Positions 1-64,000 of a stretch of DNA of 64,000 bases are shown here, piece after piece. A program made the translations under genes and the position numbers. Origin of the DNA: a bacterium (GTDB taxonomy: Bacteria; Zhuqueibacterota; Zhuqueibacteria; Residuimicrobiales; Krinioviventaceae); the NCBI GenBank assembly GCA_963674595.2, contig CAXXFV010000027.1:128001-192000 (forward strand), written 5' to 3'. How positions within the stretch are numbered: position 1 is the first letter of the stretch; every line of letters begins with the position of its first letter. The notes under the pieces were generated by a model that was given only the letters and a program-made list of their open reading frames with translations, searched no databases and had not been told where the DNA came from.

Positions 1-2362
1 TAAGGATTTTTTTAATTTTGTAAAAACGTGTAGCTTTGTCACGTTCAAGGATGGCACCCAATAAGCCGGTTTCAATGCGTTTTGCAGCAGGCTGATCGCC
101 ACCGCCGACATAGGAATGACCAATACTTAATTCGCCGATCATTTCACCAATAACATAAGTCAAATCAGCACGATGATTTACATAATCAACCAGCGGACGG
201 TATTTATTTCGGATACCTTCCCAATCAAGTCCGTGCATATTCGGATCATACAGAAAATCACGCATCTGTCGCCAGGTTTCGTTAAAAATTTGTACCCATT
301 CCTGCTTTCTGTCTACTTTAACCTGAAGGCCTTTAAGATCAAGTTTGTCTTTCAACTCTACTTTACCTTTAGGAAGATCAATAATAGCATAGGATTTATT
401 CTGAGAGACAAGCATTTTTTTATTATCAGATGAAATTTCAAAGCCGTTAAATTGACCAACTTCTGTTTCCTTTTTCTTTTTTAGGTCATAAAATAACAAT
501 AATGGCTTGGCATCCTGGCTACCTTTTCTGGTATAATAAACGTTGTCACCAACACACATCGGGCTTGAATAAGAAGAAGCTTTAATCGGAAGTGAAAGAA
601 TACGATCAGTTATGCCGTCAGCATCAACTATCACCTTAACTGATTCGTCCTCTTTTTTCTCATCCTTGCTTTTATTATTTTTTTCTTCAGATTTTTCTTT
701 TTCAATTGCAACTTCATCGCTTTCAGGTTTGAACGGAGAGTCTGTTTTTTTACTCAAAGTGACAAAATAAATTCCTCCCATGTCTCTATAAGCATGGTTC
801 CATTCTGTTTGACTGTATAATGGATTAAAGTTGCGGTCTGATGTGAAAAACAGATACTTGCCGTCAGAACTGAAGGAAGGATATGAGCAGGAATACCAGC
901 CATCGGTTACCTGAATTTGTTGTTCGGTTTCCAGCGAATAAAGATAAATTTTATTCATGGAATCTTTTTCATATTTGGCATAAGCAATCCATTTGCTATC
1001 CGGAGACCAGGAGTAATGACGGAATTCCCACATTTCTGCCTGGGTAATACGAATCAGTTTTTTTGCAGCTAAATCATAATAACTCAAGCGCAATTTTTTA
1101 TCTGCCCACAGCAATTTTTTACTGTCCGGTGACCAGTAGATTTGGTATTTATAGGTATCAGCATTGGATGTCAGTTGAATTTCTTTACCCTCTCCATCTT
1201 GCGGAAGGATAAAAATTTCATTTTCGCCGGTTTTATCAGATATATAAGCAATCCATTTCCCGTCCGGAGACCATTTTGAATTACGCTCATGCACATCTGA
1301 TGAGGCTGTTATATTACGTGTTTTGCCATGTTCAGCCGGTACTGTAAAGACGTCACCTCTGGCGCCAAATAAAGCACGTTTACCGTCAGGAGAAATTTCA
1401 TAATTACTGATTCGATCACTAACAGAAATAATTTCGCCACGACTGGCCTGTTGATCATTGGCAATTTCTACACTTACCTTTTCATATTTCTCTGATCCGA
1501 TATCAAATTTGTAGATAAAACCGCCGTTTTCAAAAACAATTTTTGTTCTCCCTAGTGAAGGAAACTTTATGTCAAAATCTTTAAATTTTGTCAATCGTTT
1601 GGTTTGTTTTGACGCAATGTCATAAACATACAGATTCATGCGTTTATTGTCATCACGGTCGGATAAAAAGTATATTTTATTGCCCCACCACATGGGAATA
1701 ATATCCTGTGCCGGATTATCTGTAATATTTTCTGTGGTTTTATTTTCAAAATCGTATATCCAGATATCATCTGCCATACCGCCCCGATAGCGTTTCCAGG
1801 TCCGAAATTCCCGAAAAACCCTGTTATAGGCCAATTGTTTATCATTTTGAGAAAAAGAACAAAATCCGCCCCGTGGTAAAGGAAGCTGCTCTTGAATGTC
1901 ACCGTCAATACCGACGGTATAAAGCTGCCCTTTAAAATCGTTAAACTCACTCATTCTGGAACGAAAAACTATTGTTTTGTTATCATGCTTCCAACCCATA
2001 ACAATGTTATTGGGACCCATTCTATCAGAAATATCATCCCGTTTTAAAGTTGCTGTAAAAGTCGCTCTTTTTGGTACCCCGCCTTCAGCAGGAATCAAAT
2101 AAACTTCAGTATTACCATCATATTGACCCGTAAATGCAATATATTTGCCATCATGGGAAAATCTGGGAAACGATTCAAATCCAATATGACTCGTTAATCG
2201 CCTGGCAACACCTCCATCAGCAGAAACCGTATACAAATCTCCTGCATAGGAAAACACAATCTGGTCCTCATAAATTGCCGGAAACCGCAATAACCCGGTC
2301 TCTTTTGACATGGCCAGAGACGTTAAAATCAGGATGGTCAACGATAACAAAAGTTTTCTCAT
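1..2362 (-). CDS. Tricorn protease homolog (S41 family), 3' end runs off the window; not in the ORF track
   Basis: Manual translation from ATG 2362 (AGGAG RBS upstream): MRKLLLSLTIL..LLRFPAIYEDQIVFSYAGDLYTV..FPRFSHDGKYIAFTGQYDGNTEVY..REFRTWKRYRGGMADDIWIYD..GEMIGELSIGHSYVGGGD..GLLGA; these are the beta-propeller and C1/PDZ motifs typical of tricorn. Confidence 0.92.
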   Translation of the reverse strand, partial: MRKLLLSLTILILTSLAMSKETGLLRFPAIYEDQIVFSYAGDLYTVSADGGVARRLTSHIGFESFPRFSHDGKYIAFTGQYDGNTEVYLIPAEGGVPKRATFTATLKRDDISDRMGPNNIVMGWKHDNKTIVFRSRMSEFNDFKGQLYTVGIDGDIQEQLPLPRGGFCSFSQNDKQLAYNRVFREFRTWKRYRGGMADDIWIYDFENKTTENITDNPAQDIIPMWWGNKIYFLSDRDDNKRMNLYVYDIASKQTKRLTKFKDFDIKFPSLGRTKIVFENGGFIYKFDIGSEKYEKVSVEIANDQQASRGEIISVSDRISNYEISPDGKRALFGARGDVFTVPAEHGKTRNITASSDVHERNSKWSPDGKWIAYISDKTGENEIFILPQDGEGKEIQLTSNADTYKYQIYWSPDSKKLLWADKKLRLSYYDLAAKKLIRITQAEMWEFRHYSWSPDSKWIAYAKYEKDSMNKIYLYSLETEQQIQVTDGWYSCSYPSFSSDGKYLFFTSDRNFNPLYSQTEWNHAYRDMGGIYFVTLSKKTDSPFKPESDEVAIEKEKSEEKNNKSKDEKKEDESVKVIVDADGITDRILSLPIKASSYSSPMCVGDNVYYTRKGSQDAKPLLLFYDLKKKKETEVGQFNGFEISSDNKKMLVSQNKSYAIIDLPKGKVELKDKLDLKGLQVKVDRKQEWVQIFNETWRQMRDFLYDPNMHGLDWEGIRNKYRPLVDYVNHRADLTYVIGEMIGELSIGHSYVGGGDQPAAKRIETGLLGAILERDKATRFYKIKKIL

Positions 2363-2465
2363 CAGCAACTCCTTTTTAAATTAATTTTATTATTAAAACC
2401 TTTTGTTCTTTGACGAAAAAAAAGCCAAAGAGATTCAATATTTTTTCTTTAGCTTTATTTAATTC

Positions 2466-3449
2466 CTAATTCGTTTGAATATAATTTTCAAAATTATTAT
2501 CCAGTTCCTCTTTAGATTTATCCCCTTCAAAAATTATAACTCTGAATTTAAAAAAGGCTTTTTGACCGGGTTCTAATGTTAAATTATATGGAACAACTTG
2601 CTCTTCACCTCTTGTTTTTTGAAAAGCAGATTGACCAAGCGGATTTGCCGCAAATAAACCATAAGCACGGACATGCCAGTATGTAGGATAATTGATACTT
2701 TCAGGATGATTTAAAATTGCAATACCCACAACCGTACTATCCTTTTTTCCCTGTAATGCAACCCAGGAAGCTCTTTTTCCCCAAACATTCTTTTCACCTT
2801 TGTCGCCATTAGAGCTCAGGTAGTAGCTGTTACCTGCCTTTTCCTTTAGCCAATGGGCAACACGTATGGCAAACATACCTTCTTTTGTATCTTCAAAAAC
2901 AACTTTTTGGTTAACAGCCGTTAATGTAATATCAAAATCAATAATATTTTGATTACAGCATCCCGAAAACTCCATTGTGCGGTCTTCCTGCAGCAGTACC
3001 TCACCTTTTTCATTAGTCCATTCGTGAGTAACAGACAGGATACCTTTATCATCGTCGCTGGTCATTGTATTCAAACTAACAAATTTGATCTGTGGTGGAA
3101 TTTTAGTCGTGTTCCAAAAACCGGTACCATTAACTTTATCAACGGTAAAAAACAAACCGGCATGGTGTGGATGGTCCTGTTTTTCACCCTCTACATCAGC
3201 AAATGGAAAACTACGGTTTACCTGAATTCCGCTTGGAGAATTGACAGGAAAAAGGACAGGTTTGGTATAATCCTGTTTATATACAAAAGATGTAAAAAGT
3301 TTGTCATTGAACAATACATCAATCTTGTCCTGTGCCTTCACAAACAGAACTTTGGCCTTTTCCTTTTTCATAGGTTCTGTTTTAGACTGACAAGCAATAG
3401 ATAAAACAATAAAAAATAACACTATAATAGGAAATAATCGCAACTTCAT
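2466..3449 (-). CDS. DUF6807 / PmoA-family (methane oxygenase-like named) lipoprotein
   Basis: Lipobox LSIAC; DHPHHAGLFF, DTKEGMFAIRVA and WHVRAYGLFAANPLG motifs characteristic of this family. Confidence 0.8.
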   Translation of the reverse strand: MKLRLFPIIVLFFIVLSIACQSKTEPMKKEKAKVLFVKAQDKIDVLFNDKLFTSFVYKQDYTKPVLFPVNSPSGIQVNRSFPFADVEGEKQDHPHHAGLFFTVDKVNGTGFWNTTKIPPQIKFVSLNTMTSDDDKGILSVTHEWTNEKGEVLLQEDRTMEFSGCCNQNIIDFDITLTAVNQKVVFEDTKEGMFAIRVAHWLKEKAGNSYYLSSNGDKGEKNVWGKRASWVALQGKKDSTVVGIAILNHPESINYPTYWHVRAYGLFAANPLGQSAFQKTRGEEQVVPYNLTLEPGQKAFFKFRVIIFEGDKSKEELDNNFENYIQTN

Positions 3450-3755
3450 TTTAAAACTCCCATCTACACGAATAATTTGTCAGATTTACTTTTATTAAAA
3501 AAACAGACAAGCATTTATATTGTAAGATATTTTAATAAATTCAAGATACAAAAATTTTTCGTACGAGTAAAGAAGTTATCAATAAAATTAATCATTTTTT
3601 TCATAAAAGAACATTGCAATTCAAATGTGATTTAATTACATTTTATCCCGATCTTTTATATATTCAATAGAATGTTTCCTTTTATTTGATTGAATAATTT
3701 TTAATCAATAAAACAAACCTTACAATACACCATAAAACCATAGGAGTTGGTAAAA

Positions 3756-5435
3756 ATGAGTGATAAAAAATACGTTATCGGAATTGATTATGGTACAGAT
3801 TCCGTCCGTTCAATCATTGTAGATTCTTCCAACGGCACAGAAATTTCATCTTCCGTTTATGCTTATAAACAATGGGCTGCAGGAAAGTTTTGTGATTCGG
3901 CAAAAAACCAGTTTCGCCAACATCCTGTTGATTATATTGAAGGTTTGACTTTAACAGTAAAAGAAGCCCTTCAAAAAGCTCCTCAAGGAACCGCTGAAAA
4001 TATTAGTGGTATTTCAATCGACACAACAGGTTCCACACCTGTTGCTGTTGATAAAAACGGCGTACCGTTGGCGCTTACACCCGGTTTTGAAGATAATCCT
4101 AACGCCATGTTTATACTATGGAAAGACCATACAGCGATTAAAGAAGCAGACGAAATAAACAAACTAGCCAAAACCTGGGGCGGTGAAGATTTTACAAAAT
4201 ATGTCGGCGGCATTTATTCTTCTGAGTGGTTTTGGGCTAAAATATTGCATGTATTACGTAATGATTCCAGGGTACGTGACGCTGCTTACTCGTGGATGGA
4301 ACATTGTGACTGGCTCCCTGCCCTGTTGACCGGTAACACCGATCCATTGACCATTAAACGCAGCCGATGTGCTGCCGGGCATAAAGCCATGTGGCATGCC
4401 ACTTTTGAAGGTTTACCCTTTGAAGAATTTTTAGTTAAACTGGACCCGTTGCTTAAAGGTTTAAGAGAACGGCTGTTTTCAAAAACCTGGACATGTGACG
4501 AACCTGTGGGGACTCTTTGCTCTGAATGGGCTGAAAAACTTGGTTTATCAACTGATGTCGTTATAGGTGTGGGAGCTTTTGATGCTCATATGGGCGCTGT
4601 AGGCGGGGAAATTGAACCCTATGTTTTAACAAAAATTGTCGGAACGTCCACATGCGATATGCTTATTGCTCCTAACGAAGAGTTTGGTGATAAGCTTGTT
4701 AACGGGATCTGCGGGCAGGTTGACGGATCTATCGTTCCCGGCATGTTGGGTATGGAAGCCGGTCAATCTTGCGTTGGTGACGTTTATGCGTGGTTTAGAG
4801 ATATCCTGATGTGGCCGGTGGAAAACATAATCGGTAAAAACACATTAATTGATGCCGACCTTGGAACAAAGTTAGTAGATCAAATATCTGATCAGATTAT
4901 ACCTATGCTGTCTGAAGAAGCTGAGAAACTGGATATAAACGAATCCGGTATTGTTGCGCTTGACTGGTTGAACGGACGCCGCACACCGGATGCGAATCAG
5001 GCGTTAAAAGGCGCCATTATTGGCCTTAGTCTCGGCTCTGATGCCGTTAAAATTTTCAGAGCACTGGTTGAAGCGACCGCTTTTGGCGCGAAAAAGATTG
5101 CAGACAGGTTTATCGATGAAGGCGTGAAAATTACCAGCGTTATTGCACTTGGCGGCGTTGCCAAAAAATCACCTCTGGTAATGCAAATTCATGCCGATGT
5201 GCTAAACATGCCAATAAAAATTGCCCGTTCCGAACAAACCTGTGCACTGGGTGCCGCCATGTGTGCTGCTACCGTAGCCGGTGTTTATGAAAACATTGAA
5301 CAGGCACAAAAAGCCATGGGCAGTGGGTTTGAAAAGGAATATCAACCCATTCCTGAAAATGTTGAAAAGTATAAAAGCTTGTTTGAAAAATATTCAAAAT
5401 TAGGTGATTTGGTTGAGAAGGAATTGACAGAGTAA
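3756..5435 (+). CDS. araB: L-ribulokinase (FGGY family)
   Basis: IGIDYGTDSVR, DTTGST, LWKDHTA, YSSEWFWAK, GAFDAHMGAVG, LDWLNGRRTP motifs; ATG 3756 follows AGGAG RBS. Confidence 0.93.
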   Translation: MSDKKYVIGIDYGTDSVRSIIVDSSNGTEISSSVYAYKQWAAGKFCDSAKNQFRQHPVDYIEGLTLTVKEALQKAPQGTAENISGISIDTTGSTPVAVDKNGVPLALTPGFEDNPNAMFILWKDHTAIKEADEINKLAKTWGGEDFTKYVGGIYSSEWFWAKILHVLRNDSRVRDAAYSWMEHCDWLPALLTGNTDPLTIKRSRCAAGHKAMWHATFEGLPFEEFLVKLDPLLKGLRERLFSKTWTCDEPVGTLCSEWAEKLGLSTDVVIGVGAFDAHMGAVGGEIEPYVLTKIVGTSTCDMLIAPNEEFGDKLVNGICGQVDGSIVPGMLGMEAGQSCVGDVYAWFRDILMWPVENIIGKNTLIDADLGTKLVDQISDQIIPMLSEEAEKLDINESGIVALDWLNGRRTPDANQALKGAIIGLSLGSDAVKIFRALVEATAFGAKKIADRFIDEGVKITSVIALGGVAKKSPLVMQIHADVLNMPIKIARSEQTCALGAAMCAATVAGVYENIEQAQKAMGSGFEKEYQPIPENVEKYKSLFEKYSKLGDLVEKELTE

Positions 5436-5473
5436 TAAACTGATAGCGTAAAAAAAGTTTTATTTTAATCGAT

Positions 5474-5514
5474 AAAAAATAACGGACCGAAGATTAAAAA
5501 AATTCCGGTCCGTT
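5474..5514 (-). terminator. Rho-independent terminator oriented on minus strand
   Basis: Stem AACGGACCG/CGGTCCGTT followed on the minus strand by A-TTTTTT. Confidence 0.65.
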
Positions 5515-6039
5515 TCAGGAGGCCAATGGGAGTAAAGTCGAACCCATTTGGCTTAATTTTTAATAGAACAACCTAGTAAAAGATAACAAAGATTTTTCAA
5601 ATTAGAAAAGTTCCAAAATCTACTGATATAGTTTTAATAGATTTTACCATTAAACCGATGTAAAAAATCTATTAAATCATTCCAATATTGAAAAGTATTA
5701 AGATCATTGATCTGCCTCCCTTAGTTACTACTTTTGAAAAAATGAAACTACCTGGCCGGCACGTATTTTTAGGTCAATTTATTACCCAATAGATCGTTAT
5801 AATAATAAATTACATTTTACTATTAATGTCAACAAAAAAAATATTTTTTTAATTATACTATTTTCCCCAAATCACATAGTTTTTGAGAATTACAAAAATA
5901 TTGTTCGCCATATAAAATTGTGAAAATAGTTTCATCTTGATCTGTTCAAGTAATATTTGTATATGGAAAAAACAATATGGTCCTTATAACCCGAAGGAAT
6001 CTCACCTCAACTGAAAGCAACAGACAATACAGGCAAGAA

Positions 6040-6954
6040 TCACTTTTCTTTCATGTTTTCGTTAGCTTTAATCCATTCTAAAATTCGTTCAACAATCCAA
6101 TCCTTTAAGCGGTCATCCGGCAGTAAACCTTTATCGGAAAAATATATATTTTGCCGGCTAAACCAATCATTATTCAATTTCTGTTGGCTCAAATAACGAC
6201 TTGCAATTTGACCCGGTGCCAAAGAGAGATAAAGTCCAAGTACGATAACTCTTTCGCAGTTTTCAGCCATACCCAAAATACAGGGTAAACCCTCGGTTTC
6301 AAAAGATTGCCCTACCTCAATAAAGGCGTAATCAAATTTGGTTATGCCGGATTTTGCACAGATATAGGCACCCGCTTTTTTACATGCCTTGTGCCAAAAG
6401 GGTGCAAAATCCGAACTGCCATGCGTTAACAGAACAATTCCCTCATTTTCCGGTGAAATTGATAATTCCCTAACGCGATCAAGCAAAATCACTTGAATTA
6501 GGTCACCATAATCCAATGTTGGCCCAAGAACAATTTTTATTTTCGTATCAACAATTTCAATTCCTTCGTCAAGAAGCGATTGTATAGTATCTTTATTGAA
6601 CGATAATCCTAAAATCGAAGGTATATCAAACATCGAATGACCGGAAGCGTTGGTAAACAACGGCAAAGCGAATATTGATTCAACACCTGAAGCCTCCAGT
6701 TCCCTGACCACCTCAGCGATGGTTGGTTTGGCCATTTCCATAAAAGCAATTCGAACCTCACAGTCAAAATTTTCAGACAATAAACGTTCAGATACAATTT
6801 TCTCCAGGGACTGTACGGAGGTATTCCACTCCGTACTATGCGAACCATGTGCAATAATCAAAATCGCTGTTTTATCTTTAGCGAATGATGAGATTGTTTC
6901 GATGAATAAAAAAAGTAATATGACTGCAAATATAACTGTTTTCCTGGATTTCAA
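6040..6954 (-). CDS. CbiX/SirB-type (class II) chelatase with N-terminal signal peptide
   Basis: Two HGS motifs (IIAHGS, LLTHGS), AFMEMAKPTI, ALPLFTNASGHSMFDIP; hydrophobic N-terminus ending SFA; TTG start after AGGAG. Confidence 0.8.
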   Translation of the reverse strand: MKSRKTVIFAVILLFLFIETISSFAKDKTAILIIAHGSHSTEWNTSVQSLEKIVSERLLSENFDCEVRIAFMEMAKPTIAEVVRELEASGVESIFALPLFTNASGHSMFDIPSILGLSFNKDTIQSLLDEGIEIVDTKIKIVLGPTLDYGDLIQVILLDRVRELSISPENEGIVLLTHGSSDFAPFWHKACKKAGAYICAKSGITKFDYAFIEVGQSFETEGLPCILGMAENCERVIVLGLYLSLAPGQIASRYLSQQKLNNDWFSRQNIYFSDKGLLPDDRLKDWIVERILEWIKANENMKEK

Positions 6955-6987
6955 ATTTTTCTCCTATTTTCGGATATAAAATATAAA

Positions 6988-7548
6988 TCAATTCAGGTAA
7001 TAAAACAACAAGATCAGCGGCATTGCAATGCCCAATCCTGTCAACACAGCCCCACGTCCTGTTATGCCGTTTTTTCCGCGCACAATAAATAAACCGGTTA
7101 TCGCTATAAGGATTAATGAAACACAAAAAACATCCGAAAACCAGGTCCACAATCGTCCTGGATTATAATGTAAAAAATTCACTTCACGTAATACAGGCCG
7201 CCGTTTCAATTTTTCCATAACGCCATGTCCGGTCGATAAGTTTATTTCTACATGACCGCTTTTCAAAAAAATCTTTAATCGTTCCGGTTCAGGCTGATAA
7301 TGTTTTTTATAATTACCCTCCTGGCCATATTTTCCCAAAAACGTCATCACAGCTTTTTGGGTAACCGGTTCTCCGGTAACAGGCTGCTCCCACTGAACCC
7401 TGTTAGTATAGACGACGTAACTCGGATTCCAGTCTTTAAGGTGGTTTAATGCAATACCGGATAAACTATATATAATTGTCAGACCGAAAAAAAAGTAGCC
7501 AAAATCACGATGTAAAATTCTGTTCCATTTCCTTAAATTGAGTCCCAC
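6988..7548 (-). CDS. PepSY-associated TM helix domain protein
   Basis: RILHRDFGYFFFG..SGIALNH and NFLHYNPG..WTWFSD..ITGL motifs; three TM segments. Confidence 0.8.
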   Translation of the reverse strand: MGLNLRKWNRILHRDFGYFFFGLTIIYSLSGIALNHLKDWNPSYVVYTNRVQWEQPVTGEPVTQKAVMTFLGKYGQEGNYKKHYQPEPERLKIFLKSGHVEINLSTGHGVMEKLKRRPVLREVNFLHYNPGRLWTWFSDVFCVSLILIAITGLFIVRGKNGITGRGAVLTGLGIAMPLILLFYYLN

Positions 7549-7560
7549 TCAAAAACTCCG

Positions 7561-8100
7561 TTACTTAATTTCTTTAAAAGATTCACATTCCAAATTATAA
7601 AACGCAATTACTTCTTTACCGCTTTCCTTTAATTTTTTCCTCAAACTGTTGATTTGATTTTGTGCATTTTCATGATGATCATCAATAGCTTCTGAAGCAC
7701 CATGTTCATGGCCCTGATGTCCTACTTCCGGTTTTTGTTCATCACTAATTTCAGCCTCCCAATTATCCAAAAAAGCAGCATCAACTTTTTGCTCCTGAAT
7801 AACGCCGGTTACCTGAACATCACTGCCCTCCAGTTCAATATCAAATGCCCCCACGCTTTTACCGGCAGTTATTTTGAATCGTGGTTCCGGCTGCTCTCCG
7901 ATAATAAACATTCTTTTACCGCCATGTTTACATACATGAACAACAGTCCCTGTGATACTTGTACTTTTCCCAACATACTCAGCGGCATTCGCAGCAATAT
8001 CTTTCACAGTCAATTTTGGTATATTTTTATCTGTTTCATTTTTACTGCAAAATAAATTTAACACCAAAATAAAAATTATAATTAAAAATCTTTTAAGCAT
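7561..8100 (-). CDS. OB-fold lipoprotein with His-rich insertion
   Basis: Lipobox NLFC; YVGKSTSITGTVVHVCKHGGKRMF; HQGHEH..DDHHE segment. Confidence 0.65.
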   Translation of the reverse strand: MLKRFLIIIFILVLNLFCSKNETDKNIPKLTVKDIAANAAEYVGKSTSITGTVVHVCKHGGKRMFIIGEQPEPRFKITAGKSVGAFDIELEGSDVQVTGVIQEQKVDAAFLDNWEAEISDEQKPEVGHQGHEHGASEAIDDHHENAQNQINSLRKKLKESGKEVIAFYNLECESFKEIK

Positions 8101-8306
8101 ATTTAATACTCCTATCCTTTCACTTAAAATAGTAATTTCAATTGAAATTTTCTACCAAAATCAATTACCATATAGCCAAACATTTGAGTTGTTGAGTAAA
8201 GATGTGAACGCAAAGCCAATATTACAATATATCTTTTGCAATGTCATTTCGAGTTATTGCAAAATCCATTAACACTAGTTCCTTAAAAAAATTAACCAAG
8301 TTTTTT

Positions 8307-10673
8307 TTATTCTGATTCTTTACCGAACGGTTTGGTTAACAATATCAGTGCCGGTGTCATCAGATAGTCAATCAGAAGCGCGGCAAAAAGTCCTACGGAG
8401 GCTAAAAAACCGATTCGCGCAAGATTTGCCACATTTGAAAACATGTACATAGCAAAGGTTGCTGCAAGCACAATGGTTGTCATTGCCAACGTTTTTCCGA
8501 CTGTATTAAACGACCGGAGAATGGCTTGCTCATATTGACCGTGTAACTCAAACTCATATTTGATATGATTTATAAAGTGGATTGTATCATCTACAGCGAT
8601 TCCCAACAGCATGGGCATAATAGTCATCGTCATCATATCAAGGGGCGATTTGCAATAGCCCATGTATCCACCAAGTACAATCAATGGAGAAAGATTTGGG
8701 ATCATACCGATCAAACCGGTCTTGATACTTCCGAAAACCAGGATTAATAATACACCAATCACCACAAGAGCCGTTAAGATGGAGGTTAGTTCACCGGTAA
8801 CAATTTTTTTGTTTAATTCAGCAAACTGGGCTGCACTACCCACGATACTCACCTCAGAGCCCGGGAACCATTCCTCACTTAGACGTTGAATGGTTTGTAT
8901 TTCCCGCACAAATTCGTTAGCGTCGAATCGACTGACCCGTACCTGGGCACGCAACATGGAATAGTCTTCGTTTATCCAGCGAAATGTTTTTGTGCCCCCG
9001 GAAATTTCATACAAGAACAAAAGCTGGGCAACAAGTTCTCGGCTGTCCGGGACTTTATAATAAGCGGCACTATCATTGTGAAGGGTTTGGTTCATATCTT
9101 TTACAATATCCAAAACAGAAAATACCGTGGATGCTGTTTCATTTTTTTTGGTCAATTCAAAATTGCCTACAGTGTCCAACAGTGCATCAAAATGTTTCAT
9201 AACCACCGGGTCTTTAATTTTATCAGCTTCATCATAAGAAATTGTCAAGTTATAAGTCATATAAGAACCGAGCTGTGAATTTGCAATATGATACAACCGC
9301 TGGACGTAGGGAATTTTAAGTCCCATAAACCGAAAGGCATCCATATTGACATCTATTTTGAACGCACCGGGAATAAAAGCAAGAAGACAAACCGAAGTTG
9401 TTATTAGAATGATTCGTTTGCGTCTTAATACAAAGACACCAATTTTACCTATTATACGGTCAAAAAAGAGAATCCCTGACTCTTTCGCCTTATTGACACT
9501 TTTATCCTTTCCAAAACTCATCAGCACAGGCGTCAGAACAATAACAAATATATAATCGGCAAACACCACGGCTGCACAGGTAAATCCCAGCCATTGAATA
9601 GTCAAAATACCTGCTGTGGCAAAGGACATAACAGAACCCATGGTTGTTATAGCAGTAAATAATATGGGCCATCCTGTTTCTTCCACAGCAGCAACCATCG
9701 ATTCTTTACGTTTTCCGGTGGCTCTAAAAAATCGTTTAAATGCGTTAACCAAATGAATAGAATAGCCTACAGACAAGGCCATACCGAGAAGAATGGGCAG
9801 GGTCATCATATTGGCGTCCACACCCACGCCTATCCAGCCCATAATGCCAAAAACCACCACAATCCCCATAATGGTTGTAAACACGGGTACAAACACGCCT
9901 CTGAATGAACGGAGGAAAATTGCCAGTAAAACTATCATTAGCGCAAAACCGGATAAAACACGTGTCATAAGCTCTTTACCGAAAAAATCACGTTCTTCCG
10001 TTTCGCTGTAGGGCATGCCGGCAGCCTTGATGGTATAAAATTCGCTTTTCCATTTCGGATTCGTTATAATGGGAATGGCGGCTTCACCGACCTGAAACAT
10101 GGGATCAAGGTCCGTCTCTTTTTTCCATTCTTCCGGTTCGGGATATTCCAAAAGATCAAGAGAAAGCCAGGTTTCCTTACAATCCGCAGACACTAATTTG
10201 TCAGCAATTGATTTGCGGGAGAGGACGAGCTTTCGTATCTCCTCAATTTTTGCCGGATCATCGGGAATACCGTCTTCGAATGGATTGATGATCTCTATAC
10301 CCTCTTCCGTCCCCACAGAGACTTCCAGTTCCATCAGGGAAGTTACTTCATCCGCATAGGGGACCTTGGCAAGAAGTTCATCTCCCAACGCCTTTATAGC
10401 TTCAAGTACCTCCGGATGAAAGACATCCTCAGCTTCAAAGAGAATGCCGATATTATCGTTATTACCAAACTGATCTTCAAATGCTTCAGTGGCAATTTCA
10501 ATAGCCTCCTTGTCGTCGAACCAACTGTCACGGTCATTTTTAACCGCAATTTTATCAAGACCGGTTATCCCAAAATAAGTCAGGATAAGCGCAAATAACA
10601 TAAACATCCAGCGATACCGGATTTGAAATATACCCATTCTTTTAAAGAATTGATTAATTTGTTGTATTTTCAT
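8307..10673 (-). CDS. MMPL/RND-family transporter
   Basis: 788 aa, two repeats of large loop plus TM bundle; GIAVDDTIHF and ALSVGYSIH motifs. Confidence 0.88.
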   Translation of the reverse strand: MKIQQINQFFKRMGIFQIRYRWMFMLFALILTYFGITGLDKIAVKNDRDSWFDDKEAIEIATEAFEDQFGNNDNIGILFEAEDVFHPEVLEAIKALGDELLAKVPYADEVTSLMELEVSVGTEEGIEIINPFEDGIPDDPAKIEEIRKLVLSRKSIADKLVSADCKETWLSLDLLEYPEPEEWKKETDLDPMFQVGEAAIPIITNPKWKSEFYTIKAAGMPYSETEERDFFGKELMTRVLSGFALMIVLLAIFLRSFRGVFVPVFTTIMGIVVVFGIMGWIGVGVDANMMTLPILLGMALSVGYSIHLVNAFKRFFRATGKRKESMVAAVEETGWPILFTAITTMGSVMSFATAGILTIQWLGFTCAAVVFADYIFVIVLTPVLMSFGKDKSVNKAKESGILFFDRIIGKIGVFVLRRKRIILITTSVCLLAFIPGAFKIDVNMDAFRFMGLKIPYVQRLYHIANSQLGSYMTYNLTISYDEADKIKDPVVMKHFDALLDTVGNFELTKKNETASTVFSVLDIVKDMNQTLHNDSAAYYKVPDSRELVAQLLFLYEISGGTKTFRWINEDYSMLRAQVRVSRFDANEFVREIQTIQRLSEEWFPGSEVSIVGSAAQFAELNKKIVTGELTSILTALVVIGVLLILVFGSIKTGLIGMIPNLSPLIVLGGYMGYCKSPLDMMTMTIMPMLLGIAVDDTIHFINHIKYEFELHGQYEQAILRSFNTVGKTLAMTTIVLAATFAMYMFSNVANLARIGFLASVGLFAALLIDYLMTPALILLTKPFGKESE

Positions 10674-10687
10674 AGATTACTCCTCTT

Positions 10688-11281
10688 TTACAGGTATCGG
10701 TTCACTTTATCGGAATATACTTTCCACCTGGAACCGAATCTTTTTTCCAGGAAAGACTCTTCCTTTAGCACAATTTGATGATGAACAATAAATGCAAATA
10801 TTGAAAAAATCCACACAACAGGATTAAGGACATAAAAACACGCGCTCAACATTAAAAAATAAAATCCCACATACATGGGATTTCTGCTAATGCGATAGAG
10901 ACCGGTTACTTTTAATGTCGCCCTTTTTTCCTCATCTCGTGATGGAATACCAAACTTTAAATTATGGCCAAGCTCAAAATAAGCGCCAAGCTGCAAAATG
11001 GTGCCCGATATTAAAAAAACAATAGACAGAGCGATGGCCGCACCTGATCTGTCCCAGAGTGATAATTGCACAAGACCGGCACCCTCCACAAACAAACTCA
11101 CCCAGGTCAACATCATGCATGCTTTAGCAAATTTAAACAGTACTTTGTTAATAGGAGGTACACCGCTCATTGACCAATGATTCTTTTTTAAATAAATACC
11201 AAATCCCGCCGCTTGTATCCACATAACCACAAAACAGACAATGATGATGATTTGATCTAATTCCAATTTTATTCCTTTCAA
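10688..11281 (-). CDS. Isoprenylcysteine carboxyl methyltransferase / PEMT-family membrane protein
   Basis: LKVTGLYRISRNPMYVG and EESFLEKRFGSRWKVYSDKVNRYL motifs. Confidence 0.85.
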   Translation of the reverse strand: MKGIKLELDQIIIIVCFVVMWIQAAGFGIYLKKNHWSMSGVPPINKVLFKFAKACMMLTWVSLFVEGAGLVQLSLWDRSGAAIALSIVFLISGTILQLGAYFELGHNLKFGIPSRDEEKRATLKVTGLYRISRNPMYVGFYFLMLSACFYVLNPVVWIFSIFAFIVHHQIVLKEESFLEKRFGSRWKVYSDKVNRYL

Positions 11282-11289
11282 ATTGTCTC

Positions 11290-11952
11290 TTAAATTTTTT
11301 GCACCATACAGGCCCTGAAACGAATCTCATTATTTGCATGTATTCCCATAAAATCAGCACTTTTAATTAAATGAAATGAACACTCATCAAGTAATATTTG
11401 AATTTCGGATTCATTATATCGATAAACAGTAACCGATTTGCCGGGTATCTGCCGGTCCTCTATGATTATTTCTTTTCCTTCTTTTTCCTTATAATCCATT
11501 ACACAAAAAACAAAAAGACCTTTGCTTTTTAAAATTCGGTTAACCTCTTTAAAGATTAACGATAAATCGCTAAATAGATGAAAAACCCCCGTACTAACGA
11601 CATGATCTATAGAATTGTCGTCATAAGGATAGGGCGTAACAATCAAATTATGGTATTTTAACCTTTTAGCAATTTCCTTTTCAGCGCATATCTTGAGCAT
11701 TCTCTTCGAGTAATCCATTCCATAGACAAAAAGTCCGGCCTTGTGAAAAAGAACTGAGGAAAGGCCGGTACCAATACCAATATCGAGGATGGTCTCCCCG
11801 GGTTTGATCCAGGCGTAAGAGAGTCCAAAAACAACTTCAGGCGCAACCCAATTGGATTTCCGGGCTTTTTCGTCATAGTTCTCTGCGTGGTTCTGAGAAT
11901 CAAATATGTGTTTTATTTTGTCTTTATCTTTCATATACTTTTTTTGTCCCAT
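11290..11952 (-). CDS. Class I SAM-dependent methyltransferase
   Basis: ILDIGIGTG motif I, GMDYSKRML, RILKSKG; start placed at the TAATG overlap with the upstream gene. Confidence 0.85.
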   Translation of the reverse strand: MGQKKYMKDKDKIKHIFDSQNHAENYDEKARKSNWVAPEVVFGLSYAWIKPGETILDIGIGTGLSSVLFHKAGLFVYGMDYSKRMLKICAEKEIAKRLKYHNLIVTPYPYDDNSIDHVVSTGVFHLFSDLSLIFKEVNRILKSKGLFVFCVMDYKEKEGKEIIIEDRQIPGKSVTVYRYNESEIQILLDECSFHLIKSADFMGIHANNEIRFRACMVQKI

Positions 11953-12770
11953 TATTTTTCCATGTTTATATAAACCATATGACACACACCCAAAATATCA
12001 GAAAAGGCCAAACCCAGCTTTTGAGACAGAGAAAGTCCTTTTTTCATTCCTTTATACATGGGCTTTGCCTCAACGATCTTAATTCTGTCATCCCATTTTT
12101 CAAGAGATTTTATACGCTTGAGTCCCCAACCGGCCAGTTCTATATTCACTCCACCTTTTTTTAATACCTGTTTATTGCCGATTTTAATGCCCATAGGTGA
12201 AAGAGAGTCAAAGTAAAAATCACATTGCCCGAAATGGTCAGCCATTGAAATGAAAAAGTCTTTTATCTGCTTTTCTTCGGAATAGTAAAGCACACCTCCG
12301 GCAATACACAGCAATCCTTTGGGATTTTTTATTTCATCATACCATTTCTTTTCCAGAAATGAACAAGCAATACACTTGTGCCTCTCGGTATCCTGATTAA
12401 AAGACTGTCTCAACGCAATTACTTTAGGGAAATCCAGTTCATAAAACATAATTTTTCCATTGTCGATGCGATCAAAAGTCGTGTCCAATCCACAACCGAT
12501 GTTGATAATGGTCGCCTCAGGATATCTTTTAATAAACATTGCAACCGTTTTATCAATATGAAGACTACGCGCTATCCATCCCGCTCTTGACATCTCGTTG
12601 ATATTGTTTGTCATGGTTGAAAAATCATAGTCAAGCATATCGATAATTTCAACCGCCTTTTTGTCAATCAATCGGGGTTTTTCTTTTTGTGTTTCAACTG
12701 CTCTGCCCCATAAAGGCAGTAAAAGGGTTTCCTGGACATTGCCTTTTTCAATTTTTAGTTTTTGTCCCAT
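11952..12770 (-). CDS. Class I SAM-dependent O-methyltransferase (LCM/TcmP-like)
   Basis: VQETLLLPLWGRA, INIGCGLDT, YELDFPKVIALR motifs. Confidence 0.85.
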   Translation of the reverse strand: MGQKLKIEKGNVQETLLLPLWGRAVETQKEKPRLIDKKAVEIIDMLDYDFSTMTNNINEMSRAGWIARSLHIDKTVAMFIKRYPEATIINIGCGLDTTFDRIDNGKIMFYELDFPKVIALRQSFNQDTERHKCIACSFLEKKWYDEIKNPKGLLCIAGGVLYYSEEKQIKDFFISMADHFGQCDFYFDSLSPMGIKIGNKQVLKKGGVNIELAGWGLKRIKSLEKWDDRIKIVEAKPMYKGMKKGLSLSQKLGLAFSDILGVCHMVYINMEK

Positions 12771-12788
12771 ATCTTTTTCCTCTTAATC

Positions 12789-13337
12789 TTAAAAAAACAT
12801 TAAATACCGTGGGACACTTTGCTTAAATGCCCTGTAACTTTTTCCATATTTCTCTGCACAGAACGTTTCTTCTTCCAGTATGATAAAATGCTGTAAAATC
12901 AAAATTATTATTAATAGTACGGCTATGGTCACAGAAAGGCACATAAAAGCCATACCAAAACCCATAATAGACACCGAAACGTATATTGGATTTCGTGAAA
13001 ATTTATACATTCCCTTGCAAATAGTCTGGTCAACAGGTGTTGAGAAATAATTTATAAAACTTGTAATAGCAGCTATTCCTGACAAAATAAAAAGTCCCAA
13101 TCCTATATAGAAAAAAATTGTACCATCTTGAATTTTAAGAAACACAGGATACGCAAGCATGAAGAAATAAAGAATCATAATTATAAATGAATTAATTCTC
13201 CCCATAGTGCTTGCAAAAGAAAAATCAACCAGGCGTTTTACGGCCTTGCCGCCAAAAAACATAGGCACGTATGATACCGCCAGATAAATTAAACTTAAAA
13301 TCCAACCGTTTCCGAATTCAAAATTAAACACTCTCAT
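12789..13337 (-). CDS. Isoprenylcysteine carboxyl methyltransferase / PEMT-family membrane protein
   Basis: KGMYKFSRNPIYV and EETFCAEKYGKSYRAFKQSVPRYL motifs. Confidence 0.83.
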   Translation of the reverse strand: MRVFNFEFGNGWILSLIYLAVSYVPMFFGGKAVKRLVDFSFASTMGRINSFIIMILYFFMLAYPVFLKIQDGTIFFYIGLGLFILSGIAAITSFINYFSTPVDQTICKGMYKFSRNPIYVSVSIMGFGMAFMCLSVTIAVLLIIILILQHFIILEEETFCAEKYGKSYRAFKQSVPRYLMFF

Positions 13338-13397
13338 TATGACTCCTGCCTCTTAACAAAGCATTTCATATAACCTATTATCTAAAACTTTTCTAAT

Positions 13398-15137
13398 TTA
13401 GTTCAAGACCGGCTTCATTTGTCGTTCGACCATTTTTGAAAAAATGCCATTTTTAATTTTTAATTCATCGGGCGAACCGGTTTCCGCCACACGTCCGTTT
13501 TTCAGCACCACAATTTTGTCGGCGTTGGCTACGGTGCGCATACGGTGCGCAATGATGAGCACAGTTTTATCCCTGACCAATTCCGAAATACCGGCTTGAA
13601 TTTTGGTTTCGTTTTCCACATCAAGTGACGCCGTAGCTTCATCCAGCAGCACAATAGGCGCATTCTTTAGCAAGGCGCGGGCTATGGAAATGCGTTGGCG
13701 TTCACCACCTGACAGGGTTTCTCCATTTTCACCAATAATGGTATGATAGCCGTCCGGCATTTTGCCGACAAACTCGTCGCACAGTGCCAGCTTAGCAACA
13801 CGAATCACTTCTTCATCAGTCGCATCGCGCTTGCCCACACGAATATTGTCCATAACAGACGCATTGAACAGCACCACATCCTGAAATACGACCGAATAGT
13901 TTTTTAACAGTGTTTCCGGCTCTATTTTGCTGATATCCTGACCGCCCAAAGTAATTTCCCCATTATCAATATCCCAGAAACGGGCGGCCAACTTGGCTGA
14001 TGTGCTTTTACCACCACCTGAAGGACCAACCAAGGCGGTGATCTCGCCCTGTTTTGCAGTAAAGGAAACGTCTAGCAACACCTGTTTTCCCTCTTCATAA
14101 GAAAAATCTACATTGCTGAATTGAATATCGTAATGGTTTGGCCTGAAATCAGTTTTTCCCTGTTGGATAGGCATGGCCTGCATCTCATTCATACGATTGA
14201 TACGGACATTAAGATATAATAATGCCGCCAAATTATTAAAAACCTCATTGACAGGATTATAAATACTGGCTGATATCATTAAAAAGATAAAATATGTAAA
14301 TAAACTGACACTGCCTGTAGTGACCATGTTTGCCCCGACAACGATGACACCGGCCAGTCCCAGCTTTAAAAAACTTTGAGAAGAGTTAACCAACATTCCA
14401 GTGAATAACTCACCGCGTATCAGTTGTCTTTCGTATTGATCAACTGTCTTGTCTAGTTCCTGGATGTAGGAATCTTCCTGACTATAAGATTTGATTTCCT
14501 GAACCGTCTCCAGTCCTTCCTGAATTTTTTCACTTACATCACGTTTTGTCTGGTAGCCAAAACGATTTTCTTTATCAATCCGTCTTTTTGAAATAAACAA
14601 TATCCCTGCGGCCAAGGGTACAACCCAAAATAAAGCCAAGGACAGTTGCCAATTAAAGAAGAACAAACCGATAGCAATCAAAATGATACTGATGACTGAC
14701 GCAAACAATTGCGGTACGGCATGAGAAAAAGTATGCTCCAAATCGGTATTGTCGTTCATAATGGTTGAAGTAAGGTCTGAAAGGTTCTTTTCACCAAAAA
14801 AAGCCAACGGCAGTTTCCGGAGTTTTTCCGCCAGGGAGATACGTCGGTTGGCACTTTCCTCATAAATCGTTGTAAACGTACTGTTGTATTGAAGCATGGC
14901 AATAAGGAACATAATTACCATAAATCCCACCCCAAACAAAACATAATACAAAAAACCATGTACAACAGTGGAAGACGGGTCGATAACTTTGTTTAAATAT
15001 TCTTCAAGAAATAAAAAAATAAAAACCGCCGGAAGCATGAGTGCAACATCGAGCAAAACCGTACATAAGGTTCCTTTTAAAAAATCTTTTGCACCTTTTT
15101 CAGAAAGGGCCAAACGACGTTGTATCATTTTAAGCAT
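13398..15137 (-). CDS. ABC transporter fused permease/ATPase (YbtQ/IrtB-like)
   Basis: GPSGGGKST, LSGGERQRISIARA, LLDEATASLD; N-terminal TM domain; start overlaps upstream stop. Confidence 0.9.
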   Translation of the reverse strand: MLKMIQRRLALSEKGAKDFLKGTLCTVLLDVALMLPAVFIFLFLEEYLNKVIDPSSTVVHGFLYYVLFGVGFMVIMFLIAMLQYNSTFTTIYEESANRRISLAEKLRKLPLAFFGEKNLSDLTSTIMNDNTDLEHTFSHAVPQLFASVISIILIAIGLFFFNWQLSLALFWVVPLAAGILFISKRRIDKENRFGYQTKRDVSEKIQEGLETVQEIKSYSQEDSYIQELDKTVDQYERQLIRGELFTGMLVNSSQSFLKLGLAGVIVVGANMVTTGSVSLFTYFIFLMISASIYNPVNEVFNNLAALLYLNVRINRMNEMQAMPIQQGKTDFRPNHYDIQFSNVDFSYEEGKQVLLDVSFTAKQGEITALVGPSGGGKSTSAKLAARFWDIDNGEITLGGQDISKIEPETLLKNYSVVFQDVVLFNASVMDNIRVGKRDATDEEVIRVAKLALCDEFVGKMPDGYHTIIGENGETLSGGERQRISIARALLKNAPIVLLDEATASLDVENETKIQAGISELVRDKTVLIIAHRMRTVANADKIVVLKNGRVAETGSPDELKIKNGIFSKMVERQMKPVLN

Positions 15138-16902
15138 GGCACACCTCTTTTCCGATGGTCCATTTAACCGACTGTTGATATTCATTCCACATTTTTGTAT
15201 AAATTCCATTTTGCGTTAATAATTGTTTGTGATTTCCCTGTTCAGCTATCTTTCCTTCCTGAATGACCAGGATCTTATGCGCCTCTAAAACACTTGTCAG
15301 CCGGTGGGCAATCATTAAAACCGTTTTACCTTTGGTCAGTTTTTTAAGAGCTTTTTGAATGAGATGCTCATTTTCAGGATCGGTAAACGCAGTGGCTTCA
15401 TCCAATACGATAATCGGAGCATTTTTCAAAATCGCCCGCGCCAATATAATTCGCTGCTGCTCACCTCCGGAAAGATAGGTCCCTTCTGTTCCAATTTTCG
15501 TATTCAGCCCATTAGGAAGCCGGTCAATTATTTCTCGACATTGGGCCAAATCAACGGCACGCTCCACTTGTTCCATGGCGGCGGTATGGTTTCCATAAGT
15601 GATGTTTTCCAAAAGAGTTTTTTTAAACAAACGGGTGTTTTGGAAGACAAAAGAAATGTGGTCCATTAAATCCCTGGGATTAATATCCTTTACATTAATC
15701 CCTCCGATAGAGACCTGTCCTTCGTCGGCATCCCAAAAACGTGGAACAAGCCGGGCAATGGTTGTTTTTCCGCCTCCGGATGCGCCTACCAGGGCAACTG
15801 ATCGGCCTTGCTCAATTTCAAAGCTTACATTGTCCACTGCCTTTTTAATTGTTTCGGGATAACTAAATGAAACATTCTTAAAACAAATATTATGACCGTT
15901 TATAGTATATGGTTTTTCCGGAACAGGTAGCTGACCTACCGACGTCAGATTTTCCAAACGATCGATGGCTTCTTTTGCCTGACCAAGTGCCTGGCTCAGA
16001 TACATGCTTTTCATAATACTTGAAGAAAAAACAGGGGCAATCAAAACATAAAGAAACATATTGAGAACAACTTTAGCATATTCTCCGGTATTACCAATTA
16101 GTAAAATGGCAACCGGAACAAGAAAGAATGAAAATCCGTTAATGATCACGGTATATGCAGACATGGGAATTCTCCACATTTTTGTGTATGAAAAAACCAT
16201 GTCCTTATATTTTATAATGCTGTTGTGGAAATTTTTAAATGAAAAAACAGTTTGTTGAAACACTTTAACCACCGGTATGCCGCGTACGTATTCAACAGCC
16301 TCGGAGTTCATTTCTTCGAGTGAGTCCATATAGCATTGCATAAAATAACGCCCCCTTTTTCCCATCATAAATCCCATAATAAACATTGACAGAACAACAG
16401 GGAAAACACAAGCAAGACCAAGCCTCCAGTCAAAAACAAATATCAGCACAAGGGCGGTAATCGGCATGACAAAGGTGCCTGCAAGGTCAGGCATTTGGTG
16501 GGCCAAAAAAGAATGTGTGATACCGGCATTGTCATCAATTATTTTTCGGATGCGGCCGATAGTGTTATTATCAAAAAATCCTAACGGCATATTAACAATT
16601 TTTTGCATCGCATAGCGGCGCATATTACATTCAACCCTGAACGCAGCGAGGTGTGATATAGACAAAGCCAAAAAATATATACCGATACTTGCAACAGCCA
16701 ACCCGGCTGCCCACAAGGCATAACTAAAAATCAAACCGGACGAGGAAACACTCCCCGCTGTTATAAATTCACGAATAATGAACCATATTAAAATATATGG
16801 GATCATTGCTGTCAAGGCACTGAGCGCTGACAACACCAGTGATGCCGGAAGCAAAGCTTTTCTGCCTTTCATGTATTTTTGCAATTTCAATAGTGTGTTC
16901 AT
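15130..16902 (-). CDS. ABC transporter fused permease/ATPase (YbtP/IrtA-like)
   Basis: SHLAAF, FLAHQMPD, VEYVRGIPVVKVF, GASGGGKTT, LSGGEQQR, LDEATAFTDPENE. Confidence 0.9.
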   Translation of the reverse strand: MNTLLKLQKYMKGRKALLPASLVLSALSALTAMIPYILIWFIIREFITAGSVSSSGLIFSYALWAAGLAVASIGIYFLALSISHLAAFRVECNMRRYAMQKIVNMPLGFFDNNTIGRIRKIIDDNAGITHSFLAHQMPDLAGTFVMPITALVLIFVFDWRLGLACVFPVVLSMFIMGFMMGKRGRYFMQCYMDSLEEMNSEAVEYVRGIPVVKVFQQTVFSFKNFHNSIIKYKDMVFSYTKMWRIPMSAYTVIINGFSFFLVPVAILLIGNTGEYAKVVLNMFLYVLIAPVFSSSIMKSMYLSQALGQAKEAIDRLENLTSVGQLPVPEKPYTINGHNICFKNVSFSYPETIKKAVDNVSFEIEQGRSVALVGASGGGKTTIARLVPRFWDADEGQVSIGGINVKDINPRDLMDHISFVFQNTRLFKKTLLENITYGNHTAAMEQVERAVDLAQCREIIDRLPNGLNTKIGTEGTYLSGGEQQRIILARAILKNAPIIVLDEATAFTDPENEHLIQKALKKLTKGKTVLMIAHRLTSVLEAHKILVIQEGKIAEQGNHKQLLTQNGIYTKMWNEYQQSVKWTIGKEVCHA

Positions 16903-16924
16903 CTTTGTTCCTTAATTTTCATTG

Positions 16925-17341
16925 TCATTTCCATTCGCAATCAGAGAAAGCCACTTTAGCCAGACTCGCGCGGGAGTTTTTTATATCGGATATATTTACA
17001 TCACGGGAGTCTGTGTTGCTCACCGAATGACCTTTTCGTTTCAGGTAACGGTGGCATTGTTTGATTCGACAATATCCCAGCATAATACCGAGAATAAAAT
17101 CCTGCTCATCTGTAAATGTGCTTAAAGGTTTGTTTCCAAAGCCACGGACAATATCAACGCATTCTTTCATACCGAAAAAAATATTAACCTTGTTTTCACT
17201 GACCTTTTGAATCAGATAGGCAATCTCATTGTGCTCAAGCCGTTCAACAGCTAATTCCAGGTAATCACTTGACAGCGTACATAAAACGAGATTACGCAGC
17301 CCTTTCCGATATTCATATATATGATGAAATAATATTTTCAT
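16925..17341 (-). CDS. DUF2023 family protein
   Basis: HHIYEYRKGLRNLVLCT..KVNIFFG..EQDFILGIMLGY..QCHRYL; family usually linked to flavodoxin. Confidence 0.85.
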   Translation of the reverse strand: MKILFHHIYEYRKGLRNLVLCTLSSDYLELAVERLEHNEIAYLIQKVSENKVNIFFGMKECVDIVRGFGNKPLSTFTDEQDFILGIMLGYCRIKQCHRYLKRKGHSVSNTDSRDVNISDIKNSRASLAKVAFSDCEWK

Positions 17342-17351
17342 ACAACGGCCT

Positions 17352-19677
17352 TTACTGTAAATGAAAAGATAAGACTGTTTTTATGTTCCGACCCATGGCC
17401 TGGATGTATGAGCCATAGGGTTGATATTCCAGATTAAACATATTACAAATTACCAATTGTAGTTTTGGTGAACCCGGTAATGAGTTGGCCTTGATGCCAC
17501 AGGCAAGATGCCACACCACATGTGAGTCGGAAGGTATGTATCCCCAAGGTCCGCCTTCACTTCCCTCTGGAACTTCGGAAACTCTATCCTGAGAAGCCGC
17601 ATATTCACATTGTATTTTCATGGAATAACCCGTGATATAATAGCGGTTGAAAAGGCCGTGATATTTTAGTTCACCGGTTAATTTAAACGGCGGCACACCA
17701 AAAAGAGGCACATTATCCCCATCCTTTGACAGATCTACGCCATAGACATGGGAGCTGCCCAAACCGACATACAAGGTATTAGCCGGATGAAGTATATTAT
17801 CAAACCGGTATGAGGCGGACAATTCTCCGCCTCTAATGACCGCATCGGTATTGGTATAGGTAAAATCCACGGATTCATGTTCAGTATCAGCCGTTTCATT
17901 GATATAATCTTGTAAACGGTTATAAAACAAGGCCAGATCATAAATAAATCGATCTTTATTCGTATGGCCCCGTAACCCAATATCTATATTAAAACTGTAT
18001 TCGGGCTGCAAATCGGGATTTCCGGCTTTGGTGCCCTTGCAACTGATCACCTCGGTAAACAACTCTTCGGCGGTAGGCATACGAAACGCCCTCCCCAAAT
18101 TTAAAGAAAACCTGTGATTGCTCTTCCAGGCATAAACCAGTCCCATATTGCCGCTTAACGCATCTCTGTCTTCATGTCGTTCCACCAGATTTTTGCCGGT
18201 TCCTTCGTCCCACAGTTGCCACATCATAACGCAGCCCCGCAATAACGCGCAGCCGGTTTGTGATGTCCAATGCGTCGTTGAAAAAACACACCCCGGTTTT
18301 TTTGTCCCGCGTTCTCATAACCTGCCACAGTTCCTTGTGTAGCATAATAATAATCGATTACGTCCGAAGGATTATCCAGCATAAAGAAATAACCATCCAA
18401 TCCTATGGTCATTGTGTTGCTTGGTCCAAATTTAAAATTAGCATAAAGTCGTGCGCCACCGTATTGATCCTTATAATGCACCAAATCAAGGGAAGTAGCT
18501 ATGCCGGAAACCGTACTGTATTTTGTTTTATAATAATCCCGTGTACCCGAATCATAATAAGCATTAAACTGAACTACAATCCACCCATGAACCGGGTGAA
18601 TAAGTATAGGAAAAATCGGAATGATTACGTTCCTCTTTATTTCGTATTTCGGTAAAAGCTTTGGTCGGGCCGTTAAAACCTCTTGGTTTTCCCCAATCTC
18701 CTTCATGATAGTCTGCATGAACCATGATTTTGTGACGGGAATTTATCTTAATACCTGTCGTAATGTCCAGATCGCGGTCCTCCACATCACTGTTTTCAGC
18801 AGAATGTCCCGTCACCATATTTAAAAGAATCGGTCTTTCGCCACTTTCCATGAATCATTATGCCATATTTTTCTTTTTGATAGCACGCGTTGGCGGTTTC
18901 GAGAAATTCATTATTATTACTTCCAAATCGGAAACCACACTCAAACGCGATCCCGGACGCCCCCAGGGTTCCTGACTGATTAAATTAATGATCCCTGATA
19001 TAGCACCGCTTCCGTATATGACAGATCCCCGGACCTTTTATAATCTCAACCTTTTGCGCACCGTAAATGTTCATATCCTGGCCAAAGTAACCGCCCGGAA
19101 AGGTCCCGATGCGCCTGTTTCCGTTTTTCATTACCAAAAGCCGTTTGGAGTTCATGCCCCGCAATAACAGAGGCGAATGGTATTCCCAAACCTGTGTAAA
19201 TCCAGGTTTAGTTGCCAGCATATCTGTCATATTGGATTGCATGTGCTCCACCAGTTGCCGGCGTTCAATAATCATCGCAGATTTGGCCAGGGTCTGAACA
19301 GGCTGTTCATAAAGTGACGCAGAAATAATTACATTTGGGAATTCCAAAACTTTGGGTTTTAAATCTACCCTCAACTTTTCTTCATTAAAAGGTTTAGTAA
19401 ATATTTTGGTCTTTTTTTGATAACCTACATGAGAAAATATCAAGTTTATTGTCCGATCATCCTGTATTTTAATCCTGAATATACCGCTTGAATCTGTTAC
19501 AGTTCCGCTGGACAAGTTTCTAACGCTTACATTGACATAGGGAATGGCATACCCGGTTTCAGAATCGCTAACACGACCGGTCACTTCAATGGCTGCTTCA
19601 GCATGATGAGGGATTAAAAGATTTATTAATCCAATCATACTGATAAGAAATATCATATATCTATCGTAAAAGTTCAT
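17352..19677 (-). pseudogene. TonB-dependent receptor (probably heme/iron), split by multiple frameshifts (true pseudogene or assembly indels)
   Basis: Fragments: signal peptide plus carboxypeptidase-like domain, plug (LRGM..KVEIIKGPG then SVIYGSGAISGIINLI in a shifted frame), barrel (GRAFRMPTAEELF, GNPDLQPE, NMFN..Y..MGRN); at least four frame changes. Confidence 0.85.
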
Positions 19678-19745
19678 TCTTTATCCAATTTTTCATTCAA
19701 ACTGCCGGATAATTTTCTTTAATACCGGCAGCCGAATTTTTTGTG

Positions 19746-20437
19746 TTAATTAAGAAAATCCCATTTCAAAGCGATATAACCAGTGCTGGTGGGTGCCGGA
19801 TCAGCGGGAAAATCAGTAACAATAAGTTTTACCAGACGCCCTTCACTTGTCTGAACAATCCATACAATTTCATCATCAGCAACATCGTTATTTGCACTAG
19901 TTTTCCACCTGATACCGATAACCAGCTTTTTATATTCCTTTGTAACCCCTGATGAAAGGGGCTTTCCAGTATTACCAAGTTTCCAAATCTGTGAGATCAA
20001 AAGTTGTATCGTCGGATTTATAAGTAACGGCCTGCATGTTGTCTGCTGTTAAATTTTCAAAAGCAGTTAATCCGGTACAGAGAGTATCCACGGCACTGTA
20101 ATTCACAGCCTGAGTCTTTTCAGACAATACGATACGCGGCATACCTCCTAACGTACCGTCCGGCTTTTCGGCTTTAGTTGTAATTATTTTTAATATCAAA
20201 ATCAAAATCAGAAACGGTTAAAGAGTCCATATTGTTTGCTCCGCCTGCTTTATCGTTATATTCAAAATCGAATCCAACTCCACCTGGATTTCTGCTGGCA
20301 CAAATCAAATAGGGCGATGACAAAGATACAAAAATTTCACTGCTCTTATTGGAAACAGGATTATTATCATCATCACTACAACCGATAAGAGTAAAAGCCA
20401 AATATGCGCATAGTAAAAAAAGTATTTTCGATTTCAT
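19746..20437 (-). pseudogene. HmuY-like lipoprotein split by two +1 frameshifts
   Basis: Three consecutive ORF fragments; lipobox LIGC; C-terminus VWIVQTSEGRLVKLIVTDF..GYIALKW resembles HmuY; directly upstream of the TBDR. Confidence 0.62.
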
Positions 20438-20479
20438 CAAGATTCCTTTCATTTATTCAAAAGTACGTTGCTGTTTATT

Positions 20480-20983
20480 TTATTTAAATTCATCTTCAAG
20501 CTGCTGCACCCATGAGGTGATACGCTTTTCGGTTAATTGTCCCTGATTATCATCGTCCAAAACAAGGCCAACAAACTGTCCGTTAATTTCTGCTTTTGAT
20601 GAATCGTAATTATATCCTTCAATGCAAGTACTACCTACTATTTTACACTCCTTATCAAGCAATACTTTATAAACTTTACCCAGGGCATCAACAAACGAAT
20701 CGCTATATGCTTCCTGATCACCATAGCCAAAAATTGCCACCTTTTTTCCTGACAAATTAGCTTTTTCAATTTCTTCCATAAAGGTATCAAAATCATCCTG
20801 AAGATCACCAACACCCCAGGTGGAAACGCCGAAAATAAGATAATTGCAGGATTCTATGTCAAGAGATGTTGCTAAAGTCACATCAAAAACTTTTGCGTCG
20901 GAACCTAATAACCTTTGAATTAATCCAGCTGCAGACTCTGTATTGCCTGTTGTGGAACCGTAAAAAATCCCAATATTATTCAT
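20480..20983 (-). CDS. fldA: Long-chain flavodoxin
   Basis: IGIFYGSTTGNTE, GVSTWGVGDLQDD, AIFGYGDQ..YSDSFVDA, FVGLVLD. Confidence 0.93.
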   Translation of the reverse strand: MNNIGIFYGSTTGNTESAAGLIQRLLGSDAKVFDVTLATSLDIESCNYLIFGVSTWGVGDLQDDFDTFMEEIEKANLSGKKVAIFGYGDQEAYSDSFVDALGKVYKVLLDKECKIVGSTCIEGYNYDSSKAEINGQFVGLVLDDDNQGQLTEKRITSWVQQLEDEFK

Positions 20984-21008
20984 AAACATTTTCCTTTCAT
21001 TGATGTAT

Positions 21009-22262
21009 TTAAAAACTATATTTTGCTTTAATCCAAAATTCACGATTGTCATTGTATTGGCCGAACATGCCTTTATCACCTGAGAACCAATCGATACCAG
21101 TCGAAAGATGTAGTTCATCCGTCAGGGCATAGGTTAAGCTGCTGCGGTCAAAAAAATCACCATGATTCATGCCGATATAGGCAAATGTGTTAATTGTTAA
21201 TGTTTCTCTTAAAAACTTTCTGGAGACATTCCATGTCGAAAACACAGTATGCTCCTTGTCGGACATGATCTCCCTATGGTCCGGGATAAACGTATCCGTC
21301 AATTGAGCACTGAGCGTCCAGTTATTTCCCGGATACCAGTCTACCCCCAGCAGCCACTTCCATATATTTCTATCGAACAAATCGCCGGGTAAACTCTCAG
21401 TTTTAATTTTCTTACCCATAAAGAGAGCTGATTCTCCCCGGACAACAAATGCATTTTTAGGAATTGAAAAAGCGCCACCGATAAATGCAAGACGATGATG
21501 TTCTTTTCGCATATAAACCTGGTTATCCGTAACATCCATTATGCGATAAACAGGAAATTTGTCCCATGTATAAAGCCCGGACAAGGAAAAATCAATTCCG
21601 GATAAATAAAAAGAAATTTTTCCGCCAATCTCACTGCTCTTAAAAGTGTTTTCAGGTTCAAGAGAGGTTTTATAAATTATATCCATATCTTCCGGCAAAT
21701 CGCTTTCCACCACCCAGGGGTTGCCTGTTTCCGGTAATATGGCTGATTGAAAAGTAGGCAGCCAAATCAGTTCTAAAGTTGCTTTATTCATTAAACCCCT
21801 AATTTTAAACGCATCCACCGGAATACGAATGTCATCGTAATCCCTTGCCAGGAATTCCGTATAATCCATAGGAGAAATCATATCGGTTATTTGAACACCA
21901 TCGGCCTTTCCCCAAACCACAATCTGGCGGCCAATACGCATATCCCAATGATCAGCACCATATTCCATATAAGCCTCTCTAAGCTCTACGCCGCTTTGCG
22001 ATTTAAGAACATTATTTTGGATGGCATTCATCGAAAAAAAAGCCAATCCAATATCATTTTCGGCAAACATTTCCAAACGTACCCGATTTCGGGAACTCAA
22101 ATATTCATTGGGCGCGTGGACCTGAATAGCGTGATAAGAATCCACAAAACCTCGAACAGTGTATTGAGCTTGTACCGGATGCGGAAACAACATATACATG
22201 AACAGTAAAACAAAAGTTTGGTACGCCAAACTTTTTATGTAAAAAAAGGGTGGTCTTTTCAT
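21009..22262 (-). CDS. DUF1302-like outer-membrane beta-barrel protein
   Basis: Signal peptide; LREAYMEY..RIGRQIVVWGKADG..D motif; C-terminal KYSF. Confidence 0.75.
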   Translation of the reverse strand: MKRPPFFYIKSLAYQTFVLLFMYMLFPHPVQAQYTVRGFVDSYHAIQVHAPNEYLSSRNRVRLEMFAENDIGLAFFSMNAIQNNVLKSQSGVELREAYMEYGADHWDMRIGRQIVVWGKADGVQITDMISPMDYTEFLARDYDDIRIPVDAFKIRGLMNKATLELIWLPTFQSAILPETGNPWVVESDLPEDMDIIYKTSLEPENTFKSSEIGGKISFYLSGIDFSLSGLYTWDKFPVYRIMDVTDNQVYMRKEHHRLAFIGGAFSIPKNAFVVRGESALFMGKKIKTESLPGDLFDRNIWKWLLGVDWYPGNNWTLSAQLTDTFIPDHREIMSDKEHTVFSTWNVSRKFLRETLTINTFAYIGMNHGDFFDRSSLTYALTDELHLSTGIDWFSGDKGMFGQYNDNREFWIKAKYSF

Positions 22263-23044
22263 TTAATTTTCCCGCGTTCCAAATTAGCTACATGAAAGAT
22301 ATTATCCTGAATACCCAAATCGTAATCTACTTTTTCCAGCTCTAATATGGTTTGGTGTTTTTCTTGAAGATTATTCATCTCCCACCTAAAAATTGTCCAA
22401 AATCCCTGCGTTTCCCGAACATCTGGACAGGTTAAAACCTTGAGTAGATCACCGTTCTTATTATAATATTCAATTTTGAATGCAGTATACGAGTCCTGCC
22501 GAATCCAGTGAATAACCTTTGAGTACATATAATCTTTATCTTTCGGAGTTGATTCTACAATCCAGCACAAATATCCTTCTATGGATTCTTCCTTTAAGAG
22601 TTTATGAACATCTTCATCTACAGACCGGTCGCCCATGTCATCATAAGTAAAATCCGATCCCATGAAATAATCATTCTTTGATGAACCGGAAATACGCCTC
22701 ACTTTTTTAAGGGCCGGCAAATAAAGCCAACGGTCATCTTCTTTTGATGCATCCTTATATTCCCACGAAAGAAATCCGGTGCCCTTAACATCGGCGGGCT
22801 TTTGGAAATACATCAATGTTTTAGTGTCCTGACCATAGTCCTTGGAGTAAGACAAAACCGTTCTCTCCCTTGTATGTCCCCGCTTGTTGATCAGCGTCAT
22901 GTGCATCAAAGTTTGGCGGTCATCCCCGTCCGGTCGTTGATCAACTTTTTCCATAATATCTCGTCCAGATAAAATTTGACCTGATGCAATTGCAGCATTA
23001 AACAAGACAAATAATAACAATGTATAACATTTTAAATTTTTCAT
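22259..23044 (-). CDS. Outer membrane lipoprotein-sorting protein (LolA-like)
   Basis: FQKPADVKGTGFL, DDRWLYLPALKKVRRIS, FMGSDFTYDD. Confidence 0.88.
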   Translation of the reverse strand: MKNLKCYTLLLFVLFNAAIASGQILSGRDIMEKVDQRPDGDDRQTLMHMTLINKRGHTRERTVLSYSKDYGQDTKTLMYFQKPADVKGTGFLSWEYKDASKEDDRWLYLPALKKVRRISGSSKNDYFMGSDFTYDDMGDRSVDEDVHKLLKEESIEGYLCWIVESTPKDKDYMYSKVIHWIRQDSYTAFKIEYYNKNGDLLKVLTCPDVRETQGFWTIFRWEMNNLQEKHQTILELEKVDYDLGIQDNIFHVANLERGKIK

Positions 23045-23111
23045 AATAGGCTCCTGTGTTGGAGTATCAATATAAAATCCGACATACCTCCTTTAACCCG
23101 GTTCCAACCTA

Positions 23112-23157
23112 AGAAGCCGAAATGTTGCCGGGATTATTCCGACAACATCCGGCTTTT
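23112..23157 (-). promoter_or_regulatory. Long hairpin in the 5' leader of the iron-uptake operon (attenuator/terminator-like)
   Basis: Minus strand AAGCCGGATGTTGTCGGA-ataa-TCCCGGCAACATTTCGGCTT; flanked by complementary CCTCCTTTA / TAAAGGAGG. Confidence 0.5.
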
Positions 23158-23559
23158 ATAAAGGAGGAATTATTGACCAAATTTATGGCCAATATCAACA
23201 CTATCAATTTTTTGTACATACAGTCATTTGCCATTTAAAACGACCGGTACAACCTGCAACAGCTTTCTGAGATTGATTATAAAAAATGTAATCCAATGAT
23301 AATGGTATCAAAAGAGTAATAAATAGTGCTTCCCAATCATTCCTAAATTTACATCCTATAATCTACAGTATAATAGAATGGTTTTCCATAAAGCTGTTTA
23401 ATTGATAATTAATTATAAACGGATTAATATAACAAAATGGCAAAACGAAATCTATCGCATGAAGTAATGATTTTTATATAATTGTATAGTTAAAAATAGG
23501 GATAAAAGGGGCTGTTATAACTGTTGATTTTTATAATCCGTGCCCATAAAGTATAAATT

Positions 23560-23770
23560 CTGATCGAATTATAAAAAGAAACCAGTTAAAAGGGCTACAC
23601 ATAATTAATGACAAAGATTGTGTTACCATTGGAGAACTGTCAATATATATGAGAATAGCCAGAGGTACATGGTACAATTGTGTTAGTAACGGAAAAAATT
23701 CCACATACTAAAAAAGTGAGGATTAAAATTTAACAGAGAATAAATAGATAACTAGTTATAATCAAAAAAT
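23560..23770 (+). pseudogene. Degraded excisionase-like (HTH_17) gene
   Basis: Manual translation across shifts: ..NDKDCVTIGELSIYMRIARGTWYNCVSNGK/IPHTKK/GLKFNRE*IDN*L*, matching the Xis pattern with stops and frameshifts. Confidence 0.55.
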
Positions 23771-23896
23771 TTAAATCCGAATGATATCTGGAAATAGATG
23801 ATAAAAAAAAGACTCATAAAGAACTGGTATAAGACCAAAGAGAATTATCTTGATTTTATGCAGTAATTTTATTAAAATTGGTAGCATTAAATCAAA

Positions 23897-23977
23897 AAAC
23901 ACCGAACCAGAATCGTATCCCTCCTGGACGGAAGATTTGGAGGTGATACAAAAGGTGATACAGTCGATGAAAAGTGA
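23897..23977 (+). mobile_element. C-terminal relic of a tyrosine integrase with arm-type direct repeats
   Basis: KHRTRIVSLLDGRFGGDTKGDTVDEK*; direct repeat AGGTGATACA at 23941 and 23953; 40 nt upstream of the tRNA. Confidence 0.45.
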
Positions 23978-24017
23978 AAATAATTTGCAACCATAACTCA
24001 AGTAATAATAAATTATT

Positions 24018-24091
24018 GCCCCTGTAGCTCAGTAGGATAGAGCAACGGTTTCCTAAACCGTGGGCCGTGCGTTCGAATCGCGCCAGGGGCA
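24018..24091 (+). tRNA. tRNA-Arg (anticodon CCT)
   Basis: Full cloverleaf: acceptor GCCCCTG/CAGGGGC, D stem GCTC/GAGC, anticodon arm ACGGT-ttCCTaa-ACCGT, T arm GTGCG-TTCGAAT-CGCGC; CCA not encoded. Confidence 0.97.
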
Positions 24092-24098
24092 CAAAAAT

Positions 24099-24130
24099 AA
24101 AGGCAGTTTATTCTCAAGCTGCCTTTTTTT
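24099..24130 (+). terminator. Rho-independent terminator after tRNA-Arg
   Basis: AAAGGCAG/CTGCCTTT stem plus T-tract. Confidence 0.75.
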
Positions 24131-24257
24131 ATGGTTACTTTTCATGTTCTTATACGGAAAAAAATTGAAATTCCCGTTGTTATTTTTCTAAATTTGGTTA
24201 AATTATTTTTAAAATACAAATTCAAGCCAGAATTAAAAATAGAAACAGGAGATTACT

Positions 24258-24811
24258 ATGAAAAAACAAATGATATTTCTTTGTCTGTTATCTGTTGTTT
24301 TAATTCAAACTGTAAAGGCCCAGGAAAATGAAATTAGTAACAAAATGAGCCTGGGATTTCAATTAAACCAATATCAACGCGATTTTGGATTGGGAATACA
24401 GGCAACCACCCCCTATTTTGCTCAGGGCAATATGGCTGTTCGTTTTAGAGCAAACTATATGTATTTAGAACATTTGGATACCGAAAATCTGTTAGACCTT
24501 GAAATGACCTGGACTCCCTATTTCAATATATGCATCGGGCTGGTAGGTGTTTCCGGAAAATCGGCGATTTTATGCGGCTATACGGTGAAGGCGGCTCGAT
24601 CATAATACTGCCTTCAAAAGATTTTTCATCAGAAGATATGGTTTTTGGCGGTTATGGTTGTTTCGGTTTTGAATTTTATATGTATAGCAAAGCAAATTAT
24701 TTTATCGAACTCGGTGGTATTGGGACCGCAGCAACAGCCGATAAATTATCCACTAAACCAATTTATTCAAACGGTTTTCTTATCAGCACAGGATTTCGAA
24801 AACATTTTTAA
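24258..24811 (+). pseudogene. Hypothetical outer-membrane beta-barrel protein with one frameshift near 24556
   Basis: Signal peptide VKA-Q; frame changes at GGAAAATC (one A short for GKIGDFMRLYGEGG); ends GFRKHF. Confidence 0.6.
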
Positions 24812-24890
24812 CCAACAAATCAAAAAAATACAAGGCAAAAACTTGAAGGCCATATAGGAACACAACCACTTTTCACGAAAAGGACCAGGA

Positions 24891-25208
24891 ATGAGAATTG
24901 CATTTAAAATGAAACTAAAACCAGGATTTGAAGAAACATACACCCAGCGGCATAATCCAATTTGGCCTGAATTAGAAGCTGTTTTGATACGTCAAGGCGT
25001 TAAAAGTTATTCAATATTTTTAGATCAGGAATCTGATACACTTTTTGCATACGCTGAGATTGAAAATCTGGAAAAATGGAAAGAAATCGCGCACACAGAC
25101 GAATGTCAAAGATGGTGGCGGTATATGGCGCCACTTATGGAAGTGAATGATGATAACAGTCCGAAAGAAATAGAATTAAAACAAGTGTTTCATATTGAAC
25201 AAAAATAA
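24891..25208 (+). CDS. rhaM: L-rhamnose mutarotase
   Basis: MRIAFKMKLKPG..YTQRHNPIWPEL..YSIFLD..LFAY..CQRWWRYMAPLM. Confidence 0.92.
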   Translation: MRIAFKMKLKPGFEETYTQRHNPIWPELEAVLIRQGVKSYSIFLDQESDTLFAYAEIENLEKWKEIAHTDECQRWWRYMAPLMEVNDDNSPKEIELKQVFHIEQK

Positions 25209-25230
25209 TTAACATTAGAAAATAAACTAT

Positions 25231-25279
25231 GAAAAGTCCCTCCTGTCGTTTGCTTAAACGGAAGAGGGACTTTCTTTTT
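25231..25279 (+). terminator. Rho-independent terminator after rhaM
   Basis: AAAGTCCCTC/GAGGGACTTT stem followed by CTTTTT. Confidence 0.75.
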
Positions 25280-25337
25280 AGAGAGAATGCTCATACTTGA
25301 ACTATCATCTGTGTATTATAATATTTTCAAAAAACTC

Positions 25338-25518
25338 TTGCACTGTTTTAAATAATATGTATAATTGTTTTATCAGTAATTAAGGTTTATTTTTGCAGAA
25401 AAATGGGTAAACTCGGGAATTTTTGAAAATCTTTTACTGATTAACCAAATATGAATATGGGAACCAAAAGCGCCAACCAGGAACATATTGTGTCGGAATT
25501 TAAATTATATTCCTGTTG
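25338..25518 (+). promoter_or_regulatory. Promoter plus conserved structured leader, copy 1 of 3 (candidate cis-regulatory RNA)
   Basis: TTGCAC-16-TATAAT, then ATCAGTAA/TTACTGAT stem; aligns with 43886-44064 and 51803-51984. Confidence 0.6.
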
Positions 25519-25765
25519 TCACGCCGATAATATTATTAGATTGGGCAGAGAATACCCAATTGATAGAAAAATACATGACCATCAATATTTTTCGGAAAAA
25601 CCATAGTTAGTACAACCAACTATGTTATTAACTGTTAAACATGATATAAACTAATAATAGGACACAGACCCCATTTACTAACATTCAACTTTAATATCAA
25701 TGTATTGTAATGGTTGTCTTTTAAAAGACAACTCAAATAATAACATTAATTTATTGGAGGTTGAA

Positions 25766-26173
25766 ATGCCAAGTATTAAAATTAAAAAATTTTCTATTTC
25801 TGTCCCCACGAATAGTAAAATTAACGTTAATGTCGAGTTTGATATTACACAAACAGACACTGAAAAGCGTTTAGAGATTCCAGGCAAAGTATTCTTTCAT
25901 TTAATGGAATGGGATGGTTCTTATAAAGATACCATGAATTTAACAGCAGATGGAAGTTATCTGCGAACAGGTGAACAAGATGATGATATAGCCGCCTTTT
26001 ACAAATACGCAGGTATGTTTACATCAGGAACATATAAATTTACTTTTAGTGTAGATAAAAGTCATTTACCAGGAGAATGGGGGAATGAAGAATGGTACGT
26101 TATCGGAGAATGTACAGCCGATGTAATAGATTCTCTCACGTATTCAAAGCATCTAAGTCTCAATCTCGCTTAA
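25766..26173 (+). CDS. Hypothetical protein (135 aa)
   Basis: GGAGG RBS before ATG 25766; followed by hairpin AGCGGGAG/CTCCCGCT; no family recognised. Confidence 0.7.
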   Translation: MPSIKIKKFSISVPTNSKINVNVEFDITQTDTEKRLEIPGKVFFHLMEWDGSYKDTMNLTADGSYLRTGEQDDDIAAFYKYAGMFTSGTYKFTFSVDKSHLPGEWGNEEWYVIGECTADVIDSLTYSKHLSLNLA

Positions 26174-26322
26174 AAAAGTCATAATTTTATTATGTTTTAT
26201 GTCAGCGGGAGCGATACTCTCCCGCTCATTAAATAAAAGAGTATAAAAAAAGATGTCTGGGAATAAACGTTTTTTTATTAAAATAAATACCTGATACTTG
26301 ATTCTTTAATAGTGATATCGAC

Positions 26323-28287
26323 ATGAAAAAAAATGAATATCTAATTTTTGTAATGTTAATTTGTTTGATTCTGCTCCCTGTTTACAGCCAATCAACCGAT
26401 TTACTCAAGCAATCAAATTATTCTCCTTATTTGAGAGGTCAAAGTATTAAATCAATCCCATCCGATTTTCAGGCAACAAGCTGGTTTGAAAAACAATTGG
26501 ATTGGGTTGACGGACGGTTTTCACAGGGTTTGGCTTATGACGGCGCCTATTGGTATTTTTCAGAAAAAGATGGCCTTTATAAAACAGATGAAAATTATAA
26601 TATGCTTTTGGAGGTTACCGGTAACCAAAATCCAATTCCGGACTCTCTCAGGGCCGAGGGTTTTCATCACATCGGGGATATAGCCTGTTTTCAGGGAAAT
26701 ATTTATGCTCCGATTGAAGAACCTACCTATACAAAACCGGTGATTATTACTTTTGATGCAGACAGCCTAAAATACACGGGTTTTTGTGTGCAAGTCCCGC
26801 AAGCTCATTTCCCCTGGATTGCCGCTGATCCGAATACTGGTCTTTTTTATTCATCTGAATTTAGTAACGCAGACCGCATATTTGTCTATGATTCAAACCA
26901 AAATTTCGCCCTTGTTGATCAGATAATGTTGAGCTCCCCGGTGGACCGCGTTCAGGGCGGCGCTGTTTTGGACAGCCTTTTGTATCTTTCCTGTGATAAT
27001 GGTGATTATGTGTATAGTATGGATATAGCGACCGGTACGGTGAATTCTTTGTTCAGTGTACTGTATTTACCGGAAATGGAAGGAATTGAGGCCTGTAAAC
27101 TTCCGTCCGGATTATTGCATTTTATTGCTGAAACCGGTCTGTCGCAAAATCTATTTTATCATTACGATCAACCTTTACCGGATGATATAAAATTAAGTGC
27201 CGTTTTGCTGCCGGAACCTGAAATGCCGATTTTTAGAAAATTTAATCCGCAAATAGTTTTGCAAAACGTTGGTATGAATGTCGGGCAAAATATCAATGTA
27301 ACTTGTATAATAGATAATAATAGTGTTGAAATTTACAGGGACACTCAAATTGTATCCGATGTGGAAAGCTTTGCAGAAATAGCAGTTGTGTTCAAAGACT
27401 GGTCACCAACAGAAATCGCCACATATAATTTTACTTTTATCAGCCAAATGGCAAACGATATGAATGCACTCAATGATACGTTACGCGTTACAATGGATGC
27501 GGGAAATATCGTTGAAAATTTCAATGCCGGTACAACAAATTGGGTCCTGGAGGGAAATTGGGTCCGATTGTTGGGAAAAGATTATACCTGGGGTATTGCA
27601 ACAATGCCCCGACCCTATCAAAACAATATGAACGCAATTCTATCTTACCTCCCCTCCTTTGATTTTTCGACCATTACTTTTCCGGATTCGATTGGGCTGA
27701 GTTTCTGGATGCGATATTGGCTTGAAAGCGGCAAAGATTTCTGTTATCTAGAAGTTAGTTCAGACAGCGTTTCATGGCAGACCGTGGCCGATTTTACAGG
27801 CATTACAAGTTCCTGGGAACAAAAATTTGTGTCTTTAAATGATTTTACAGGTCCCGGATATAATAACGTGCAAATCAGGTTTCGATTCGTGTCTGATTCG
27901 CTGGGTACGGACGAAGGCATTAACTTGGATGATATACAAATTTATATAGCACAACGTTCTGCAGCCGTTGAGAAACGGCCGGATAAAAATGTTATACCTG
28001 ATGGTATAGCACTCTATCAAAATTATCCGAATCCGTTTAATCCAAGTACGGTTATTGAATACGAACTGCACTCGGGTTCAGGTCCATGTGATATAACGTT
28101 GGAGATTTTTAATATTTTAGGCGAACGGATAAAAACGTTTCGATCTGTACAGAATCCCGGTAAATACAGCTTCACCTGGGACGGTGTGGACAATTATGGC
28201 AACAGCGTTCCGAGCGGTGTTTATTATTATCGCATAAGAACGGATTTTGAATATACTTCGTTGCAAAAAATGTTATTGATGAAATGA
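26323..28287 (+). CDS. Secreted protein: beta-propeller-like N-terminus, Ig/CARDB-like and jelly-roll domains, C-terminal FlgD-Ig/T9SS-type domain
   Basis: Signal peptide; LESGKDFCYLEVS..QIRFRFVSD..GINLDDI; LYQNYPNPFNPST..WDGVDNYGNSVPSGVYYY. Confidence 0.78.
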   Translation: MKKNEYLIFVMLICLILLPVYSQSTDLLKQSNYSPYLRGQSIKSIPSDFQATSWFEKQLDWVDGRFSQGLAYDGAYWYFSEKDGLYKTDENYNMLLEVTGNQNPIPDSLRAEGFHHIGDIACFQGNIYAPIEEPTYTKPVIITFDADSLKYTGFCVQVPQAHFPWIAADPNTGLFYSSEFSNADRIFVYDSNQNFALVDQIMLSSPVDRVQGGAVLDSLLYLSCDNGDYVYSMDIATGTVNSLFSVLYLPEMEGIEACKLPSGLLHFIAETGLSQNLFYHYDQPLPDDIKLSAVLLPEPEMPIFRKFNPQIVLQNVGMNVGQNINVTCIIDNNSVEIYRDTQIVSDVESFAEIAVVFKDWSPTEIATYNFTFISQMANDMNALNDTLRVTMDAGNIVENFNAGTTNWVLEGNWVRLLGKDYTWGIATMPRPYQNNMNAILSYLPSFDFSTITFPDSIGLSFWMRYWLESGKDFCYLEVSSDSVSWQTVADFTGITSSWEQKFVSLNDFTGPGYNNVQIRFRFVSDSLGTDEGINLDDIQIYIAQRSAAVEKRPDKNVIPDGIALYQNYPNPFNPSTVIEYELHSGSGPCDITLEIFNILGERIKTFRSVQNPGKYSFTWDGVDNYGNSVPSGVYYYRIRTDFEYTSLQKMLLMK

Positions 28288-28314
28288 TTTATCCTTGGCA
28301 ATAACAGGGAATGG

Positions 28315-28815
28315 CACATACCATTTCCATTACCGTAGGGACAGCCCCCTGTGTCTGTCCTGGTATCGGGCAATTTATTGGGCAATCACAGGGGATTGCC
28401 CCTACAATATAGGGCAATTTATCGGGCAATCACAGGGGATTGCCCCTACAAAATCGGGTAATCACGGATAATCACACATACCATTTCCATTACCGTAGGG
28501 ACAGACCCCTGTGTCTGTCCTGGTATCGGGCAATTTATCGGGCAATCATAGGGGATTGCCCCTACAAAATCGGGTAATCAAAGATAATCACACATACCAT
28601 TTCCATTACCGTAGGGACAGACCCCCGTGTCTGTCCTGGTATCGGGCAATTTATCGGGCAATCATAGGGGATTGCCCCTACAAAATCGGGTAATCAAAGA
28701 TAATCACACATGCCATTTCCATTACCGTAGGGACAGACCCCCTGTGTCTGTCCTGGAATCGGGCAATTTGTCGGGCAATCACAGGGGATTGCCCCTACAA
28801 TATCGGGTAATCACA
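28315..28815. repeat. BIME-like array of GTAG-type REP palindromes (116-bp period)
   Basis: GTAGGGACAG..CTGTCC at 28335, 28495, 28611, 28727 paired with five inverted GGGCAATC..GATTGCCCCTAC copies; linkers nearly identical. Confidence 0.85.
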
Positions 28816-28947
28816 AAGATTGCCTTTACGATTTAACCTTGATTTTTTCCTGTCATTTTCCTACAATAAACAACAAGGCGGACGATTTAAATTTTTCTTA
28901 TAAATCGACATAGGTGAATTCATAAAATATTAAAAGGTGATATTATT

Positions 28948-29790
28948 ATGAAAAAGGTTTTGATTGCCGGAACAACAGGATATTTGGGACAACACGTTGT
29001 AAAAGAGTTTAAGGCGCAGGGATATTGGATTCGCGCACTGGCAAGAAATGCCAAAAAGCTTGAAAATTTAATAGGATATATTGATGAAATTGTAATAGGT
29101 GATGTTACCAATCCCGAATCTTTAACGGATATTTGCAAAGACATGGATTATGTATTTACATCCATAGGCATTACAAAGCAAAAAGACAATTTAACATATA
29201 TGGATGTGGACTATCAGGGTAATAAAAATCTTTTGGATAATGCAAAAAAACATGGCGTATCTAAATTTATTTATATTTCAGTATTTAACATTGATAAATT
29301 GAAAAATCTAAAAGGTGCGCATGCCAAGGAAAAATTTACAACAGAGTTGAAAGAATCAGGAATAAATTATCTTGTTATTTATCCGAACGGATTCTTTTCA
29401 GATATTTTAGAGTACCTGCGAATGGCCAAAAAGGGACGCGGTTATGTTTTCGGTTCCGGTGAATATAAACTTAATCCGATTCATGGAAATGATCTGGCAA
29501 AATTCTGTGTTGAGGGTGTTGCCTCTAAAGAAACAGAGCTTGATGTTGGAGGTCCGGATGTTTTTACGCATAATGAAATTTTAAAAATGGCTTTTGAAAT
29601 ATTATCTAAACCTGTTAAAATATCCGGCATACCAATATGGTTAAAAAATTGCCTTTTAAGCTTAATGCGGACATTCACATCGTCCAAAACATATGGTCCC
29701 ATAGAATTTTTCATGACGGTTTTGGCCATGGATATGGTGGCCCCTACATACGGAAAGTATCATTTAAAACAATATTTTTTTGGAAAATAA
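28948..29790 (+). CDS. SDR/NmrA-like NAD(P)-dependent oxidoreductase
   Basis: VLIAGTTGYLG Rossmann motif; DVDYQGNKNLL; NPIHGNDLA. Confidence 0.87.
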   Translation: MKKVLIAGTTGYLGQHVVKEFKAQGYWIRALARNAKKLENLIGYIDEIVIGDVTNPESLTDICKDMDYVFTSIGITKQKDNLTYMDVDYQGNKNLLDNAKKHGVSKFIYISVFNIDKLKNLKGAHAKEKFTTELKESGINYLVIYPNGFFSDILEYLRMAKKGRGYVFGSGEYKLNPIHGNDLAKFCVEGVASKETELDVGGPDVFTHNEILKMAFEILSKPVKISGIPIWLKNCLLSLMRTFTSSKTYGPIEFFMTVLAMDMVAPTYGKYHLKQYFFGK

Positions 29791-30058
29791 AGATAAAATA
29801 TAAAGACGAATACTTGTAAAAATCAAGTTGATGGCAACTTTTTCCATTTCACACCTATGCCGACCAGACAGTTATAATCAAAAAAACCTTTGATTGTAAA
29901 ACCTGCATTTTTAAAATACCTCCTATCAACTTTGCCTCAAAAAAAATGAAAAAAAATTCATATTTTCGTTGCATAATTTATTATAATTTATTACTATAGA
30001 CAACTAAACAATGAATAAGGTTCAGAGGGGATTACAGTAACACTCATCAGAAAAGGAG

Positions 30059-31363
30059 ATGGAATTGAAAAAGCTAGCATTTGTAGCAGTCGCATTACTG
30101 TATCTAACTGTTTTATCACCTCAAGGTTTAATCGCCCAAGAATCAGGAACAAAGCTCAAATACGGATTTAATGAGCGTGTGCGTAATACTTATTTCAACA
30201 ATATTATGGATTGGAATGAGGATGCGGACGATAAAAACCATTTTTTCAGAATCCGTAGCAGTCTTTGGGCACAATATTCATTTGCACCAAAGGCCCTGAT
30301 TTATGCAAAATTAACAAACGAAAACCGCCCCTATATTTCTGATCCTAAAGATCGTGATTATGATATACACGAAATCTTTTTTGATAATTTATATGCCAAA
30401 ATCTCATTTGGCTCCTCTATACCAACTACCCTGACCATCGGTCGTCAAAACATTATATACGGCGAAGGTTTTATTATGCTGGAAGGCGGTCCCTGGGATG
30501 GTTCGCGCGCTATTTATCATGATGCCGTCAAATTATCCATGCAAAAAGGAAAAACAACCATTGATCTTCTCGGTATCAATAATACTGCAGAAGAAGATCA
30601 TTTGCCTTTGATTATCGAGGCTGATAACGCGCAAAAAATGAATGATACTGACGAGGTTGCTTTTGGTACTTATATCACCAACACCTCAAAAGCAAACCTG
30701 AAACTTGAAGGTTATTTTTTCAACAAAACCGAAAAGTTTGACACAGAACTAAAAACCAATACCATTGGTGGTAGAGCAACAAAATCCGGAATGGGAAATC
30801 TTTCCCTTGTTACGGAATGGGCTTATCAGTTTGGTTCACAGGGAGATACTGACATCTCTGGTTTTGGCGGATACGGTTATTTGTCCTATCTTGCTTGTAA
30901 AAAACGCAACACAATCTTAAAAGCAGGCGCCAATTATTTATCAGGAGATGATCCGGAGACAACTGATAAAAATGAAGGCTGGAACCCGATTTTCAGTAAA
31001 TGGCCAAAATGGAGTGAATTGTACATTTATTCTCAAATACCGGAAAAAGGTAAAGTAGCCTATTGGACCAACACTTTTTCCCCCTGGGTGAGTGTTAATC
31101 TAAATCTGTGTAAAAAAGTCAATTTTTCAGCCACTTTTTATCATCTAAAAGCTATTCATTCCCTGCCCCCTGCAGAAGGCAAACCTTTCGGGACCGGAAA
31201 AACACGGGGCAATGAAATACAATTATTGTTCAAAATCAAATTTAACAAACTTTTAACAGGTCACTTTTTATATGACTATTTTTCTCCCGGCGACTATTAC
31301 AAGGAAGATCGGGTTAGTGGTCAATTTATCCGTGGTGAATTGATGTTTAACATTTCCAACTAA
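30059..31363 (+). CDS. Alginate export (AlgE-like) family outer-membrane porin
   Basis: Signal peptide; ERVR..FRIRS, LTIGRQNIIYGEG, YLSGDDP, GNEI motifs. Confidence 0.75.
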   Translation: MELKKLAFVAVALLYLTVLSPQGLIAQESGTKLKYGFNERVRNTYFNNIMDWNEDADDKNHFFRIRSSLWAQYSFAPKALIYAKLTNENRPYISDPKDRDYDIHEIFFDNLYAKISFGSSIPTTLTIGRQNIIYGEGFIMLEGGPWDGSRAIYHDAVKLSMQKGKTTIDLLGINNTAEEDHLPLIIEADNAQKMNDTDEVAFGTYITNTSKANLKLEGYFFNKTEKFDTELKTNTIGGRATKSGMGNLSLVTEWAYQFGSQGDTDISGFGGYGYLSYLACKKRNTILKAGANYLSGDDPETTDKNEGWNPIFSKWPKWSELYIYSQIPEKGKVAYWTNTFSPWVSVNLNLCKKVNFSATFYHLKAIHSLPPAEGKPFGTGKTRGNEIQLLFKIKFNKLLTGHFLYDYFSPGDYYKEDRVSGQFIRGELMFNISN

Positions 31364-31407
31364 ATAGAATCGACATTGAACTCTGCACCTTCAGTAGGGA
31401 GAAAAGT

Positions 31408-33015
31408 ATGAACATTTTGTTTTTAACATCGATTGTACTTGTGTATCTGTTCATTATTGGTTTTTTAGCCTATTCCGGATATAAAAAAACCAAAGATGCT
31501 AATGATTATATGGTGGCCGGACGCAGTATTCATCCGTATGTCATGGCTATTTCTTACGGGGCTACGTTTATCAGTACCTCAGCGATTGTTGGGTTTGGGG
31601 GAGCTGCTGCGGTCTTTGGAATGGGGATTTTATATTTAACTTTTCTAAATATCTTTGTAGGTATTTTCATCGCTTTTGTACTTTTTGGCAAACGCACCAG
31701 GTCAATGGGATTGAACCTGAACGCCCATACTTTTCCTGAATTTTTGGGTAATCGGTTCCAATCGACATTTCTTCAGGGAATTACCGGACTGCTGATATTT
31801 ATTGCAATGCCGCTTTACGCAAGTGTTGTCCTTATGGGCGGCGCTCAGTTTATTGCCGAAGTTCTAAGTGTTAACTATAACGCAGCTCTGTTCTTTTTTA
31901 CCGTTATCATTGCCATCTATGTGGTTATGGGCGGACTCAAGGGTGTTATGTACACCGACGCTTTCCAGGGCAGTATCATGTTTATTGGTATGTTTCTGTT
32001 GTTCATTTTCACCTATGTAAAGCTTGGAGGCTTTGTAACGGCACATGAAAAATTGACAGCAATGGCACCGATAGCTATAAAAATATTTGGAGCTAAAGGC
32101 CATACAGGCTGGACGTCTTTCCCGAGCTTTGGTTCTGAATATTGGCTGTCTCTTGTTACAACCATTGTCCTGGGCGTTGGTATCGGTGTGTTGGCCCAAC
32201 CACAGCTCGTTGTTCGTTTTATGACGGTTAAAAGCAGTCGGGAACTAAACCGGGCCGTTCTTGTAGGCGGTATTTTTATATTTATGATGACCGGTGTTGC
32301 GTTTATCGTGGGTGCACTATCAAATGTATTTTTTCAAAATCATCCTGATTTTCAAAACATTTCATTATTAGCGGCCAATAAAAGCGTTGCTAAAATAATT
32401 CCGCTTTACATTAAAACAGCTATGCCTCAGTGGTTTACAGTCATTTTTATGGTGACATTATTATCCGCAGCCATGTCTACCCTTAGCTCTCAATTCCATG
32501 CTATGGGTACATCAATTGGAAGAGATGTATATGAGAAATGGATCGGCGGCAAAGGAAATTCCGTTATGATTACAAAAGGTGGAATTTTAATCTCTATTCT
32601 CACCAGTCTCTTTTTAGCATGGAGCCTGCCGCTCTTTTTTGAAGGCGGAACAGCCATTATTGCCAGAGGGACGGCCATTTTCTTTGGACTCTGTGCGGCT
32701 GCATTTTTACCCATGTATATAGGCAGCCTGTATTCGAAAACAATGACTAAATCGGCAGCGATATGGGGCTTTTTTGCAGGTTTTCTGGTCAGTTTTATTT
32801 GGTTATTTTTTGTACATATCAAAGAGTCTCAACCATTACTGCTTTGTAAAACCATTTTTGGTATTGATTCTTTGGGACAAGGCACGGTATGGGCCATCAT
32901 CGACCCGTTAATAATTGCTTTGCCTGTTTCGATACTAGTTACAATTATCGTTAACAAATTTGGTACACCTCTACCCAAGGAACATGTTGAAAAATGTTTC
33001 AAAGGTGTGAAATAG
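31408..33015 (+). CDS. Sodium:solute symporter (SSS) family
   Basis: DYMVAGRS, ATFISTSAIVGFGG, GGLKGVMYTDAFQG, QPQLVVRFM, LSAAMSTLSS. Confidence 0.92.
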   Translation: MNILFLTSIVLVYLFIIGFLAYSGYKKTKDANDYMVAGRSIHPYVMAISYGATFISTSAIVGFGGAAAVFGMGILYLTFLNIFVGIFIAFVLFGKRTRSMGLNLNAHTFPEFLGNRFQSTFLQGITGLLIFIAMPLYASVVLMGGAQFIAEVLSVNYNAALFFFTVIIAIYVVMGGLKGVMYTDAFQGSIMFIGMFLLFIFTYVKLGGFVTAHEKLTAMAPIAIKIFGAKGHTGWTSFPSFGSEYWLSLVTTIVLGVGIGVLAQPQLVVRFMTVKSSRELNRAVLVGGIFIFMMTGVAFIVGALSNVFFQNHPDFQNISLLAANKSVAKIIPLYIKTAMPQWFTVIFMVTLLSAAMSTLSSQFHAMGTSIGRDVYEKWIGGKGNSVMITKGGILISILTSLFLAWSLPLFFEGGTAIIARGTAIFFGLCAAAFLPMYIGSLYSKTMTKSAAIWGFFAGFLVSFIWLFFVHIKESQPLLLCKTIFGIDSLGQGTVWAIIDPLIIALPVSILVTIIVNKFGTPLPKEHVEKCFKGVK

Positions 33016-33054
33016 TGTTTAATCATTATAACTGATAAAGCAGGAGAACGTATC

Positions 33055-33234
33055 ATGTTTGGTTTAGGAGACTTTTGGGTATCACTCGTATTTGTTTTAA
33101 TTATTCTTAGTACCTTACTGTGTATTGTATATGGAGTTATATACTGGAACAAAGACGGAGAACCGACAGAAGAAGAAATTAAAGAAGAAATAGAATGGGA
33201 AAAAGAAGAAAAAGAAATAGAGGATAAACTATAA
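33055..33234 (+). CDS. Symporter small accessory protein (59 aa); not in the ORF track
   Basis: AGGAG RBS; MFGLGDFWVSLVFVLIILSTLLCIVYGVIYWNKDGE..EEIEWEKEEKEIEDKL*, directly after the SSS gene. Confidence 0.85.
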   Translation: MFGLGDFWVSLVFVLIILSTLLCIVYGVIYWNKDGEPTEEEIKEEIEWEKEEKEIEDKL

Positions 33235-33551
33235 CTAAACAAATAGTTGTATGATTTATAAACTATTTTCTTTTTTATAAATACTTGCTTTTAACCCCGG
33301 ATTTAATTAAATTTTACGGCTTGTTATTAAACAATAATAAGCCGTTTTAATTAACAATAAATATAAATTCAAACTAAAGAATTACAATTTACGAACACAC
33401 TAATACGATGCCTGATTTAACTGAATCCCCCTTTATTATTAAAATCCGTTCAAATATCCCACCAAAAAAATCAAATTCTTTTGATTGTTTATTGTTATTT
33501 TAGCTAGCTTTAAAAATATTATACAAATTCAGGCGGTAAGTTGGAGTATAG

Positions 33552-35282
33552 ATGAAGAAATTATTATCAGGAAATGAAGCAATAGCCAGAGGCGCTTATG
33601 AAGCGGGTGTAAAAATAGCAGCCGCCTATCCGGGGACTCCCAGTACGGAAATATTGGAAAATATTTCTAAATACAAGGAAATAAATTCAGAATGGTCTGT
33701 AAATGAAAAAGTAGCTTTTGAAGTGGCTTTTGGAGGAGCGCTTGCCGGATCAAGGGCGCTTGCTGCCATGAAGCATGTCGGCGTTAACGTCGCTTCCGAC
33801 GCGCTGATGACAGCCGCCTATACAGGTGTTAACAGTGGATTTGTCCTTGTTACGGCAGATGACCCGGGAATGCACAGTTCACAAAACGAGCAGGATAACA
33901 GATATTTTGCCAAGATGGCAAAAATTCCCATGTTGGAGCCTTCAGACAGCCAGGAGGCCAAAGATTTTACCAGGCTGGCCCTGGAGATAAGCGAACAATA
34001 TGATACACCGGTATTGCTTCGTGTAACAACCCGAATTTGCCACGGTAAAGGTGTTGTTGACATAGACGAAAGAAAAGAATCTGAATCATATAAATATGAA
34101 AAAAATCCACAAAAATATGTCATGATTCCGGCATACGCCAGAAAACGAAAAATAGTTATTGAAAAACGTTTACAGGATCTTGCAGAATTCAGCGAATCCG
34201 TTGCCATAAACAGGATAGAAATTTCCGATCCTGATGTCGGCTTTATTACCAGCGGAATCAGCCATCAATATACCAAAGAAGTTTTCCCAAATGCTTCGTA
34301 TTTTAAACTTGGTATGACCTATCCCCTGCCGATGCAGGCAATTAAAAAATTTGTTGATTCGGTTAAAACAGTTTATGTCATAGAAGAGCTTGAGCCTTTC
34401 ATTGAAGAACAGCTTTTGGCGGCCGGCATTAAAGTATTGGGCAAATCGGTCTTACCCAATGACGGAGAACTTTCCGCAGAAATTTTACGCGAAAAAATAT
34501 TAAACAAACCGGTTGAAATATCTGTCCCTGTAACCAACGATCTTCCGGCACGACCGCCTGTTATGTGCGCGGGCTGCCCTCACAGAAAAGTATTTCACGT
34601 CCTTAAAAAACTGAAAGCCACGATCAGCGGCGATATTGGCTGCTATACGCTAAGTTCCCTCCCACCATTGGAAACGATGGATACATGTATTTGTATGGGC
34701 GGAAGTATCGGCGTGGCCCAGGGATTATCCAAAGTTTTACAAAAAGAATCAAACAAACCCATTGTCGGTGTGCTGGGCGATTCCACTTTTTTCCATTCCG
34801 GTATTCCAAGCCTGGTAAATGCCGTGTATAATAAAACAAATGTGACTATTATTATACTCGATAACCGTATTACGGCAATGACAGGTCATCAGGACAATCC
34901 GGGAACAGGCAAAACATTATCCGGCGAAGAAACAAAAAAAATAGATTTTAAAGCATTGGCCCTTGCCTGCGGTGTTGAACATGTTGCGATGATCAATCTT
35001 GAAGAAATGAGTGAGATAACAAACGTTATAAAAGAAGCTGTTTCTTTTCCAGGACCTTCTGTTGTGATTGCTCAAAGTCCGTGTGTGCTTATCGATAAAA
35101 AATCGAAAAGAGGTTATAATAAAGTCGATCCTTCAAAATGTACCATGTGCAAAGTTTGCCTGCGAATCGGATGTCCGGCAATCAGCATGGGTAATGAATC
35201 CGTTGTAATTGACCCGTTAATGTGCACCATGTGTAATGCATGTTTGCAGATTTGCCCTTCAGATGCAATTAGTCCGGCTTGA
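33552..35282 (+). CDS. iorA: Indolepyruvate:ferredoxin oxidoreductase alpha subunit
   Basis: LSGNEAIARGA, YPGTPSTEI, MKHVGVNVA, DDPGMHSSQNEQD, CAGCPH, GDIGCY, GDSTFFHSG, C-terminal 2x[4Fe-4S]. Confidence 0.95.
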   Translation: MKKLLSGNEAIARGAYEAGVKIAAAYPGTPSTEILENISKYKEINSEWSVNEKVAFEVAFGGALAGSRALAAMKHVGVNVASDALMTAAYTGVNSGFVLVTADDPGMHSSQNEQDNRYFAKMAKIPMLEPSDSQEAKDFTRLALEISEQYDTPVLLRVTTRICHGKGVVDIDERKESESYKYEKNPQKYVMIPAYARKRKIVIEKRLQDLAEFSESVAINRIEISDPDVGFITSGISHQYTKEVFPNASYFKLGMTYPLPMQAIKKFVDSVKTVYVIEELEPFIEEQLLAAGIKVLGKSVLPNDGELSAEILREKILNKPVEISVPVTNDLPARPPVMCAGCPHRKVFHVLKKLKATISGDIGCYTLSSLPPLETMDTCICMGGSIGVAQGLSKVLQKESNKPIVGVLGDSTFFHSGIPSLVNAVYNKTNVTIIILDNRITAMTGHQDNPGTGKTLSGEETKKIDFKALALACGVEHVAMINLEEMSEITNVIKEAVSFPGPSVVIAQSPCVLIDKKSKRGYNKVDPSKCTMCKVCLRIGCPAISMGNESVVIDPLMCTMCNACLQICPSDAISPA

Positions 35283-35308
35283 TACATTTTAAAAATTTCG
35301 GAGATACA

Positions 35309-35893
35309 ATGAACGATATGGTAAATAAAAATATATTAATTGTAGGTGTAGGCGGACAGGGTATTGTCCTTGTTAGTGAAATTATTGCCAAAGTATGTAT
35401 GACCTATGGATATGATGTTAAACAAAATGAAGTACACGGTATGGCGCAAAGAGGCGGCAGTGTTGTCAGTCATGTTCGTTATGGTAATAAAATCCATTCA
35501 CCCCTGATAGAGGTTGGACAGGCTGATGTACTCCTTTCCTTTGAACTTTTGGAAGCACAGCGATGGCTTTATTATTTAAAAAAAGATGGCATCGCCATTA
35601 TAAACACTCAACAAATCGAACCCATGTCGGTATTAAGCGGTAAAACAACCTACCCTGAAAATATAGAATCACAGATAAAAGACAGCGGCTGCAATGTTAA
35701 ATTTGTAAACGGAACCCAGATTGCCAAAGACGTCAATAATTTACGGTCGGTGAATATATCGCTGATTGGTGCATTGTCAAATGAACTGGAATTTGATGAA
35801 AACTTATGGACGGATGCAATTAAAGGCAGAGTACCGCAAAAAACAATTGAAAGTAATTTAAAAGCCTTTGAATTCGGCAGACAAGCAAAATAA
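35309..35893 (+). CDS. iorB: Indolepyruvate:ferredoxin oxidoreductase beta subunit
   Basis: GVGGQG, EVHGMAQRGGSVVSHVR, NLKAFEFG. Confidence 0.93.
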   Translation: MNDMVNKNILIVGVGGQGIVLVSEIIAKVCMTYGYDVKQNEVHGMAQRGGSVVSHVRYGNKIHSPLIEVGQADVLLSFELLEAQRWLYYLKKDGIAIINTQQIEPMSVLSGKTTYPENIESQIKDSGCNVKFVNGTQIAKDVNNLRSVNISLIGALSNELEFDENLWTDAIKGRVPQKTIESNLKAFEFGRQAK

Positions 35894-35931
35894 TATATCG
35901 CTTACCTTTATAGCGATGGAGGACATGTTCT

Positions 35932-37230
35932 ATGAAAAAATACAAAGTGGATTATTTAGACCAGGAAGAGTTATTAAATCTTCAACAGGAACGACTGCAA
36001 AAAGTAACAAAACATGTCTATGATAATGTTCCCTATTATCAGCAGGTATTTGACAAATTGGGCGCAAAACCTGAAGATTTTAAATCAATGGATAGTCTGA
36101 AACAACTTCCACTGACAGATAAAGAAGTTTTAAGGCAGCACTATCCGTTTGGATTATTTGCTGTTCCCATGTCTGAAGTAAAAGAAATACACGCATCATC
36201 CGGAACAACAGGCAAACCCACTGTTGTCGCCTATACTCAGGGCGATCTTAACGTATGGTCCGAAGTCATGTCACGAAGTATTGCCTGTACAGGCGGCTGT
36301 GAACAAGACATTATTCAAAATGCTTATGGATATGGTTTATTTACCGGCGGACTCGGTGTTCATTACGGCTCTTTGGAATTGGGTTCATCCGTTGTTCCGA
36401 TCTCTTCGGGAGGAACAAAACGACAGCTTCAGATCATGCAGGATTTTGGCACAACCATTATAACCTGTACTCCCTCCTACTCTGTTTATCTTGCTGAACA
36501 GGCTACGGCCCTTGGAATTGATCCACGACACACAACCATTCGAATTGGAATTTTAGGAGCAGAACCATGGAGCGATGGAATGCGTTCCGAAATAGAATCC
36601 TTATGGAATATTAAAGCCTATGACATTTACGGTTTGTCGGAAATAATCGGACCCGGTGTAGCTGTAGAATGTGAAGGCCAGCATGGTCTGCATATTTGGG
36701 CTGACCATTTTTATCCGGAAGTTATTAATCCGGTAACCGGAGAAGCAGTCGGCGAGGGTGAAGATGGTATGCTGGTTATTACTACGCTTACAAAAGAGGC
36801 CACTCCGTTTTTAAGATATGCAACCAAGGACATTGTAAATATTACCTATGAAAAATGTCCTGCCTGTGGACGAACCAGTCCCAGAATCAGCCGGGTAAAA
36901 GGCCGAACAGATGATATGTTGATCATTCGTGGTATTAACGTATTTCCGTCTCAAATAGAATCCGTTTTAATGGAAATTGAAGAAACAGACCCACATTATC
37001 AACTCATTGTCAGCCGGGAAGGCGCCCTGGATAAACTCGAAGTTCAGGTTGAAGTAAACGACAAATTTTTCTCAGATGAGATTCGAAAATTGGAAGCATT
37101 GGAAAATCGAATTAGGAAAGAAATTGAAAACGTACTGTCAATTGCTGTAAAAGTTAAGCTGGTTGAGCCGCTAACAATCACTCGCAGCGAAGGTAAAGCA
37201 AAACGTGTTATAGACACACGACAGATATAA
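35932..37230 (+). CDS. paaK: Phenylacetate-CoA ligase family
   Basis: [51 protein letters not shown]. Confidence 0.92.
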   Translation: MKKYKVDYLDQEELLNLQQERLQKVTKHVYDNVPYYQQVFDKLGAKPEDFKSMDSLKQLPLTDKEVLRQHYPFGLFAVPMSEVKEIHASSGTTGKPTVVAYTQGDLNVWSEVMSRSIACTGGCEQDIIQNAYGYGLFTGGLGVHYGSLELGSSVVPISSGGTKRQLQIMQDFGTTIITCTPSYSVYLAEQATALGIDPRHTTIRIGILGAEPWSDGMRSEIESLWNIKAYDIYGLSEIIGPGVAVECEGQHGLHIWADHFYPEVINPVTGEAVGEGEDGMLVITTLTKEATPFLRYATKDIVNITYEKCPACGRTSPRISRVKGRTDDMLIIRGINVFPSQIESVLMEIEETDPHYQLIVSREGALDKLEVQVEVNDKFFSDEIRKLEALENRIRKEIENVLSIAVKVKLVEPLTITRSEGKAKRVIDTRQI

Positions 37231-37320
37231 TTCGATGATAAAATAATTTTCGTTTTTAATCAATAATTATTACGGCTAAACTCCAAATTTGATCCTAATT
37301 ACCAAAGCAAGGAGTACAAA

Positions 37321-37752
37321 ATGAATATTAAACAAATTTCGGTTTTTTTAGAAAATCGTCCGGGACGGTTGGAAGAAATAACACATGTTTTATCAACAGG
37401 CGGTATCAACATTCGTGCGTTGTCACTGGCAGATACATCCGATTTTGGAATTCTCAGATTAATTGTTAACGATCCTGATAAAGCAATAAAACTGCTTAAA
37501 GAAGCAACATTTACCGTAAGAGAAAACGATGTGATAGCTGTAGAGATTGATGACAAACCAGGCGGTCTTTCTAAATTGCTGGGTATATTCAGCAAAGCCA
37601 GTATAAGTATAGAGTACATGTATGCATTTTTTGAGAAAAAAATTGATAAAGCTATTATGATAATTCGTGTGGAAGCAACGGCAAAGGCGTTAAAATCGCT
37701 TAAAGACGCTGGTGTTCCGCTTTTACGAAGCAGTGAAATCTATGAAATGTAA
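37321..37752 (+). CDS. ACT domain protein (tandem ACT)
   Basis: KQISVFLENRPGRL, INIRALSLADTSDFGILRLIV, IEYMYAF. Confidence 0.92.
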   Translation: MNIKQISVFLENRPGRLEEITHVLSTGGINIRALSLADTSDFGILRLIVNDPDKAIKLLKEATFTVRENDVIAVEIDDKPGGLSKLLGIFSKASISIEYMYAFFEKKIDKAIMIIRVEATAKALKSLKDAGVPLLRSSEIYEM

Positions 37753-37782
37753 AATGATAACCAAAATCTGAGGAATAGAACA

Positions 37783-39093
37783 GTGACTGCGCGAATATGG
37801 GACCCAGAATTTGAGACGATGCCCAAGGACCGACTTGATAAACTTCAACTGAAACGATTGCAGAATGTTGTCGAATATGCTTATGAAAAAGTGCCGTTTT
37901 ATAAGGATATTTTTACAAAAAACAATATTTCACACCAGGATATAAAAACGCTGGATCATTTACAAGACCTGCCGTTTACAACCAAGGCTGATCTGCAGGC
38001 AAGCTATCCCTATGGCATGTTTGCTGTACCGCTGTCGGATGTTGTCCGCATTCATTCCTCATCCGGGACAACCGGACAACCGACTGTTGTCGGGTATACC
38101 AGGAATGATTTGAATAACTGGACGGAGCTTATCGCCCGCTTATTAACGGCCGGCGGTGTAACAAAAAACGATATAGTTCAAATATGTTTCGGTTATGGAT
38201 TGTTTACAGGCGGATTTGGTTTACATTATGGCGTTGAGAGGGTCGGCGCAACCGTCATTCCTATTTCATCAGGCAATACCTCACGCCAAATGATGGTGAT
38301 GAAAGACTACCGGACCACGGCTATTGTTTGCACACCAAGCTATTCACTCTATCTTGCCGAATGTTTGCAAGAAGCCAAAATTGATCTCAATGATTTGCAG
38401 TTACGCACCGGTTTGTTTGGCGGCGAACCGTGGAGTGAAAATATGCGCACTGAAATAGAAAGCCGGTTAGGGATAAGTGCCACAGACAACTATGGTCTCA
38501 GCGAAGTTATGGGCCCCGGGGTTTCCATGGAATGCCTTGAGAAAAAAGGAATGCACATTTGTGAAGATCATTTTATTGCGGAAATTATCGATCCTGATAC
38601 TTGTCAGGTTTTACCCTATGGTGAAGTCGGTGAATTGGTCATTACAACAATCACCAAAGAGGCAATTCCTGTTATTCGTTACAGAACACGCGATATTACC
38701 CGATTAATTAAAGAACCCTGTGCCTGCGGCCGTACATTGGTTCGAATGGAGAAACCTCATGGCAGAACAGATGATATGCTGATCATCCGGGGCGTTAATG
38801 TATTCCCGTCACAAATTGAAACGGTACTTGTTGAAATGGACGAAACTGATCCGCATTACCAGCTTTTTATTAAAAGAGAAGGCGTGTTGGATACACTGGA
38901 AGTCCATGTGGAAATTAATGAAAAGTTTTTTGTTGATGAAATGAGAAGAATGAAAGAAATCGAACAAAAAATCTATAATCGTATAAAAAGTACCCTTGGA
39001 TTGTCGGTGAAACTGAAACTGGTGGAACCGAAATCACTTGTGCGAACAGAAGGAAAAGCAAAAAGAGTTTTTGATTTACGCCAAAAGAACTAG
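37783..39093 (+). CDS. paaK: Phenylacetate-CoA ligase family (second paralog)
   Basis: [51 protein letters not shown]; GTG start. Confidence 0.92.
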
Positions 39094-39139
39094 TACTCTA
39101 CAACTAACAGATGATGGTTACAAAAACGAAAGGTAGGAG

Positions 39140-40165
39140 ATGATGAAATTCCGGGCTCTTCAATGTACAGTATTGTTTGTATCTCTTTTAACTTTAATGT
39201 TCTTAAATTTGAATTGCGGCAAAGGCGGAAACAAAGGAACAATTGAACTGTCCTACAGCATCTTTTTTCCACCAACACACATTCAATGTAAAACAGCTAT
39301 GGACTGGGCAAAGGAAATAGAAACCCGCACAAATGGTCGTGTTAAAATTTCAGTTTTTCCGGGCGGCACTCTCACAAAAGCACCACAGGTTTATGACGGG
39401 GTAGTTAATGGCATATCAGACATTGGTATGAGCTGTTTTGCTTATACGCGCGGTAGATTTCCACTATTAGAAGGATTGGATTTACCTCTGGGTTATCCTG
39501 ACGGGAAAACCGCCACAAAAATTGCCACTCAAATGGTGCAAAAATACAATCCGGAAGAAATTCAACAAACAAAAGTTATGTATATTCATGCTCACGGTCC
39601 CGGTATTTTGGCCAGCAAAAAGAAAGTAAGTACAATTGACGATATTAAAGGCATGAAAATCAGAGGAACCGGATTGTCATCAAAAATAATCCAGAGTCTT
39701 GGCGGTAATCCCATCGGCATGAGTCAACCGGAAACCTATGAAGCCCTGCAAAAAGGTGTTGTTGACGCTACATTTTGCCCGATTGAAACGTTAAAGGGAT
39801 GGAAACAGGGTGAAGTGATCAATTACGTTGTTGATACTTCTGTTATCGGTTATACAACTTCGATGTTTGTTGTTATGAATAAAGACAAATGGGAAAAACT
39901 TCCAAAAAACATTCAGGAAATTTTTAACAAAGTTAATGAAGAATGGGTCGTAAAACACGGTGAAGCCTGGGACCTGGCTGACGAAGAAGGTAAAAAATTT
40001 GTGCAGGAACTCGAGGTAGAGACAATAAAATTAAATCCTGCTGAATATCCGCAATGGGAAAAAGCCGTAAGTCCCATATTGGAAGACTATATTGCCACAG
40101 CAAAAGAAAAAGGTCTGGACGGACAGGCATTTCTTAACGATATAAAATCTTTGATGAACATATAA
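39140..40165 (+). CDS. dctP: TRAP transporter substrate-binding protein
   Basis: [33 protein letters not shown]; lipoprotein-like N-terminus. Confidence 0.9.
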
Positions 40166-40177
40166 AAACAGATCATT

Positions 40178-40705
40178 ATGGTTGAAAAAAATCAGAAAAA
40201 CTATTCTCTAAAAACAGTTCAAACAGCCTATGTTGCAGCTTTAAAAAAGACTGTTATGCTGCTTGCGCTTATTTCCGGTTTAAGTGTATTTTTAATGATG
40301 CTTGTTACAACGGTAGATGTTATTTTGAGGATTTTTGGCATTTCATTTATCGGTGCTTTTGATATTGTTACAATCGCCGGCGCTATTGCCATATCGGCAG
40401 CATTGCCCTACACCACCGCTGTTAAAGGGCATGTCGCCATCGAATATTTTTTTCAAAAATTTTCAAAATGGGGGCGCATCGTCGTTGATACCATTGCGCG
40501 CATCTTGTCAGTGACTTTATTTACGCTGCTTGCCTGGCACAGTATTAAGTATGGCAACAGTATGTTAAAAAGCGGTGAGGTAACATCGACTTTACAAATA
40601 CCGTTGTTCTGGGTACCGTTTATGATCGCTGTTTCCTGCTTTTTGGTTGTTTTGGTGATTATTTATCATATCGTACATCCCGGAAAGGAGCTGCTGAAAC
40701 CATGA
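40178..40705 (+). CDS. dctQ: TRAP transporter small permease
   Basis: 4 TM; DVILR, GHVAIEYF; between dctP and dctM. Confidence 0.88.
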   Translation: MVEKNQKNYSLKTVQTAYVAALKKTVMLLALISGLSVFLMMLVTTVDVILRIFGISFIGAFDIVTIAGAIAISAALPYTTAVKGHVAIEYFFQKFSKWGRIVVDTIARILSVTLFTLLAWHSIKYGNSMLKSGEVTSTLQIPLFWVPFMIAVSCFLVVLVIIYHIVHPGKELLKP

Positions 40706-42003
40706 CACCTGTTCAGATCGGAATTCTGGGTTGTATTTTATTATTAGTTTTGCTTATCAGCAGCATGCCCATTGCTTTTGTAATGGCGGTTGTCGGACTG
40801 ATCGGTTTTGCAGTCGTTGTTACACCGCATGCTGCCATGAGCATGATTACAACAGACCTTTTTTCAACATTTTCATCCTATAGTTTAACTGTTATACCGT
40901 TATTTATTTTTATGGGGCAACTGGCTTTTCATTCCGGTATCAGTAGACGGCTGTTTAACGCAGCTTACAAGTGGTTGGGCGCTTTACCCGGAGGACTGGC
41001 TATGGCGACAATCGGTGCTTGTGCAGGATTTGGAGCTATATGTGGTTCAGGACCGGCAACTGCCGCTACAATGGCTGCCGTGGCGCTCCCTGAAATGAAA
41101 CGTTATAACTATGATGTTGAACTTGGAAGCGGCGCTGTTGCCGCCGGCGGCAGTTTGGGAATGCTAATTCCTCCCAGTGTTGTTTTTATTGTTTACGCTA
41201 TTATGACGGAACAGTCCATAGGGAAACTTTTTCTTGCCGGCATAATCCCCGGTATACTAATCGCTACCATCTTTTGCTTAACAATTTACTTGAACTGTAT
41301 CTCAAGAAAACATCTGGGTCCCCCTGGAAAAAAAACAAGCTTTGTGGAAAAAATAAAATCCCTGAAATTCATTTTCGATACCCTTGTATTATTTTTGCTG
41401 GTAATGGGCGGAATGTTTCTTGGTTTCTTTACTCCGACAGAAGCAGCCGCTATTGGCGCTGCCGGTACATTGCTGATTGCTGTTATAAAAAAACAAATTA
41501 GTATTAAAATGATCATGCAATCACTTCGGGAAACGGTCAGAACTTCTTGTATGGTCATGACAATTGTTGCCGGTGCTGTTATGCTGGGACATTTTTTGGC
41601 GATCACACAAATTCCGTTCCATTTGGCGAACTGGCTCGCCAATTTGCCTTTACCGGGATGGATTATCGTGGCTTTTATTATTGGCTTTTATTTTATCAGC
41701 GGTTGTTTTGTTGATGCTCTTGCATTAATCCTGCTGACAATTCCCATTTTTTATCCGGTCATTACAGAGCTTGGTTACGACCCTATCTGGTTCGGTGTCA
41801 TTATTGTTGTCGTGACTCAAATGGGCGTCATTTCACCGCCTGTCGGCGTGAATGTATATGTCGTGTGCGGGATAGAAAGAGACGTTCCGCTGCAAACTGT
41901 TTTCAAAGGGGCACTGCCCTTTTTACTGGCCCTTATTATTTCTGCCATTATTCTCGTAGCATTTCCTCAGCTATCATTAATATTGCCAAATTTGGTTCAT
42001 TAG
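40702..42003 (+). CDS. dctM: TRAP transporter large permease
   Basis: IPLFIFMG, GSLGMLIPPS, SIGKLFLAGIIPG, DPIWFG, SPPVG. Confidence 0.92.
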   Translation: MTPVQIGILGCILLLVLLISSMPIAFVMAVVGLIGFAVVVTPHAAMSMITTDLFSTFSSYSLTVIPLFIFMGQLAFHSGISRRLFNAAYKWLGALPGGLAMATIGACAGFGAICGSGPATAATMAAVALPEMKRYNYDVELGSGAVAAGGSLGMLIPPSVVFIVYAIMTEQSIGKLFLAGIIPGILIATIFCLTIYLNCISRKHLGPPGKKTSFVEKIKSLKFIFDTLVLFLLVMGGMFLGFFTPTEAAAIGAAGTLLIAVIKKQISIKMIMQSLRETVRTSCMVMTIVAGAVMLGHFLAITQIPFHLANWLANLPLPGWIIVAFIIGFYFISGCFVDALALILLTIPIFYPVITELGYDPIWFGVIIVVVTQMGVISPPVGVNVYVVCGIERDVPLQTVFKGALPFLLALIISAIILVAFPQLSLILPNLVH

Positions 42004-42016
42004 TGCAGGTGAAAAT

Positions 42017-42484
42017 ATGAGTTTAAAAACATTTGACAAAATACTGTTTATCACGGACTTTTCCAAAAACGCAGATCACGCTTTTCAGTATGCGCTCTCT
42101 ATTGCCGATCAAAATAATTCCTCGGAAATGACACTTGTTTTTATTATTCCGGAAGCGGGAGCACAATTCTGGAAATCATATTTATATGAAATTGATGAAA
42201 TCGACCAAAAAGCTGAAAATGATATTAATCTTGAATTTCAAAAAAAATACCTGCCGTTAATACCGGACTATATTAAAGTTTCTACACGAATTATAGACAG
42301 CTATGAACATAATAAAATATTGCAGGCCGCTAAAGACATAAATGCCGACCTGATTGTTTTAGGAAGAGAAAGTAAAGGTTCCTTTGTTAAATTGCTTTCA
42401 AGTGATACTTTAAAAAAGATCACTCAAAAATCGATATGCCCGGTACTTGTAGTGCCTTCGGAACAGAATAAAGATTTACATTAA
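42017..42484 (+). CDS. Universal stress protein
   Basis: KILFITDFS..A; ADLIVLG; CPVLVVP. Confidence 0.88.
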   Translation: MSLKTFDKILFITDFSKNADHAFQYALSIADQNNSSEMTLVFIIPEAGAQFWKSYLYEIDEIDQKAENDINLEFQKKYLPLIPDYIKVSTRIIDSYEHNKILQAAKDINADLIVLGRESKGSFVKLLSSDTLKKITQKSICPVLVVPSEQNKDLH

Positions 42485-42628
42485 GAAGGCTTTTCGCAAT
42501 TATCTTTGGTTCTGTTGGTAAAAACATATCCAAAAAATTCACAAACGATCTAAAAGCAAACATAATTTAAACACACAATTTGTGCTCTTTTCCCCTGTTA
42601 AAACTTGTTAATAAAAAAGTGGTAAACC

Positions 42629-43807
42629 ATGAAAACAATATCCCGTTTATTTATCCTCCTTTTACTCACCTGTTCTGTCTATGGACAATCAATTGATGAT
42701 TTGGGAACCGTGCTTGCCCACTCCAAAGCCGGCACAAAAATATACCTTGGTTGTCCATCAATCGTCACCTTACCGGACGGCACATTAATAGCAAGTCATA
42801 GTTTATTTGGGCCGGAATCTTCCAATGACATTGCAGATAATGTTAAAGTTTTTGTTTTTCAATCCAAAGATAGAGGAGAATCCTGGGAAAGAATTTCAGG
42901 CTTGAAAAACATTTACTGGGCCAACCTGTTTTACCATAACGACCATCTTTATATTATGGGAGCCTCCAAAGCCTACGGGGCCCTGGTCATTAAAAAAAGC
43001 AGTGACGGCGGTAAAACATGGACAGAACCGGTTGATAAAAAGCACGGACTGCTTCGCAATGATTTTGAGTACCATACCGCACCGGTCCCAGTTATAGAAA
43101 AAAACGGTCGTCTTTACCGGGCCGTTGAAGTGAGGAGTCCGGCTTATGGTTGGGGCATCAACTTTGAAACCTTGATTGTTTCCACACCTGCCGACGCAGA
43201 CCTGCTGGATGCCGATAACTGGAAAACATCGAACCGGCTGCATTTTAATCAGGAATGGACGGGCAGCGCCTGGCTGGAAGGAAACGTGGTAATCACCCCG
43301 GAAAATGAAATCGTTAATATGTTAAGAGTACATTATCTGCCTCATGGCGGACTGGCAGCCATGGTTAAATATGATGAAAAAGCAAATCGAATTTCCTTTG
43401 ATCCGGAAAAGGATTTTATCTATTTCCCCGGAGGAAGTAAAAAATTTACCATCCGTTATGATGAAAAAAGCAAACGTTACTGGACCTTGTCCAATTTTAT
43501 CAGGGATTTTGGTCACAACCCGGAGCGTACCCGAAATTGCCTCGCTCTTAGTTCGTCTCCTGACCTGTTAAACTGGACGGTTCACAAAGAAGTACTTTAT
43601 CACCCTGATGTTGAAAAACATGGATTCCAGTATGCTGATTGGCAGTTTGACGGAAACGATCTTATTACTTTGGTACGCGTTGCCTATGATGACGAATTCG
43701 GCGGCGCCGATAATCAGCATAATGCCAATTATATATTGTTTAAACGTGTTCCTGATTATAGAAATGTCGTTAAAGATACGATCGCCACTTTTTCGAATGA
43801 AAAATAA
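42629..43807 (+). CDS. BNR/Asp-box exo-sialidase-like beta-propeller protein
   Basis: Signal peptide; Asp-boxes SKDRGESW and SSDGGKTW; WLEGNVV; GFQYADW. Confidence 0.8.
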   Translation: MKTISRLFILLLLTCSVYGQSIDDLGTVLAHSKAGTKIYLGCPSIVTLPDGTLIASHSLFGPESSNDIADNVKVFVFQSKDRGESWERISGLKNIYWANLFYHNDHLYIMGASKAYGALVIKKSSDGGKTWTEPVDKKHGLLRNDFEYHTAPVPVIEKNGRLYRAVEVRSPAYGWGINFETLIVSTPADADLLDADNWKTSNRLHFNQEWTGSAWLEGNVVITPENEIVNMLRVHYLPHGGLAAMVKYDEKANRISFDPEKDFIYFPGGSKKFTIRYDEKSKRYWTLSNFIRDFGHNPERTRNCLALSSSPDLLNWTVHKEVLYHPDVEKHGFQYADWQFDGNDLITLVRVAYDDEFGGADNQHNANYILFKRVPDYRNVVKDTIATFSNEK

Positions 43808-43885
43808 TCTATTTCATTCACTACTCTATTTTATTTAATCTTTAACCTGGGGCAGCCAAAAATTTAATATTTTTTAAAATTCATC

Positions 43886-44064
43886 TTGCGTAGATTTTAT
43901 TTAATTCGTAATATTCTATTGTCAGGCGTAACAGGTTGTTTTCAGAATGGTTGGGAAATTGTGGGATATTTCGAAAAAAACCTGACTGACTTTCCATTTT
44001 TTAAATACGGGATTGACGGTATAAACGAAGAGATTGCATTGGATTCATTGCCATATTGCTGTTG
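43886..44064 (+). promoter_or_regulatory. Promoter plus conserved structured leader, copy 2 of 3
   Basis: TTGCGT-17-TAATAT, then GTCAG/CTGAC and CAGGTT/AACCTG stems; aligns with the other two copies. Confidence 0.6.
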
Positions 44065-44208
44065 GTTTACACGTCTGATTATATAATTTATAAACATTCT
44101 TTTAATAAATTTGGGTTTTTGTATTTATAGCGGTTGCTGATTTTTGTCAAATTGTATTAGAGGACATTGTTGTAAAATCTAAAAATTTTGAGCGATAAAG
44201 GAAATACT

Positions 44209-46230
44209 ATGAAAACAAAAATATTTATTCTTTCCATCTTTTTCTCAATAATATTGGGAAATAGTGTTGTTTATTGTTTTAGAAATCCGATTCAAATTGC
44301 AACCTCAAATTTAAAGGGCGCTACATATTATACAAATAACCGATTCATTGCACGAACATCGGATGATCGTTTGGTTGTTATTTATACCGACAAATTTGAC
44401 TCACAATATCAAATTTACTGGACATATAGCGATCATGGCTTTTCCTGGGCACCTCCTCAACTGCTTGCTGATGGAGATAATTGTGGTTTAACAATAGACG
44501 AAAATGATAATATATACCTCATTTACACCAATGATGAAAATGTGATATTCTTTTCAGTCCTTGAAAATGGAAAAAACATGTGGAATGAACCCATTAATGC
44601 AAAAACGATAGACGGCGATATAATCAAAGGTGAAGTGTCTGCCATCGAAGTAAGCGATTCTAATCTTATTCTTCTATATCTAAATAATGGATTATATTAT
44701 CATTCTTTTGCCCTGCCCTCATTATGTCCCACAAGTAATGCTGAACTAATAACTACTAAACCGACTGGTAAATTTTCAATTGCCGCTGATATCAGATTTA
44801 AAAAAGGCCCAATACATATCATGTGGGCTTCTGGTGATCTCTATTATTGTAACATAAACAATAACTCCGGCTCTAACTGGAATCTGTCATTTGATCCTGT
44901 CAGCATTAATGGATTTACTATAAGGTATTGGTCGCATGATTTTTATGAATTTATTAGTCCAAAAAGACCTTCAATGTCTGTTGATAATGATAACCATAAT
45001 GGCAATGAATATTATATTTCTTATGCCTTTGGTGACGAGAATAGGCTTGTAACCGGATTTATTTCAGCAAACAATAATAATGCTTCATTTCGTTATTTTG
45101 ATTTCTACGAAACTGAAAATGAACAGATCTTTCCATGCGTGGATGATGTGGTAAATATAGATCAATCTTGCGCTTTGGTTTGGAATGGTGATGTTGATAA
45201 AAATATTTATTATGCACAAATGGAAGCAGCATATTTAGGGACACTCCCTCCAATTCCGGTTTCAGATGATAATGACAGCTATAAATCTCATCCCAATGTT
45301 TGTTATCGCACATTTCGGGCTGATTATTTTGATGTTATTTGGACGGAAGGAAATGCTCCGCCATACAAAGTTATGTTTAGACGAATGGGCAAGAGATCTA
45401 ATCGACTACCACAGAACCTTACCATAGAAAAAAAAAGCTTTTACTATATTCCTTACCAAAAGTACTGGAATGTTTCATCGATTGCAGCGGGAGGCAAACA
45501 TCCATACAATTGGGAGGTCCTTTCAGGTTTTTTACCACCCGGTTTAACAATTGAAGAGGAGGATTGTATTAAAGGGACACCTACAAAATCAGGAAACTAT
45601 AACTGTCTTGTTAAAGTAACAGATTCAACAATTCCGGCCGATTCAGATTCGAAAAACTTTTATTTTAATATAATCAATCATGCGCCAGAGATTACCTCGC
45701 CTGATACAGTATATGTTAAAATTGACAGCCTTTTGCAATATCAACCCACAGCAGATGATATGGAGGAAAATTCCATACAATGGCATTTTAGTGAATATCC
45801 AGTCTGGATGACGGCTGATTCATCCCGGATACAGGGCATTGTCCCCTCTGACTTTGAGGATGCGTCCTTTATTATTACAGCGTCTGACGGTGAGCTGGCA
45901 GATACCCTGCGTGTTTACGTCAAGTTATTTAACAGCACCTCTGTGGATGGAAACAGTGGCATCCCCTTAAAATTCACTCTTTACCAGAACTATCCAAATC
46001 CTTTTAATCCGGCGACAATAATAAAATACAGGTTGGCTAAAGCAAATAAAGTAACATTAAAAATATTTAATCTTTGTGGTCAGGAAGAAGAAACACTGGT
46101 AGATGATTTTCAATCAGCAGGTGAGCATACCTTATATTGGCAGCCAAAAAATTTAACCAGCGGCTTGTATTTTTACAGATTATATGCTGGCGAATTTTCA
46201 GCAACAAAGAAATTAATTTTACTAAAATAA
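44209..46230 (+). CDS. Secreted protein with BNR-like N-terminus, putative Ig repeats and C-terminal T9SS-type sorting-like domain
   Basis: Signal peptide; YSDHGFSW; GGKHPYNWEVLSGFLPPGL..GTPT; LYQNYPNPFNPAT..SGLYFYRL. Confidence 0.78.
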   Translation: MKTKIFILSIFFSIILGNSVVYCFRNPIQIATSNLKGATYYTNNRFIARTSDDRLVVIYTDKFDSQYQIYWTYSDHGFSWAPPQLLADGDNCGLTIDENDNIYLIYTNDENVIFFSVLENGKNMWNEPINAKTIDGDIIKGEVSAIEVSDSNLILLYLNNGLYYHSFALPSLCPTSNAELITTKPTGKFSIAADIRFKKGPIHIMWASGDLYYCNINNNSGSNWNLSFDPVSINGFTIRYWSHDFYEFISPKRPSMSVDNDNHNGNEYYISYAFGDENRLVTGFISANNNNASFRYFDFYETENEQIFPCVDDVVNIDQSCALVWNGDVDKNIYYAQMEAAYLGTLPPIPVSDDNDSYKSHPNVCYRTFRADYFDVIWTEGNAPPYKVMFRRMGKRSNRLPQNLTIEKKSFYYIPYQKYWNVSSIAAGGKHPYNWEVLSGFLPPGLTIEEEDCIKGTPTKSGNYNCLVKVTDSTIPADSDSKNFYFNIINHAPEITSPDTVYVKIDSLLQYQPTADDMEENSIQWHFSEYPVWMTADSSRIQGIVPSDFEDASFIITASDGELADTLRVYVKLFNSTSVDGNSGIPLKFTLYQNYPNPFNPATIIKYRLAKANKVTLKIFNLCGQEEETLVDDFQSAGEHTLYWQPKNLTSGLYFYRLYAGEFSATKKLILLK

Positions 46231-46624
46231 CTTTTGTAACTTATGCTGCCTGTTTGTCGTACTTTTGGTGGATTAAACCCGTTGTAAAAAAGAAAATTTT
46301 TGTAATAGCAAATAATAATTTTACAATGCTATTACATAATAACTGAATAGAAATACCAGGCCCCTTTTTTACCACTCAGGGAATTGTTCCTGCTCAGTGT
46401 TAAATATGGTCTACAGAATTTAAAAGCTGTTTTAAGACCAGTTGTGAATTTACAGACTCACTGAAAACTTTAGATTGGTTTTCTATTTTAATCAGGAGTA
46501 GAATTGTTATATTCAGCAGAATTTGAAATTAATCCATATACTTCAAAAAATCCAAAAACGCTTATTACAACCAGTTTGTTTAAACTTGATAAAAATATTT
46601 CTTAAACCATAAAAAGAGTCTTAT

Positions 46625-47320
46625 ATGAGTACACAATCAAATACTAATAGTTTAAAAGATAACACCCCGATTGGTTTATTTACAAAACAGCACGCCAAAA
46701 TCGGTAAAATAACAGCGTGGTCTACTTCAATACTCATCATTATATATTTTATTACACTCATTCTCGGACTGTTGTCGCTATCTTCTCCTCAGGATCCAAT
46801 CGGAAATCCATATTTTACCATACTGGAACTAATCATTCTTTTACTTGCTCCTCTTATGGTCATAACAATGGTCGTCGTTCATCTTTATGCGTCTAACGAG
46901 AAAAAATTATACTCTTTAACAGCACTTGTATTTATATCAATAATGGCATGCATTACTTCCGGTTTACATTTTGTTGTTTTAACAATAAGCCGGTATCAAG
47001 AGTTTACAAGTCTTGTCTGGACTCCCCTATTTTTCTCATTTAATTGGCCCTCCGTTGTATATACGCTGGACATTCTTGCCTGGGATATTTTCTATTCTCT
47101 TTCAATGTTATTTGCAGCAGCCGTGTTTGCTGAAAAAGGATTGGAGAGGATTATACGAATTTTTCTGATTACAAGCGGTGTGCTTTCATTAATCGGAATT
47201 ATCGGCATCCCGTTAAACAATATGCAAGTTCGAAATATCGGTATAATCGGATATACTGTTTTTGCCATTATTGTCTTTTTTCTATTTGGACTGGCTTTTA
47301 ACCGCAAGGTGCGTAAGTAG
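46625..47320 (+). CDS. Hypothetical multi-pass membrane protein
   Basis: 231 aa with about six hydrophobic helices; FNWPSVVYTLDILAWD. Confidence 0.7.
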   Translation: MSTQSNTNSLKDNTPIGLFTKQHAKIGKITAWSTSILIIIYFITLILGLLSLSSPQDPIGNPYFTILELIILLLAPLMVITMVVVHLYASNEKKLYSLTALVFISIMACITSGLHFVVLTISRYQEFTSLVWTPLFFSFNWPSVVYTLDILAWDIFYSLSMLFAAAVFAEKGLERIIRIFLITSGVLSLIGIIGIPLNNMQVRNIGIIGYTVFAIIVFFLFGLAFNRKVRK

Positions 47321-47345
47321 AAAACTGATTTGATTTTGAGAGTGA

Positions 47346-48287
47346 ATGAAAGAGATGAGCGTATTTACAAAATTAGCAACGACGGTTTCATTACTATGTG
47401 TTTTATGGATACAACCCCTGTATTCAAATTCTATTAAAGCCGATCTTTCTGCTGATTCTACCAAGCAAAACAATCAACACTTTTACAAAGCAATGGGATA
47501 TACATCCGCTTATTATACAGGATCATTATTTATTTTGAGTAAAACCTGGTATAATGACAAAGACAGGGTATCATTTCATTTTTATAATGATAACAGAGGT
47601 TACCTGCAGGTTGACAAATGCGGTCACACTTTTGGCGCCTATGTTTATAGCTATTTAGGTTATCACTATTTAGTACATTCAGGTGCCTCAAAAAAGGACG
47701 CATTATTATATGGAGCGACCCTTGGGCTCATTCTCCAAACACCCATAGAAATTATGGACGGCTCTTATGAAGGTTACGGATTTTCATGGGGCGACATGGC
47801 TGCCAATACATTAGGATCGGTTTTGGTATTTGGGCAGGAACTATTGTTTAAAGAACAATTGCTTAAATATAAATTCAGCTATTGGGAGTCGAGTTATTCT
47901 CAAAATGCAAACGGGTACCTTGGCACCACAACTTTTGATCGTATTCTCAATGATTATAATGGTCACACATATTGGTTGTCATTTCCTGTTTGCAAAGTTG
48001 TTAACGTGAATAATATCCCCAAATGGTTAAATATCGCTGTTGGGTATGGTGCAAATGGCATGTATGGTGAATTTGAAAATATTAATGAATACAATGGAGT
48101 TGCTATTCCCGAGACAACAAGATACAGACAATATCTTTTGTCTCTTGATGTTGATTGGACAAAAATTCAAACAAATTCAAAAATTTTAAATTTCATTTTA
48201 AAAAGTATGACATTTATAAAACTACCTTTTCCTGCTTTCGAGTATAATTCCAAAGGTGAGTTTAAAGGATATTGGTTATATTACTAA
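47346..48287 (+). CDS. DUF2279 (YfiM-like) family protein
   Basis: FHFYNDNRGYLQVDKCGH, EIMDG..YGFSWGDMAANTLG, DYNGHTYWLS. Confidence 0.82.
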   Translation: MKEMSVFTKLATTVSLLCVLWIQPLYSNSIKADLSADSTKQNNQHFYKAMGYTSAYYTGSLFILSKTWYNDKDRVSFHFYNDNRGYLQVDKCGHTFGAYVYSYLGYHYLVHSGASKKDALLYGATLGLILQTPIEIMDGSYEGYGFSWGDMAANTLGSVLVFGQELLFKEQLLKYKFSYWESSYSQNANGYLGTTTFDRILNDYNGHTYWLSFPVCKVVNVNNIPKWLNIAVGYGANGMYGEFENINEYNGVAIPETTRYRQYLLSLDVDWTKIQTNSKILNFILKSMTFIKLPFPAFEYNSKGEFKGYWLYY

Positions 48288-48343
48288 TACAACAAACATC
48301 TTTTAAATTGATAAAAAATCAATAGATACAATTAGAGATATTT

Positions 48344-48946
48344 ATGACAAACGAAATAACCCTTCCTCTACCTCAAACAGACCTTGATTTTCCGTTAATG
48401 AAAGCGTTGGCAAATCGTCGTACAAAAAGAAAATGGGGAAATGGTCAACTTTCTGATCAGGAACTTTCCAATCTTTTATGGGCTGCCTGCGGAGTTACAC
48501 TGGAAGAGACAAAAAAAAGTAAAAGCAGAAGAACGGCCCCGTCTGCCTGTAACTCGCAGGAAATTAAAATATACCTGGCTATGGATAAAGGTGTTTACCT
48601 TTACGATGAAAGAGATCACAAGCTGGTACAGGTCCTTGCAAAAGATATTAGAAAAAACATCGGCACCCAAAAAATGATGCAAAATGCCCCCATCGGATTG
48701 ATTTATGTTTCTGATTATTTGAAAATGAAAACATTTTTATTCAAAGATGATAATCGAAAATGGTTTGTTTCAGCAACAGATACCGGATTTATCAGTCAAA
48801 ATGTTTACCTGTATTGTGCAGCGGCAAAACTGAATACAGCTATTCTCAGTTTGGTGGACAGAAACAATCTGCATGAAATTATGGGGTTAAAAGATAATGA
48901 AAAAATTGTTTATACGCAGGTTGTGGGGAAATCAACAGATAGTTGA
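48344..48946 (+). CDS. Nitroreductase family (SagB/ThcOx-like)
   Basis: LMKALANRRT, LSNLLWAACG, RTAPSACN, DTGFISQNVYL. Confidence 0.88.
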   Translation: MTNEITLPLPQTDLDFPLMKALANRRTKRKWGNGQLSDQELSNLLWAACGVTLEETKKSKSRRTAPSACNSQEIKIYLAMDKGVYLYDERDHKLVQVLAKDIRKNIGTQKMMQNAPIGLIYVSDYLKMKTFLFKDDNRKWFVSATDTGFISQNVYLYCAAAKLNTAILSLVDRNNLHEIMGLKDNEKIVYTQVVGKSTDS

Positions 48947-49127
48947 ATATATTATACCACAAATAAAATGGGAGTTAATCATTCCGGGGAATGGTTATAA
49001 GAACTATTATAACCTATTTTTTTATAGAATTTTAAATATATATTTTTTATTATATTATTAATTCATATTGAAAAGACACTGAATATGTTTTTTAGTTACT
49101 CAGAAATATAAAAATTACAGCTTAATT

Positions 49128-49745
49128 ATGACAGATTATTTGACTTTTACCTTATCCGTTTTTACAGGCTTTTTTGCCATTATGAACCCGATTGCCAACA
49201 TTCCCATTTTTTTATCGTTTGTTCAAGAGGCTGATATTCAAACAAAGGATGTTATTAACAAAAGGGCAACAATAACCGCTTTTTTAATTGTTTTAACATT
49301 CGTATTGCTCGGCAAGTTTATATTTGAGTTATTCGGCATTACCATACCGGCTTTTAAAATAACGGGTGGGATTTTAGTATTTTATGTTGGTTTTGAAATG
49401 CTTCAATCCAAAAAGTCTAACATCGTACATCTCAAAAAATCAAAAATAGATAAAGATATTGCCATATCTCCTTTAGCCATTCCTATATTAGCCGGACCGG
49501 GAACAATTGTAACAGCTATGAATTTTGTAACAAATTCCAATTACATTCACATTTCCATAGTCATTGTGGTTTTTGCGCTTATGTGCTATTTAACTTATCT
49601 GGCTTTTCATTTGAGCGAATATTTTGTTGAAAAAATAGGACATAACATAATCAAAGTTATTGGAAAGTTAATGGGCCTTATTCTGGCAATCATCGGAACG
49701 GATATGATCATTCAGGGTATAAAACTCTCTTTTAATCTAAATTAG
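49128..49745 (+). CDS. MarC family membrane protein
   Basis: FFAIMNP, FGITIPAFKITGG, PLAIPILAGPG, KLMGLILA. Confidence 0.9.
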   Translation: MTDYLTFTLSVFTGFFAIMNPIANIPIFLSFVQEADIQTKDVINKRATITAFLIVLTFVLLGKFIFELFGITIPAFKITGGILVFYVGFEMLQSKKSNIVHLKKSKIDKDIAISPLAIPILAGPGTIVTAMNFVTNSNYIHISIVIVVFALMCYLTYLAFHLSEYFVEKIGHNIIKVIGKLMGLILAIIGTDMIIQGIKLSFNLN

Positions 49746-49767
49746 CAAGTTGGAAAGAGTTTAATTT

Positions 49768-51117
49768 ATGGTGAAAAGTACAACTACAAACAATAGACAC
49801 AAACTGATTACCGATGAAAATTTGAAAAACATAGGACTTTTGTTATATGCCCTGTTAATAGGGATTATTGCAGGAGCGGTTGGCGGATTTTTTAGAAACA
49901 TGCTTGGTTATGTAGAAGGATTCAGAGAAAATTTATATAACAATGCAGGACATTCCGGATTTTTTAGTTGGTTATGGCCGTTTTTATTTGCAATTATCGG
50001 CATCAGCATTTCATTATATTTGGTTAAGCGATTTGCACCGGAAACATCAGGAAGCGGTGTTCAGGAAATTGAAGGCGCACTGGATGGCAAGAGACCCATG
50101 CGCTGGAAAAGAGTCCTGCCGGTAAAATTTATCGCTTCTATTTTTTCCCTGGGCAGCGGATTATTATTAGGACGCGAAGGACCAACCATTCAATTGGGCG
50201 CTAATATAGGGCAAATGGTTAAGGACACATTGGGCCATCCGGACACCAAAAACAATCCCCTGGTTTCTGCAGGCGCGGCTGCCGGTCTTGCCAGTGCTTT
50301 TAATGCCCCTTTCGCAGGGATCATTTTTGTTATTGAAGAAATGCACGGTCATTTTAGATTTAATTTTTATTCAGTGGCTGCCATAATGATTGGCGCCGGA
50401 TCATCCGATTTTGTTGTGCGGGCCTTTTTCGACCCAAATCCGGTTATAAAAATGACTGTCTTTCCATCTCCGCATATTTTCAGCTTGTGGTTGTTTATTA
50501 TATTAGGTTTAATATTTAGCGTCCTGGGATATTTTTTCAATAAACTGCTCATTCTGTCTCTGGATTGTTTTAAAATCTTTTCAAAATCACCGGTTCTTTT
50601 TTTAGGTTCATTCGTCGGATTAACCATTGCGGTAGTTGGAATTTTTTCCTCGGAAATGATCGGTGGTGGATATGAGACAATTACTAAAGTTCTTGACAAT
50701 TCCTATGCAATGTTATTTTTGCTGATTCTTTTTTCAATAAGAATGCTATTATCAATTTTTAGTTATGCAACAGGTGTATCCGGCGGAATCTTTATACCAA
50801 TGCTTACGCTCGGTGTCATTTTAGGTATGTTTTTTGGAAACATTGCACAAATTTATTTCCCAGCTTTAATTTCGCATCCGGGTGTTTTTGCTGTGGCGGG
50901 GATGGCTGGGATATTTGCATCAACTGTCAGGGCGCCGCTTACAGGGTTGGTCCTGGCTATTGAAATGACATCAAATTTTGAATTGGTATTACCTTTAATT
51001 GTTACCACTGTTACGGCATCGGTATGTACAGCTTTATTGGGTAATAAGCCGATTTACACAACTTTATTAGACCGTACTTTGCAAAACGCTAAAAATAGCG
51101 AGGATTCCAACAGGTAA
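49768..51117 (+). CDS. clcA: ClC H+/Cl- exchange transporter
   Basis: GSGVQE, GREGP, GAAAGLASAFNAP, IEEM (proton Glu), GGIFIPM, KPIY. Confidence 0.88.
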   Translation: MVKSTTTNNRHKLITDENLKNIGLLLYALLIGIIAGAVGGFFRNMLGYVEGFRENLYNNAGHSGFFSWLWPFLFAIIGISISLYLVKRFAPETSGSGVQEIEGALDGKRPMRWKRVLPVKFIASIFSLGSGLLLGREGPTIQLGANIGQMVKDTLGHPDTKNNPLVSAGAAAGLASAFNAPFAGIIFVIEEMHGHFRFNFYSVAAIMIGAGSSDFVVRAFFDPNPVIKMTVFPSPHIFSLWLFIILGLIFSVLGYFFNKLLILSLDCFKIFSKSPVLFLGSFVGLTIAVVGIFSSEMIGGGYETITKVLDNSYAMLFLLILFSIRMLLSIFSYATGVSGGIFIPMLTLGVILGMFFGNIAQIYFPALISHPGVFAVAGMAGIFASTVRAPLTGLVLAIEMTSNFELVLPLIVTTVTASVCTALLGNKPIYTTLLDRTLQNAKNSEDSNR

Positions 51118-51219
51118 TATAAAATCGTTAATCTGTAATTATGATTCTTTTCTTTTAGTGGAATATAATTCTACAGTATTTTCAATAATCACATATTTTA
51201 CTTTATTTGGAACTGGTTA

Positions 51220-51717
51220 ATGGGTAAAATAGAACTGGAAGTAAAAAGTCCGGCATTTCAGGAAGGCGATTGGATTCCGAAAAAACATTCGGCACGAGGC
51301 GAGGATATTTCTCCCTGTCTCAAATTAGAAGGGATATCCCAAGATGCAAAATCAATTGCCATTACAATGGATGATGCATCGCATCCTTTGTTCCCGGATT
51401 ACAATCACTGGTTAATTTGGAATGTTCCCGTCCAAAACAATATTCCGGAAGCAATTCCTCCCGGTAAAGTTGTAGAAAACCTGGATGGCGCTATACAGGG
51501 AAGGGCCTATGGAAGAAACCGTTATAAAGGTCCCAAACCGCCTTTTAAAGTTATTCACACCTATGTATTTACCGTATTCATTCTTGACTGTAAACTGGAT
51601 TTGTCCCCTAAATGCAAAAAATCTGATCTGTTTGAAAAAATGCAAGGACATATTTTACAAAAGGGTACACTGTCCGGCAAGTTTCAGAGCAGAAGAAAAG
51701 AGAATGACGAATTATAA
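51220..51717 (+). CDS. YbhB/YbcL (PEBP/RKIP-like) protein
   Basis: SPAF..GEDISP, HWLIWN, YKGPKPP..HTYVF. Confidence 0.88.
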   Translation: MGKIELEVKSPAFQEGDWIPKKHSARGEDISPCLKLEGISQDAKSIAITMDDASHPLFPDYNHWLIWNVPVQNNIPEAIPPGKVVENLDGAIQGRAYGRNRYKGPKPPFKVIHTYVFTVFILDCKLDLSPKCKKSDLFEKMQGHILQKGTLSGKFQSRRKENDEL

Positions 51718-51802
51718 ATAATTTATTAAAAGCAATAGTTGCTTCCCTCCTGCTGTTCCAGTTTGCCTGCTGAAATATATCACAATTTATTTTAAAAAAA
51801 CC

Positions 51803-51984
51803 TTGCACTGATTTTATTTAATTTGTAATATTAAAATGTCAGTGCTAACGAATTGTTTTCAGAACGGTTGGGAGTATGCGGGCGATTCTGAAATCTGTTT
51901 TTGCTGATTTTCCATCTTAAAAATATGGGCACCAAACAAACACGAGGAAGAGATTGAACCGGGACGTAAATCACATTCCTGTTG
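51803..51984 (+). promoter_or_regulatory. Promoter plus conserved structured leader, copy 3 of 3
   Basis: TTGCAC-17-TAATAT, then GTCAGTG/TGCTGAT and TTTCAGAA/TTCTGAAA stems; aligns with the other two copies. Confidence 0.6.
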
Positions 51985-52083
51985 TTAATCCACCAAACCT
52001 TATTTGGCTGGGAAAAGTACGTTCTGTTGTGGGAAAAATTCCAGTTAATTAAATCTGTTTTTATCTATTTCGGGAGACATGAC

Positions 52084-52335
52084 ATGGAAAGCAAAAAGAC
52101 AACAAACCTGTTACTTTTAATCATTACTGTTTGTTTAATCCTCATCACAGGTAAGTTATATAATGTCCCTTTAACATCAGATGCCAATGCACAAAACAGT
52201 ACGATGAATGTAAAAGTTGAAAACTTTGAAGAGTTAGAGTGGAAAATAAGATACCAATTAATGGCGATATTTAATTTAAGTCTAACTAAAAAATCATTAG
52301 ATGTAAACGTGCTTAATATAGATGATTTAAAATAA
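52084..52335 (+). CDS. Small hypothetical exported/membrane-anchored protein (83 aa)
   Basis: GGAG RBS before MESKKTTNLLLLIITVCLIL..ANAQ. Confidence 0.6.
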   Translation: MESKKTTNLLLLIITVCLILITGKLYNVPLTSDANAQNSTMNVKVENFEELEWKIRYQLMAIFNLSLTKKSLDVNVLNIDDLK

Positions 52336-52398
52336 AAGAATAAAGTTTCTAAAAACTTTCAAACTATGTTACCATCCTGTTCATACTCAGAGGTGCCT

Positions 52399-54429
52399 AT
52401 GCTAAATCGACACGGAAACGCACTAAAGATATTATTTATCCTGATATTTTTGCACACAATACCACTCTTTTCACAAACACAGGGAAAACTTGCCATTGCT
52501 GTGGTGGACCTGGATGCTCCCGGTTTAAAAGCCGGAACACGGAAGGCCTTGTCCGACCGGTTAAGGAATGAACTTTTCTATACGGGCCGTTTTTCAGTTA
52601 TGGAACGCCATAAAATGGAAGATATTTTAAAAGAGCAGGGATTTCAACAGTCCGGTTGTACAAGCAAAGAATGTGTTGTTGAGGTTGGTCGTATATTAGG
52701 CGTAAAGCAGATGATCTCGGGCAGTGTCGGTAAAGTGGGCACGATTTATACCATTTCACTTCGTATGATTGATATTGAAACCGGACGAATTATGCTCACC
52801 AAAACAGAAGACTGTAACTGTCCCATTGAAATGGTGTTGACCACTGCGCTGCGTAATATTGCCATTAAAATGGCCGGCCTACCTCTGAACAATAAAACTC
52901 TCAGGGAAATACAAAAACGGTCAGCTATTGGGACCGGTGATTTTTATTTCAAATCAGAGCCGGTAGGCGCCACAGTATATATCGATGAAAAACCGCAAAC
53001 CGGGGTAACGCCTTTAACAATTGAGAATATTCCGACAGGGATACACCAAATAAGTATGAAAAAAGGCAATTACAGCGGCAGTCAAACAGTTTATCTCGAA
53101 CCCAACGAATTTAAAAGAGTGGAAATTAAACTGGTAAAAGCAAAAGGTTCATTAAAAATAATTTCCCAGCCTTTGGAAGCAGACATTTTTCTGGACAATA
53201 AATACAGTGGTAAAACACCTCAAACCCTGTCGAATCTGGATGCCGGAGAACATCGTCTTAAACTTTCCAAATCCGGCTATGAAGACTATGAACAAGTCTT
53301 ATCAATTAAAGGCAATAAACAGGAACGAATAACTGTGGATTTGCCCGAAATACTGCCGGCAACTTTAAAGATTATATCACAACCGGCAGATTGTGATGTT
53401 TACCTGAACAGGCAATTTAAAGGGAAAACACCTCTGGTTCTCCATAAAGTAACACCCGGTTTTACATCCATTCTTCTAACTCATCCGATGCACAAAGACT
53501 GGATGACCACAATTGTTTTAGAAAGCACAGAAGCCAAAGAACTGGAACCCGTTTTAAAGAAAAAAACAGGCAAAATTGTAATTAATTCAAAACCTGATGG
53601 AGCAGATATAAAAATTAATGGCGTTCCAACAGGAAAAACTCCTCTTGTGATCTCTGAGATTGAATATGGCAAATATACAATTAAAATATCCAAGCGGGAT
53701 TATGAAACAAAAACGGAATATATATCACTTTATTCAGAGAATACAAAGACAATTAACACCAGACTTTTGCCCGGGAAAGCAAAACTTACCATCAAAGGCA
53801 GCCCAGCCGGTGCAGATATTTTAATTAATAACGAATTAGCCGGGAATATGCCTTTGACAAAAAATGAAATGGACGCCGGTGAATATTCCATACGAATCAC
53901 GGCCTCAGGTTACGAAAATCAAAAGGCAAAAATTAAACTATTACCCAATAAAACCAGTGACATTAAAATTGATTTAACACGAAAATCGAATAAAAGGGCT
54001 TTTTATCGTTCTTTGTGTCTTCCCGGGTTGGGACAGCACTATTTGGGGAAAAATCAAAAAACCGTCATCTTTCCAATTCTTGAAATAGGGGCGATAACAG
54101 GGATTCTTTTATGCGAAAAAAATTTCTCCAAAGCCAACTCAGACTATAACACTGCACGTACAAATTATTCTCAAACAGCGGAACAATATCTCCTTGACCG
54201 ATATTACGCACAAATGAAAAATTATTATAATGAAATAAAATCCGCAGAAAAAAAGCGTAATTTTTTTATTGGAGCTGCGGTTGGAATATGGATTTGGAAC
54301 GCTGTTGATGCCCTGCTATTTTCTTCTAATTCAGATACAATGACCAGAATGAATGAAAATAGCGACGTCAAACTTTCCTCATCTAATTTTGATGGGAAAC
54401 AACTGATCGGATTGAATATTAATTTTTAG
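52399..54429 (+). CDS. PEGA-repeat protein with N-terminal CsgG/FlgO-like domain and C-terminal membrane region
   Basis: IAVVDLD..LSDRLR..MEDILKEQGFQQSGC..VEVGRILGV; five S.P.GA.V.I.G..GKTP PEGA repeats; SLCLPGLGQHY. Confidence 0.82.
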   Translation: MLNRHGNALKILFILIFLHTIPLFSQTQGKLAIAVVDLDAPGLKAGTRKALSDRLRNELFYTGRFSVMERHKMEDILKEQGFQQSGCTSKECVVEVGRILGVKQMISGSVGKVGTIYTISLRMIDIETGRIMLTKTEDCNCPIEMVLTTALRNIAIKMAGLPLNNKTLREIQKRSAIGTGDFYFKSEPVGATVYIDEKPQTGVTPLTIENIPTGIHQISMKKGNYSGSQTVYLEPNEFKRVEIKLVKAKGSLKIISQPLEADIFLDNKYSGKTPQTLSNLDAGEHRLKLSKSGYEDYEQVLSIKGNKQERITVDLPEILPATLKIISQPADCDVYLNRQFKGKTPLVLHKVTPGFTSILLTHPMHKDWMTTIVLESTEAKELEPVLKKKTGKIVINSKPDGADIKINGVPTGKTPLVISEIEYGKYTIKISKRDYETKTEYISLYSENTKTINTRLLPGKAKLTIKGSPAGADILINNELAGNMPLTKNEMDAGEYSIRITASGYENQKAKIKLLPNKTSDIKIDLTRKSNKRAFYRSLCLPGLGQHYLGKNQKTVIFPILEIGAITGILLCEKNFSKANSDYNTARTNYSQTAEQYLLDRYYAQMKNYYNEIKSAEKKRNFFIGAAVGIWIWNAVDALLFSSNSDTMTRMNENSDVKLSSSNFDGKQLIGLNINF

Positions 54430-54445
54430 TCAATGGGGATGCCAT

Positions 54446-56770
54446 ATGAAACGTTTACTAGTATATTCTTACCTTTTGATCATTTTTGCGTTTATTGCTA
54501 TAATACATTGTGAAAAAAAGCCAACTGAACCGGAACGGGACAATCCGTTAGATGTAAAAAATGTTACAACAGTCGGAGATCCTTTTAACCTGACCTGTGC
54601 TTTTGCCAATGGCGGGGTGAAGCTAACCTGGACCAAAGTCGGTTTGTCATCAATTAAAGGATATAATATTTATCGCAGTGAATCACAAGAAACAGGATAT
54701 ACCCAAATACATCAGGCATTGAATACCTACACATTCACAGATAAAGCCGTGAAAAACGGTCATGTTTATTATTATAAAATCACAGCGTTTTTAACAAATG
54801 GCCAGGAAAATAACCAAAGCAACATTGAAGCGGTTCGTATTCACACGGACCCTTTGATTGTAATAAACAGCGATGAACAATATTCGGCCATTCGTAATGT
54901 TGAACTGACAATCATCGCATCCGATGCCAAGGAAATGTGGCTGTGTAATAATGATCAATTCACCGAAGGCAACTGGGAAAGTTATAATTCATTAAAGGAC
55001 TGGACATTATCCACAGGAGAAGGCACAAAGAATGTCTACCTGAAAATAAAATATGAAAATGATGAGGTTTCCAATATATCTTCAGACAATATTCTGCCCC
55101 TGCCCATGCAGCCGTCGGTTAAAATTGCCAATGACAGTGTGTATACATCCAGACGGGATGTTTCAGTGTTATTTTCAGCAACCGGTGAAAATTTATATAT
55201 GAAAGTCAGTCAGGATTCAGGTTTTACAAATATTGGCTGGGAAGAATACACAACCTCTAAAAATATGACACTACCTGCCGGTGACGGCACTAAAACAGTA
55301 TATGCTAAGTTTAAAAATGATTTTGAAATCGAATCAGCTACCATTTCAGATGATATTCTACCGCAGCCGATGAAACCTGAAATTATTATTTCTGATGGTA
55401 GTACTTATACTTCAACCCGTGAGACAGTATTAAATTTAAAGGCAACCGGTGAAAATTTATATATGAAAGTTAGCCAGGATTCCGGTTTTACAAATGTTTC
55501 CTGGGAAGAGTATACAACCTCTAAAAATATGACATTACCTGATGGTGATGGAGCCAAAACAGTATATGCTAAATTTAAAAATGATTTTGAAATCGAATCA
55601 AACATAATTTCTAATTCAATCATATTAGATATGACAGGTCCTATAGCAGATTTTTCTGTTACACCAACCATTGGAGTTGCTAATGTAACATTTTTTGAAT
55701 TTGATGCAACCAACAGCTATGATAATTTCTCACTCATGCTGCGCTGGGATTGGGATAATGATGGTAACTATGATACGGACTGGTGGACAATCAAAACAGC
55801 AACCCAACTTTTTCAAACTGGCGGTGGTGACAGAACTGTTGGATTACAAGTAAAGGATGGTGCTGGACATACCGCTCATATAAGTAAATCTGTTTATGTT
55901 AATACATATCCTGTTGCATCTTTTACAGTATCCTGGGATGAAAATACTTATCTACTTTATCACGTTGACGCTTCTTTTTCATCAGATTATGAGGATGGCA
56001 AAAATCTGGAGTATCGCTGGGACTGGAACAATGACGGTATATGGGACACCCATTTTAGTTCTAATAAGATTATAGCTCATCAATATAGTAGTGAAGGTAA
56101 TAAGATAGTAAAACTTGAGGTTAGGGATACAAAAGGGCTAACACATTCAACAGTAAAGCAACTGTCTGAGCCATTTACAGTAACCGATATTGACGGAAAT
56201 ACATATAAAGTAGTAAAAATTGGTAATCAATGGTGGATGGCCGAAAACTTAAAAGTTACACATTACGGAAATGGTGACGCCATACCCAAGGTAATTGAAG
56301 AGGGCTCTTGGTATTTTACTAATTCCGGTGCTTATTGTATATATGACAATAACGACGAAAATGCATCTACTTATGGTTGTTTATATAACTGGTATGCTGT
56401 TTATGATACCCGTAAAGTAGCCCCTGATGGTTGGCATGTTCCAAATGATGAAGAATGGAATACATTAATTGATTATCTAGGTGGAAGTGAAATTGCAGGC
56501 GGTAAAATGAAAGAGGCTGGTACTGTTCACTGGCAAAGCCCAAATACCGGAGCGACGAATGAAAGTGGATTTTCAGCAGTACCTAGCGGTTACAGGACAT
56601 TAAGTGGGAGTGAATTTTTATTTTCAGGTCAGAGGTCCTATTATTGGTCTGCTACAAATGCCGCAATTATAGATGCAAGAAATTTTAGTCTCAATTATCG
56701 AAGTGCCGAAATTTATAATGTAGGAAGTAACAAAAAGTGGGGCTTTTCTGTTCGCTGCATACGAGACTAA
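54446..56770 (+). CDS. Lipoprotein with FN3, internal repeats, PKD domains and C-terminal FISUMP (Fibrobacter succinogenes major paralogous) domain
   Basis: Lipobox IIHC, ERDNPLD; RWDWDNDG PKD motifs; TDIDGNTYKVVKIGNQWWMAENLK..LYNWYAV..GFSVRCIRD. Confidence 0.87.
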   Translation: MKRLLVYSYLLIIFAFIAIIHCEKKPTEPERDNPLDVKNVTTVGDPFNLTCAFANGGVKLTWTKVGLSSIKGYNIYRSESQETGYTQIHQALNTYTFTDKAVKNGHVYYYKITAFLTNGQENNQSNIEAVRIHTDPLIVINSDEQYSAIRNVELTIIASDAKEMWLCNNDQFTEGNWESYNSLKDWTLSTGEGTKNVYLKIKYENDEVSNISSDNILPLPMQPSVKIANDSVYTSRRDVSVLFSATGENLYMKVSQDSGFTNIGWEEYTTSKNMTLPAGDGTKTVYAKFKNDFEIESATISDDILPQPMKPEIIISDGSTYTSTRETVLNLKATGENLYMKVSQDSGFTNVSWEEYTTSKNMTLPDGDGAKTVYAKFKNDFEIESNIISNSIILDMTGPIADFSVTPTIGVANVTFFEFDATNSYDNFSLMLRWDWDNDGNYDTDWWTIKTATQLFQTGGGDRTVGLQVKDGAGHTAHISKSVYVNTYPVASFTVSWDENTYLLYHVDASFSSDYEDGKNLEYRWDWNNDGIWDTHFSSNKIIAHQYSSEGNKIVKLEVRDTKGLTHSTVKQLSEPFTVTDIDGNTYKVVKIGNQWWMAENLKVTHYGNGDAIPKVIEEGSWYFTNSGAYCIYDNNDENASTYGCLYNWYAVYDTRKVAPDGWHVPNDEEWNTLIDYLGGSEIAGGKMKEAGTVHWQSPNTGATNESGFSAVPSGYRTLSGSEFLFSGQRSYYWSATNAAIIDARNFSLNYRSAEIYNVGSNKKWGFSVRCIRD
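55178..55600 (+). repeat. Intragenic tandem duplication, 264-bp (88-aa) period
   Basis: GCAACCGGTGAAAATTTATATATGAAAGT..GATTTTGAAATCGAATCA at 55178 and 55442, nearly identical. Confidence 0.85.
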
Positions 56771-56908
56771 GATATTTCCAGCATAAACAGTTTCAAGAGC
56801 AATATTATGCGAACTTTGCAGAGTATGATTATTTATAAGGTCAATTGAAATTAACTGCCGGTATATAGAAGGAAGAATAAATTAGGGGTCAAATCACATA
56901 CGGGAATG

Positions 56909-56939
56909 AATGGTGGAATCCGTATTGAACTCCACCATT
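56909..56939. terminator. Hairpin between convergent genes
   Basis: AATGGTGGA/TCCACCATT stem just past the stop of the small minus-strand gene. Confidence 0.55.
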
Positions 56940-56945
56940 TAAGAG

Positions 56946-57116
56946 TTAAAAACCTTTTAATACGGTTCCGAGGAAAAGAAGAATATAACCGATTACGACC
57001 AACCAGAAGGCATATACACTGAGGAATGGTACCGTAACAACAGCGCCGATAACACCAAGTATTGCCAAAATTAGTGAAACTAACCAAACATTCTTTTTAG
57101 GTGCTGAAAGTTTCAT
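56946..57116 (-). CDS. Small two-helix membrane protein (56 aa); not in the ORF track
   Basis: GGAGG RBS; MKLSAPKKNVWLVSLILAILGVIGAVVTVPFLSVYAFWLVVIGYILLFLGTVLKGF*. Confidence 0.8.
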   Translation of the reverse strand: MKLSAPKKNVWLVSLILAILGVIGAVVTVPFLSVYAFWLVVIGYILLFLGTVLKGF

Positions 57117-57366
57117 AGTTCCTCCACTTTTTGTTAAAATGTATTGTTAACACACGGCACAATAGCCGCTTAATTTTCACAAAACTGGTATTGTCTTTAA
57201 CTCTTAAAACAGTCCGTAATTATACTAAAAAGCTGTACAAACATATTCTTAAAAAAATTATATCAAATAATCATATAAATAGCAAGAATAAATTCAAAAT
57301 ATTTCCCTTGATTTATTTGCTAAAATATTTTAGTATAACAATCAAATTTTTGCTATCAGACTCTTA

Positions 57367-59799
57367 ATGATGGGAGACATCATGGATGATTATGAAAAGT
57401 TAGGTGCATTTTATTTGGGGCGGACACATGATCTCGATAAAAATATTACGCGCAACGAGCTGCTTCTTTATGATTCAAAAGATTTGACCACGCACGCCGT
57501 TTGTATTGGTATGACAGGAAGCGGCAAGACCGGTTTATGCATAGATCTGCTGGAAGAAGCCGCCATTGATGGCATACCCGCACTTGTTATTGATCCCAAA
57601 GGTGACATGACAAATCTGCTTCTAAATTTTCCTAATCTTTCCGCTGAGGAATTTAAACCCTGGATTAATGAGAACGATGCCAGGAAAAATGAAATATCTC
57701 CTGAAGAATATGCAGAAAAACAGGCTGTTTTTTGGAAAACGGGATTAAACAAGTGGGACCAGGGTAGTGAAAGAATTCATCGCCTTAGAAATGCTGCAGA
57801 GTTTGATATTTTTACACCGGGCAGTTCTGCCGGTTTACCTGTTTCCATATTAAAATCATTTTCAGTTCCTCCACAGGAAGTGCTGGATGATACCGATACA
57901 TTAAATGAACGAATCTCCATGACAACAACCAGTTTATTGAGTTTGATGGGGATTGATGCTGACCCGATTAAGAGTCGCGAACATATTCTAATGTCAACTA
58001 TTATCAATTATTATTGGACGAATGGTCAGGATTTGGATTTGGCCTCCTTAATCCAGGCGATTCAATCTCCCCCTGTTTCCCGGATAGGTGTATTTGATTG
58101 TGATGTATTTTACCCTGCAAAAGAACGATTTGAATTAGCCATGATCCTGAATAACCTGCTTGCAGCGCCAAGTTTCCAAACATGGCTTGAAGGTGAAAGT
58201 CTGGACATTAATTCGTTGCTTTACACACAAACCGGCAAACCAAGAATATCTATTTTTTCTATCGCGCATTTATCGGATAATGAACGAATGTTTTTTGTGT
58301 CACTTTTACTTAACCAAATTCTGGGTTGGATAAGGACACAATCCGGAACATCGAGTTTGAAAGCAATTTTATATTTTGATGAAATATTCGGTTATCTACC
58401 GCCAACAGCTAATCCTCCCTCGAAAAAAGCACTATTGACATTATTAAAACAGGCAAGAGCATTTGGGTTAGGTATTGTGCTTTCCACACAAAATCCTGTT
58501 GATTTGGATTATAAAGGCTTGTCAAATACGGGCACATGGTTTATCGGGCGTTTACAAACAGAGCGTGACAGAGACAGAGTTTTAGACGGGCTTTTGGGTT
58601 CTTCGAGTCAGGGTTTTGATCGCAATACTTTAGAACAAATGATATCTCAACTTGGGAAAAGAATATTTTTACTGCACAATGTTCATGAACAAAAGCCTGA
58701 GCTCTTTGAAACCCGATGGGCAATGTCCTATCTAACGGGTCCGCTTACAAGACCTCAAATCAAAAAACTGATGGATGTTAAAAAGAACAAAATTAAAGCA
58801 GGTATTGAATCACCTGTTGAAGAAGGCCCAAAAGTTACAGAAACAAGCAGCCGCCCTAATCTTGCACCGGAAATAAATCAATTTTTTATAAATGTCAAAA
58901 GATCAATTCCTGAACAGCAACCAATCGTATATCGGCCTTTTATATGGGGCAGTGCAATAGTACAATTCAGGGACAAGCCGCGAAACATTGATATGCAGGA
59001 GACATTTAAAATCATCACACCAATAAATAATGAAATTATTGCTGTTGACTGGAACAATTCAGAGGCCATTGACCTGGAAATTTCAGAACTTTCAAAAGAA
59101 AGTGAAAAATATGCAAAGTATGAAAATTTGCCGATAGCCGCAAACCAACTAAAAAGTTACAAGGCGTGGCAAAAGGATTTTATTGGATATATTCATCAAA
59201 ACAAAAAATTAACATTACTCAAAAGTGTTAATTACAAGATCACCTCAGAGCCAAATGAAACAGAGAGAGATTTTCGAATCCGTTTATCACAAATAGCAAG
59301 AGAACAAAGAGACGAATGGACCGGTAAGCTACGCGAAAAATATGCAAAAAAATTATCTTCCCTGGAAGCTAAAATTAGAACGGCAGAAGATCGTGTGGAG
59401 CGGGAGATGGCACAGGCAAAACAACAAAAAATGCAAACGGCAATATCAATTGGAACGACCATTCTGGGCGCATTTTTGGGACGAAAAGCTCTTAACCGAA
59501 CAGCTATCAACAAAGCTGGGACGGCAATACGAAGCGCCGGCCGCAGCAGAAAAGAAGCCGGAGACGTGGCAAGGGCCCAGGAAAATTTAAAAGTATTGCA
59601 GGAACAACTGGACGAAATTAATGAAAAATTCCAGACTGAGCTTGAGGACTATTCTTTAAAAAATGATGTTAACCAGGAAGAGTTTGAAACAATTTTTATC
59701 CGACCTTTAAAAACCAACATTTCAGTACAGTTGTTAAGTTTGGTTTGGGTTCCATTCCAGGAGTTAGAAGACGGAATTATTGTTCAGGCATATAGCTAA
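57367..59799 (+). CDS. DUF87/HerA-FtsK-like P-loop ATPase with C-terminal coiled coil
   Basis: THAVCIGMTGSGKTG, IDPKGD, YFDEIFG, LLKQARAFG, TQNPVDLDYK. Confidence 0.85.
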   Translation: MMGDIMDDYEKLGAFYLGRTHDLDKNITRNELLLYDSKDLTTHAVCIGMTGSGKTGLCIDLLEEAAIDGIPALVIDPKGDMTNLLLNFPNLSAEEFKPWINENDARKNEISPEEYAEKQAVFWKTGLNKWDQGSERIHRLRNAAEFDIFTPGSSAGLPVSILKSFSVPPQEVLDDTDTLNERISMTTTSLLSLMGIDADPIKSREHILMSTIINYYWTNGQDLDLASLIQAIQSPPVSRIGVFDCDVFYPAKERFELAMILNNLLAAPSFQTWLEGESLDINSLLYTQTGKPRISIFSIAHLSDNERMFFVSLLLNQILGWIRTQSGTSSLKAILYFDEIFGYLPPTANPPSKKALLTLLKQARAFGLGIVLSTQNPVDLDYKGLSNTGTWFIGRLQTERDRDRVLDGLLGSSSQGFDRNTLEQMISQLGKRIFLLHNVHEQKPELFETRWAMSYLTGPLTRPQIKKLMDVKKNKIKAGIESPVEEGPKVTETSSRPNLAPEINQFFINVKRSIPEQQPIVYRPFIWGSAIVQFRDKPRNIDMQETFKIITPINNEIIAVDWNNSEAIDLEISELSKESEKYAKYENLPIAANQLKSYKAWQKDFIGYIHQNKKLTLLKSVNYKITSEPNETERDFRIRLSQIAREQRDEWTGKLREKYAKKLSSLEAKIRTAEDRVEREMAQAKQQKMQTAISIGTTILGAFLGRKALNRTAINKAGTAIRSAGRSRKEAGDVARAQENLKVLQEQLDEINEKFQTELEDYSLKNDVNQEEFETIFIRPLKTNISVQLLSLVWVPFQELEDGIIVQAYS

Positions 59800-59882
59800 T
59801 TAATAAGTTATTTTTTTAACAGAAAAATTCCTTTTATAATTACTCAGCATTATATATTTAATAAAAAATCATTTAAATACAA

Positions 59883-59912
59883 AAAAAATGACTGCCAAAG
59901 CAGTCATTTTTT
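59883..59912. terminator. Bidirectional Rho-independent terminator
   Basis: AAAAAATGACTGC-CAAA-GCAGTCATTTTTT between convergent genes. Confidence 0.85.
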
Positions 59913-59938
59913 GTAACGAATTCATTTTTGATTAACAA

Positions 59939-60529
59939 TTAACGGCGTTTACCAAGGAATCCGCCTAAAAGATTTCCTAATGCTCCCTTGGATTTTTGCG
60001 AAAAGACATCTCCTGCAAGGCCTTTCATGAGAAAACCAGAAACATCATCCAAAATATTGCCATCGCCATCCTGATCGATTAAGGCAGCTATTCCGTTTAA
60101 ACCCACGCCGCCTTGATCACGTTTCTGAGTCAGGGCACCGAGAACTATTGGAGCCAGCATTGGGATAATTTTCATTGCTACATTTTTATCCAGTTTGAAT
60201 TGTTTCGCAATCGTATTAACCCCTTGTAAACCTGCCTGGCCTAAAAGTCCTCCTAATTGGGGATCAGGATTATCTTCGCTGGATTTTGCTTTCAAGGTTG
60301 CACCAATATTGTCAAGAACATCCGCACTTCCATATTTATCAAGAATATGATTAGCACGGTCCGCGCCTCCCCTCGTTTCCATCTGGCGCTTTAAACCACC
60401 AAGGATAAGTGGCGCAACTTGAGGTATAATTTGAGCAGCTACATTCTTGTCAATGCCCAAATTTGAAGAAAGTTGCTTGCTTACTTCAGGTCCCAATGAT
60501 TTAACGAAATCATCGATAAAGTTTGCCAT
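59939..60529 (-). CDS. DUF937 family protein
   Basis: Helical Gly/Leu-rich; PMLAPIVLGAL; IDQDGDGNILDD; GGFLG C-terminus. Confidence 0.8.
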   Translation of the reverse strand: MANFIDDFVKSLGPEVSKQLSSNLGIDKNVAAQIIPQVAPLILGGLKRQMETRGGADRANHILDKYGSADVLDNIGATLKAKSSEDNPDPQLGGLLGQAGLQGVNTIAKQFKLDKNVAMKIIPMLAPIVLGALTQKRDQGGVGLNGIAALIDQDGDGNILDDVSGFLMKGLAGDVFSQKSKGALGNLLGGFLGKRR

Positions 60530-60608
60530 TGTAATATTCCTTTTTAAAAAAAGGTATTGTCATTGACAACACCTCTTATTTAGTTTCAAATTCAAAAAGT
60601 TTAATTTT

Positions 60609-61046
60609 TTAGCTTATCTTTGGAATACGAATCCTTTGACCAGGATATATCAGGTTTGCATCTTTAATTACTTCTCTGTTTGCCTCAAAAATAACGGGAT
60701 ATTTCATTGCATTGCCATAATAGTGTTTTGCAATTTTGGAAAGCGTATCACCGGATTTTATAGTATAAAACTCGGCGACCTCTTCCTCATGAGGCGTTGT
60801 TAATTGCTCATCATCAACTTTGGCAACACCTTTAATATTTCCCGCCAATAAAACGGCTTTTTCCTTGGTTGCTTGAGAATCACAACTTCCGGATAAAACT
60901 ATTGTTCCATCTGCAAAGGTAACTTTTAGGTCAGTAATTTTGTCGCCAAGTTCTTTAGTTAACAGAGCTTTAACTTCTTCATCCTCCTTTTTCCCTTTAC
61001 CAAACAAGTTAGCTCCAACATCTTTAACAAAATCGAAAAATGCCAT
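60609..61046 (-). CDS. BON + LysM protein (YgaU/Kbp-like)
   Basis: MAFFDFVKDVG..KEKAVLLAGNIKGV..YTIKSGDTLSKIAK..YPVIFEAN..IYPGQ. Confidence 0.9.
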   Translation of the reverse strand: MAFFDFVKDVGANLFGKGKKEDEEVKALLTKELGDKITDLKVTFADGTIVLSGSCDSQATKEKAVLLAGNIKGVAKVDDEQLTTPHEEEVAEFYTIKSGDTLSKIAKHYYGNAMKYPVIFEANREVIKDANLIYPGQRIRIPKIS

Positions 61047-61126
61047 TTTGTAGTCCTTATTATTAAGTGATTAATTATTCAATATTAGAAAAAAGGAGTA
61101 ATAAAACCTTAAAGATTTATTTATTC

Positions 61127-61537
61127 TTAGTATGTAATCATTGGTTTTAATTTTTTCGCTTGTTCAATCCAACCGGTAACAGCCTTTAGTCCCGGGACAA
61201 CCCGAACAAGTTTCTTTTCTGCATTAACCTCAGCCATTTTCGCCTGGAGGTTTTCAGCATTTCGGGTAGCAAGCTCTTTGACCGTATCGACACCGGCTCT
61301 TTCCAATAAATCGGAATATTCACTCCCAACACCTTTGATTCTATAAAGATCAGCAAAATTCACCCATTTAAGGATGAGTGTTTCATCAATATCACTCTTT
61401 TCCGCCAATTCTTTACGTCCCTTTTTGGTTGCTCCTTTTTCAAGTAAAGCATTAACAGTACGTACACCTGCTTTTGTTAATTTTTCTCCGTAAGTAGGTC
61501 CAATGCCTTCAATGTCAACGATGTTATAATTTGCCAT
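61127..61537 (-). CDS. DUF4332 family (helix-hairpin-helix) protein
   Basis: DIEGIGP..WVNFADLYRIKGVGSEYSDLLERAGVDTVKELATRN; GGAGG RBS before ATG 61537. Confidence 0.88.
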   Translation of the reverse strand: MANYNIVDIEGIGPTYGEKLTKAGVRTVNALLEKGATKKGRKELAEKSDIDETLILKWVNFADLYRIKGVGSEYSDLLERAGVDTVKELATRNAENLQAKMAEVNAEKKLVRVVPGLKAVTGWIEQAKKLKPMITY

Positions 61538-61900
61538 TTTTTCCTCCATTAATAAGTAATTATGTTTGTTAATACCGAACAACTTGATTTATTGCTTTAT
61601 TTCATAAATAATAATTTTATAAAATAATACAAGATAAAGGGTGTTCGACTTGAATCATTAAAAATTATTTGTTATCAACATAATTCTGATTTTTTTATTG
61701 ATTACAAAATATCAACTATTTAAGTAAAGATGATTTTATTTTAGAGAAAAATACAAATTTTGTTTTGGTAAGATTTTATGATACTGGAACTCATTTAAAT
61801 TTCAAATTAATTTATGAGCCAAATAGAGTAAAGAATACTTTTAATGTGTTGTATGTTCGTGTAGAGAGTTTTGAAGATAATTTATATTAAAAGTTAGCTG

Positions 61901-61929
61901 AATCTAAACTTTATTTTAAATATTGTCAA
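61901..61929 (-). promoter_or_regulatory. Sigma70-like promoter upstream of the DUF4332-LysM-DUF937 genes
   Basis: Minus strand TTGACA-17-TAGATT. Confidence 0.4.
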
Positions 61930-62037
61930 GCAAAATATTGAATTTAGGGAAGGTGATATTTTTTTTCTGATGGGATCGTAAAACTGCACGTTGCATATTA
62001 GAATCTTTTCAAATAATAATATATATGGATTTAATTT

Positions 62038-63261
62038 TTAAATATCTCTTTTAACATATTCTCTTCCATTTTTAAGCCATGTTTCCGGTCTGGACCAGCT
62101 ATCCTCGTTAACATAGGCTGTCTGGTCAATATAATCGAGTGTTTTCAATAAATTGGGATCTCCGAGTTCACGGAATATCCGGTCGTGTGGATTAAATCGG
62201 TTAAACGTATAAATACCATCAACTCCCGCGTTCCAGGCGTTTAATGCTTCTCCTCTCCATATTTTAATAGATGTTTCACCTTCAGGCTCATTGGCAGACT
62301 GAATACGTCGTTTTACAAAACAGGCATAAACAGGGATATTATATTTTTTCCCGGTTGCTGCCAAATTTTCCCAGGGTTCAAGTTTAAAATATCCCCCTCC
62401 TGTAATAATATCTATTAAATCATTTTCAAGCCAATTTTCCAGATCTATGCCGATTGCTTTACAATAATCAATGGAATCCGGAACACGGACTGAAATTAAA
62501 AACGGTCGTTTGCGTTGCAAACCGAGTTCTATTGTCATTTCCCTTATTCTTTTTATCAATCCGGTCAATAAATCACAATGTTCCCGGGTTACCTGATCGC
62601 CTGTCATTTGCGGTTTAAAAAGCACCAAATGACGAAAAAAATCAAGTTCGATGCCGTCGATATCGTATCGACTGCAAACATCTTTTAAAATACGATAAAC
62701 CTTGTCTCGCACGGGTTGAAGAGCATAATCCACGGATGACCAGCGGTTGCAGCCATAGGGAAAATTATCATCAGGCGTGCCGACAAGATAATCCGGATTC
62801 GCTTTTTTCCATTCACAGAGAGGCACACTGCTTCCGGAATCGTGTGTGTCATTCATGCGCATGGACCAAAATATTTCAAATTGACTTTTTTTGCAAAAAT
62901 CAACCATCATTGTCAATGGATCATAACCGGGCAATCCCCGAAACAGTTCGGTCTCTTTACCTGGATGTTTATAAAAATTAAAAACACCTGTGCAATAAAA
63001 TATGGAATCAACCTGCGAACCGACGAGCGGCGTTGTTCGTTTATCGAGAAATTTTGGTATTTCAGTTTTATCTTCCGGCCAAGGCGGCGCAAAGTCATTA
63101 CCGTCGTTGTTCATAATAATTCGGCGTTTTTTACTTTTGGCGATAACTCTGTCTCTGACAAGATCATTTATATCGTAATGATGCGAACATCCGGGAATGA
63201 CAAATGCCGTAGAAGCAACTGTGGCTGTTTTGATAAAATTGCGACGATTTATATTTTTCAT
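62038..63261 (-). CDS. Tat-exported glycoside hydrolase-like 10 (GHL10/DUF187-like) protein
   Basis: NRRNFIK Tat motif; MNNDG; SMRMNDTH; YDIDGIELDFFRH. Confidence 0.75.
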   Translation of the reverse strand: MKNINRRNFIKTATVASTAFVIPGCSHHYDINDLVRDRVIAKSKKRRIIMNNDGNDFAPPWPEDKTEIPKFLDKRTTPLVGSQVDSIFYCTGVFNFYKHPGKETELFRGLPGYDPLTMMVDFCKKSQFEIFWSMRMNDTHDSGSSVPLCEWKKANPDYLVGTPDDNFPYGCNRWSSVDYALQPVRDKVYRILKDVCSRYDIDGIELDFFRHLVLFKPQMTGDQVTREHCDLLTGLIKRIREMTIELGLQRKRPFLISVRVPDSIDYCKAIGIDLENWLENDLIDIITGGGYFKLEPWENLAATGKKYNIPVYACFVKRRIQSANEPEGETSIKIWRGEALNAWNAGVDGIYTFNRFNPHDRIFRELGDPNLLKTLDYIDQTAYVNEDSWSRPETWLKNGREYVKRDI

Positions 63262-63326
63262 TTTACATCCTTGTTTTTTACTATACCAAAATAAATCGTA
63301 ATATATAGAACAGTTTTAAGCAATTA

Positions 63327-64000
63327 TTATTCGGTAATCTCTAACAAAGGTATAAAAACAGGATCAATATTAAAAAGCTGTTTTGAATCTCCTTTTTCAG
63401 CAACATAAACCCGGACCTGGTGTCCCATATCGGTTTTAAAAGAGCGAATACCGTCCACATTTGTATAGTGGATAGCCGGTTCGGCCACCTCTGTGGCTGC
63501 TTTAACCAATGAGATAAATGCGCCAAACCAGTCATCTTTTTCCGGGAAAACGTATTCATCAAAAGTCCGCGGTCGCGGATGATAGCGACCGCTCGGACTT
63601 GTATTGTTACGATGTTTTAAAATTAACTTGTTTGCACCAATTTGTTCGTTTTCAATTTTGAATGGAAATATATGCAAATCATAGTCATAGGCATTGAGTA
63701 TAATATGATTCGGTGTATTCAATTTTTCTTCCCAGCCGGAGGAAATTCCAATACCAAAGTCGTCAATCGTTTCCCGATAAACAGACAAATCGCCGCGCCA
63801 TTGAGTAAAATGCCAATAGGTTGGAAGCCGGTTATAAACGCAAAGTGTTGAAGCTTCCTTTTGGTCCGTAAAACCATTCACATGAGTATAACAACCCTGT
63901 AAAAATGCAACAGCCCTTTCGTTTTCGTTTTTCCCTACAGTGGCCATGCAGTGGATTTGCTGCTCATAACAATTCCCCCCGGTAAAGCTGCCCATACCGG
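63327..64000 (-). CDS. Hypothetical protein, 5' end outside the window
   Basis: Frame stays open to the window edge; no recognised motif. Confidence 0.6.
   Translation of the reverse strand, partial: GMGSFTGGNCYEQQIHCMATVGKNENERAVAFLQGCYTHVNGFTDQKEASTLCVYNRLPTYWHFTQWRGDLSVYRETIDDFGIGISSGWEEKLNTPNHIILNAYDYDLHIFPFKIENEQIGANKLILKHRNNTSPSGRYHPRPRTFDEYVFPEKDDWFGAFISLVKAATEVAEPAIHYTNVDGIRSFKTDMGHQVRVYVAEKGDSKQLFNIDPVFIPLLEITE

Follow-up and report, generated by a model that had tools for sequence, protein, structure and literature searches.

The stem-loops that stand at the 5' ends of the ompA and papA mRNAs shield these messages from decay that depends on the 5' end, and the 5' UTR of ompA is about 130 nt long. 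Stem-loops of this kind are established stabilisers, as are 5' stabilisers of the SD-like and polypurine type (cited in PMC3997798). Promoters, for their part, can be shared between loci. Similar promoter-bearing intergenic segments have been described before non-homologous genes, and RNA motifs can travel along with these mobile promoters (Nijveen, Matus-Garcia and van Passel 2012, PMC3575422). Leaders can also recruit elongation factors, and in Bacteroides a nascent RNA hairpin assists the recruitment of UpxY at opsX leader sites (PMC11685472).

Here, we focus on a non-coding module of ~200 nt, a putative promoter with its leader, that occurs three times, ahead of unrelated genes, within a window of 64,000 nt, the whole stretch of bacterial DNA that was analysed. 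The initial annotation had described it as a structured leader RNA and proposed that it is an undescribed riboswitch, an antitermination RNA or a protein-binding leader. A leader of this kind was not found described in the literature on T9SS, Ignavibacteria, promoter propagation, leader stabilisers, JUMPstart/RfaH or UpxY, which is weak evidence of absence. From the evidence set out below, the element probably serves unrelated genes as a common leader for their expression and regulation.

Three diverged copies of a putative promoter and leader

Homologous segments lie on the + strand at about 25325-25561 (copy 1), 43874-44065 (copy 2) and 51789-52039 (copy 3), with aligned cores at 25372-25518, 43921-44064 and 51838-51984, respectively. 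Since a profile built from the copies matches those same copies by construction, homology was judged with single-copy nhmmer queries against the window. Copy 1 recovered copy 3 with an E value of 2.6e-15 and copy 2 recovered copy 3 with one of 4e-16, while copy 3 as the query returned copy 1 at 2.4e-10 and copy 2 at 3.2e-14. Direct matches between copies 1 and 2 were weak (E 3.4e-3 and 0.12), and copy 3 is therefore the bridge between them. The invariant positions of a 38-nt block near the 3' end of the core, used as a pattern with at most 3 mismatches, gave 3 matches where 0.06 were expected, and 0 of 100 shuffles reached 3. The annotated claim of three homologous copies is thus borne out, with single-sequence E values down to 4e-16.

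Across the promoter and the following ~147 nt, the MAFFT alignment of the three copies has a mean column identity of 76-77%, with 65 of 150 columns invariant. Divergence between copies is strong, at about 50-70% identity. These values, like all conservation statistics given here, rest on three sequences from one genome, and as a family the element is proven only as three paralogues within one window. The homology begins 50-60 nt upstream of the predicted transcription start (+1) and ends near +150, with the similarity between copies 1 and 3 extending further, to about +190-200. When compared in windows of 30 columns, copy 3 resembles copy 2 more over the promoter and the hairpin's first half (68-86%), and from the linker onward it resembles copy 1 more (56-73%). 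This suggests that copy 3 is a mosaic and that the copies may have recombined with one another.

No fourth copy was found in the window, either with the profile (nhmmer --max, next best E 0.2) or with a covariance model run with its filters off (next best E 0.26). Among genome contigs, an 18-position block pattern had 17 loci in unrelated taxa, with 1 match each, which is approximately the chance estimate. In the nhmmer and cmsearch alignments of those 17 loci, for which the block had been pre-selected, the block alone matches and the hairpin is deleted or absent. Plasmid and phage collections yielded no relatives by blastn.

Read directly from the sequence, each copy contains, in this order, an A/T-rich tract, TTGC(A/G)(C/T), a spacer of 16-17 nt, TATAAT or TAATAT, six bases and a purine. 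In copy 1, the A/T-rich tract upstream of the -35 hexamer (25317-25337, + strand) coincides with the 5' limit of homology, and we take it to resemble an UP element. The promoter-like sequences that follow, all on the + strand, are TTGCAC-16-TATAAT at 25338-25365 in copy 1, TTGCGT-17-TAATAT at 43886-43914 in copy 2 and TTGCAC-17-TAATAT at 51803-51831 in copy 3, with +1 predicted at 25372, 43921 and 51838. The initial annotation had placed the first stem, P1, 7 nt after the -10 box, and the hexamers are present with this spacing in all three copies, where the purine at that distance is the first paired base of P1. As the -35 hexamers have only 3 of the 6 bases of TTGACA, a generic sigma-70 scan does not return these promoters. 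From the arrangement as a whole, we infer a promoter whose start site is at the base of P1. The promoter spacer is as conserved as the leader (79% between copies 2 and 3); such spacers are usually free to vary. Directly before copy 1, a perfect 10-bp stem with a T-run ends the upstream rhaM (rhamnose mutarotase) gene. Because this stem and T-run close rhaM just upstream, copy 1 cannot be the rhaM 3' UTR, and its position there is counted in favour of independent transcription of copy 1. A further promoter-like site is seen between the copy 1 element and its gene, at 25560-25589.

The genes that follow the copies, all on the + strand, have little in common with one another. The first after copy 1 (25766-26173) has the SD sequence GGAGG and encodes a 135-aa protein with no evident signal peptide, for which neither Pfam nor NCBIfam nor the PDB sequences gave a match. 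Its family is small and uncharacterised, with 28 representatives at E<=1e-3, 12 of which reach E<=1e-10, and most of the 28 are ~134-148 residues long. The product of the second gene after copy 1 (26323-28287), 654 aa long, carries both a signal peptide and a C-terminal sorting domain of T9SS type A. Copy 2 is followed by the gene for a 673-aa T9SS cargo with a He_PIG Ig domain and a Por_Secre_tail (44209-46230). Three genes follow copy 3 (52084-56770). The 83-aa product of the first (52084-52335) has a hydrophobic N-terminus, the second (52366-54429) encodes a CsgG/LpoB-like protein that carries five PEGA domains and DUF5683, and the third (54446-56770) encodes a protein with PKD and Fib_succ_major domains. 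The earlier description of the downstream genes as mostly secreted or surface proteins is therefore roughly right, except for the gene that comes first after copy 1. The three leading genes are not related to each other (E 2.7 and 5.2). Of the two T9SS proteins, only the C-terminal sorting domains are alike. The T9SS domains point to a host in the Fibrobacteres-Chlorobi-Bacteroidetes group.

In agreement with the initial annotation of a non-coding, paralogous element, all three copies stand in the sense orientation upstream of genes, an orientation to be read with the caveat that between 24 and 59 kb all genes lie on the + strand. No terminal inverted repeats common to the three copies were found at the element borders. 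A MITE was rejected on both of these points, and the MITE-like scatter which the annotation had set against its own proposal was not seen in the window. An inverton was also rejected, as the copies share no flanking inverted repeats and copies 2 and 3 have nothing like the 25-nt imperfect repeat of copy 1, which is 80% complementary and carries P1 into the -10 region. Near 23-24 kb, where the coding strand switches, a replication origin was considered and rejected, there being no DnaA-box cluster (24 matches vs 23.7 expected).

A predicted 5'-terminal hairpin

An irregular hairpin of ~70 nt with three helices, P1-P2-P3, is predicted by RNAfold in all three copies. In copy 1 (25372-25441, + strand), it is formed by P1 ATCAGTAA/TTACTGAT, P2 AAGGTTT/AAATCTT and P3 CAGAAA/TTTTTG, with the loop TGGG-N7-GGG. 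In copy 2 (43921-43990, + strand), P1 is GTCAG/CTGAC, P2 is CAGGTT/AACCTG and P3 has one A-C mismatch, while the hairpin of copy 3 spans 51838-51908 on the same strand. All the parts that the initial annotation had listed could be found, namely P1 RTCAG/CTGAY, the inner stems, the CAGAA stem, the TGGG-N7-GGG loop, the CCA...AATAYGGG segment and the ungapped 38-nt block. The pseudoknot that it had proposed between the loop UGGG and CCA involves invariant bases, which are hence uninformative for covariation.

Taken one sequence at a time, the hairpin is only modestly more stable than its shuffles, with z scores of -1.50, -1.11 and -1.73 in copies 1, 2 and 3 and with 13-28 of 200 shuffles folding as well. 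It is the alignment that sets it apart. The consensus fold from alifold has an energy of -8.87 kcal/mol, an SCI of 0.57 and a z score of -3.9, with 0 of 500 column shuffles as good, and a repeat run on the + strand gave a z score of -3.46 with 4 of 300 shuffles as good. The reverse complement of the same alignment reaches only -0.48 kcal/mol (z -0.33), and an RNA from the minus strand was rejected for this reason. This specificity for the + strand fits the ten G-U cells that were counted by hand in the pair table of the hairpin.

The pairing itself was scored over 19 pairs in three copies, and 93% of the 57 cells pair. Eight of the pairs are the same in every copy, 5 differ on one side only and 6 are changed on both sides, so that the compensatory changes reported in the initial annotation hold for 6 of 19 pairs. 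As a control, sliding the partners by 1-3 columns left 33-55% of cells paired, with 0-2 two-sided changes, and shuffled 3' partners reached the observed pair counts in 10-24 of 500 cases. The 19-pair structure was derived from the same three sequences on which it is scored, and the pair counts are flattered to that extent. Nevertheless, because copies 1 and 2 have diverged almost beyond recognition, pairing of 93% is hard to explain without selection on the RNA, and it would be the sense-strand RNA on which such selection has maintained the hairpin.

This bears directly on the most serious alternative, in which a promoter is reused with little function at the RNA level. Here a segment of ~200-250 bp would have been copied by recombination or by a mobile mechanism, and the sequence past +1, the hairpin perhaps excepted, would be a neutral passenger. 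A similar promoter region ahead of non-homologous genes is what was found at this locus and what has been described for putative mobile promoters, although the copies are probably more diverged than the published groups (PMC3575422). Moreover, identity is fairly even along the element and does not rise above that of the promoter spacer, the mosaic nature of copy 3 suggests recombination among copies, and the 3' half has no conserved structure. What a passenger sequence does not readily account for is a hairpin that folds in a strand-specific manner and retains 93% pairing with 6 two-sided changes even though copies 1 and 2 can barely be aligned, compared with 33-55% in the slid controls. The absence of terminal inverted repeats common to the three copies and the indel-free 38-nt block in every copy also speak against it. 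Promoter reuse of this kind is regarded as unlikely, though less so than the other alternatives.

The structure does not extend to the rest of the leader. None of the three full ~147-nt RNAs beats its shuffles (z +0.92, +1.53 and +0.27), and of the structured leader of ~145 nt that had been annotated, the first ~70 nt stand (z -3.9) and the 3' half does not (SCI 0.14). The element is not a multi-helix aptamer, and only its first ~70 nt are conserved in structure. From the three sequences, the hairpin is the only feature with positive evidence for selection at the RNA level.

The linker, the 38-nt block and the reach to the gene

Past the hairpin, copy 1 continues on the + strand with a linker (25442-25480) that contains the invariant CCA and AATATGGG and has no conserved structure. 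It is followed by the 38-nt block (25481-25518), which is ungapped, has the consensus GAA.A.ATTG-N4-GG-N10-A.ATT.CTGTTG and is predicted to be single-stranded. A tail at 25519-25575 (+ strand) is common to copy 3 only, at 56-60% identity, and in copy 1 contains a hairpin, ATTGGG-N9-CCCAAT, that lacks a T-run. The linker and block together span 43991-44064 in copy 2 (block 44027-44064) and 51909-51984 in copy 3 (block 51947-51984), both on the + strand.

In sequence, the 3' half is conserved like the stems (34 of 78 columns invariant vs 19 of 38), and the 38-nt block has zero indels in all three copies. A shared structure was not found in its alignment (-1.35 kcal/mol, SCI 0.14, z -0.05, 189 of 500 shuffles as good), and single-sequence z scores of +0.72, +1.26 and +0.01 for copies 1 to 3 make it, if anything, less structured than its shuffles. 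Four G-runs are invariant in position, a pair in the hairpin loop and one each in the linker and the block, and four GG(G)A-type motifs keep their position across the copies. GGA, of which a CsrA/Rsm-type binding leader or sponge would have an excess in its loops or single strands, occurs 4, 4 and 3 times per copy vs 1.7-2.5 times in shuffles, of which fractions of 0.07, 0.21 and 0.49 have at least as many. Enrichment against shuffles is thus not significant for GGA (p 0.07-0.49), nor is it for GGG (p 0.05-0.36). A preferential conservation of G was seen only relative to copy 1 (p 0.011; others 0.56 and 0.45) and is not significant overall. Judged from these three sequences, the conservation of the 3' half could be explained by shared ancestry alone.

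The annotation had also held that no reading frame is conserved, and this proved correct. On six-frame translation, every frame has stops in at least one copy and there is no conserved start. In a hand count, the variable sites of the 38-nt block fall on codon positions 1, 2 and 3 in numbers of 8, 7 and 8. A coding element was rejected on the interrupted frames, the absence of a conserved start and the absence of a third-position excess.

A conserved but unstructured block in the leader could instead be a site for an elongation factor, like ops/JUMPstart for RfaH or opsX for UpxY. The block would be read on the non-template DNA or in the nascent RNA, with the hairpin as a pause hairpin, and processive antitermination would follow through long surface-protein operons. 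The recruitment of RfaH by a DNA element in the leader provides the precedent (PMC2871177). Such a site would agree with a conserved unstructured leader sequence at surface-related loci, 99-247 nt from the first start codon and downstream of a conserved hairpin. However, the hairpin lies ~40 nt upstream of the block and not directly behind a pause site, and 2 of the 3 units are short, with one or two genes. Among the 56 ORFs of the window, Pfam revealed no NusG/KOW-like gene, and none comes first after a copy. An elongation-factor site is improbable on this evidence.

Another candidate is a switch. Searching the whole window with Rfam 15 (4227 models) at gathering thresholds returned only a tRNA at 24018-24091, and searching each copy at E<=10 returned unrelated weak matches, none of them common to the copies. 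A known RNA family was rejected on this basis, in keeping with the annotated statement that the element is not a known riboswitch class. A riboswitch, or an attenuator that is controlled by a ligand or protein and switches between two folds, would hence have to be a new class. The conserved leader is suggestive of one, in that G-runs are invariant both in its large loop and where it is single-stranded, and a U-rich stretch follows the hairpin in copy 2 (UUUCCAUUUUUU) and copy 3 (UUUUCCAUCUU). Copy 1, in contrast, has UAACCAAA at this place and no U-rich stretch, and terminator scans found no intrinsic terminator behind the conserved part of copies 1, 2 and 3. No multi-helix aptamer was found either, the 5' hairpin being the one conserved helix system and the remainder having an SCI of 0.14, a comparison which with three sequences has low power.

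Neither is there an expression platform adjoining the conserved part, as the 3 copies have no terminator and no helix that would sequester the RBS. Duplexes of the block and of the loop with the translation start regions were no stronger than those of shuffles (shuffles at least as good in fractions of 0.99, 0.12 and 0.84 for the block and of 0.55, 0.41 and 0.67 for the loop), and an anti-SD or long-range sequestration of the start region was rejected accordingly. The spacers from element to start codon measure 247, 144 and 99 nt in copies 1 to 3 and are unconserved. They also fold differently, with z scores of -2.8 and -2.3 for two parts of the copy 1 spacer, +1.1 for copy 2 and +0.9 for copy 3. 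Nor do the downstream genes have a common metabolic theme that points to a ligand. The lack of a platform, the single helix system and the long unconserved spacers therefore argue against the classical riboswitch or attenuator of the initial annotation. We regard this possibility as very unlikely.

Three paralogous small-RNA genes of ~150-200 nt deserve equally little credence. Their products would act in trans, with the 3' segment as a seed or as a protein sponge and with the downstream genes as mere neighbours or read-through targets, and would be consistent with a promoter belonging to the element, a 5' hairpin and an unstructured segment that are both conserved, a long unconserved gap to the next start codon, the promoter-like site within the gap of copy 1, and the four GG(G)A-type motifs at constant positions. 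This is opposed by the lack of an intrinsic terminator after the conserved part in all three copies, by a GGA enrichment that is not significant, and by the position of all copies in sense directly upstream of genes, apparently without an own promoter in the gap.

A proposed reused leader module compared with known systems

The best explanation of the element, held tentatively and at a little less than an even chance, is a reused promoter and leader module with a 5'-terminal hairpin of the stabiliser type and a single-stranded recognition segment. In this module, a sigma-70-type promoter preceded by an A/T-rich tract would be joined to a 5' leader of ~150 nt, and the whole would have been placed ahead of at least three transcription units that are unrelated and mostly have secreted or cell-surface products. 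The predicted first base of the transcript coincides exactly with the foot of the ~70-nt P1-P2-P3 hairpin. In that position, the hairpin may shield the mRNA from 5'-end-dependent decay as the ompA and papA stem-loops do, which would give long-lived and abundant messages for the downstream genes. The loop UGGG-N7-GGG, together with the unstructured CCA, AAUAYGGG and 38-nt block, could form one common recognition surface for a trans-acting factor, whose binding would let the loci be regulated together; an RNA-binding protein, small RNA or elongation factor could fill this role. We infer where transcription starts, that the hairpin stabilises the message, and that a factor binds and of what kind it is; a protein-binding leader that co-regulates surface-protein loci, as had been proposed at the outset, is possible.

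A bolder version of this reading is quite unlikely. In it, the element would represent an undescribed class of cis-regulatory leader RNA, made up of a 5' hairpin with a G-rich loop and a single-stranded G-run platform, through which a dedicated RNA-binding protein or elongation factor would coordinate secreted and surface-protein loci genome-wide in a poorly sampled lineage with type IX secretion. It would be in line with the selection on the hairpin, the invariant G-runs at fixed positions and the absence of anything similar in Rfam. The sequence family is new to Rfam, though structured 5' leaders on reused promoters are, as a kind of element, already known.

The locus provides a clean case of a promoter and leader reused before unrelated genes with an RNA hairpin kept by compensatory change. 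If the leader is functional, it marks co-regulated secreted and surface-protein genes in a lineage with little known regulation and offers a compact natural cassette of promoter and stabiliser. Should no other genome have it, the case is one of ordinary promoter duplication.

The element resembles the ops/JUMPstart and opsX sites in that a short conserved sequence recurs within a single genome, in the transcribed leaders of several loci for surface structures, and is placed independently of the distance to the first gene. It differs from them in that the operons here are short, and no ops-like sequence was noticed in it by eye. UpxY is, moreover, the first gene of its operons, whereas no NusG paralogue is found at these loci or elsewhere in the window. 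A likeness to the STAB-SD (cryIIIA) and polypurine stabilisers of Bacillus (PMC3997798) is seen in copies 1 and 3, in which an SD-like AGGAA(G/C) starts the 38-nt block far upstream of the start codon. Copy 2 has CGAAG there instead, and the motif is thus not conserved. Like the orphan leaders and riboswitches of Rfam, the element lies upstream of genes and has conserved loop nucleotides and covarying stems in its first 70 nt, but it is without their multi-helix core and expression platform.

In architecture, the element resembles the leaders of ompA and papA. Here too, the hairpin is predicted at the first transcribed base, the start itself being predicted from P1 lying 7 nt after the -10 box in 3/3 copies, and it is followed by single-stranded leader segments within a long 5' UTR, before genes for abundant envelope or surface proteins. 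Unlike these stabilisers, with which it shares no sequence similarity and no Rfam family match, the element is repeated before unrelated genes in one genome, and its hairpin is larger, at ~70 nt with three helices and a conserved G-rich loop. In its repetition it is instead similar to the mobile promoters. The element, however, has no mobile-element features, and the groups described for mobile promoters are highly similar (PMC3575422), whereas the copies here are ~50-70% identical and their hairpin is nonetheless paired. Within these three sequences, such divergence with the pairing kept points to a long-term function rather than to recent copying.

The leader specific to copy 1 and the protein that follows it

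Copy 1, one of the diverged copies of a non-coding module of about 200 bases made up of a promoter and a leader hairpin, is followed by a leader part of its own, and here (25676-25775, plus strand) a long hairpin is predicted with a z of -2.3. Within this predicted fold the GGAGG Shine-Dalgarno of the first downstream gene is paired, and a perfect palindrome lies inside the hairpin at 25713-25732. The predicted structure at 25519-25650 is unusually strong as well (z -2.8).

The product of this first gene (25766-26173, plus strand) is a protein of 135 residues that belongs to a small uncharacterised family, for which 28 representatives were found at E<=1e-3, most of them about 134-148 residues in length. 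The motifs TE.RL.IP, LMERDG..RD and EEWY are conserved in the family, and searches of the protein against Pfam, NCBIfam and PDB sequences gave no match.

Hairpin and tandem array around the T9SS-sorted gene

The second gene after copy 1 encodes a protein with a T9SS type A C-terminal sorting domain, and in the gap that precedes it a G+C-rich hairpin with an 8-bp stem and a 7-nt loop is found at 26204-26226 (plus strand). It has no T-run and does not form a canonical terminator on either of the two strands. On the other side of the T9SS-sorted gene, a tandem array (28297-28813, plus strand) is located in the gap between the end of that gene at 28287 and the next gene at 28948. The array consists of 3.5 copies of a 116-nt unit with 95% matches, together with a 44-nt sub-repeat present in 2.2 copies. 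Its units are higher in G+C than the flanking sequence and include the hairpin-forming GGGCAATC...GATTGCCC; no match to the array was obtained in Rfam at gathering thresholds.

Strand switch and apparently split receptor

At about 22000-24100 the genes change orientation from the minus to the plus strand, and the minimum of the cumulative GC skew falls in the same region, which holds a 970-nt gap with tRNA-Arg(CCT) at its end (24018-24092). DnaA boxes do not cluster there: the 970-nt gap has none, and the whole window has 24 matches where 23.7 would be expected.

Among the minus-strand genes, a TonB-dependent receptor (17352-19677) is apparently broken into three ORFs: one with CarboxypepD_reg and Plug domains (18985-19677), one that lacks a Pfam match (18224-18718) and one for the beta-barrel (17352-18242). 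This could be a pseudogene, or the result of frameshifts or assembly errors.

Other plus-strand loci

Downstream of the genes that follow copy 3, another copy of the module, an HerA/FtsK-like ATPase of 810 residues is encoded at 57367-59799 (plus strand), for which PADLOC returned weak matches to mad8 (4.8e-13) and to HerA models (down to 2.6e-10). The plus-strand cluster at 33552-42003 has a gene set typical for the fermentation of aromatic amino acids. Besides an IorA/IorB-like TPP/ferredoxin oxidoreductase pair and an ACT-domain protein, it encodes a TRAP transporter made up of DctP, DctQ and DctM, and two AMP-binding ligases that each carry an AMP-binding_C_2 domain.

Follow-up and report, generated by a model that had tools for sequence, protein, structure and literature searches.

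A promoter-linked candidate leader RNA present in three copies upstream of surface-protein operons within one 64-kb bacterial window

A non-coding cassette of approximately 180 bases, consisting of a promoter-like region followed by a leader, was found at positions 43886–44064 (+ strand) of the window, i.e. the entire 64-kb stretch of DNA analyzed here. Two homologous copies occur on the same strand at 25338–25518 (copy 1) and 51803–51984 (copy 3), and the element at 43886–44064 is hereafter copy 2. Each copy lies upstream of, and is co-oriented with, a + strand operon, and according to Pfam the products of every one of these operons are envelope or secreted proteins. We give about even odds (a probability near 0.5) to the reading that the cassette joins a sigma-A-type promoter to a cis-acting 5' leader RNA that is common to a small surface-protein regulon. 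The family consists of three paralogues of one genome, all within this window, and as a candidate new cis-regulatory leader RNA, so far from one window, it is credible but thinly supported.

The preliminary description of this DNA had proposed a leader family with three members in the window, and blastn, nhmmer and covariance-model searches agree on exactly that. Comparison of the intergenic region with the window by blastn paired copy 2 with copy 3 (match at 51784–51873, E 6.8e-15), and an nhmmer profile built from these two copies recovered copy 1 (25324–25546) at an E-value of 4e-14, with the next match in the window at E 4.4. A covariance model of the three copies (R1), searched on both strands with filters off, scored them at 150–167 bits (150 for copy 1 and 167 for copy 3), while the next-best match in the window reached 15 bits at E 0.12 (41 rows at E ≤10).

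All copies follow a common plan. The promoter part consists of CTTGC at the -35 position, a 16–17-nt spacer, TAnnAT at the -10 position and, 7 nt later, a purine that opens a hairpin. The loop of the hairpin has the invariant form UGGG-N7-GGG-N3-UU-N2-GAAA, and 3' of the hairpin come CUGA-N4-CCA, 8–9 variable positions, AAUAYGGG, a variable linker of 15–19 nt and a block with a fixed length of 38 nt. Copy 1 has its -35 (TTGCAC) at 25338–25343, its -10 (TATAAT) at 25360–25365, the hairpin at 25372–25441, CCA at 25445–25447, AATATGGG at 25454–25461 and the 3' block at 25481–25518; in copy 3 the corresponding features are TTGCAC at 51803–51808, TAATAT at 51826–51831, the hairpin at 51838–51908, CCA at 51912–51914, AATATGGG at 51922–51929 and the 3' block at 51947–51984. 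Pairwise identity between copies is 66–86% in the promoter, 52–64% in the hairpin, 64–80% in the block from CCA to AAUAYGGG, 16–58% in the linker and 63–74% in the 3' block, and past CUGUUG it falls to 31–43%. This block-wise pattern indicates that the conserved unit spans about -50 to +145 and ends well before the start codons. The 5' UTRs are approximately 245–395 nt long, and the last 100–250 nt before the Shine-Dalgarno (SD) site are not conserved; in copy 2 this non-conserved remainder covers 44065–44208 (+ strand), up to AAGGAAA, which resembles an SD site, and the start codon ATG at 44209.

The promoter-like region of copy 2 occupies 43886–43914 (+ strand), where 19 of 29 columns of the three-copy alignment are invariant. 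Its hexamers, TTGCGT at 43886–43891 and TAATAT at 43909–43914, are separated by the 17-nt spacer AGATTTTATTTAATTCG (43892–43908), precisely as the preliminary description had placed them, and all other motifs listed there were likewise located by direct reading of the sequence. The spacer was also said to be nearly identical to that of copy 3, and 15 of the 17 positions do match; a promoter pattern that includes the spacer picks out these two copies alone within the window, where 0.01 chance matches are expected. An A/T-rich stretch immediately 5' of the -35 (43860–43885, + strand) is partly conserved among the copies, with 7 of 16 alignment columns invariant, and may be UP-element-like. A generic scan for the sigma-70 consensus did not report the TTGCGT/TAATAT pair, which agrees with the consensus at 7 of 12 positions against a threshold of 9. 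The promoter call therefore rests on conservation among the three copies and on spacing, not on consensus strength. A TTGCAA hexamer about 30 nt upstream of a tRNA gene weakly suggests that -35 boxes of the TTGC type are normal in this host. For copy 2 the predicted transcription start site falls on the G at 43921, and in all three copies the first base of the outermost stem (P1) lies exactly 7 nt 3' of the -10, the start site itself being a prediction.

From this position copy 2 can form a 5'-terminal hairpin that extends to 43990 on the + strand. The nested arrangement reported earlier was found as described, with GTCAG (43921–43925) and CTGAC (43986–43990), i.e. P1, enclosing both CAGGTT (43932–43937)/AACCTG (43979–43984), i.e. 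P2, and TTTTC (43939–43943)/GAAAA (43973–43977). The last pair belongs to P3, in which 43939–43943 and 43945–43947 pair with 43970–43972 and 43973–43977 (UUUUC(A)GAA with UUCGAAAA). The apical loop comprises 22 nt (43948–43969) and contains GGTTGGGAAATTGTGGGA (in RNA form, UGGGAAAUUGUGGGA). The hairpin measures 70, 70 and 71 nt across the three copies.

Comparison of the three copies supports conservation of the 5' hairpin as an RNA structure, and on the + strand only. Folded alone, the 5' domain adopts a single long hairpin in each copy (z -1.78, -1.04 and -1.49 for copies 1, 2 and 3, respectively). The consensus fold of this domain on the + strand has a z-score of -3.9 and a structure conservation index (SCI) of 0.57, which none of 200 column shuffles reached, whereas the values for the reverse strand are -0.5 and 0.05. 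The asymmetry arises from G-U pairs and is expected of an RNA, not of a DNA palindrome. In the structure named above, 92.6% of 68 cells are paired, as compared to 33–55% when the partners are slid by 1–3 columns, and both-sided changes occur in 6 of 23 pairs as compared to 0–2 in the slid arrangements. These measures were attained by 11–28 of 500 shuffles, in controls that ignore the kinship of the three copies and for a structure derived from the same three sequences. The earlier proposal that the stems differ between copies while pairing is retained was borne out for P2 and outer P1; as evidence of covariation, however, it comes from three paralogues of one genome. Likewise, the description of the whole as a structured leader RNA applies to the 5' hairpin, which is strand-specific, but does not extend to the complete element, since single-sequence folds of its full length do not surpass shuffled sequences in stability (z +0.57, +0.62 and +0.61 for the three copies) and the 3' half has no conserved fold. 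In copy 1 only, complementarity of P1 reaches across the -10 (25355–25379/25434–25458; 25-nt arms, 80% complementary). The helix of copy 1 would be much longer if transcription began further upstream; copies 2 and 3 have no such extension.

Directly 3' of the hairpin, the conserved block CUUUCCA...AAAUACGGG of copy 2 (43991–44011, + strand) contains CCA at 43994–43996 and AAUAYGGG at 44004–44011, and 15 of 25 columns are invariant. The loop sequence, TTTCCA immediately after P1 and the end of the element were all present as first reported. This block could form a short hairpin, P4 (four pairs, three of them invariant), or alternatively a pseudoknot with the UGGG of the loop. A pairing of loop TGGGAA with TTTCCA had been suggested in the preliminary description, and every copy is able to form it: over the three copies, 17 of 18 cells of the UGGGAA/UUUCCA helix pair and one pair is changed on both sides. 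It does not rise above the control, however, as 178 of 500 shuffles equal it, and a pseudoknot between the loop and CCA is possible on these sequences. Written in RNA letters, the part of copy 2 that follows UUUCCA consists of AAAUACGGG, GAAGAGAUUG and AUAUUGCUGUUG, the last base being 44064.

The 3' block of copy 2, GAAnAnAUUGnnnnGG-N10-AnAUUnCUGUUG, occupies 44027–44064 (+ strand), with GAAGAGATTG at 44027–44036 and CATATTGCTGTTG ending at 44064. Its length of 38 nt does not vary among the copies, 20 of the 38 columns are invariant, and it can be written as the search pattern GAAnAnATTGnnnnGG-N10-AnATTnCTGTTG. No conserved fold was found across the three copies in this 3' half of the element (alifold z +0.14, SCI 0.07). 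A P5 helix given by alifold (GGAAU/AUUCC) and an alternative, AGGAA/UUCCU, were both considered within the block, and a conserved P5 was rejected because ACGAA and UUGCU in copy 2 create C-C and G-G oppositions without compensation, in keeping with the z-score of +0.14. Neither inspection by eye nor minimum free energy folds of the full leaders gave any pairing common to the three copies in which CCA or CUGUUG would engage the SD regions or the 5' strand of P2/P3. A sigma-54 (-24/-12) site in the 3' block was also dismissed by eye, the spacing from GG to GC being wrong.

Copy 2 is overlapped by a 66-codon ORF (43886–44086) whose TTG start is the -35 hexamer, and the element could in principle encode a small protein or leader peptide, either this ORF or a shorter one inside it. 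Besides the overlap itself, one frame has no stop codon within the fixed-length 3' block of any copy, although in copy 3 it has no ATG, GTG or TTG start there. The ORF as a whole is not conserved: the start codon and frame are not kept in copies 1 and 3, both of which have in-frame stop codons, and amino-acid substitutions between copies are not conservative. The same frame of copy 3 reads TTG CAC TGA, and its longest ORFs, of 23 and 32 aa, lie in other registers; the frame of copy 1 is stopped at UAA after CUGAU. No homologue sharing words with the 66-aa product was found among 5.8 billion protein clusters, in a search confined to proteins of 36–116 aa. A phmmer search against 1.84 billion representatives gave four matches (E 5.5e-6 to 8e-4), all of them tandem-repeat proteins of 272–472 aa that align in 3–5 short stretches each, and their scores are inflated because they are summed over repeats. 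These are repeat-protein artefacts. A coding role for copy 2 has a next to negligible probability. In two of these representatives, repeat units of about 61 aa match ORF residues 15–36 (P0001) and 15–57 (P0004) with the pattern GW.I.G..EK.L.D; this resemblance was judged to be chance amplified by repetition, and the two proteins could be translated non-coding repeat arrays.

The gene downstream of copy 2 (44209–46230, + strand) had been called a 673-aa secreted protein of the Ig/T9SS type, an assignment that Pfam corroborates (He_PIG 1.8e-9, Por_Secre_tail 1.7e-7). The Atlas clusters closest to it, which are most frequent in Ignavibacteriota/Bacteroidota, also contain He_PIG/Por_Secre_tail; their scores of at most 0.86 make them leads only. 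Taken with the T9SS tails, they hint at the FCB group, perhaps Ignavibacteriota, again merely as a lead. The operon of copy 1 (+ strand) comprises a 135-aa ORF with no Pfam family (25766–26173) and a 654-aa protein with a T9SS tail (26323–28287). In the operon of copy 3, also on the + strand, an 83-aa membrane-anchored ORF (52084–52335) is followed by a 687-aa PEGA/CsgG-like/LpoB-like protein (52366–54429) and a 774-aa PKD/Fib_succ_major protein (54446–56770). Among the proteins downstream of the three copies, only a T9SS tail is shared, between the 654-aa protein of copy 1 and the 673-aa protein of copy 2 (98 aa, E 3e-15), and all other matches have E 0.28 or above. The downstream genes are thus not paralogues, and the similarity of the leaders is not a by-product of gene duplication.

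SD-like sequences (GGAGG, AAGGAAA and GGGAGA) precede the start codons of the leader-borne genes. No terminator-like site was found on the + strand between element and gene in any of the three regions (43700–44300 for copy 2), while a canonical terminator, a GC-rich inverted repeat with a T-run, occurs elsewhere in the window at 25233–25273, after rhaM. With respect to an expression platform, there is no terminator in these regions and folds of the full leaders share no pairing of the SD region among the three copies. An RNA bound by CsrA/RsmA would be expected to present several GGA motifs in hairpin loops, one of them overlapping the SD site. Here, three to four GGA/GGG motifs stand at conserved positions of the alignment, two of which read GGGC in copy 3, at a distance of 150–300 nt from the SD site; no csrA was recognized among the genes of the window.

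If the cassette is a sigma-A-type promoter with a cis-acting leader, each copy would drive a different operon of cell-surface or secreted proteins. Transcription would begin at the purine that lies 7 nt downstream of the -10 (positions 43921, 25372 and 51838 for copies 2, 1 and 3, respectively), and the mRNA would open directly with the imperfect 70-nt hairpin, with its invariant apical UGGG-N7-GGG, followed by the single-stranded blocks CCA, AAUAYGGG and GAAnAnAUUG...CUGUUG and then by non-conserved UTR up to the SD site. Such a leader could place the three operons under one post-transcriptional control. The invariant loop and the single-stranded blocks argue for a common trans factor that would recognize them, presumably an RNA-binding protein or an RNA rather than a small molecule, and the base-paired 5' end may shield the message from 5'-end-dependent decay. 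As the leaders have no terminator, we infer that control would be exerted on mRNA stability or on translation and not through attenuation at an intrinsic terminator.

The ompA 5' UTR of E. coli and the aprE leader of B. subtilis carry 5'-terminal stem-loops, on genes for abundant envelope or secreted proteins, that act as stabilizers and need only a paired 5' end. The present element resembles them in its long 5' UTR, in envelope or secreted gene products and in having no terminator in the leader, and its hairpin would likewise begin at or within a few nt of +1 if transcription starts at the predicted position. Unlike in ompA and aprE, conservation here extends to the loop and to approximately 80 nt of single-stranded sequence further downstream, and the cassette is common to unrelated operons, both of which point to specific recognition.

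A more ambitious and clearly tentative proposal is that the element belongs to a class of regulatory leader RNAs not described before and acts as a riboswitch or as a riboregulator bound by a protein. Its 70-nt 5' hairpin, with the G-rich loop, would then respond to a single signal and co-ordinate a type IX-secreted/envelope regulon in an Ignavibacteriota-like lineage that is thinly represented among public reference genomes. As in orphan riboswitch candidates and pseudoknotted aptamers, the element lies in a 5' UTR and combines variable stems with an invariant loop or junction and a possible pseudoknot from the loop to the 3' side. Unlike in such candidates, it has neither an Rfam match nor an apparent expression platform, whether a terminator or an SD-sequestering helix, and the downstream genes encode structural surface proteins, not metabolic enzymes or transporters.

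Conservation of this kind could instead act at the level of DNA, as operator or activator sites or as a loading site for a NusG paralogue on the non-template strand, used by a transcription factor that governs the three operons, the hairpin being incidental. In favor of such a module, the promoter with its spacer is the most conserved part (66–86%) and several blocks are conserved as plain sequence without a fold. In other phyla, loading sites of this type occur in the leaders of operons for surface polysaccharides (ops/JUMPstart, used with RfaH, and the targets of UpxY in Bacteroides), and these, together with the EAR RNA of the Bacillus eps operon, share with the present element a conserved leader 3' of the promoter, several surface-component operons and no terminator of their own. 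They differ from it in that no ops-like sequence was recognized here, the operons contain only 1–3 genes and the Rfam scan reports no such family. Furthermore, complementarity that is specific to one strand (SCI 0.57 on the + strand, 0.05 on the - strand) and includes G-U pairs is not predicted for a DNA site, P2 and outer P1 vary in sequence while pairing is kept, and a conserved transcribed stretch of approximately 150 nt is long for operators. On balance we consider a DNA-level module doubtful. It is similarly unlikely that the copies are sibling sRNAs, each of about 150–200 nt and made from a co-regulated promoter or processed from the 5' UTR, with the C/U-rich AUUCCUGUUG of the 3' block serving as a seed against the purine-rich ribosome-binding sites of targets. 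Multi-copy sibling sRNAs such as Qrr, PrrF and RsmY/Z are paralogous, have a promoter conserved along with the RNA, as is typical under a single regulator, and contain an unstructured conserved stretch; the present copies match this picture in their conserved promoter and spacer and in a 3' block that is conserved in sequence yet unstructured, as expected of a possible seed, and their conservation ends sharply at CUGUUG, 100–250 nt short of the start codons. As an independent sRNA gene, however, every copy has a promoter-like site but no terminator of its own: no + strand intrinsic terminator follows any of the three, though the genome has canonical ones elsewhere. Unlike in those sRNA families, each copy also lies directly upstream of a co-oriented operon that has no other recognizable promoter, and the presumed seed reads UUGCUG in copy 2 versus UUCCUG in copies 1 and 3.

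A non-functional origin, as a repeat in decay or the remnant of a mobile element (for instance a MITE-like sequence or an invertible promoter), would account for a multi-copy non-coding sequence that occurs in one genome and was not recovered from the genome, plasmid and phage collections searched. Against this, an inverted-repeat scan of the three regions gave none that is common to the copies, terminal or flanking, and none that brackets the promoter; orientation and position relative to the genes are the same in all copies; divergence is block-wise instead of uniform; and no plasmid or phage sequence matched. This explanation appears very improbable. The promoter with a cis-acting leader RNA is the reading retained here.

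Searches beyond the window were used to assess the status of the family. The element matches no described RNA family: at gathering thresholds, the 4227 models of Rfam 15 detected nothing in the whole window except the tRNA at 24018–24091, and permissive Rfam scans of copies 2 and 3 gave at best 12–21 bits, compared to thresholds of 34–90, at E-values of at least 3.6. A total of 185,579 species genomes was scanned with a strict pattern of 20 bases common to the three copies, TGGG-N7-GGG-N3-TT-N2-GAAA-N{5,15}-CTGA-N4-CCA. This resulted in seven loci (L001–L007; GC 38–65%), approximately the number that we had estimated beforehand to arise by chance, and all were judged to be chance matches. At these loci nhmmer aligns nothing beyond the pattern itself (E at least 0.016) and the covariance model finds nothing at the pattern site. 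Since none of the seven is a homologous locus, the source species seems to be absent from the scanned genome collection. No match to the element was obtained in plasmid and phage collections (blastn, distant mode), and the search listings and opening parts of abstracts that were consulted mentioned no such leader and no such post-transcriptional regulon. If real, the element would be a new cis-regulatory RNA family linking T9SS cargo, a PEGA/CsgG-like lipoprotein and a Fib_succ_major protein, and an entry point to co-ordination of the surface proteome in a branch of the FCB group that has received little study. It would also offer a compact promoter-leader cassette for expression work.

The window has a GC content of 37.8% and, besides a large number of envelope proteins, encodes ordinary functions of metabolism and transport such as a TRAP transporter, a POR-like oxidoreductase and ABC exporters. 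Several further features were observed in it. A tandem array (28310–28813, + strand) lies directly downstream of the copy 1 operon and was resolved by TRF into 3.5 units of 116 nt with 95% identity (28408–28813) and a 44-nt sub-repeat (28364–28462). Two GC-rich palindromes, GGGACAGACCCCTGTGTCTGTCC and GGGCAATCACAGGGGATTGCCC, recur in each unit. As the array has no spacers it is not CRISPR-like, and no Rfam model matches it. A TonB-dependent receptor on the - strand (17352–19677) appears to be split over three consecutive ORFs, namely CarboxypepD_reg+Plug at 18985–19677, an ORF with no family at 18224–18718 and the beta-barrel at 17352–18242, and may be a pseudogene or frameshifted. The overlapping + strand ORFs at 24258–24605 and 24530–24811, which begin with a signal-peptide-like start, resemble one frameshifted small gene of the outer-membrane type; the first of them has no Pfam family. 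Lastly, a + strand gap of approximately 600 nt (56771–57366) precedes the gene for a HerA/FtsK-like ATPase (57367–59799) and seems to hold a short membrane-protein-like ORF on the - strand that ends near 57117.

Follow-up and report, generated by a model that had tools for sequence, protein, structure and literature searches.

The intergenic DNA that ends at position 52083 of the window, by which we mean the whole 64-kb stretch that was analysed, raises the question of how the sequence ahead of a set of surface-protein genes works: as a promoter, as an RNA or as both, and by what means it would control the genes that follow. The original prediction saw here the third copy of a structured leader RNA family with a possible role in antitermination or in second-messenger sensing, and every sequence string that it listed for this copy lies where it had been placed, as judged from a reading of 51500-52400 and a scripted string search.

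Three copies of a promoter-plus-leader module

A blastn search of the 64-kb window with the copy 3 region (51761-52100) as query returned a match at 43866-43956 on the + strand (copy 2; 78% over 91 nt, E 5.7e-15) and another at 25322-25519, also + (copy 1; 68% over 204 nt, E 1.9e-8), and these E-values place a repeat family of three copies beyond chance. When the three copies are aligned with MAFFT, their similarity sets in ~25 nt before the -35-like hexamer and lasts until about +150, and that of copies 1 and 3 extends further, to about +185. As had been predicted, the resemblance of copy 3 to copy 1 thus runs on distally, through the block TTATTnGnnTGGGnAnAG at 52000-52017 (+), which corresponds to 25533-25550 and is common to these two copies only. 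The window therefore holds three paralogous copies of a ~235-base promoter-plus-leader module, each before exported-protein genes: copy 1 at 25320-25555, copy 2 at 43868-44100 and copy 3 at about 51787-52020, all on the + strand. A fourth copy was not found in the 64 kb, whether by a profile HMM (nhmmer, next-best E 0.38) or by a covariance model run with its filters off (next-best 13.2 bits vs 86-103 bits for the three copies). Intergenic DNA makes up 14.4% of the window. Each of the three copies falls within it, on the + strand, sense to the next gene and 246-328 nt ahead of its start codon, as befits the multi-copy leader family that had been proposed.

Copy 3 stands upstream of the unit 52084-56770 (+). 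The first gene of this unit is an ORF of 83 aa whose N-terminus is hydrophobic (52084-52335); next come a protein with five PEGA domains, a CsgG-like N-terminal part and DUF5683 (52366-54429) and a PKD and FISUMP protein with a lipoprotein-like signal (54446-56770). These three genes, ~4.7 kb in all, are indeed the small-ORF, PEGA and FISUMP unit that the copy had been said to head. Copy 1 is followed on the + strand by a 157-aa ORF of no family (25700-26173) and then by a 654-aa protein with a type IX secretion (T9SS) type A sorting domain (26323-28287), and copy 2 by a 673-aa protein that carries He_PIG and a T9SS type A sorting domain (44209-46230, +). A T9SS sorting domain is present in only 2 of 54 screened ORFs, and both carry the leader. 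These two proteins are alike only in the C-terminal sorting domain (37% over 98 aa), and the leaders, at 68-78% DNA identity, are hence conserved better than the genes they precede. With the exception of the 157-aa ORF, the downstream proteins all have an N-terminus that is hydrophobic or signal-like. Neither the 83-aa nor the 157-aa ORF has a Pfam family at E up to 0.001, with unrelated weak matches up to E 10, and neither has a match in NCBIfam. In the ESM Atlas the 83-aa ORF is found in unnamed clusters only; the top cluster has 78 members, and Bacteroidota is the commonest phylum among the 18 of known phylum.

Several copies whose similarity has sharp boundaries might also be a functionless leftover of duplication, or else a promoter element that moves or inverts, but we hold this to be very improbable. 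A search of the three regions found no inverted repeats that flank the module and are common to the copies, which speaks against both a MITE and an invertible promoter; the copies keep the same orientation and position relative to the downstream gene, and the flanking genes are unrelated save for the sorting domain. Moreover, the divergence among the copies is patterned rather than uniform, with invariant motifs alternating with compensating stems.

From putative promoter to predicted hairpin

At the head of copy 3 lies a putative promoter (51803-51831, +), formed by TTGCAC at 51803-51808, a conserved A/T spacer and TAATAT at 51826-51831; the spacer is exactly 17 nt long, the length originally proposed. 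Just 5' of the -35-like hexamer, an A/T-rich tract (51783-51802, +) may act as an UP-like element, and in the alignment this tract, both hexamers and the A/T spacer are kept in all three copies. The hexamers agree with the sigma-70 consensus at 7 of 12 positions (3/6 for TTGCAC, 4/6 for TAATAT), and a simple consensus scan called none of the three copies as a promoter. Given hexamers this weak, and none of them called by the scan, we can only infer where transcription starts.

In copy 3, 7 nt beyond the -10-like hexamer, begins the first helix of a conserved 72-nt hairpin domain (51838-51909, +). This outer helix, P1a, would pair 51838-51844 (GTCAGTG) with 51902-51908 (TGCTGAT) through 7 pairs, of which 3 are G-U; P1b would pair about 51850-51852 with 51899-51901; and P2 would join 51857-51864 (TTTCAGAA) to 51886-51893 (TTCTGAAA), its perfect complement, all on the + strand. 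The minimum free energy (MFE) folds of the first 72 nt have the same architecture in every copy: P1a, an internal loop, P1b, P2 and a large loop. Taken singly, the hairpins are modestly stable against shuffled sequences (z of -1.73, -1.41 and -1.94 for the three copies), and their MFEs of -12.3, -16.1 and -19.7 kcal/mol compare with -5.4, -13.0 and -9.0 kcal/mol for the reverse complements. RNAalifold gives -13.71 kcal/mol on the + strand with a favourable covariation term, vs -6.14 and an unfavourable term on the - strand. Against 500 column shuffles that preserve the conservation pattern, the consensus energy of the hairpin alignment is -9.60 kcal/mol vs -2.72 +/- 1.84 (z -3.74; 1 shuffle of the 500 as low) and its SCI is 0.59 vs 0.22 (9 of 500 as high), while the reverse strand yields -1.41 kcal/mol and an SCI of 0.14. 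Across P1a, P1b and P2, 6 of the 19 pairs have changed on both sides and still pair, 89-95% of cells are paired, and about ten cells are G-U in the three copies; these counts come from three paralogs of one genome and, since the structure was derived from the same three sequences on which it was tested, lean toward the hairpin. We show by this modelling that the first ~72 transcribed bases are predicted to form a conserved P1a/P1b/P2 hairpin, on the + strand only, maintained through compensatory and G-U changes. The G-U-bearing P1 and the P2 helix that had been read as + strand RNA are thus upheld.

The apical loop of the hairpin (51865-51885, +) is 21 nt long and G-rich, with an invariant pattern of TGGG, 7 nt and GGG in the alignment. 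Its composition is part of a wider asymmetry: across the three cores GGG outnumbers CCC by 12:0, and GGG occurs at 21.9 per kb vs 7.6 per kb in the window.

The sequence beyond the hairpin behaves differently. We show that the ~110 nt that follow it are conserved in sequence and not in predicted structure. Two further helices had been proposed there. CCAT (51912-51915) and ATGG (51925-51928) would close a short hairpin at 51912-51928 (+), whose sequence is conserved and which has no covariation in the three copies; AGGAA (51945-51949) and TTCCT (51976-51980) lie in a sequence-conserved block made up of GAAGAGATTG, 16 nt and ACATTCCTGTTG (51945-51984, +), and their pairing is disrupted in copy 2 by C.C and G.G. 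The region that takes in both helices and the linker between them has no structure beyond that of alignment shuffles (z -0.15, 107 of 300 as good), nor does the distal part of the leader (z -0.99, 49 of 300 as good), and the full leaders of 183-185 nt are no different in stability from shuffles (z -0.02, +0.54 and -0.77 for the three copies). Of the structured leader that had been claimed, the 5' 72 nt thus stand (z -3.7, 1/500), and the two 3' helices, like the stability of the leader as a whole, do not. Last comes a non-conserved proximal leader (52018-52083, +), with a Shine-Dalgarno GGGAG at 52072-52076; AGGAG-type Shine-Dalgarno sites precede other genes of the window. Taken with the T9SS sorting domains, these sites would point to an organism of the FCB group that lies outside the classical Bacteroidia.

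These observations bear on the main rival explanation, under which the module would be a DNA-level cassette, namely a shared strong or specially regulated promoter with operators past +1 and perhaps an alternative sigma factor, the hairpin being incidental. Both hexamers and the spacer in its full length do fall in the best-conserved stretch, the 3' half keeps its sequence without a structure in the way expected for operator or roadblock sites, and the poor sigma-70 fit of the hexamers leaves room for another sigma factor. We nevertheless judge this explanation unlikely, though it deserves to be taken seriously. The hairpin is strand-specific in both energy and SCI, the 12:0 ratio of GGG to CCC is itself a strand-specific signal, six double changes have preserved pairing, and the G-U pairs that are tolerated on the + strand would be A.C mismatches on the opposite one.

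The conservation could also reflect an upstream small ORF, a leader peptide that starts either at the conserved TTG of an ATTG motif or at the ATG at 51925. ORFs of 40 aa in copy 1 (25488-25610) and 32 aa in copy 3 (51954-52052) open at the same aligned TTG, AGGAA precedes it in both, and the first 13 codons are similar, with a few third-position differences; copy 2, by contrast, has at that TTG an ORF of only 14 aa, and it lacks the AGGAA. The similarity between the DNA of copies 1 and 3 crosses a frame-shifting 1-nt indel, and the best cross-copy peptide score, 45, is lower than the 59-62 that non-coding frames of the two strands reach through DNA conservation by itself. The ATG ORFs are unlike one another in frame and length, with 10 residues from 51925 vs 51 aa, and none in copy 2; the frame of the ATG at 51925 is also that of an 18-aa TTG ORF (51901-51957). 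As the ORFs differ among the leader copies in frame, length and start, and in view of the peptide scores, we reject the leader peptide, whose chances we rate as very faint.

Known RNA families, mechanisms and the preferred reading

The leader family appears to be undescribed, since it has no Rfam match and, in the papers listed by literature searches, no link to type IX secretion cargo. When the whole window was compared with Rfam 15 (4227 models) at gathering thresholds, only a tRNA at 24018-24091 was reported, and no leader. In E-value mode copy 1 had no matches, copy 2 had 6 with E of 2.6 or more, and copy 3 had 10, none with E under 3 and each far short of the gathering score; no family recurred between leader copies even at E up to 10. 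It had been foreseen that the leader would be without an Rfam match, and this is so for all three copies. Relatives were sought among species-representative genomes with a strict 18-base pattern taken from the loop and P2. The 67 loci returned come from many phyla, and none of them is a family member; their similarity is limited to the pattern itself, and upon re-scoring the best values were E 2.2e-4 and 1.1e-3 with nhmmer and 20.2 and 17.7 bits with the covariance model. The source species is apparently absent from that genome collection, given that the pattern scan did not return its three copies. No match to the module was found by blastn in plasmid and phage collections. Among the papers listed by literature searches, none linked such a leader RNA or riboswitch to type IX secretion cargo, none combined structured noncoding RNA with T9SS, and none combined Ignavibacteria with a riboswitch or RNA motif; each of these results is weak evidence.

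Just 3' of P1, a TTTTCCA tail (51908-51914, +) is a candidate pseudoknot partner for the TGGGAG of the loop. In the three copies the pairing of loop TGGGAN with tail NTTCCA fills 17 of 18 cells and includes one compensatory pair, and as 2 of 172 offsets score that high, so that the partner is tied with another, we treat the loop-tail pseudoknot only as a lead. The candidate pseudoknot and the CCAT/ATGG hairpin would compete with each other, and the second G-run pairs with the TTCCTG block in at most 15 of 18 cells.

If such a pseudoknot forms, the hairpin, the G-rich loop and the loop-tail pairing may together make up a riboswitch-like aptamer that binds a small ligand, for instance a second messenger, and switches the expression of surface proteins. 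Cyclic-dinucleotide riboswitches typically occur in a surface- or adhesin-like gene context. The gene context found here fits the aptamer proposal, and so do the invariant loop and tail nucleotides beside variable, compensating stems, as well as the 17 of 18 paired cells. We give this explanation a small chance, as the Rfam search gave no riboswitch match at any E up to 10 and the tie weighs against the pseudoknot partner. An expression platform coupled to the conserved domain was sought by a terminator scan and by full-length MFE folds, which predict none: the three leaders hold no terminator-like site on the + strand (one lies on the - strand of the copy 1 leader, at 25624-25602), and the conserved core is not predicted to pair with the ribosome-binding site, from which 60-150 nt of non-conserved leader separate it. 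The partners of the ribosome-binding regions in those folds all lie in the non-conserved proximal leader (44124-44149; 52039-52062).

The antitermination role that had been suggested for copy 3 would have the leader recruit a NusG paralog of the RfaH, UpxY or LoaP type, or modify RNA polymerase directly, so that transcription would reach the end of the surface-protein operons. A promoter-proximal, conserved hairpin leader ahead of multi-gene surface operons is consistent with this, and LoaP and UpxY systems make use of leader hairpins (PMC12691694; PMC11685472). Against it, domain searches of the window's 54 ORFs turned up neither NusG nor KOW, and the ORFs directly after the leaders have no such similarity even at E up to 10. 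A 12-nt ops pattern, allowed up to 2 mismatches, fits the window at 32 places, where 20.8 would be expected, and at no place within 25320-25700, 43868-44208 or 51787-52083. The leaders hold no terminator-like site on the + strand, such sites are no more frequent in the operon than in shuffles (6 in 52000-57400 vs 4.0 +/- 1.9), and the three transcription units are short, at 2, 2.6 and 4.7 kb. Every testable defining feature of LoaP/UpxY-type systems is absent at these leaders, and we put the chances of processive antitermination as slim.

We suggest instead, tentatively and with somewhat more doubt than confidence, that the module encodes a lineage-restricted, undescribed cis-acting leader RNA, which offers a shared factor a docking site or makes the mRNA of exported surface-protein genes more stable. 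The module would join promoter and leader in one cassette at the head of transcription units whose products are exported surface proteins. Transcription would start a few bases before P1a, placing the hairpin at the 5' end of the mRNA, and the leader would act in cis, after initiation. At that end the hairpin may protect or mark the transcript, and a shared trans-acting factor, most likely an RNA-binding protein and possibly a small ligand, may dock on the G-rich loop together with the single-stranded, conserved tail. Such a factor would co-regulate a few genes for T9SS cargo and surface-coat proteins via mRNA stability or translation, through a mechanism that calls for neither an intrinsic terminator nor direct pairing between the core and the ribosome-binding site. 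The leader-RNA reading is supported by the strand-specific hairpin, the compensatory pairs, the 12:0 ratio of GGG to CCC and the fixed intergenic, sense position of the copies. It is weakened by a sample of three paralogs only, the modest single-sequence z, the unstructured 3' half, the weak promoter hexamers, a GGA content enriched only 1.5-fold, and the finding of no relative beyond the window with the strict pattern.

We also considered a more specific proposal, in which a new, lineage-specific RNA, 5'-terminal and pseudoknotted with a G-rich loop, senses a ligand or factor and jointly controls the T9SS cargo and the PEGA/FISUMP operon, with no classical terminator or Shine-Dalgarno platform. 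The chance that we would grant it is likewise small. If it were true, T9SS cargo and the PEGA/FISUMP operon would come under a single post-transcriptional signal, such as a second messenger.

To our knowledge, the co-regulation of type IX secretion cargo and surface-coat proteins is poorly known outside a few model Bacteroidia. If the leader RNA is real, its sharing by unrelated cargo genes would suggest that a bacterium of the FCB group, one that, unlike classical Bacteroidia, uses Shine-Dalgarno sites, controls a regulon post-transcriptionally, and the known orphan cis-regulatory RNAs would gain one more family. The 72-nt hairpin with its invariant G-runs offers a compact and testable handle. 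Should the module turn out to be a promoter cassette with a stabilising stem, this would be ordinary biology, and the cassette could still serve to mark a highly expressed regulon of surface proteins.

Comparison with known systems

The systems nearest to the antitermination proposal resemble the present leaders in outline. In the difficidin (dfn) operon of Bacillus velezensis, control of a long operon by LoaP after initiation needs a small hairpin in the 5' leader; the hairpin is of UNCG type, it is accompanied by a NusA-dependent intrinsic leader terminator, and loaP lies near its target operons (PMC12691694). The module shares with that system a small RNA hairpin in the 5' leader, and departs from it in the size of the hairpin (72 nt), in its 21-nt G-rich loop, in having no leader terminator, and in the lack of any NusG-like gene in the window, while loaP adjoins its operons. 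Bacteroides capsule operons carry variable but related leaders (UpxY/opsX) whose pause hairpins aid recruitment of a factor that is encoded by the first gene of the operon and recognises the pause site via non-template DNA (PMC11685472). The likeness is that, in a member of the FCB group, many operons for surface structures are headed by related leaders. The first genes differ, those found here (83 aa and 157 aa) being without NusG or KOW similarity, and so do the targets, which here are proteins and in UpxY systems are polysaccharide loci. RfaH acts with ops (JUMPstart), an element conserved in the promoter-proximal leaders of surface and virulence operons (PMC12691694). The module too has a conserved promoter-proximal leader element; it differs from ops in that none of the 32 ops-pattern matches falls in the three leaders, and in having no Rfam match.

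With respect to other post-initiation systems, the resemblances are of a different kind. Cyclic-di-GMP riboswitches (classes I and II) lie upstream of adhesin and surface-protein genes. The leaders share with them this gene context and the conserved unpaired nucleotides amid compensating stems, but match none of their Rfam models up to E 10 and have no detected expression platform. Leaders bound by CsrA, such as that of pgaA, hold several GGA sites. Here, leaders of 246-328 nt hold 6 GGA motifs each, the last of them in or near the Shine-Dalgarno site in copies 2 and 3; GGA is only 1.5-fold enriched (20.9 per kb in the leaders vs 14.0 per kb in other intergenic DNA), and two of the conserved G-runs of copy 3 read GGGC instead of GGA.

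Lastly, stem-loops that stabilise the 5' terminus are found on abundant envelope-protein mRNAs, including those of ompA, aprE and S-layer genes. We know of no requirement in these for a conserved loop sequence or for a 110-nt conserved tail, and in this the module differs, as its loop and its 110-nt tail are both conserved and its 5' end is placed by inference only. It resembles them in having neither a terminator nor a ribosome-binding-site switch, and further in its long untranslated leader, in a hairpin predicted to lie at or near the 5' end, in a strong-looking promoter context and in its place ahead of genes for abundant exported proteins.

Module copies and repeats

We note that the module, a promoter-plus-leader cassette of about 235 bases, also lies at window positions 25320-25555 and 43868-44100, in each case upstream of a gene whose product carries a T9SS type A sorting domain. 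That domain was found in two of the 54 ORFs screened, both of them downstream of module copies. Directly downstream of the T9SS gene at 26323-28287 is a tandem repeat array (28364-28813; period 116 nt, 3.5 copies, 95% matches), inside which there is a 44-nt sub-repeat containing a GC-rich palindrome.

A shorter repetition, the exact 12-nt direct repeat AAATCTGTTTTT, occurs at 51891-51902, in the area of the hairpin's 3' strand (the hairpin being the conserved RNA structure in the leader of module copy 3), and again at 52051-52062, closely upstream of the copy 3 Shine-Dalgarno. This repeat could be a chance product of T-rich sequence.

An apparently split receptor gene and ORF-poor stretches

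The TonB-dependent receptor at window 17352-19677, on the minus strand, looks split. Its Plug and CarboxypepD_reg part (18985-19677) and its C-terminal beta-barrel part (17352-18242) are accompanied by an ORF without an assigned family (18224-18718), all on the minus strand; there is a 266-nt gap within the region and an ORF-poor stretch of 496 nt (19678-20173) upstream of it. We suggest that this locus may be a disrupted gene.

A further stretch, 1.2 kb long and situated between divergent genes (23045-24257), is devoid of any ORF of at least 90 aa; all it contains is a tRNA at 24018-24091 and, after it, a terminator-like hairpin. In the region 56771-59799, a 596-nt gap downstream of the FISUMP gene, the last gene of the unit that follows copy 3, holds a small hydrophobic ORF on the minus strand (56851-57087), and the 810-aa protein beyond the gap has weak matches to HerA/FtsK-like ATPases, all under the curated cut-offs.

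Metabolic genes and lineage

The gene cluster at 33552-39093 encodes indolepyruvate:ferredoxin oxidoreductase-like subunits, two phenylacetate-CoA-ligase-like enzymes and an ACT protein, and the next genes are those of a TRAP transporter (39140-42003). Such gene content is a hallmark of the anaerobic metabolism of aromatic amino acids.

Most genes of the window are preceded by an AGGAG-type Shine-Dalgarno, for example upstream of 3747, 24258, 30059, 33552 and 37321. The occurrence of such sites together with T9SS sorting domains in the same window suggests a lineage of the FCB group that lies outside the classical Bacteroidia.
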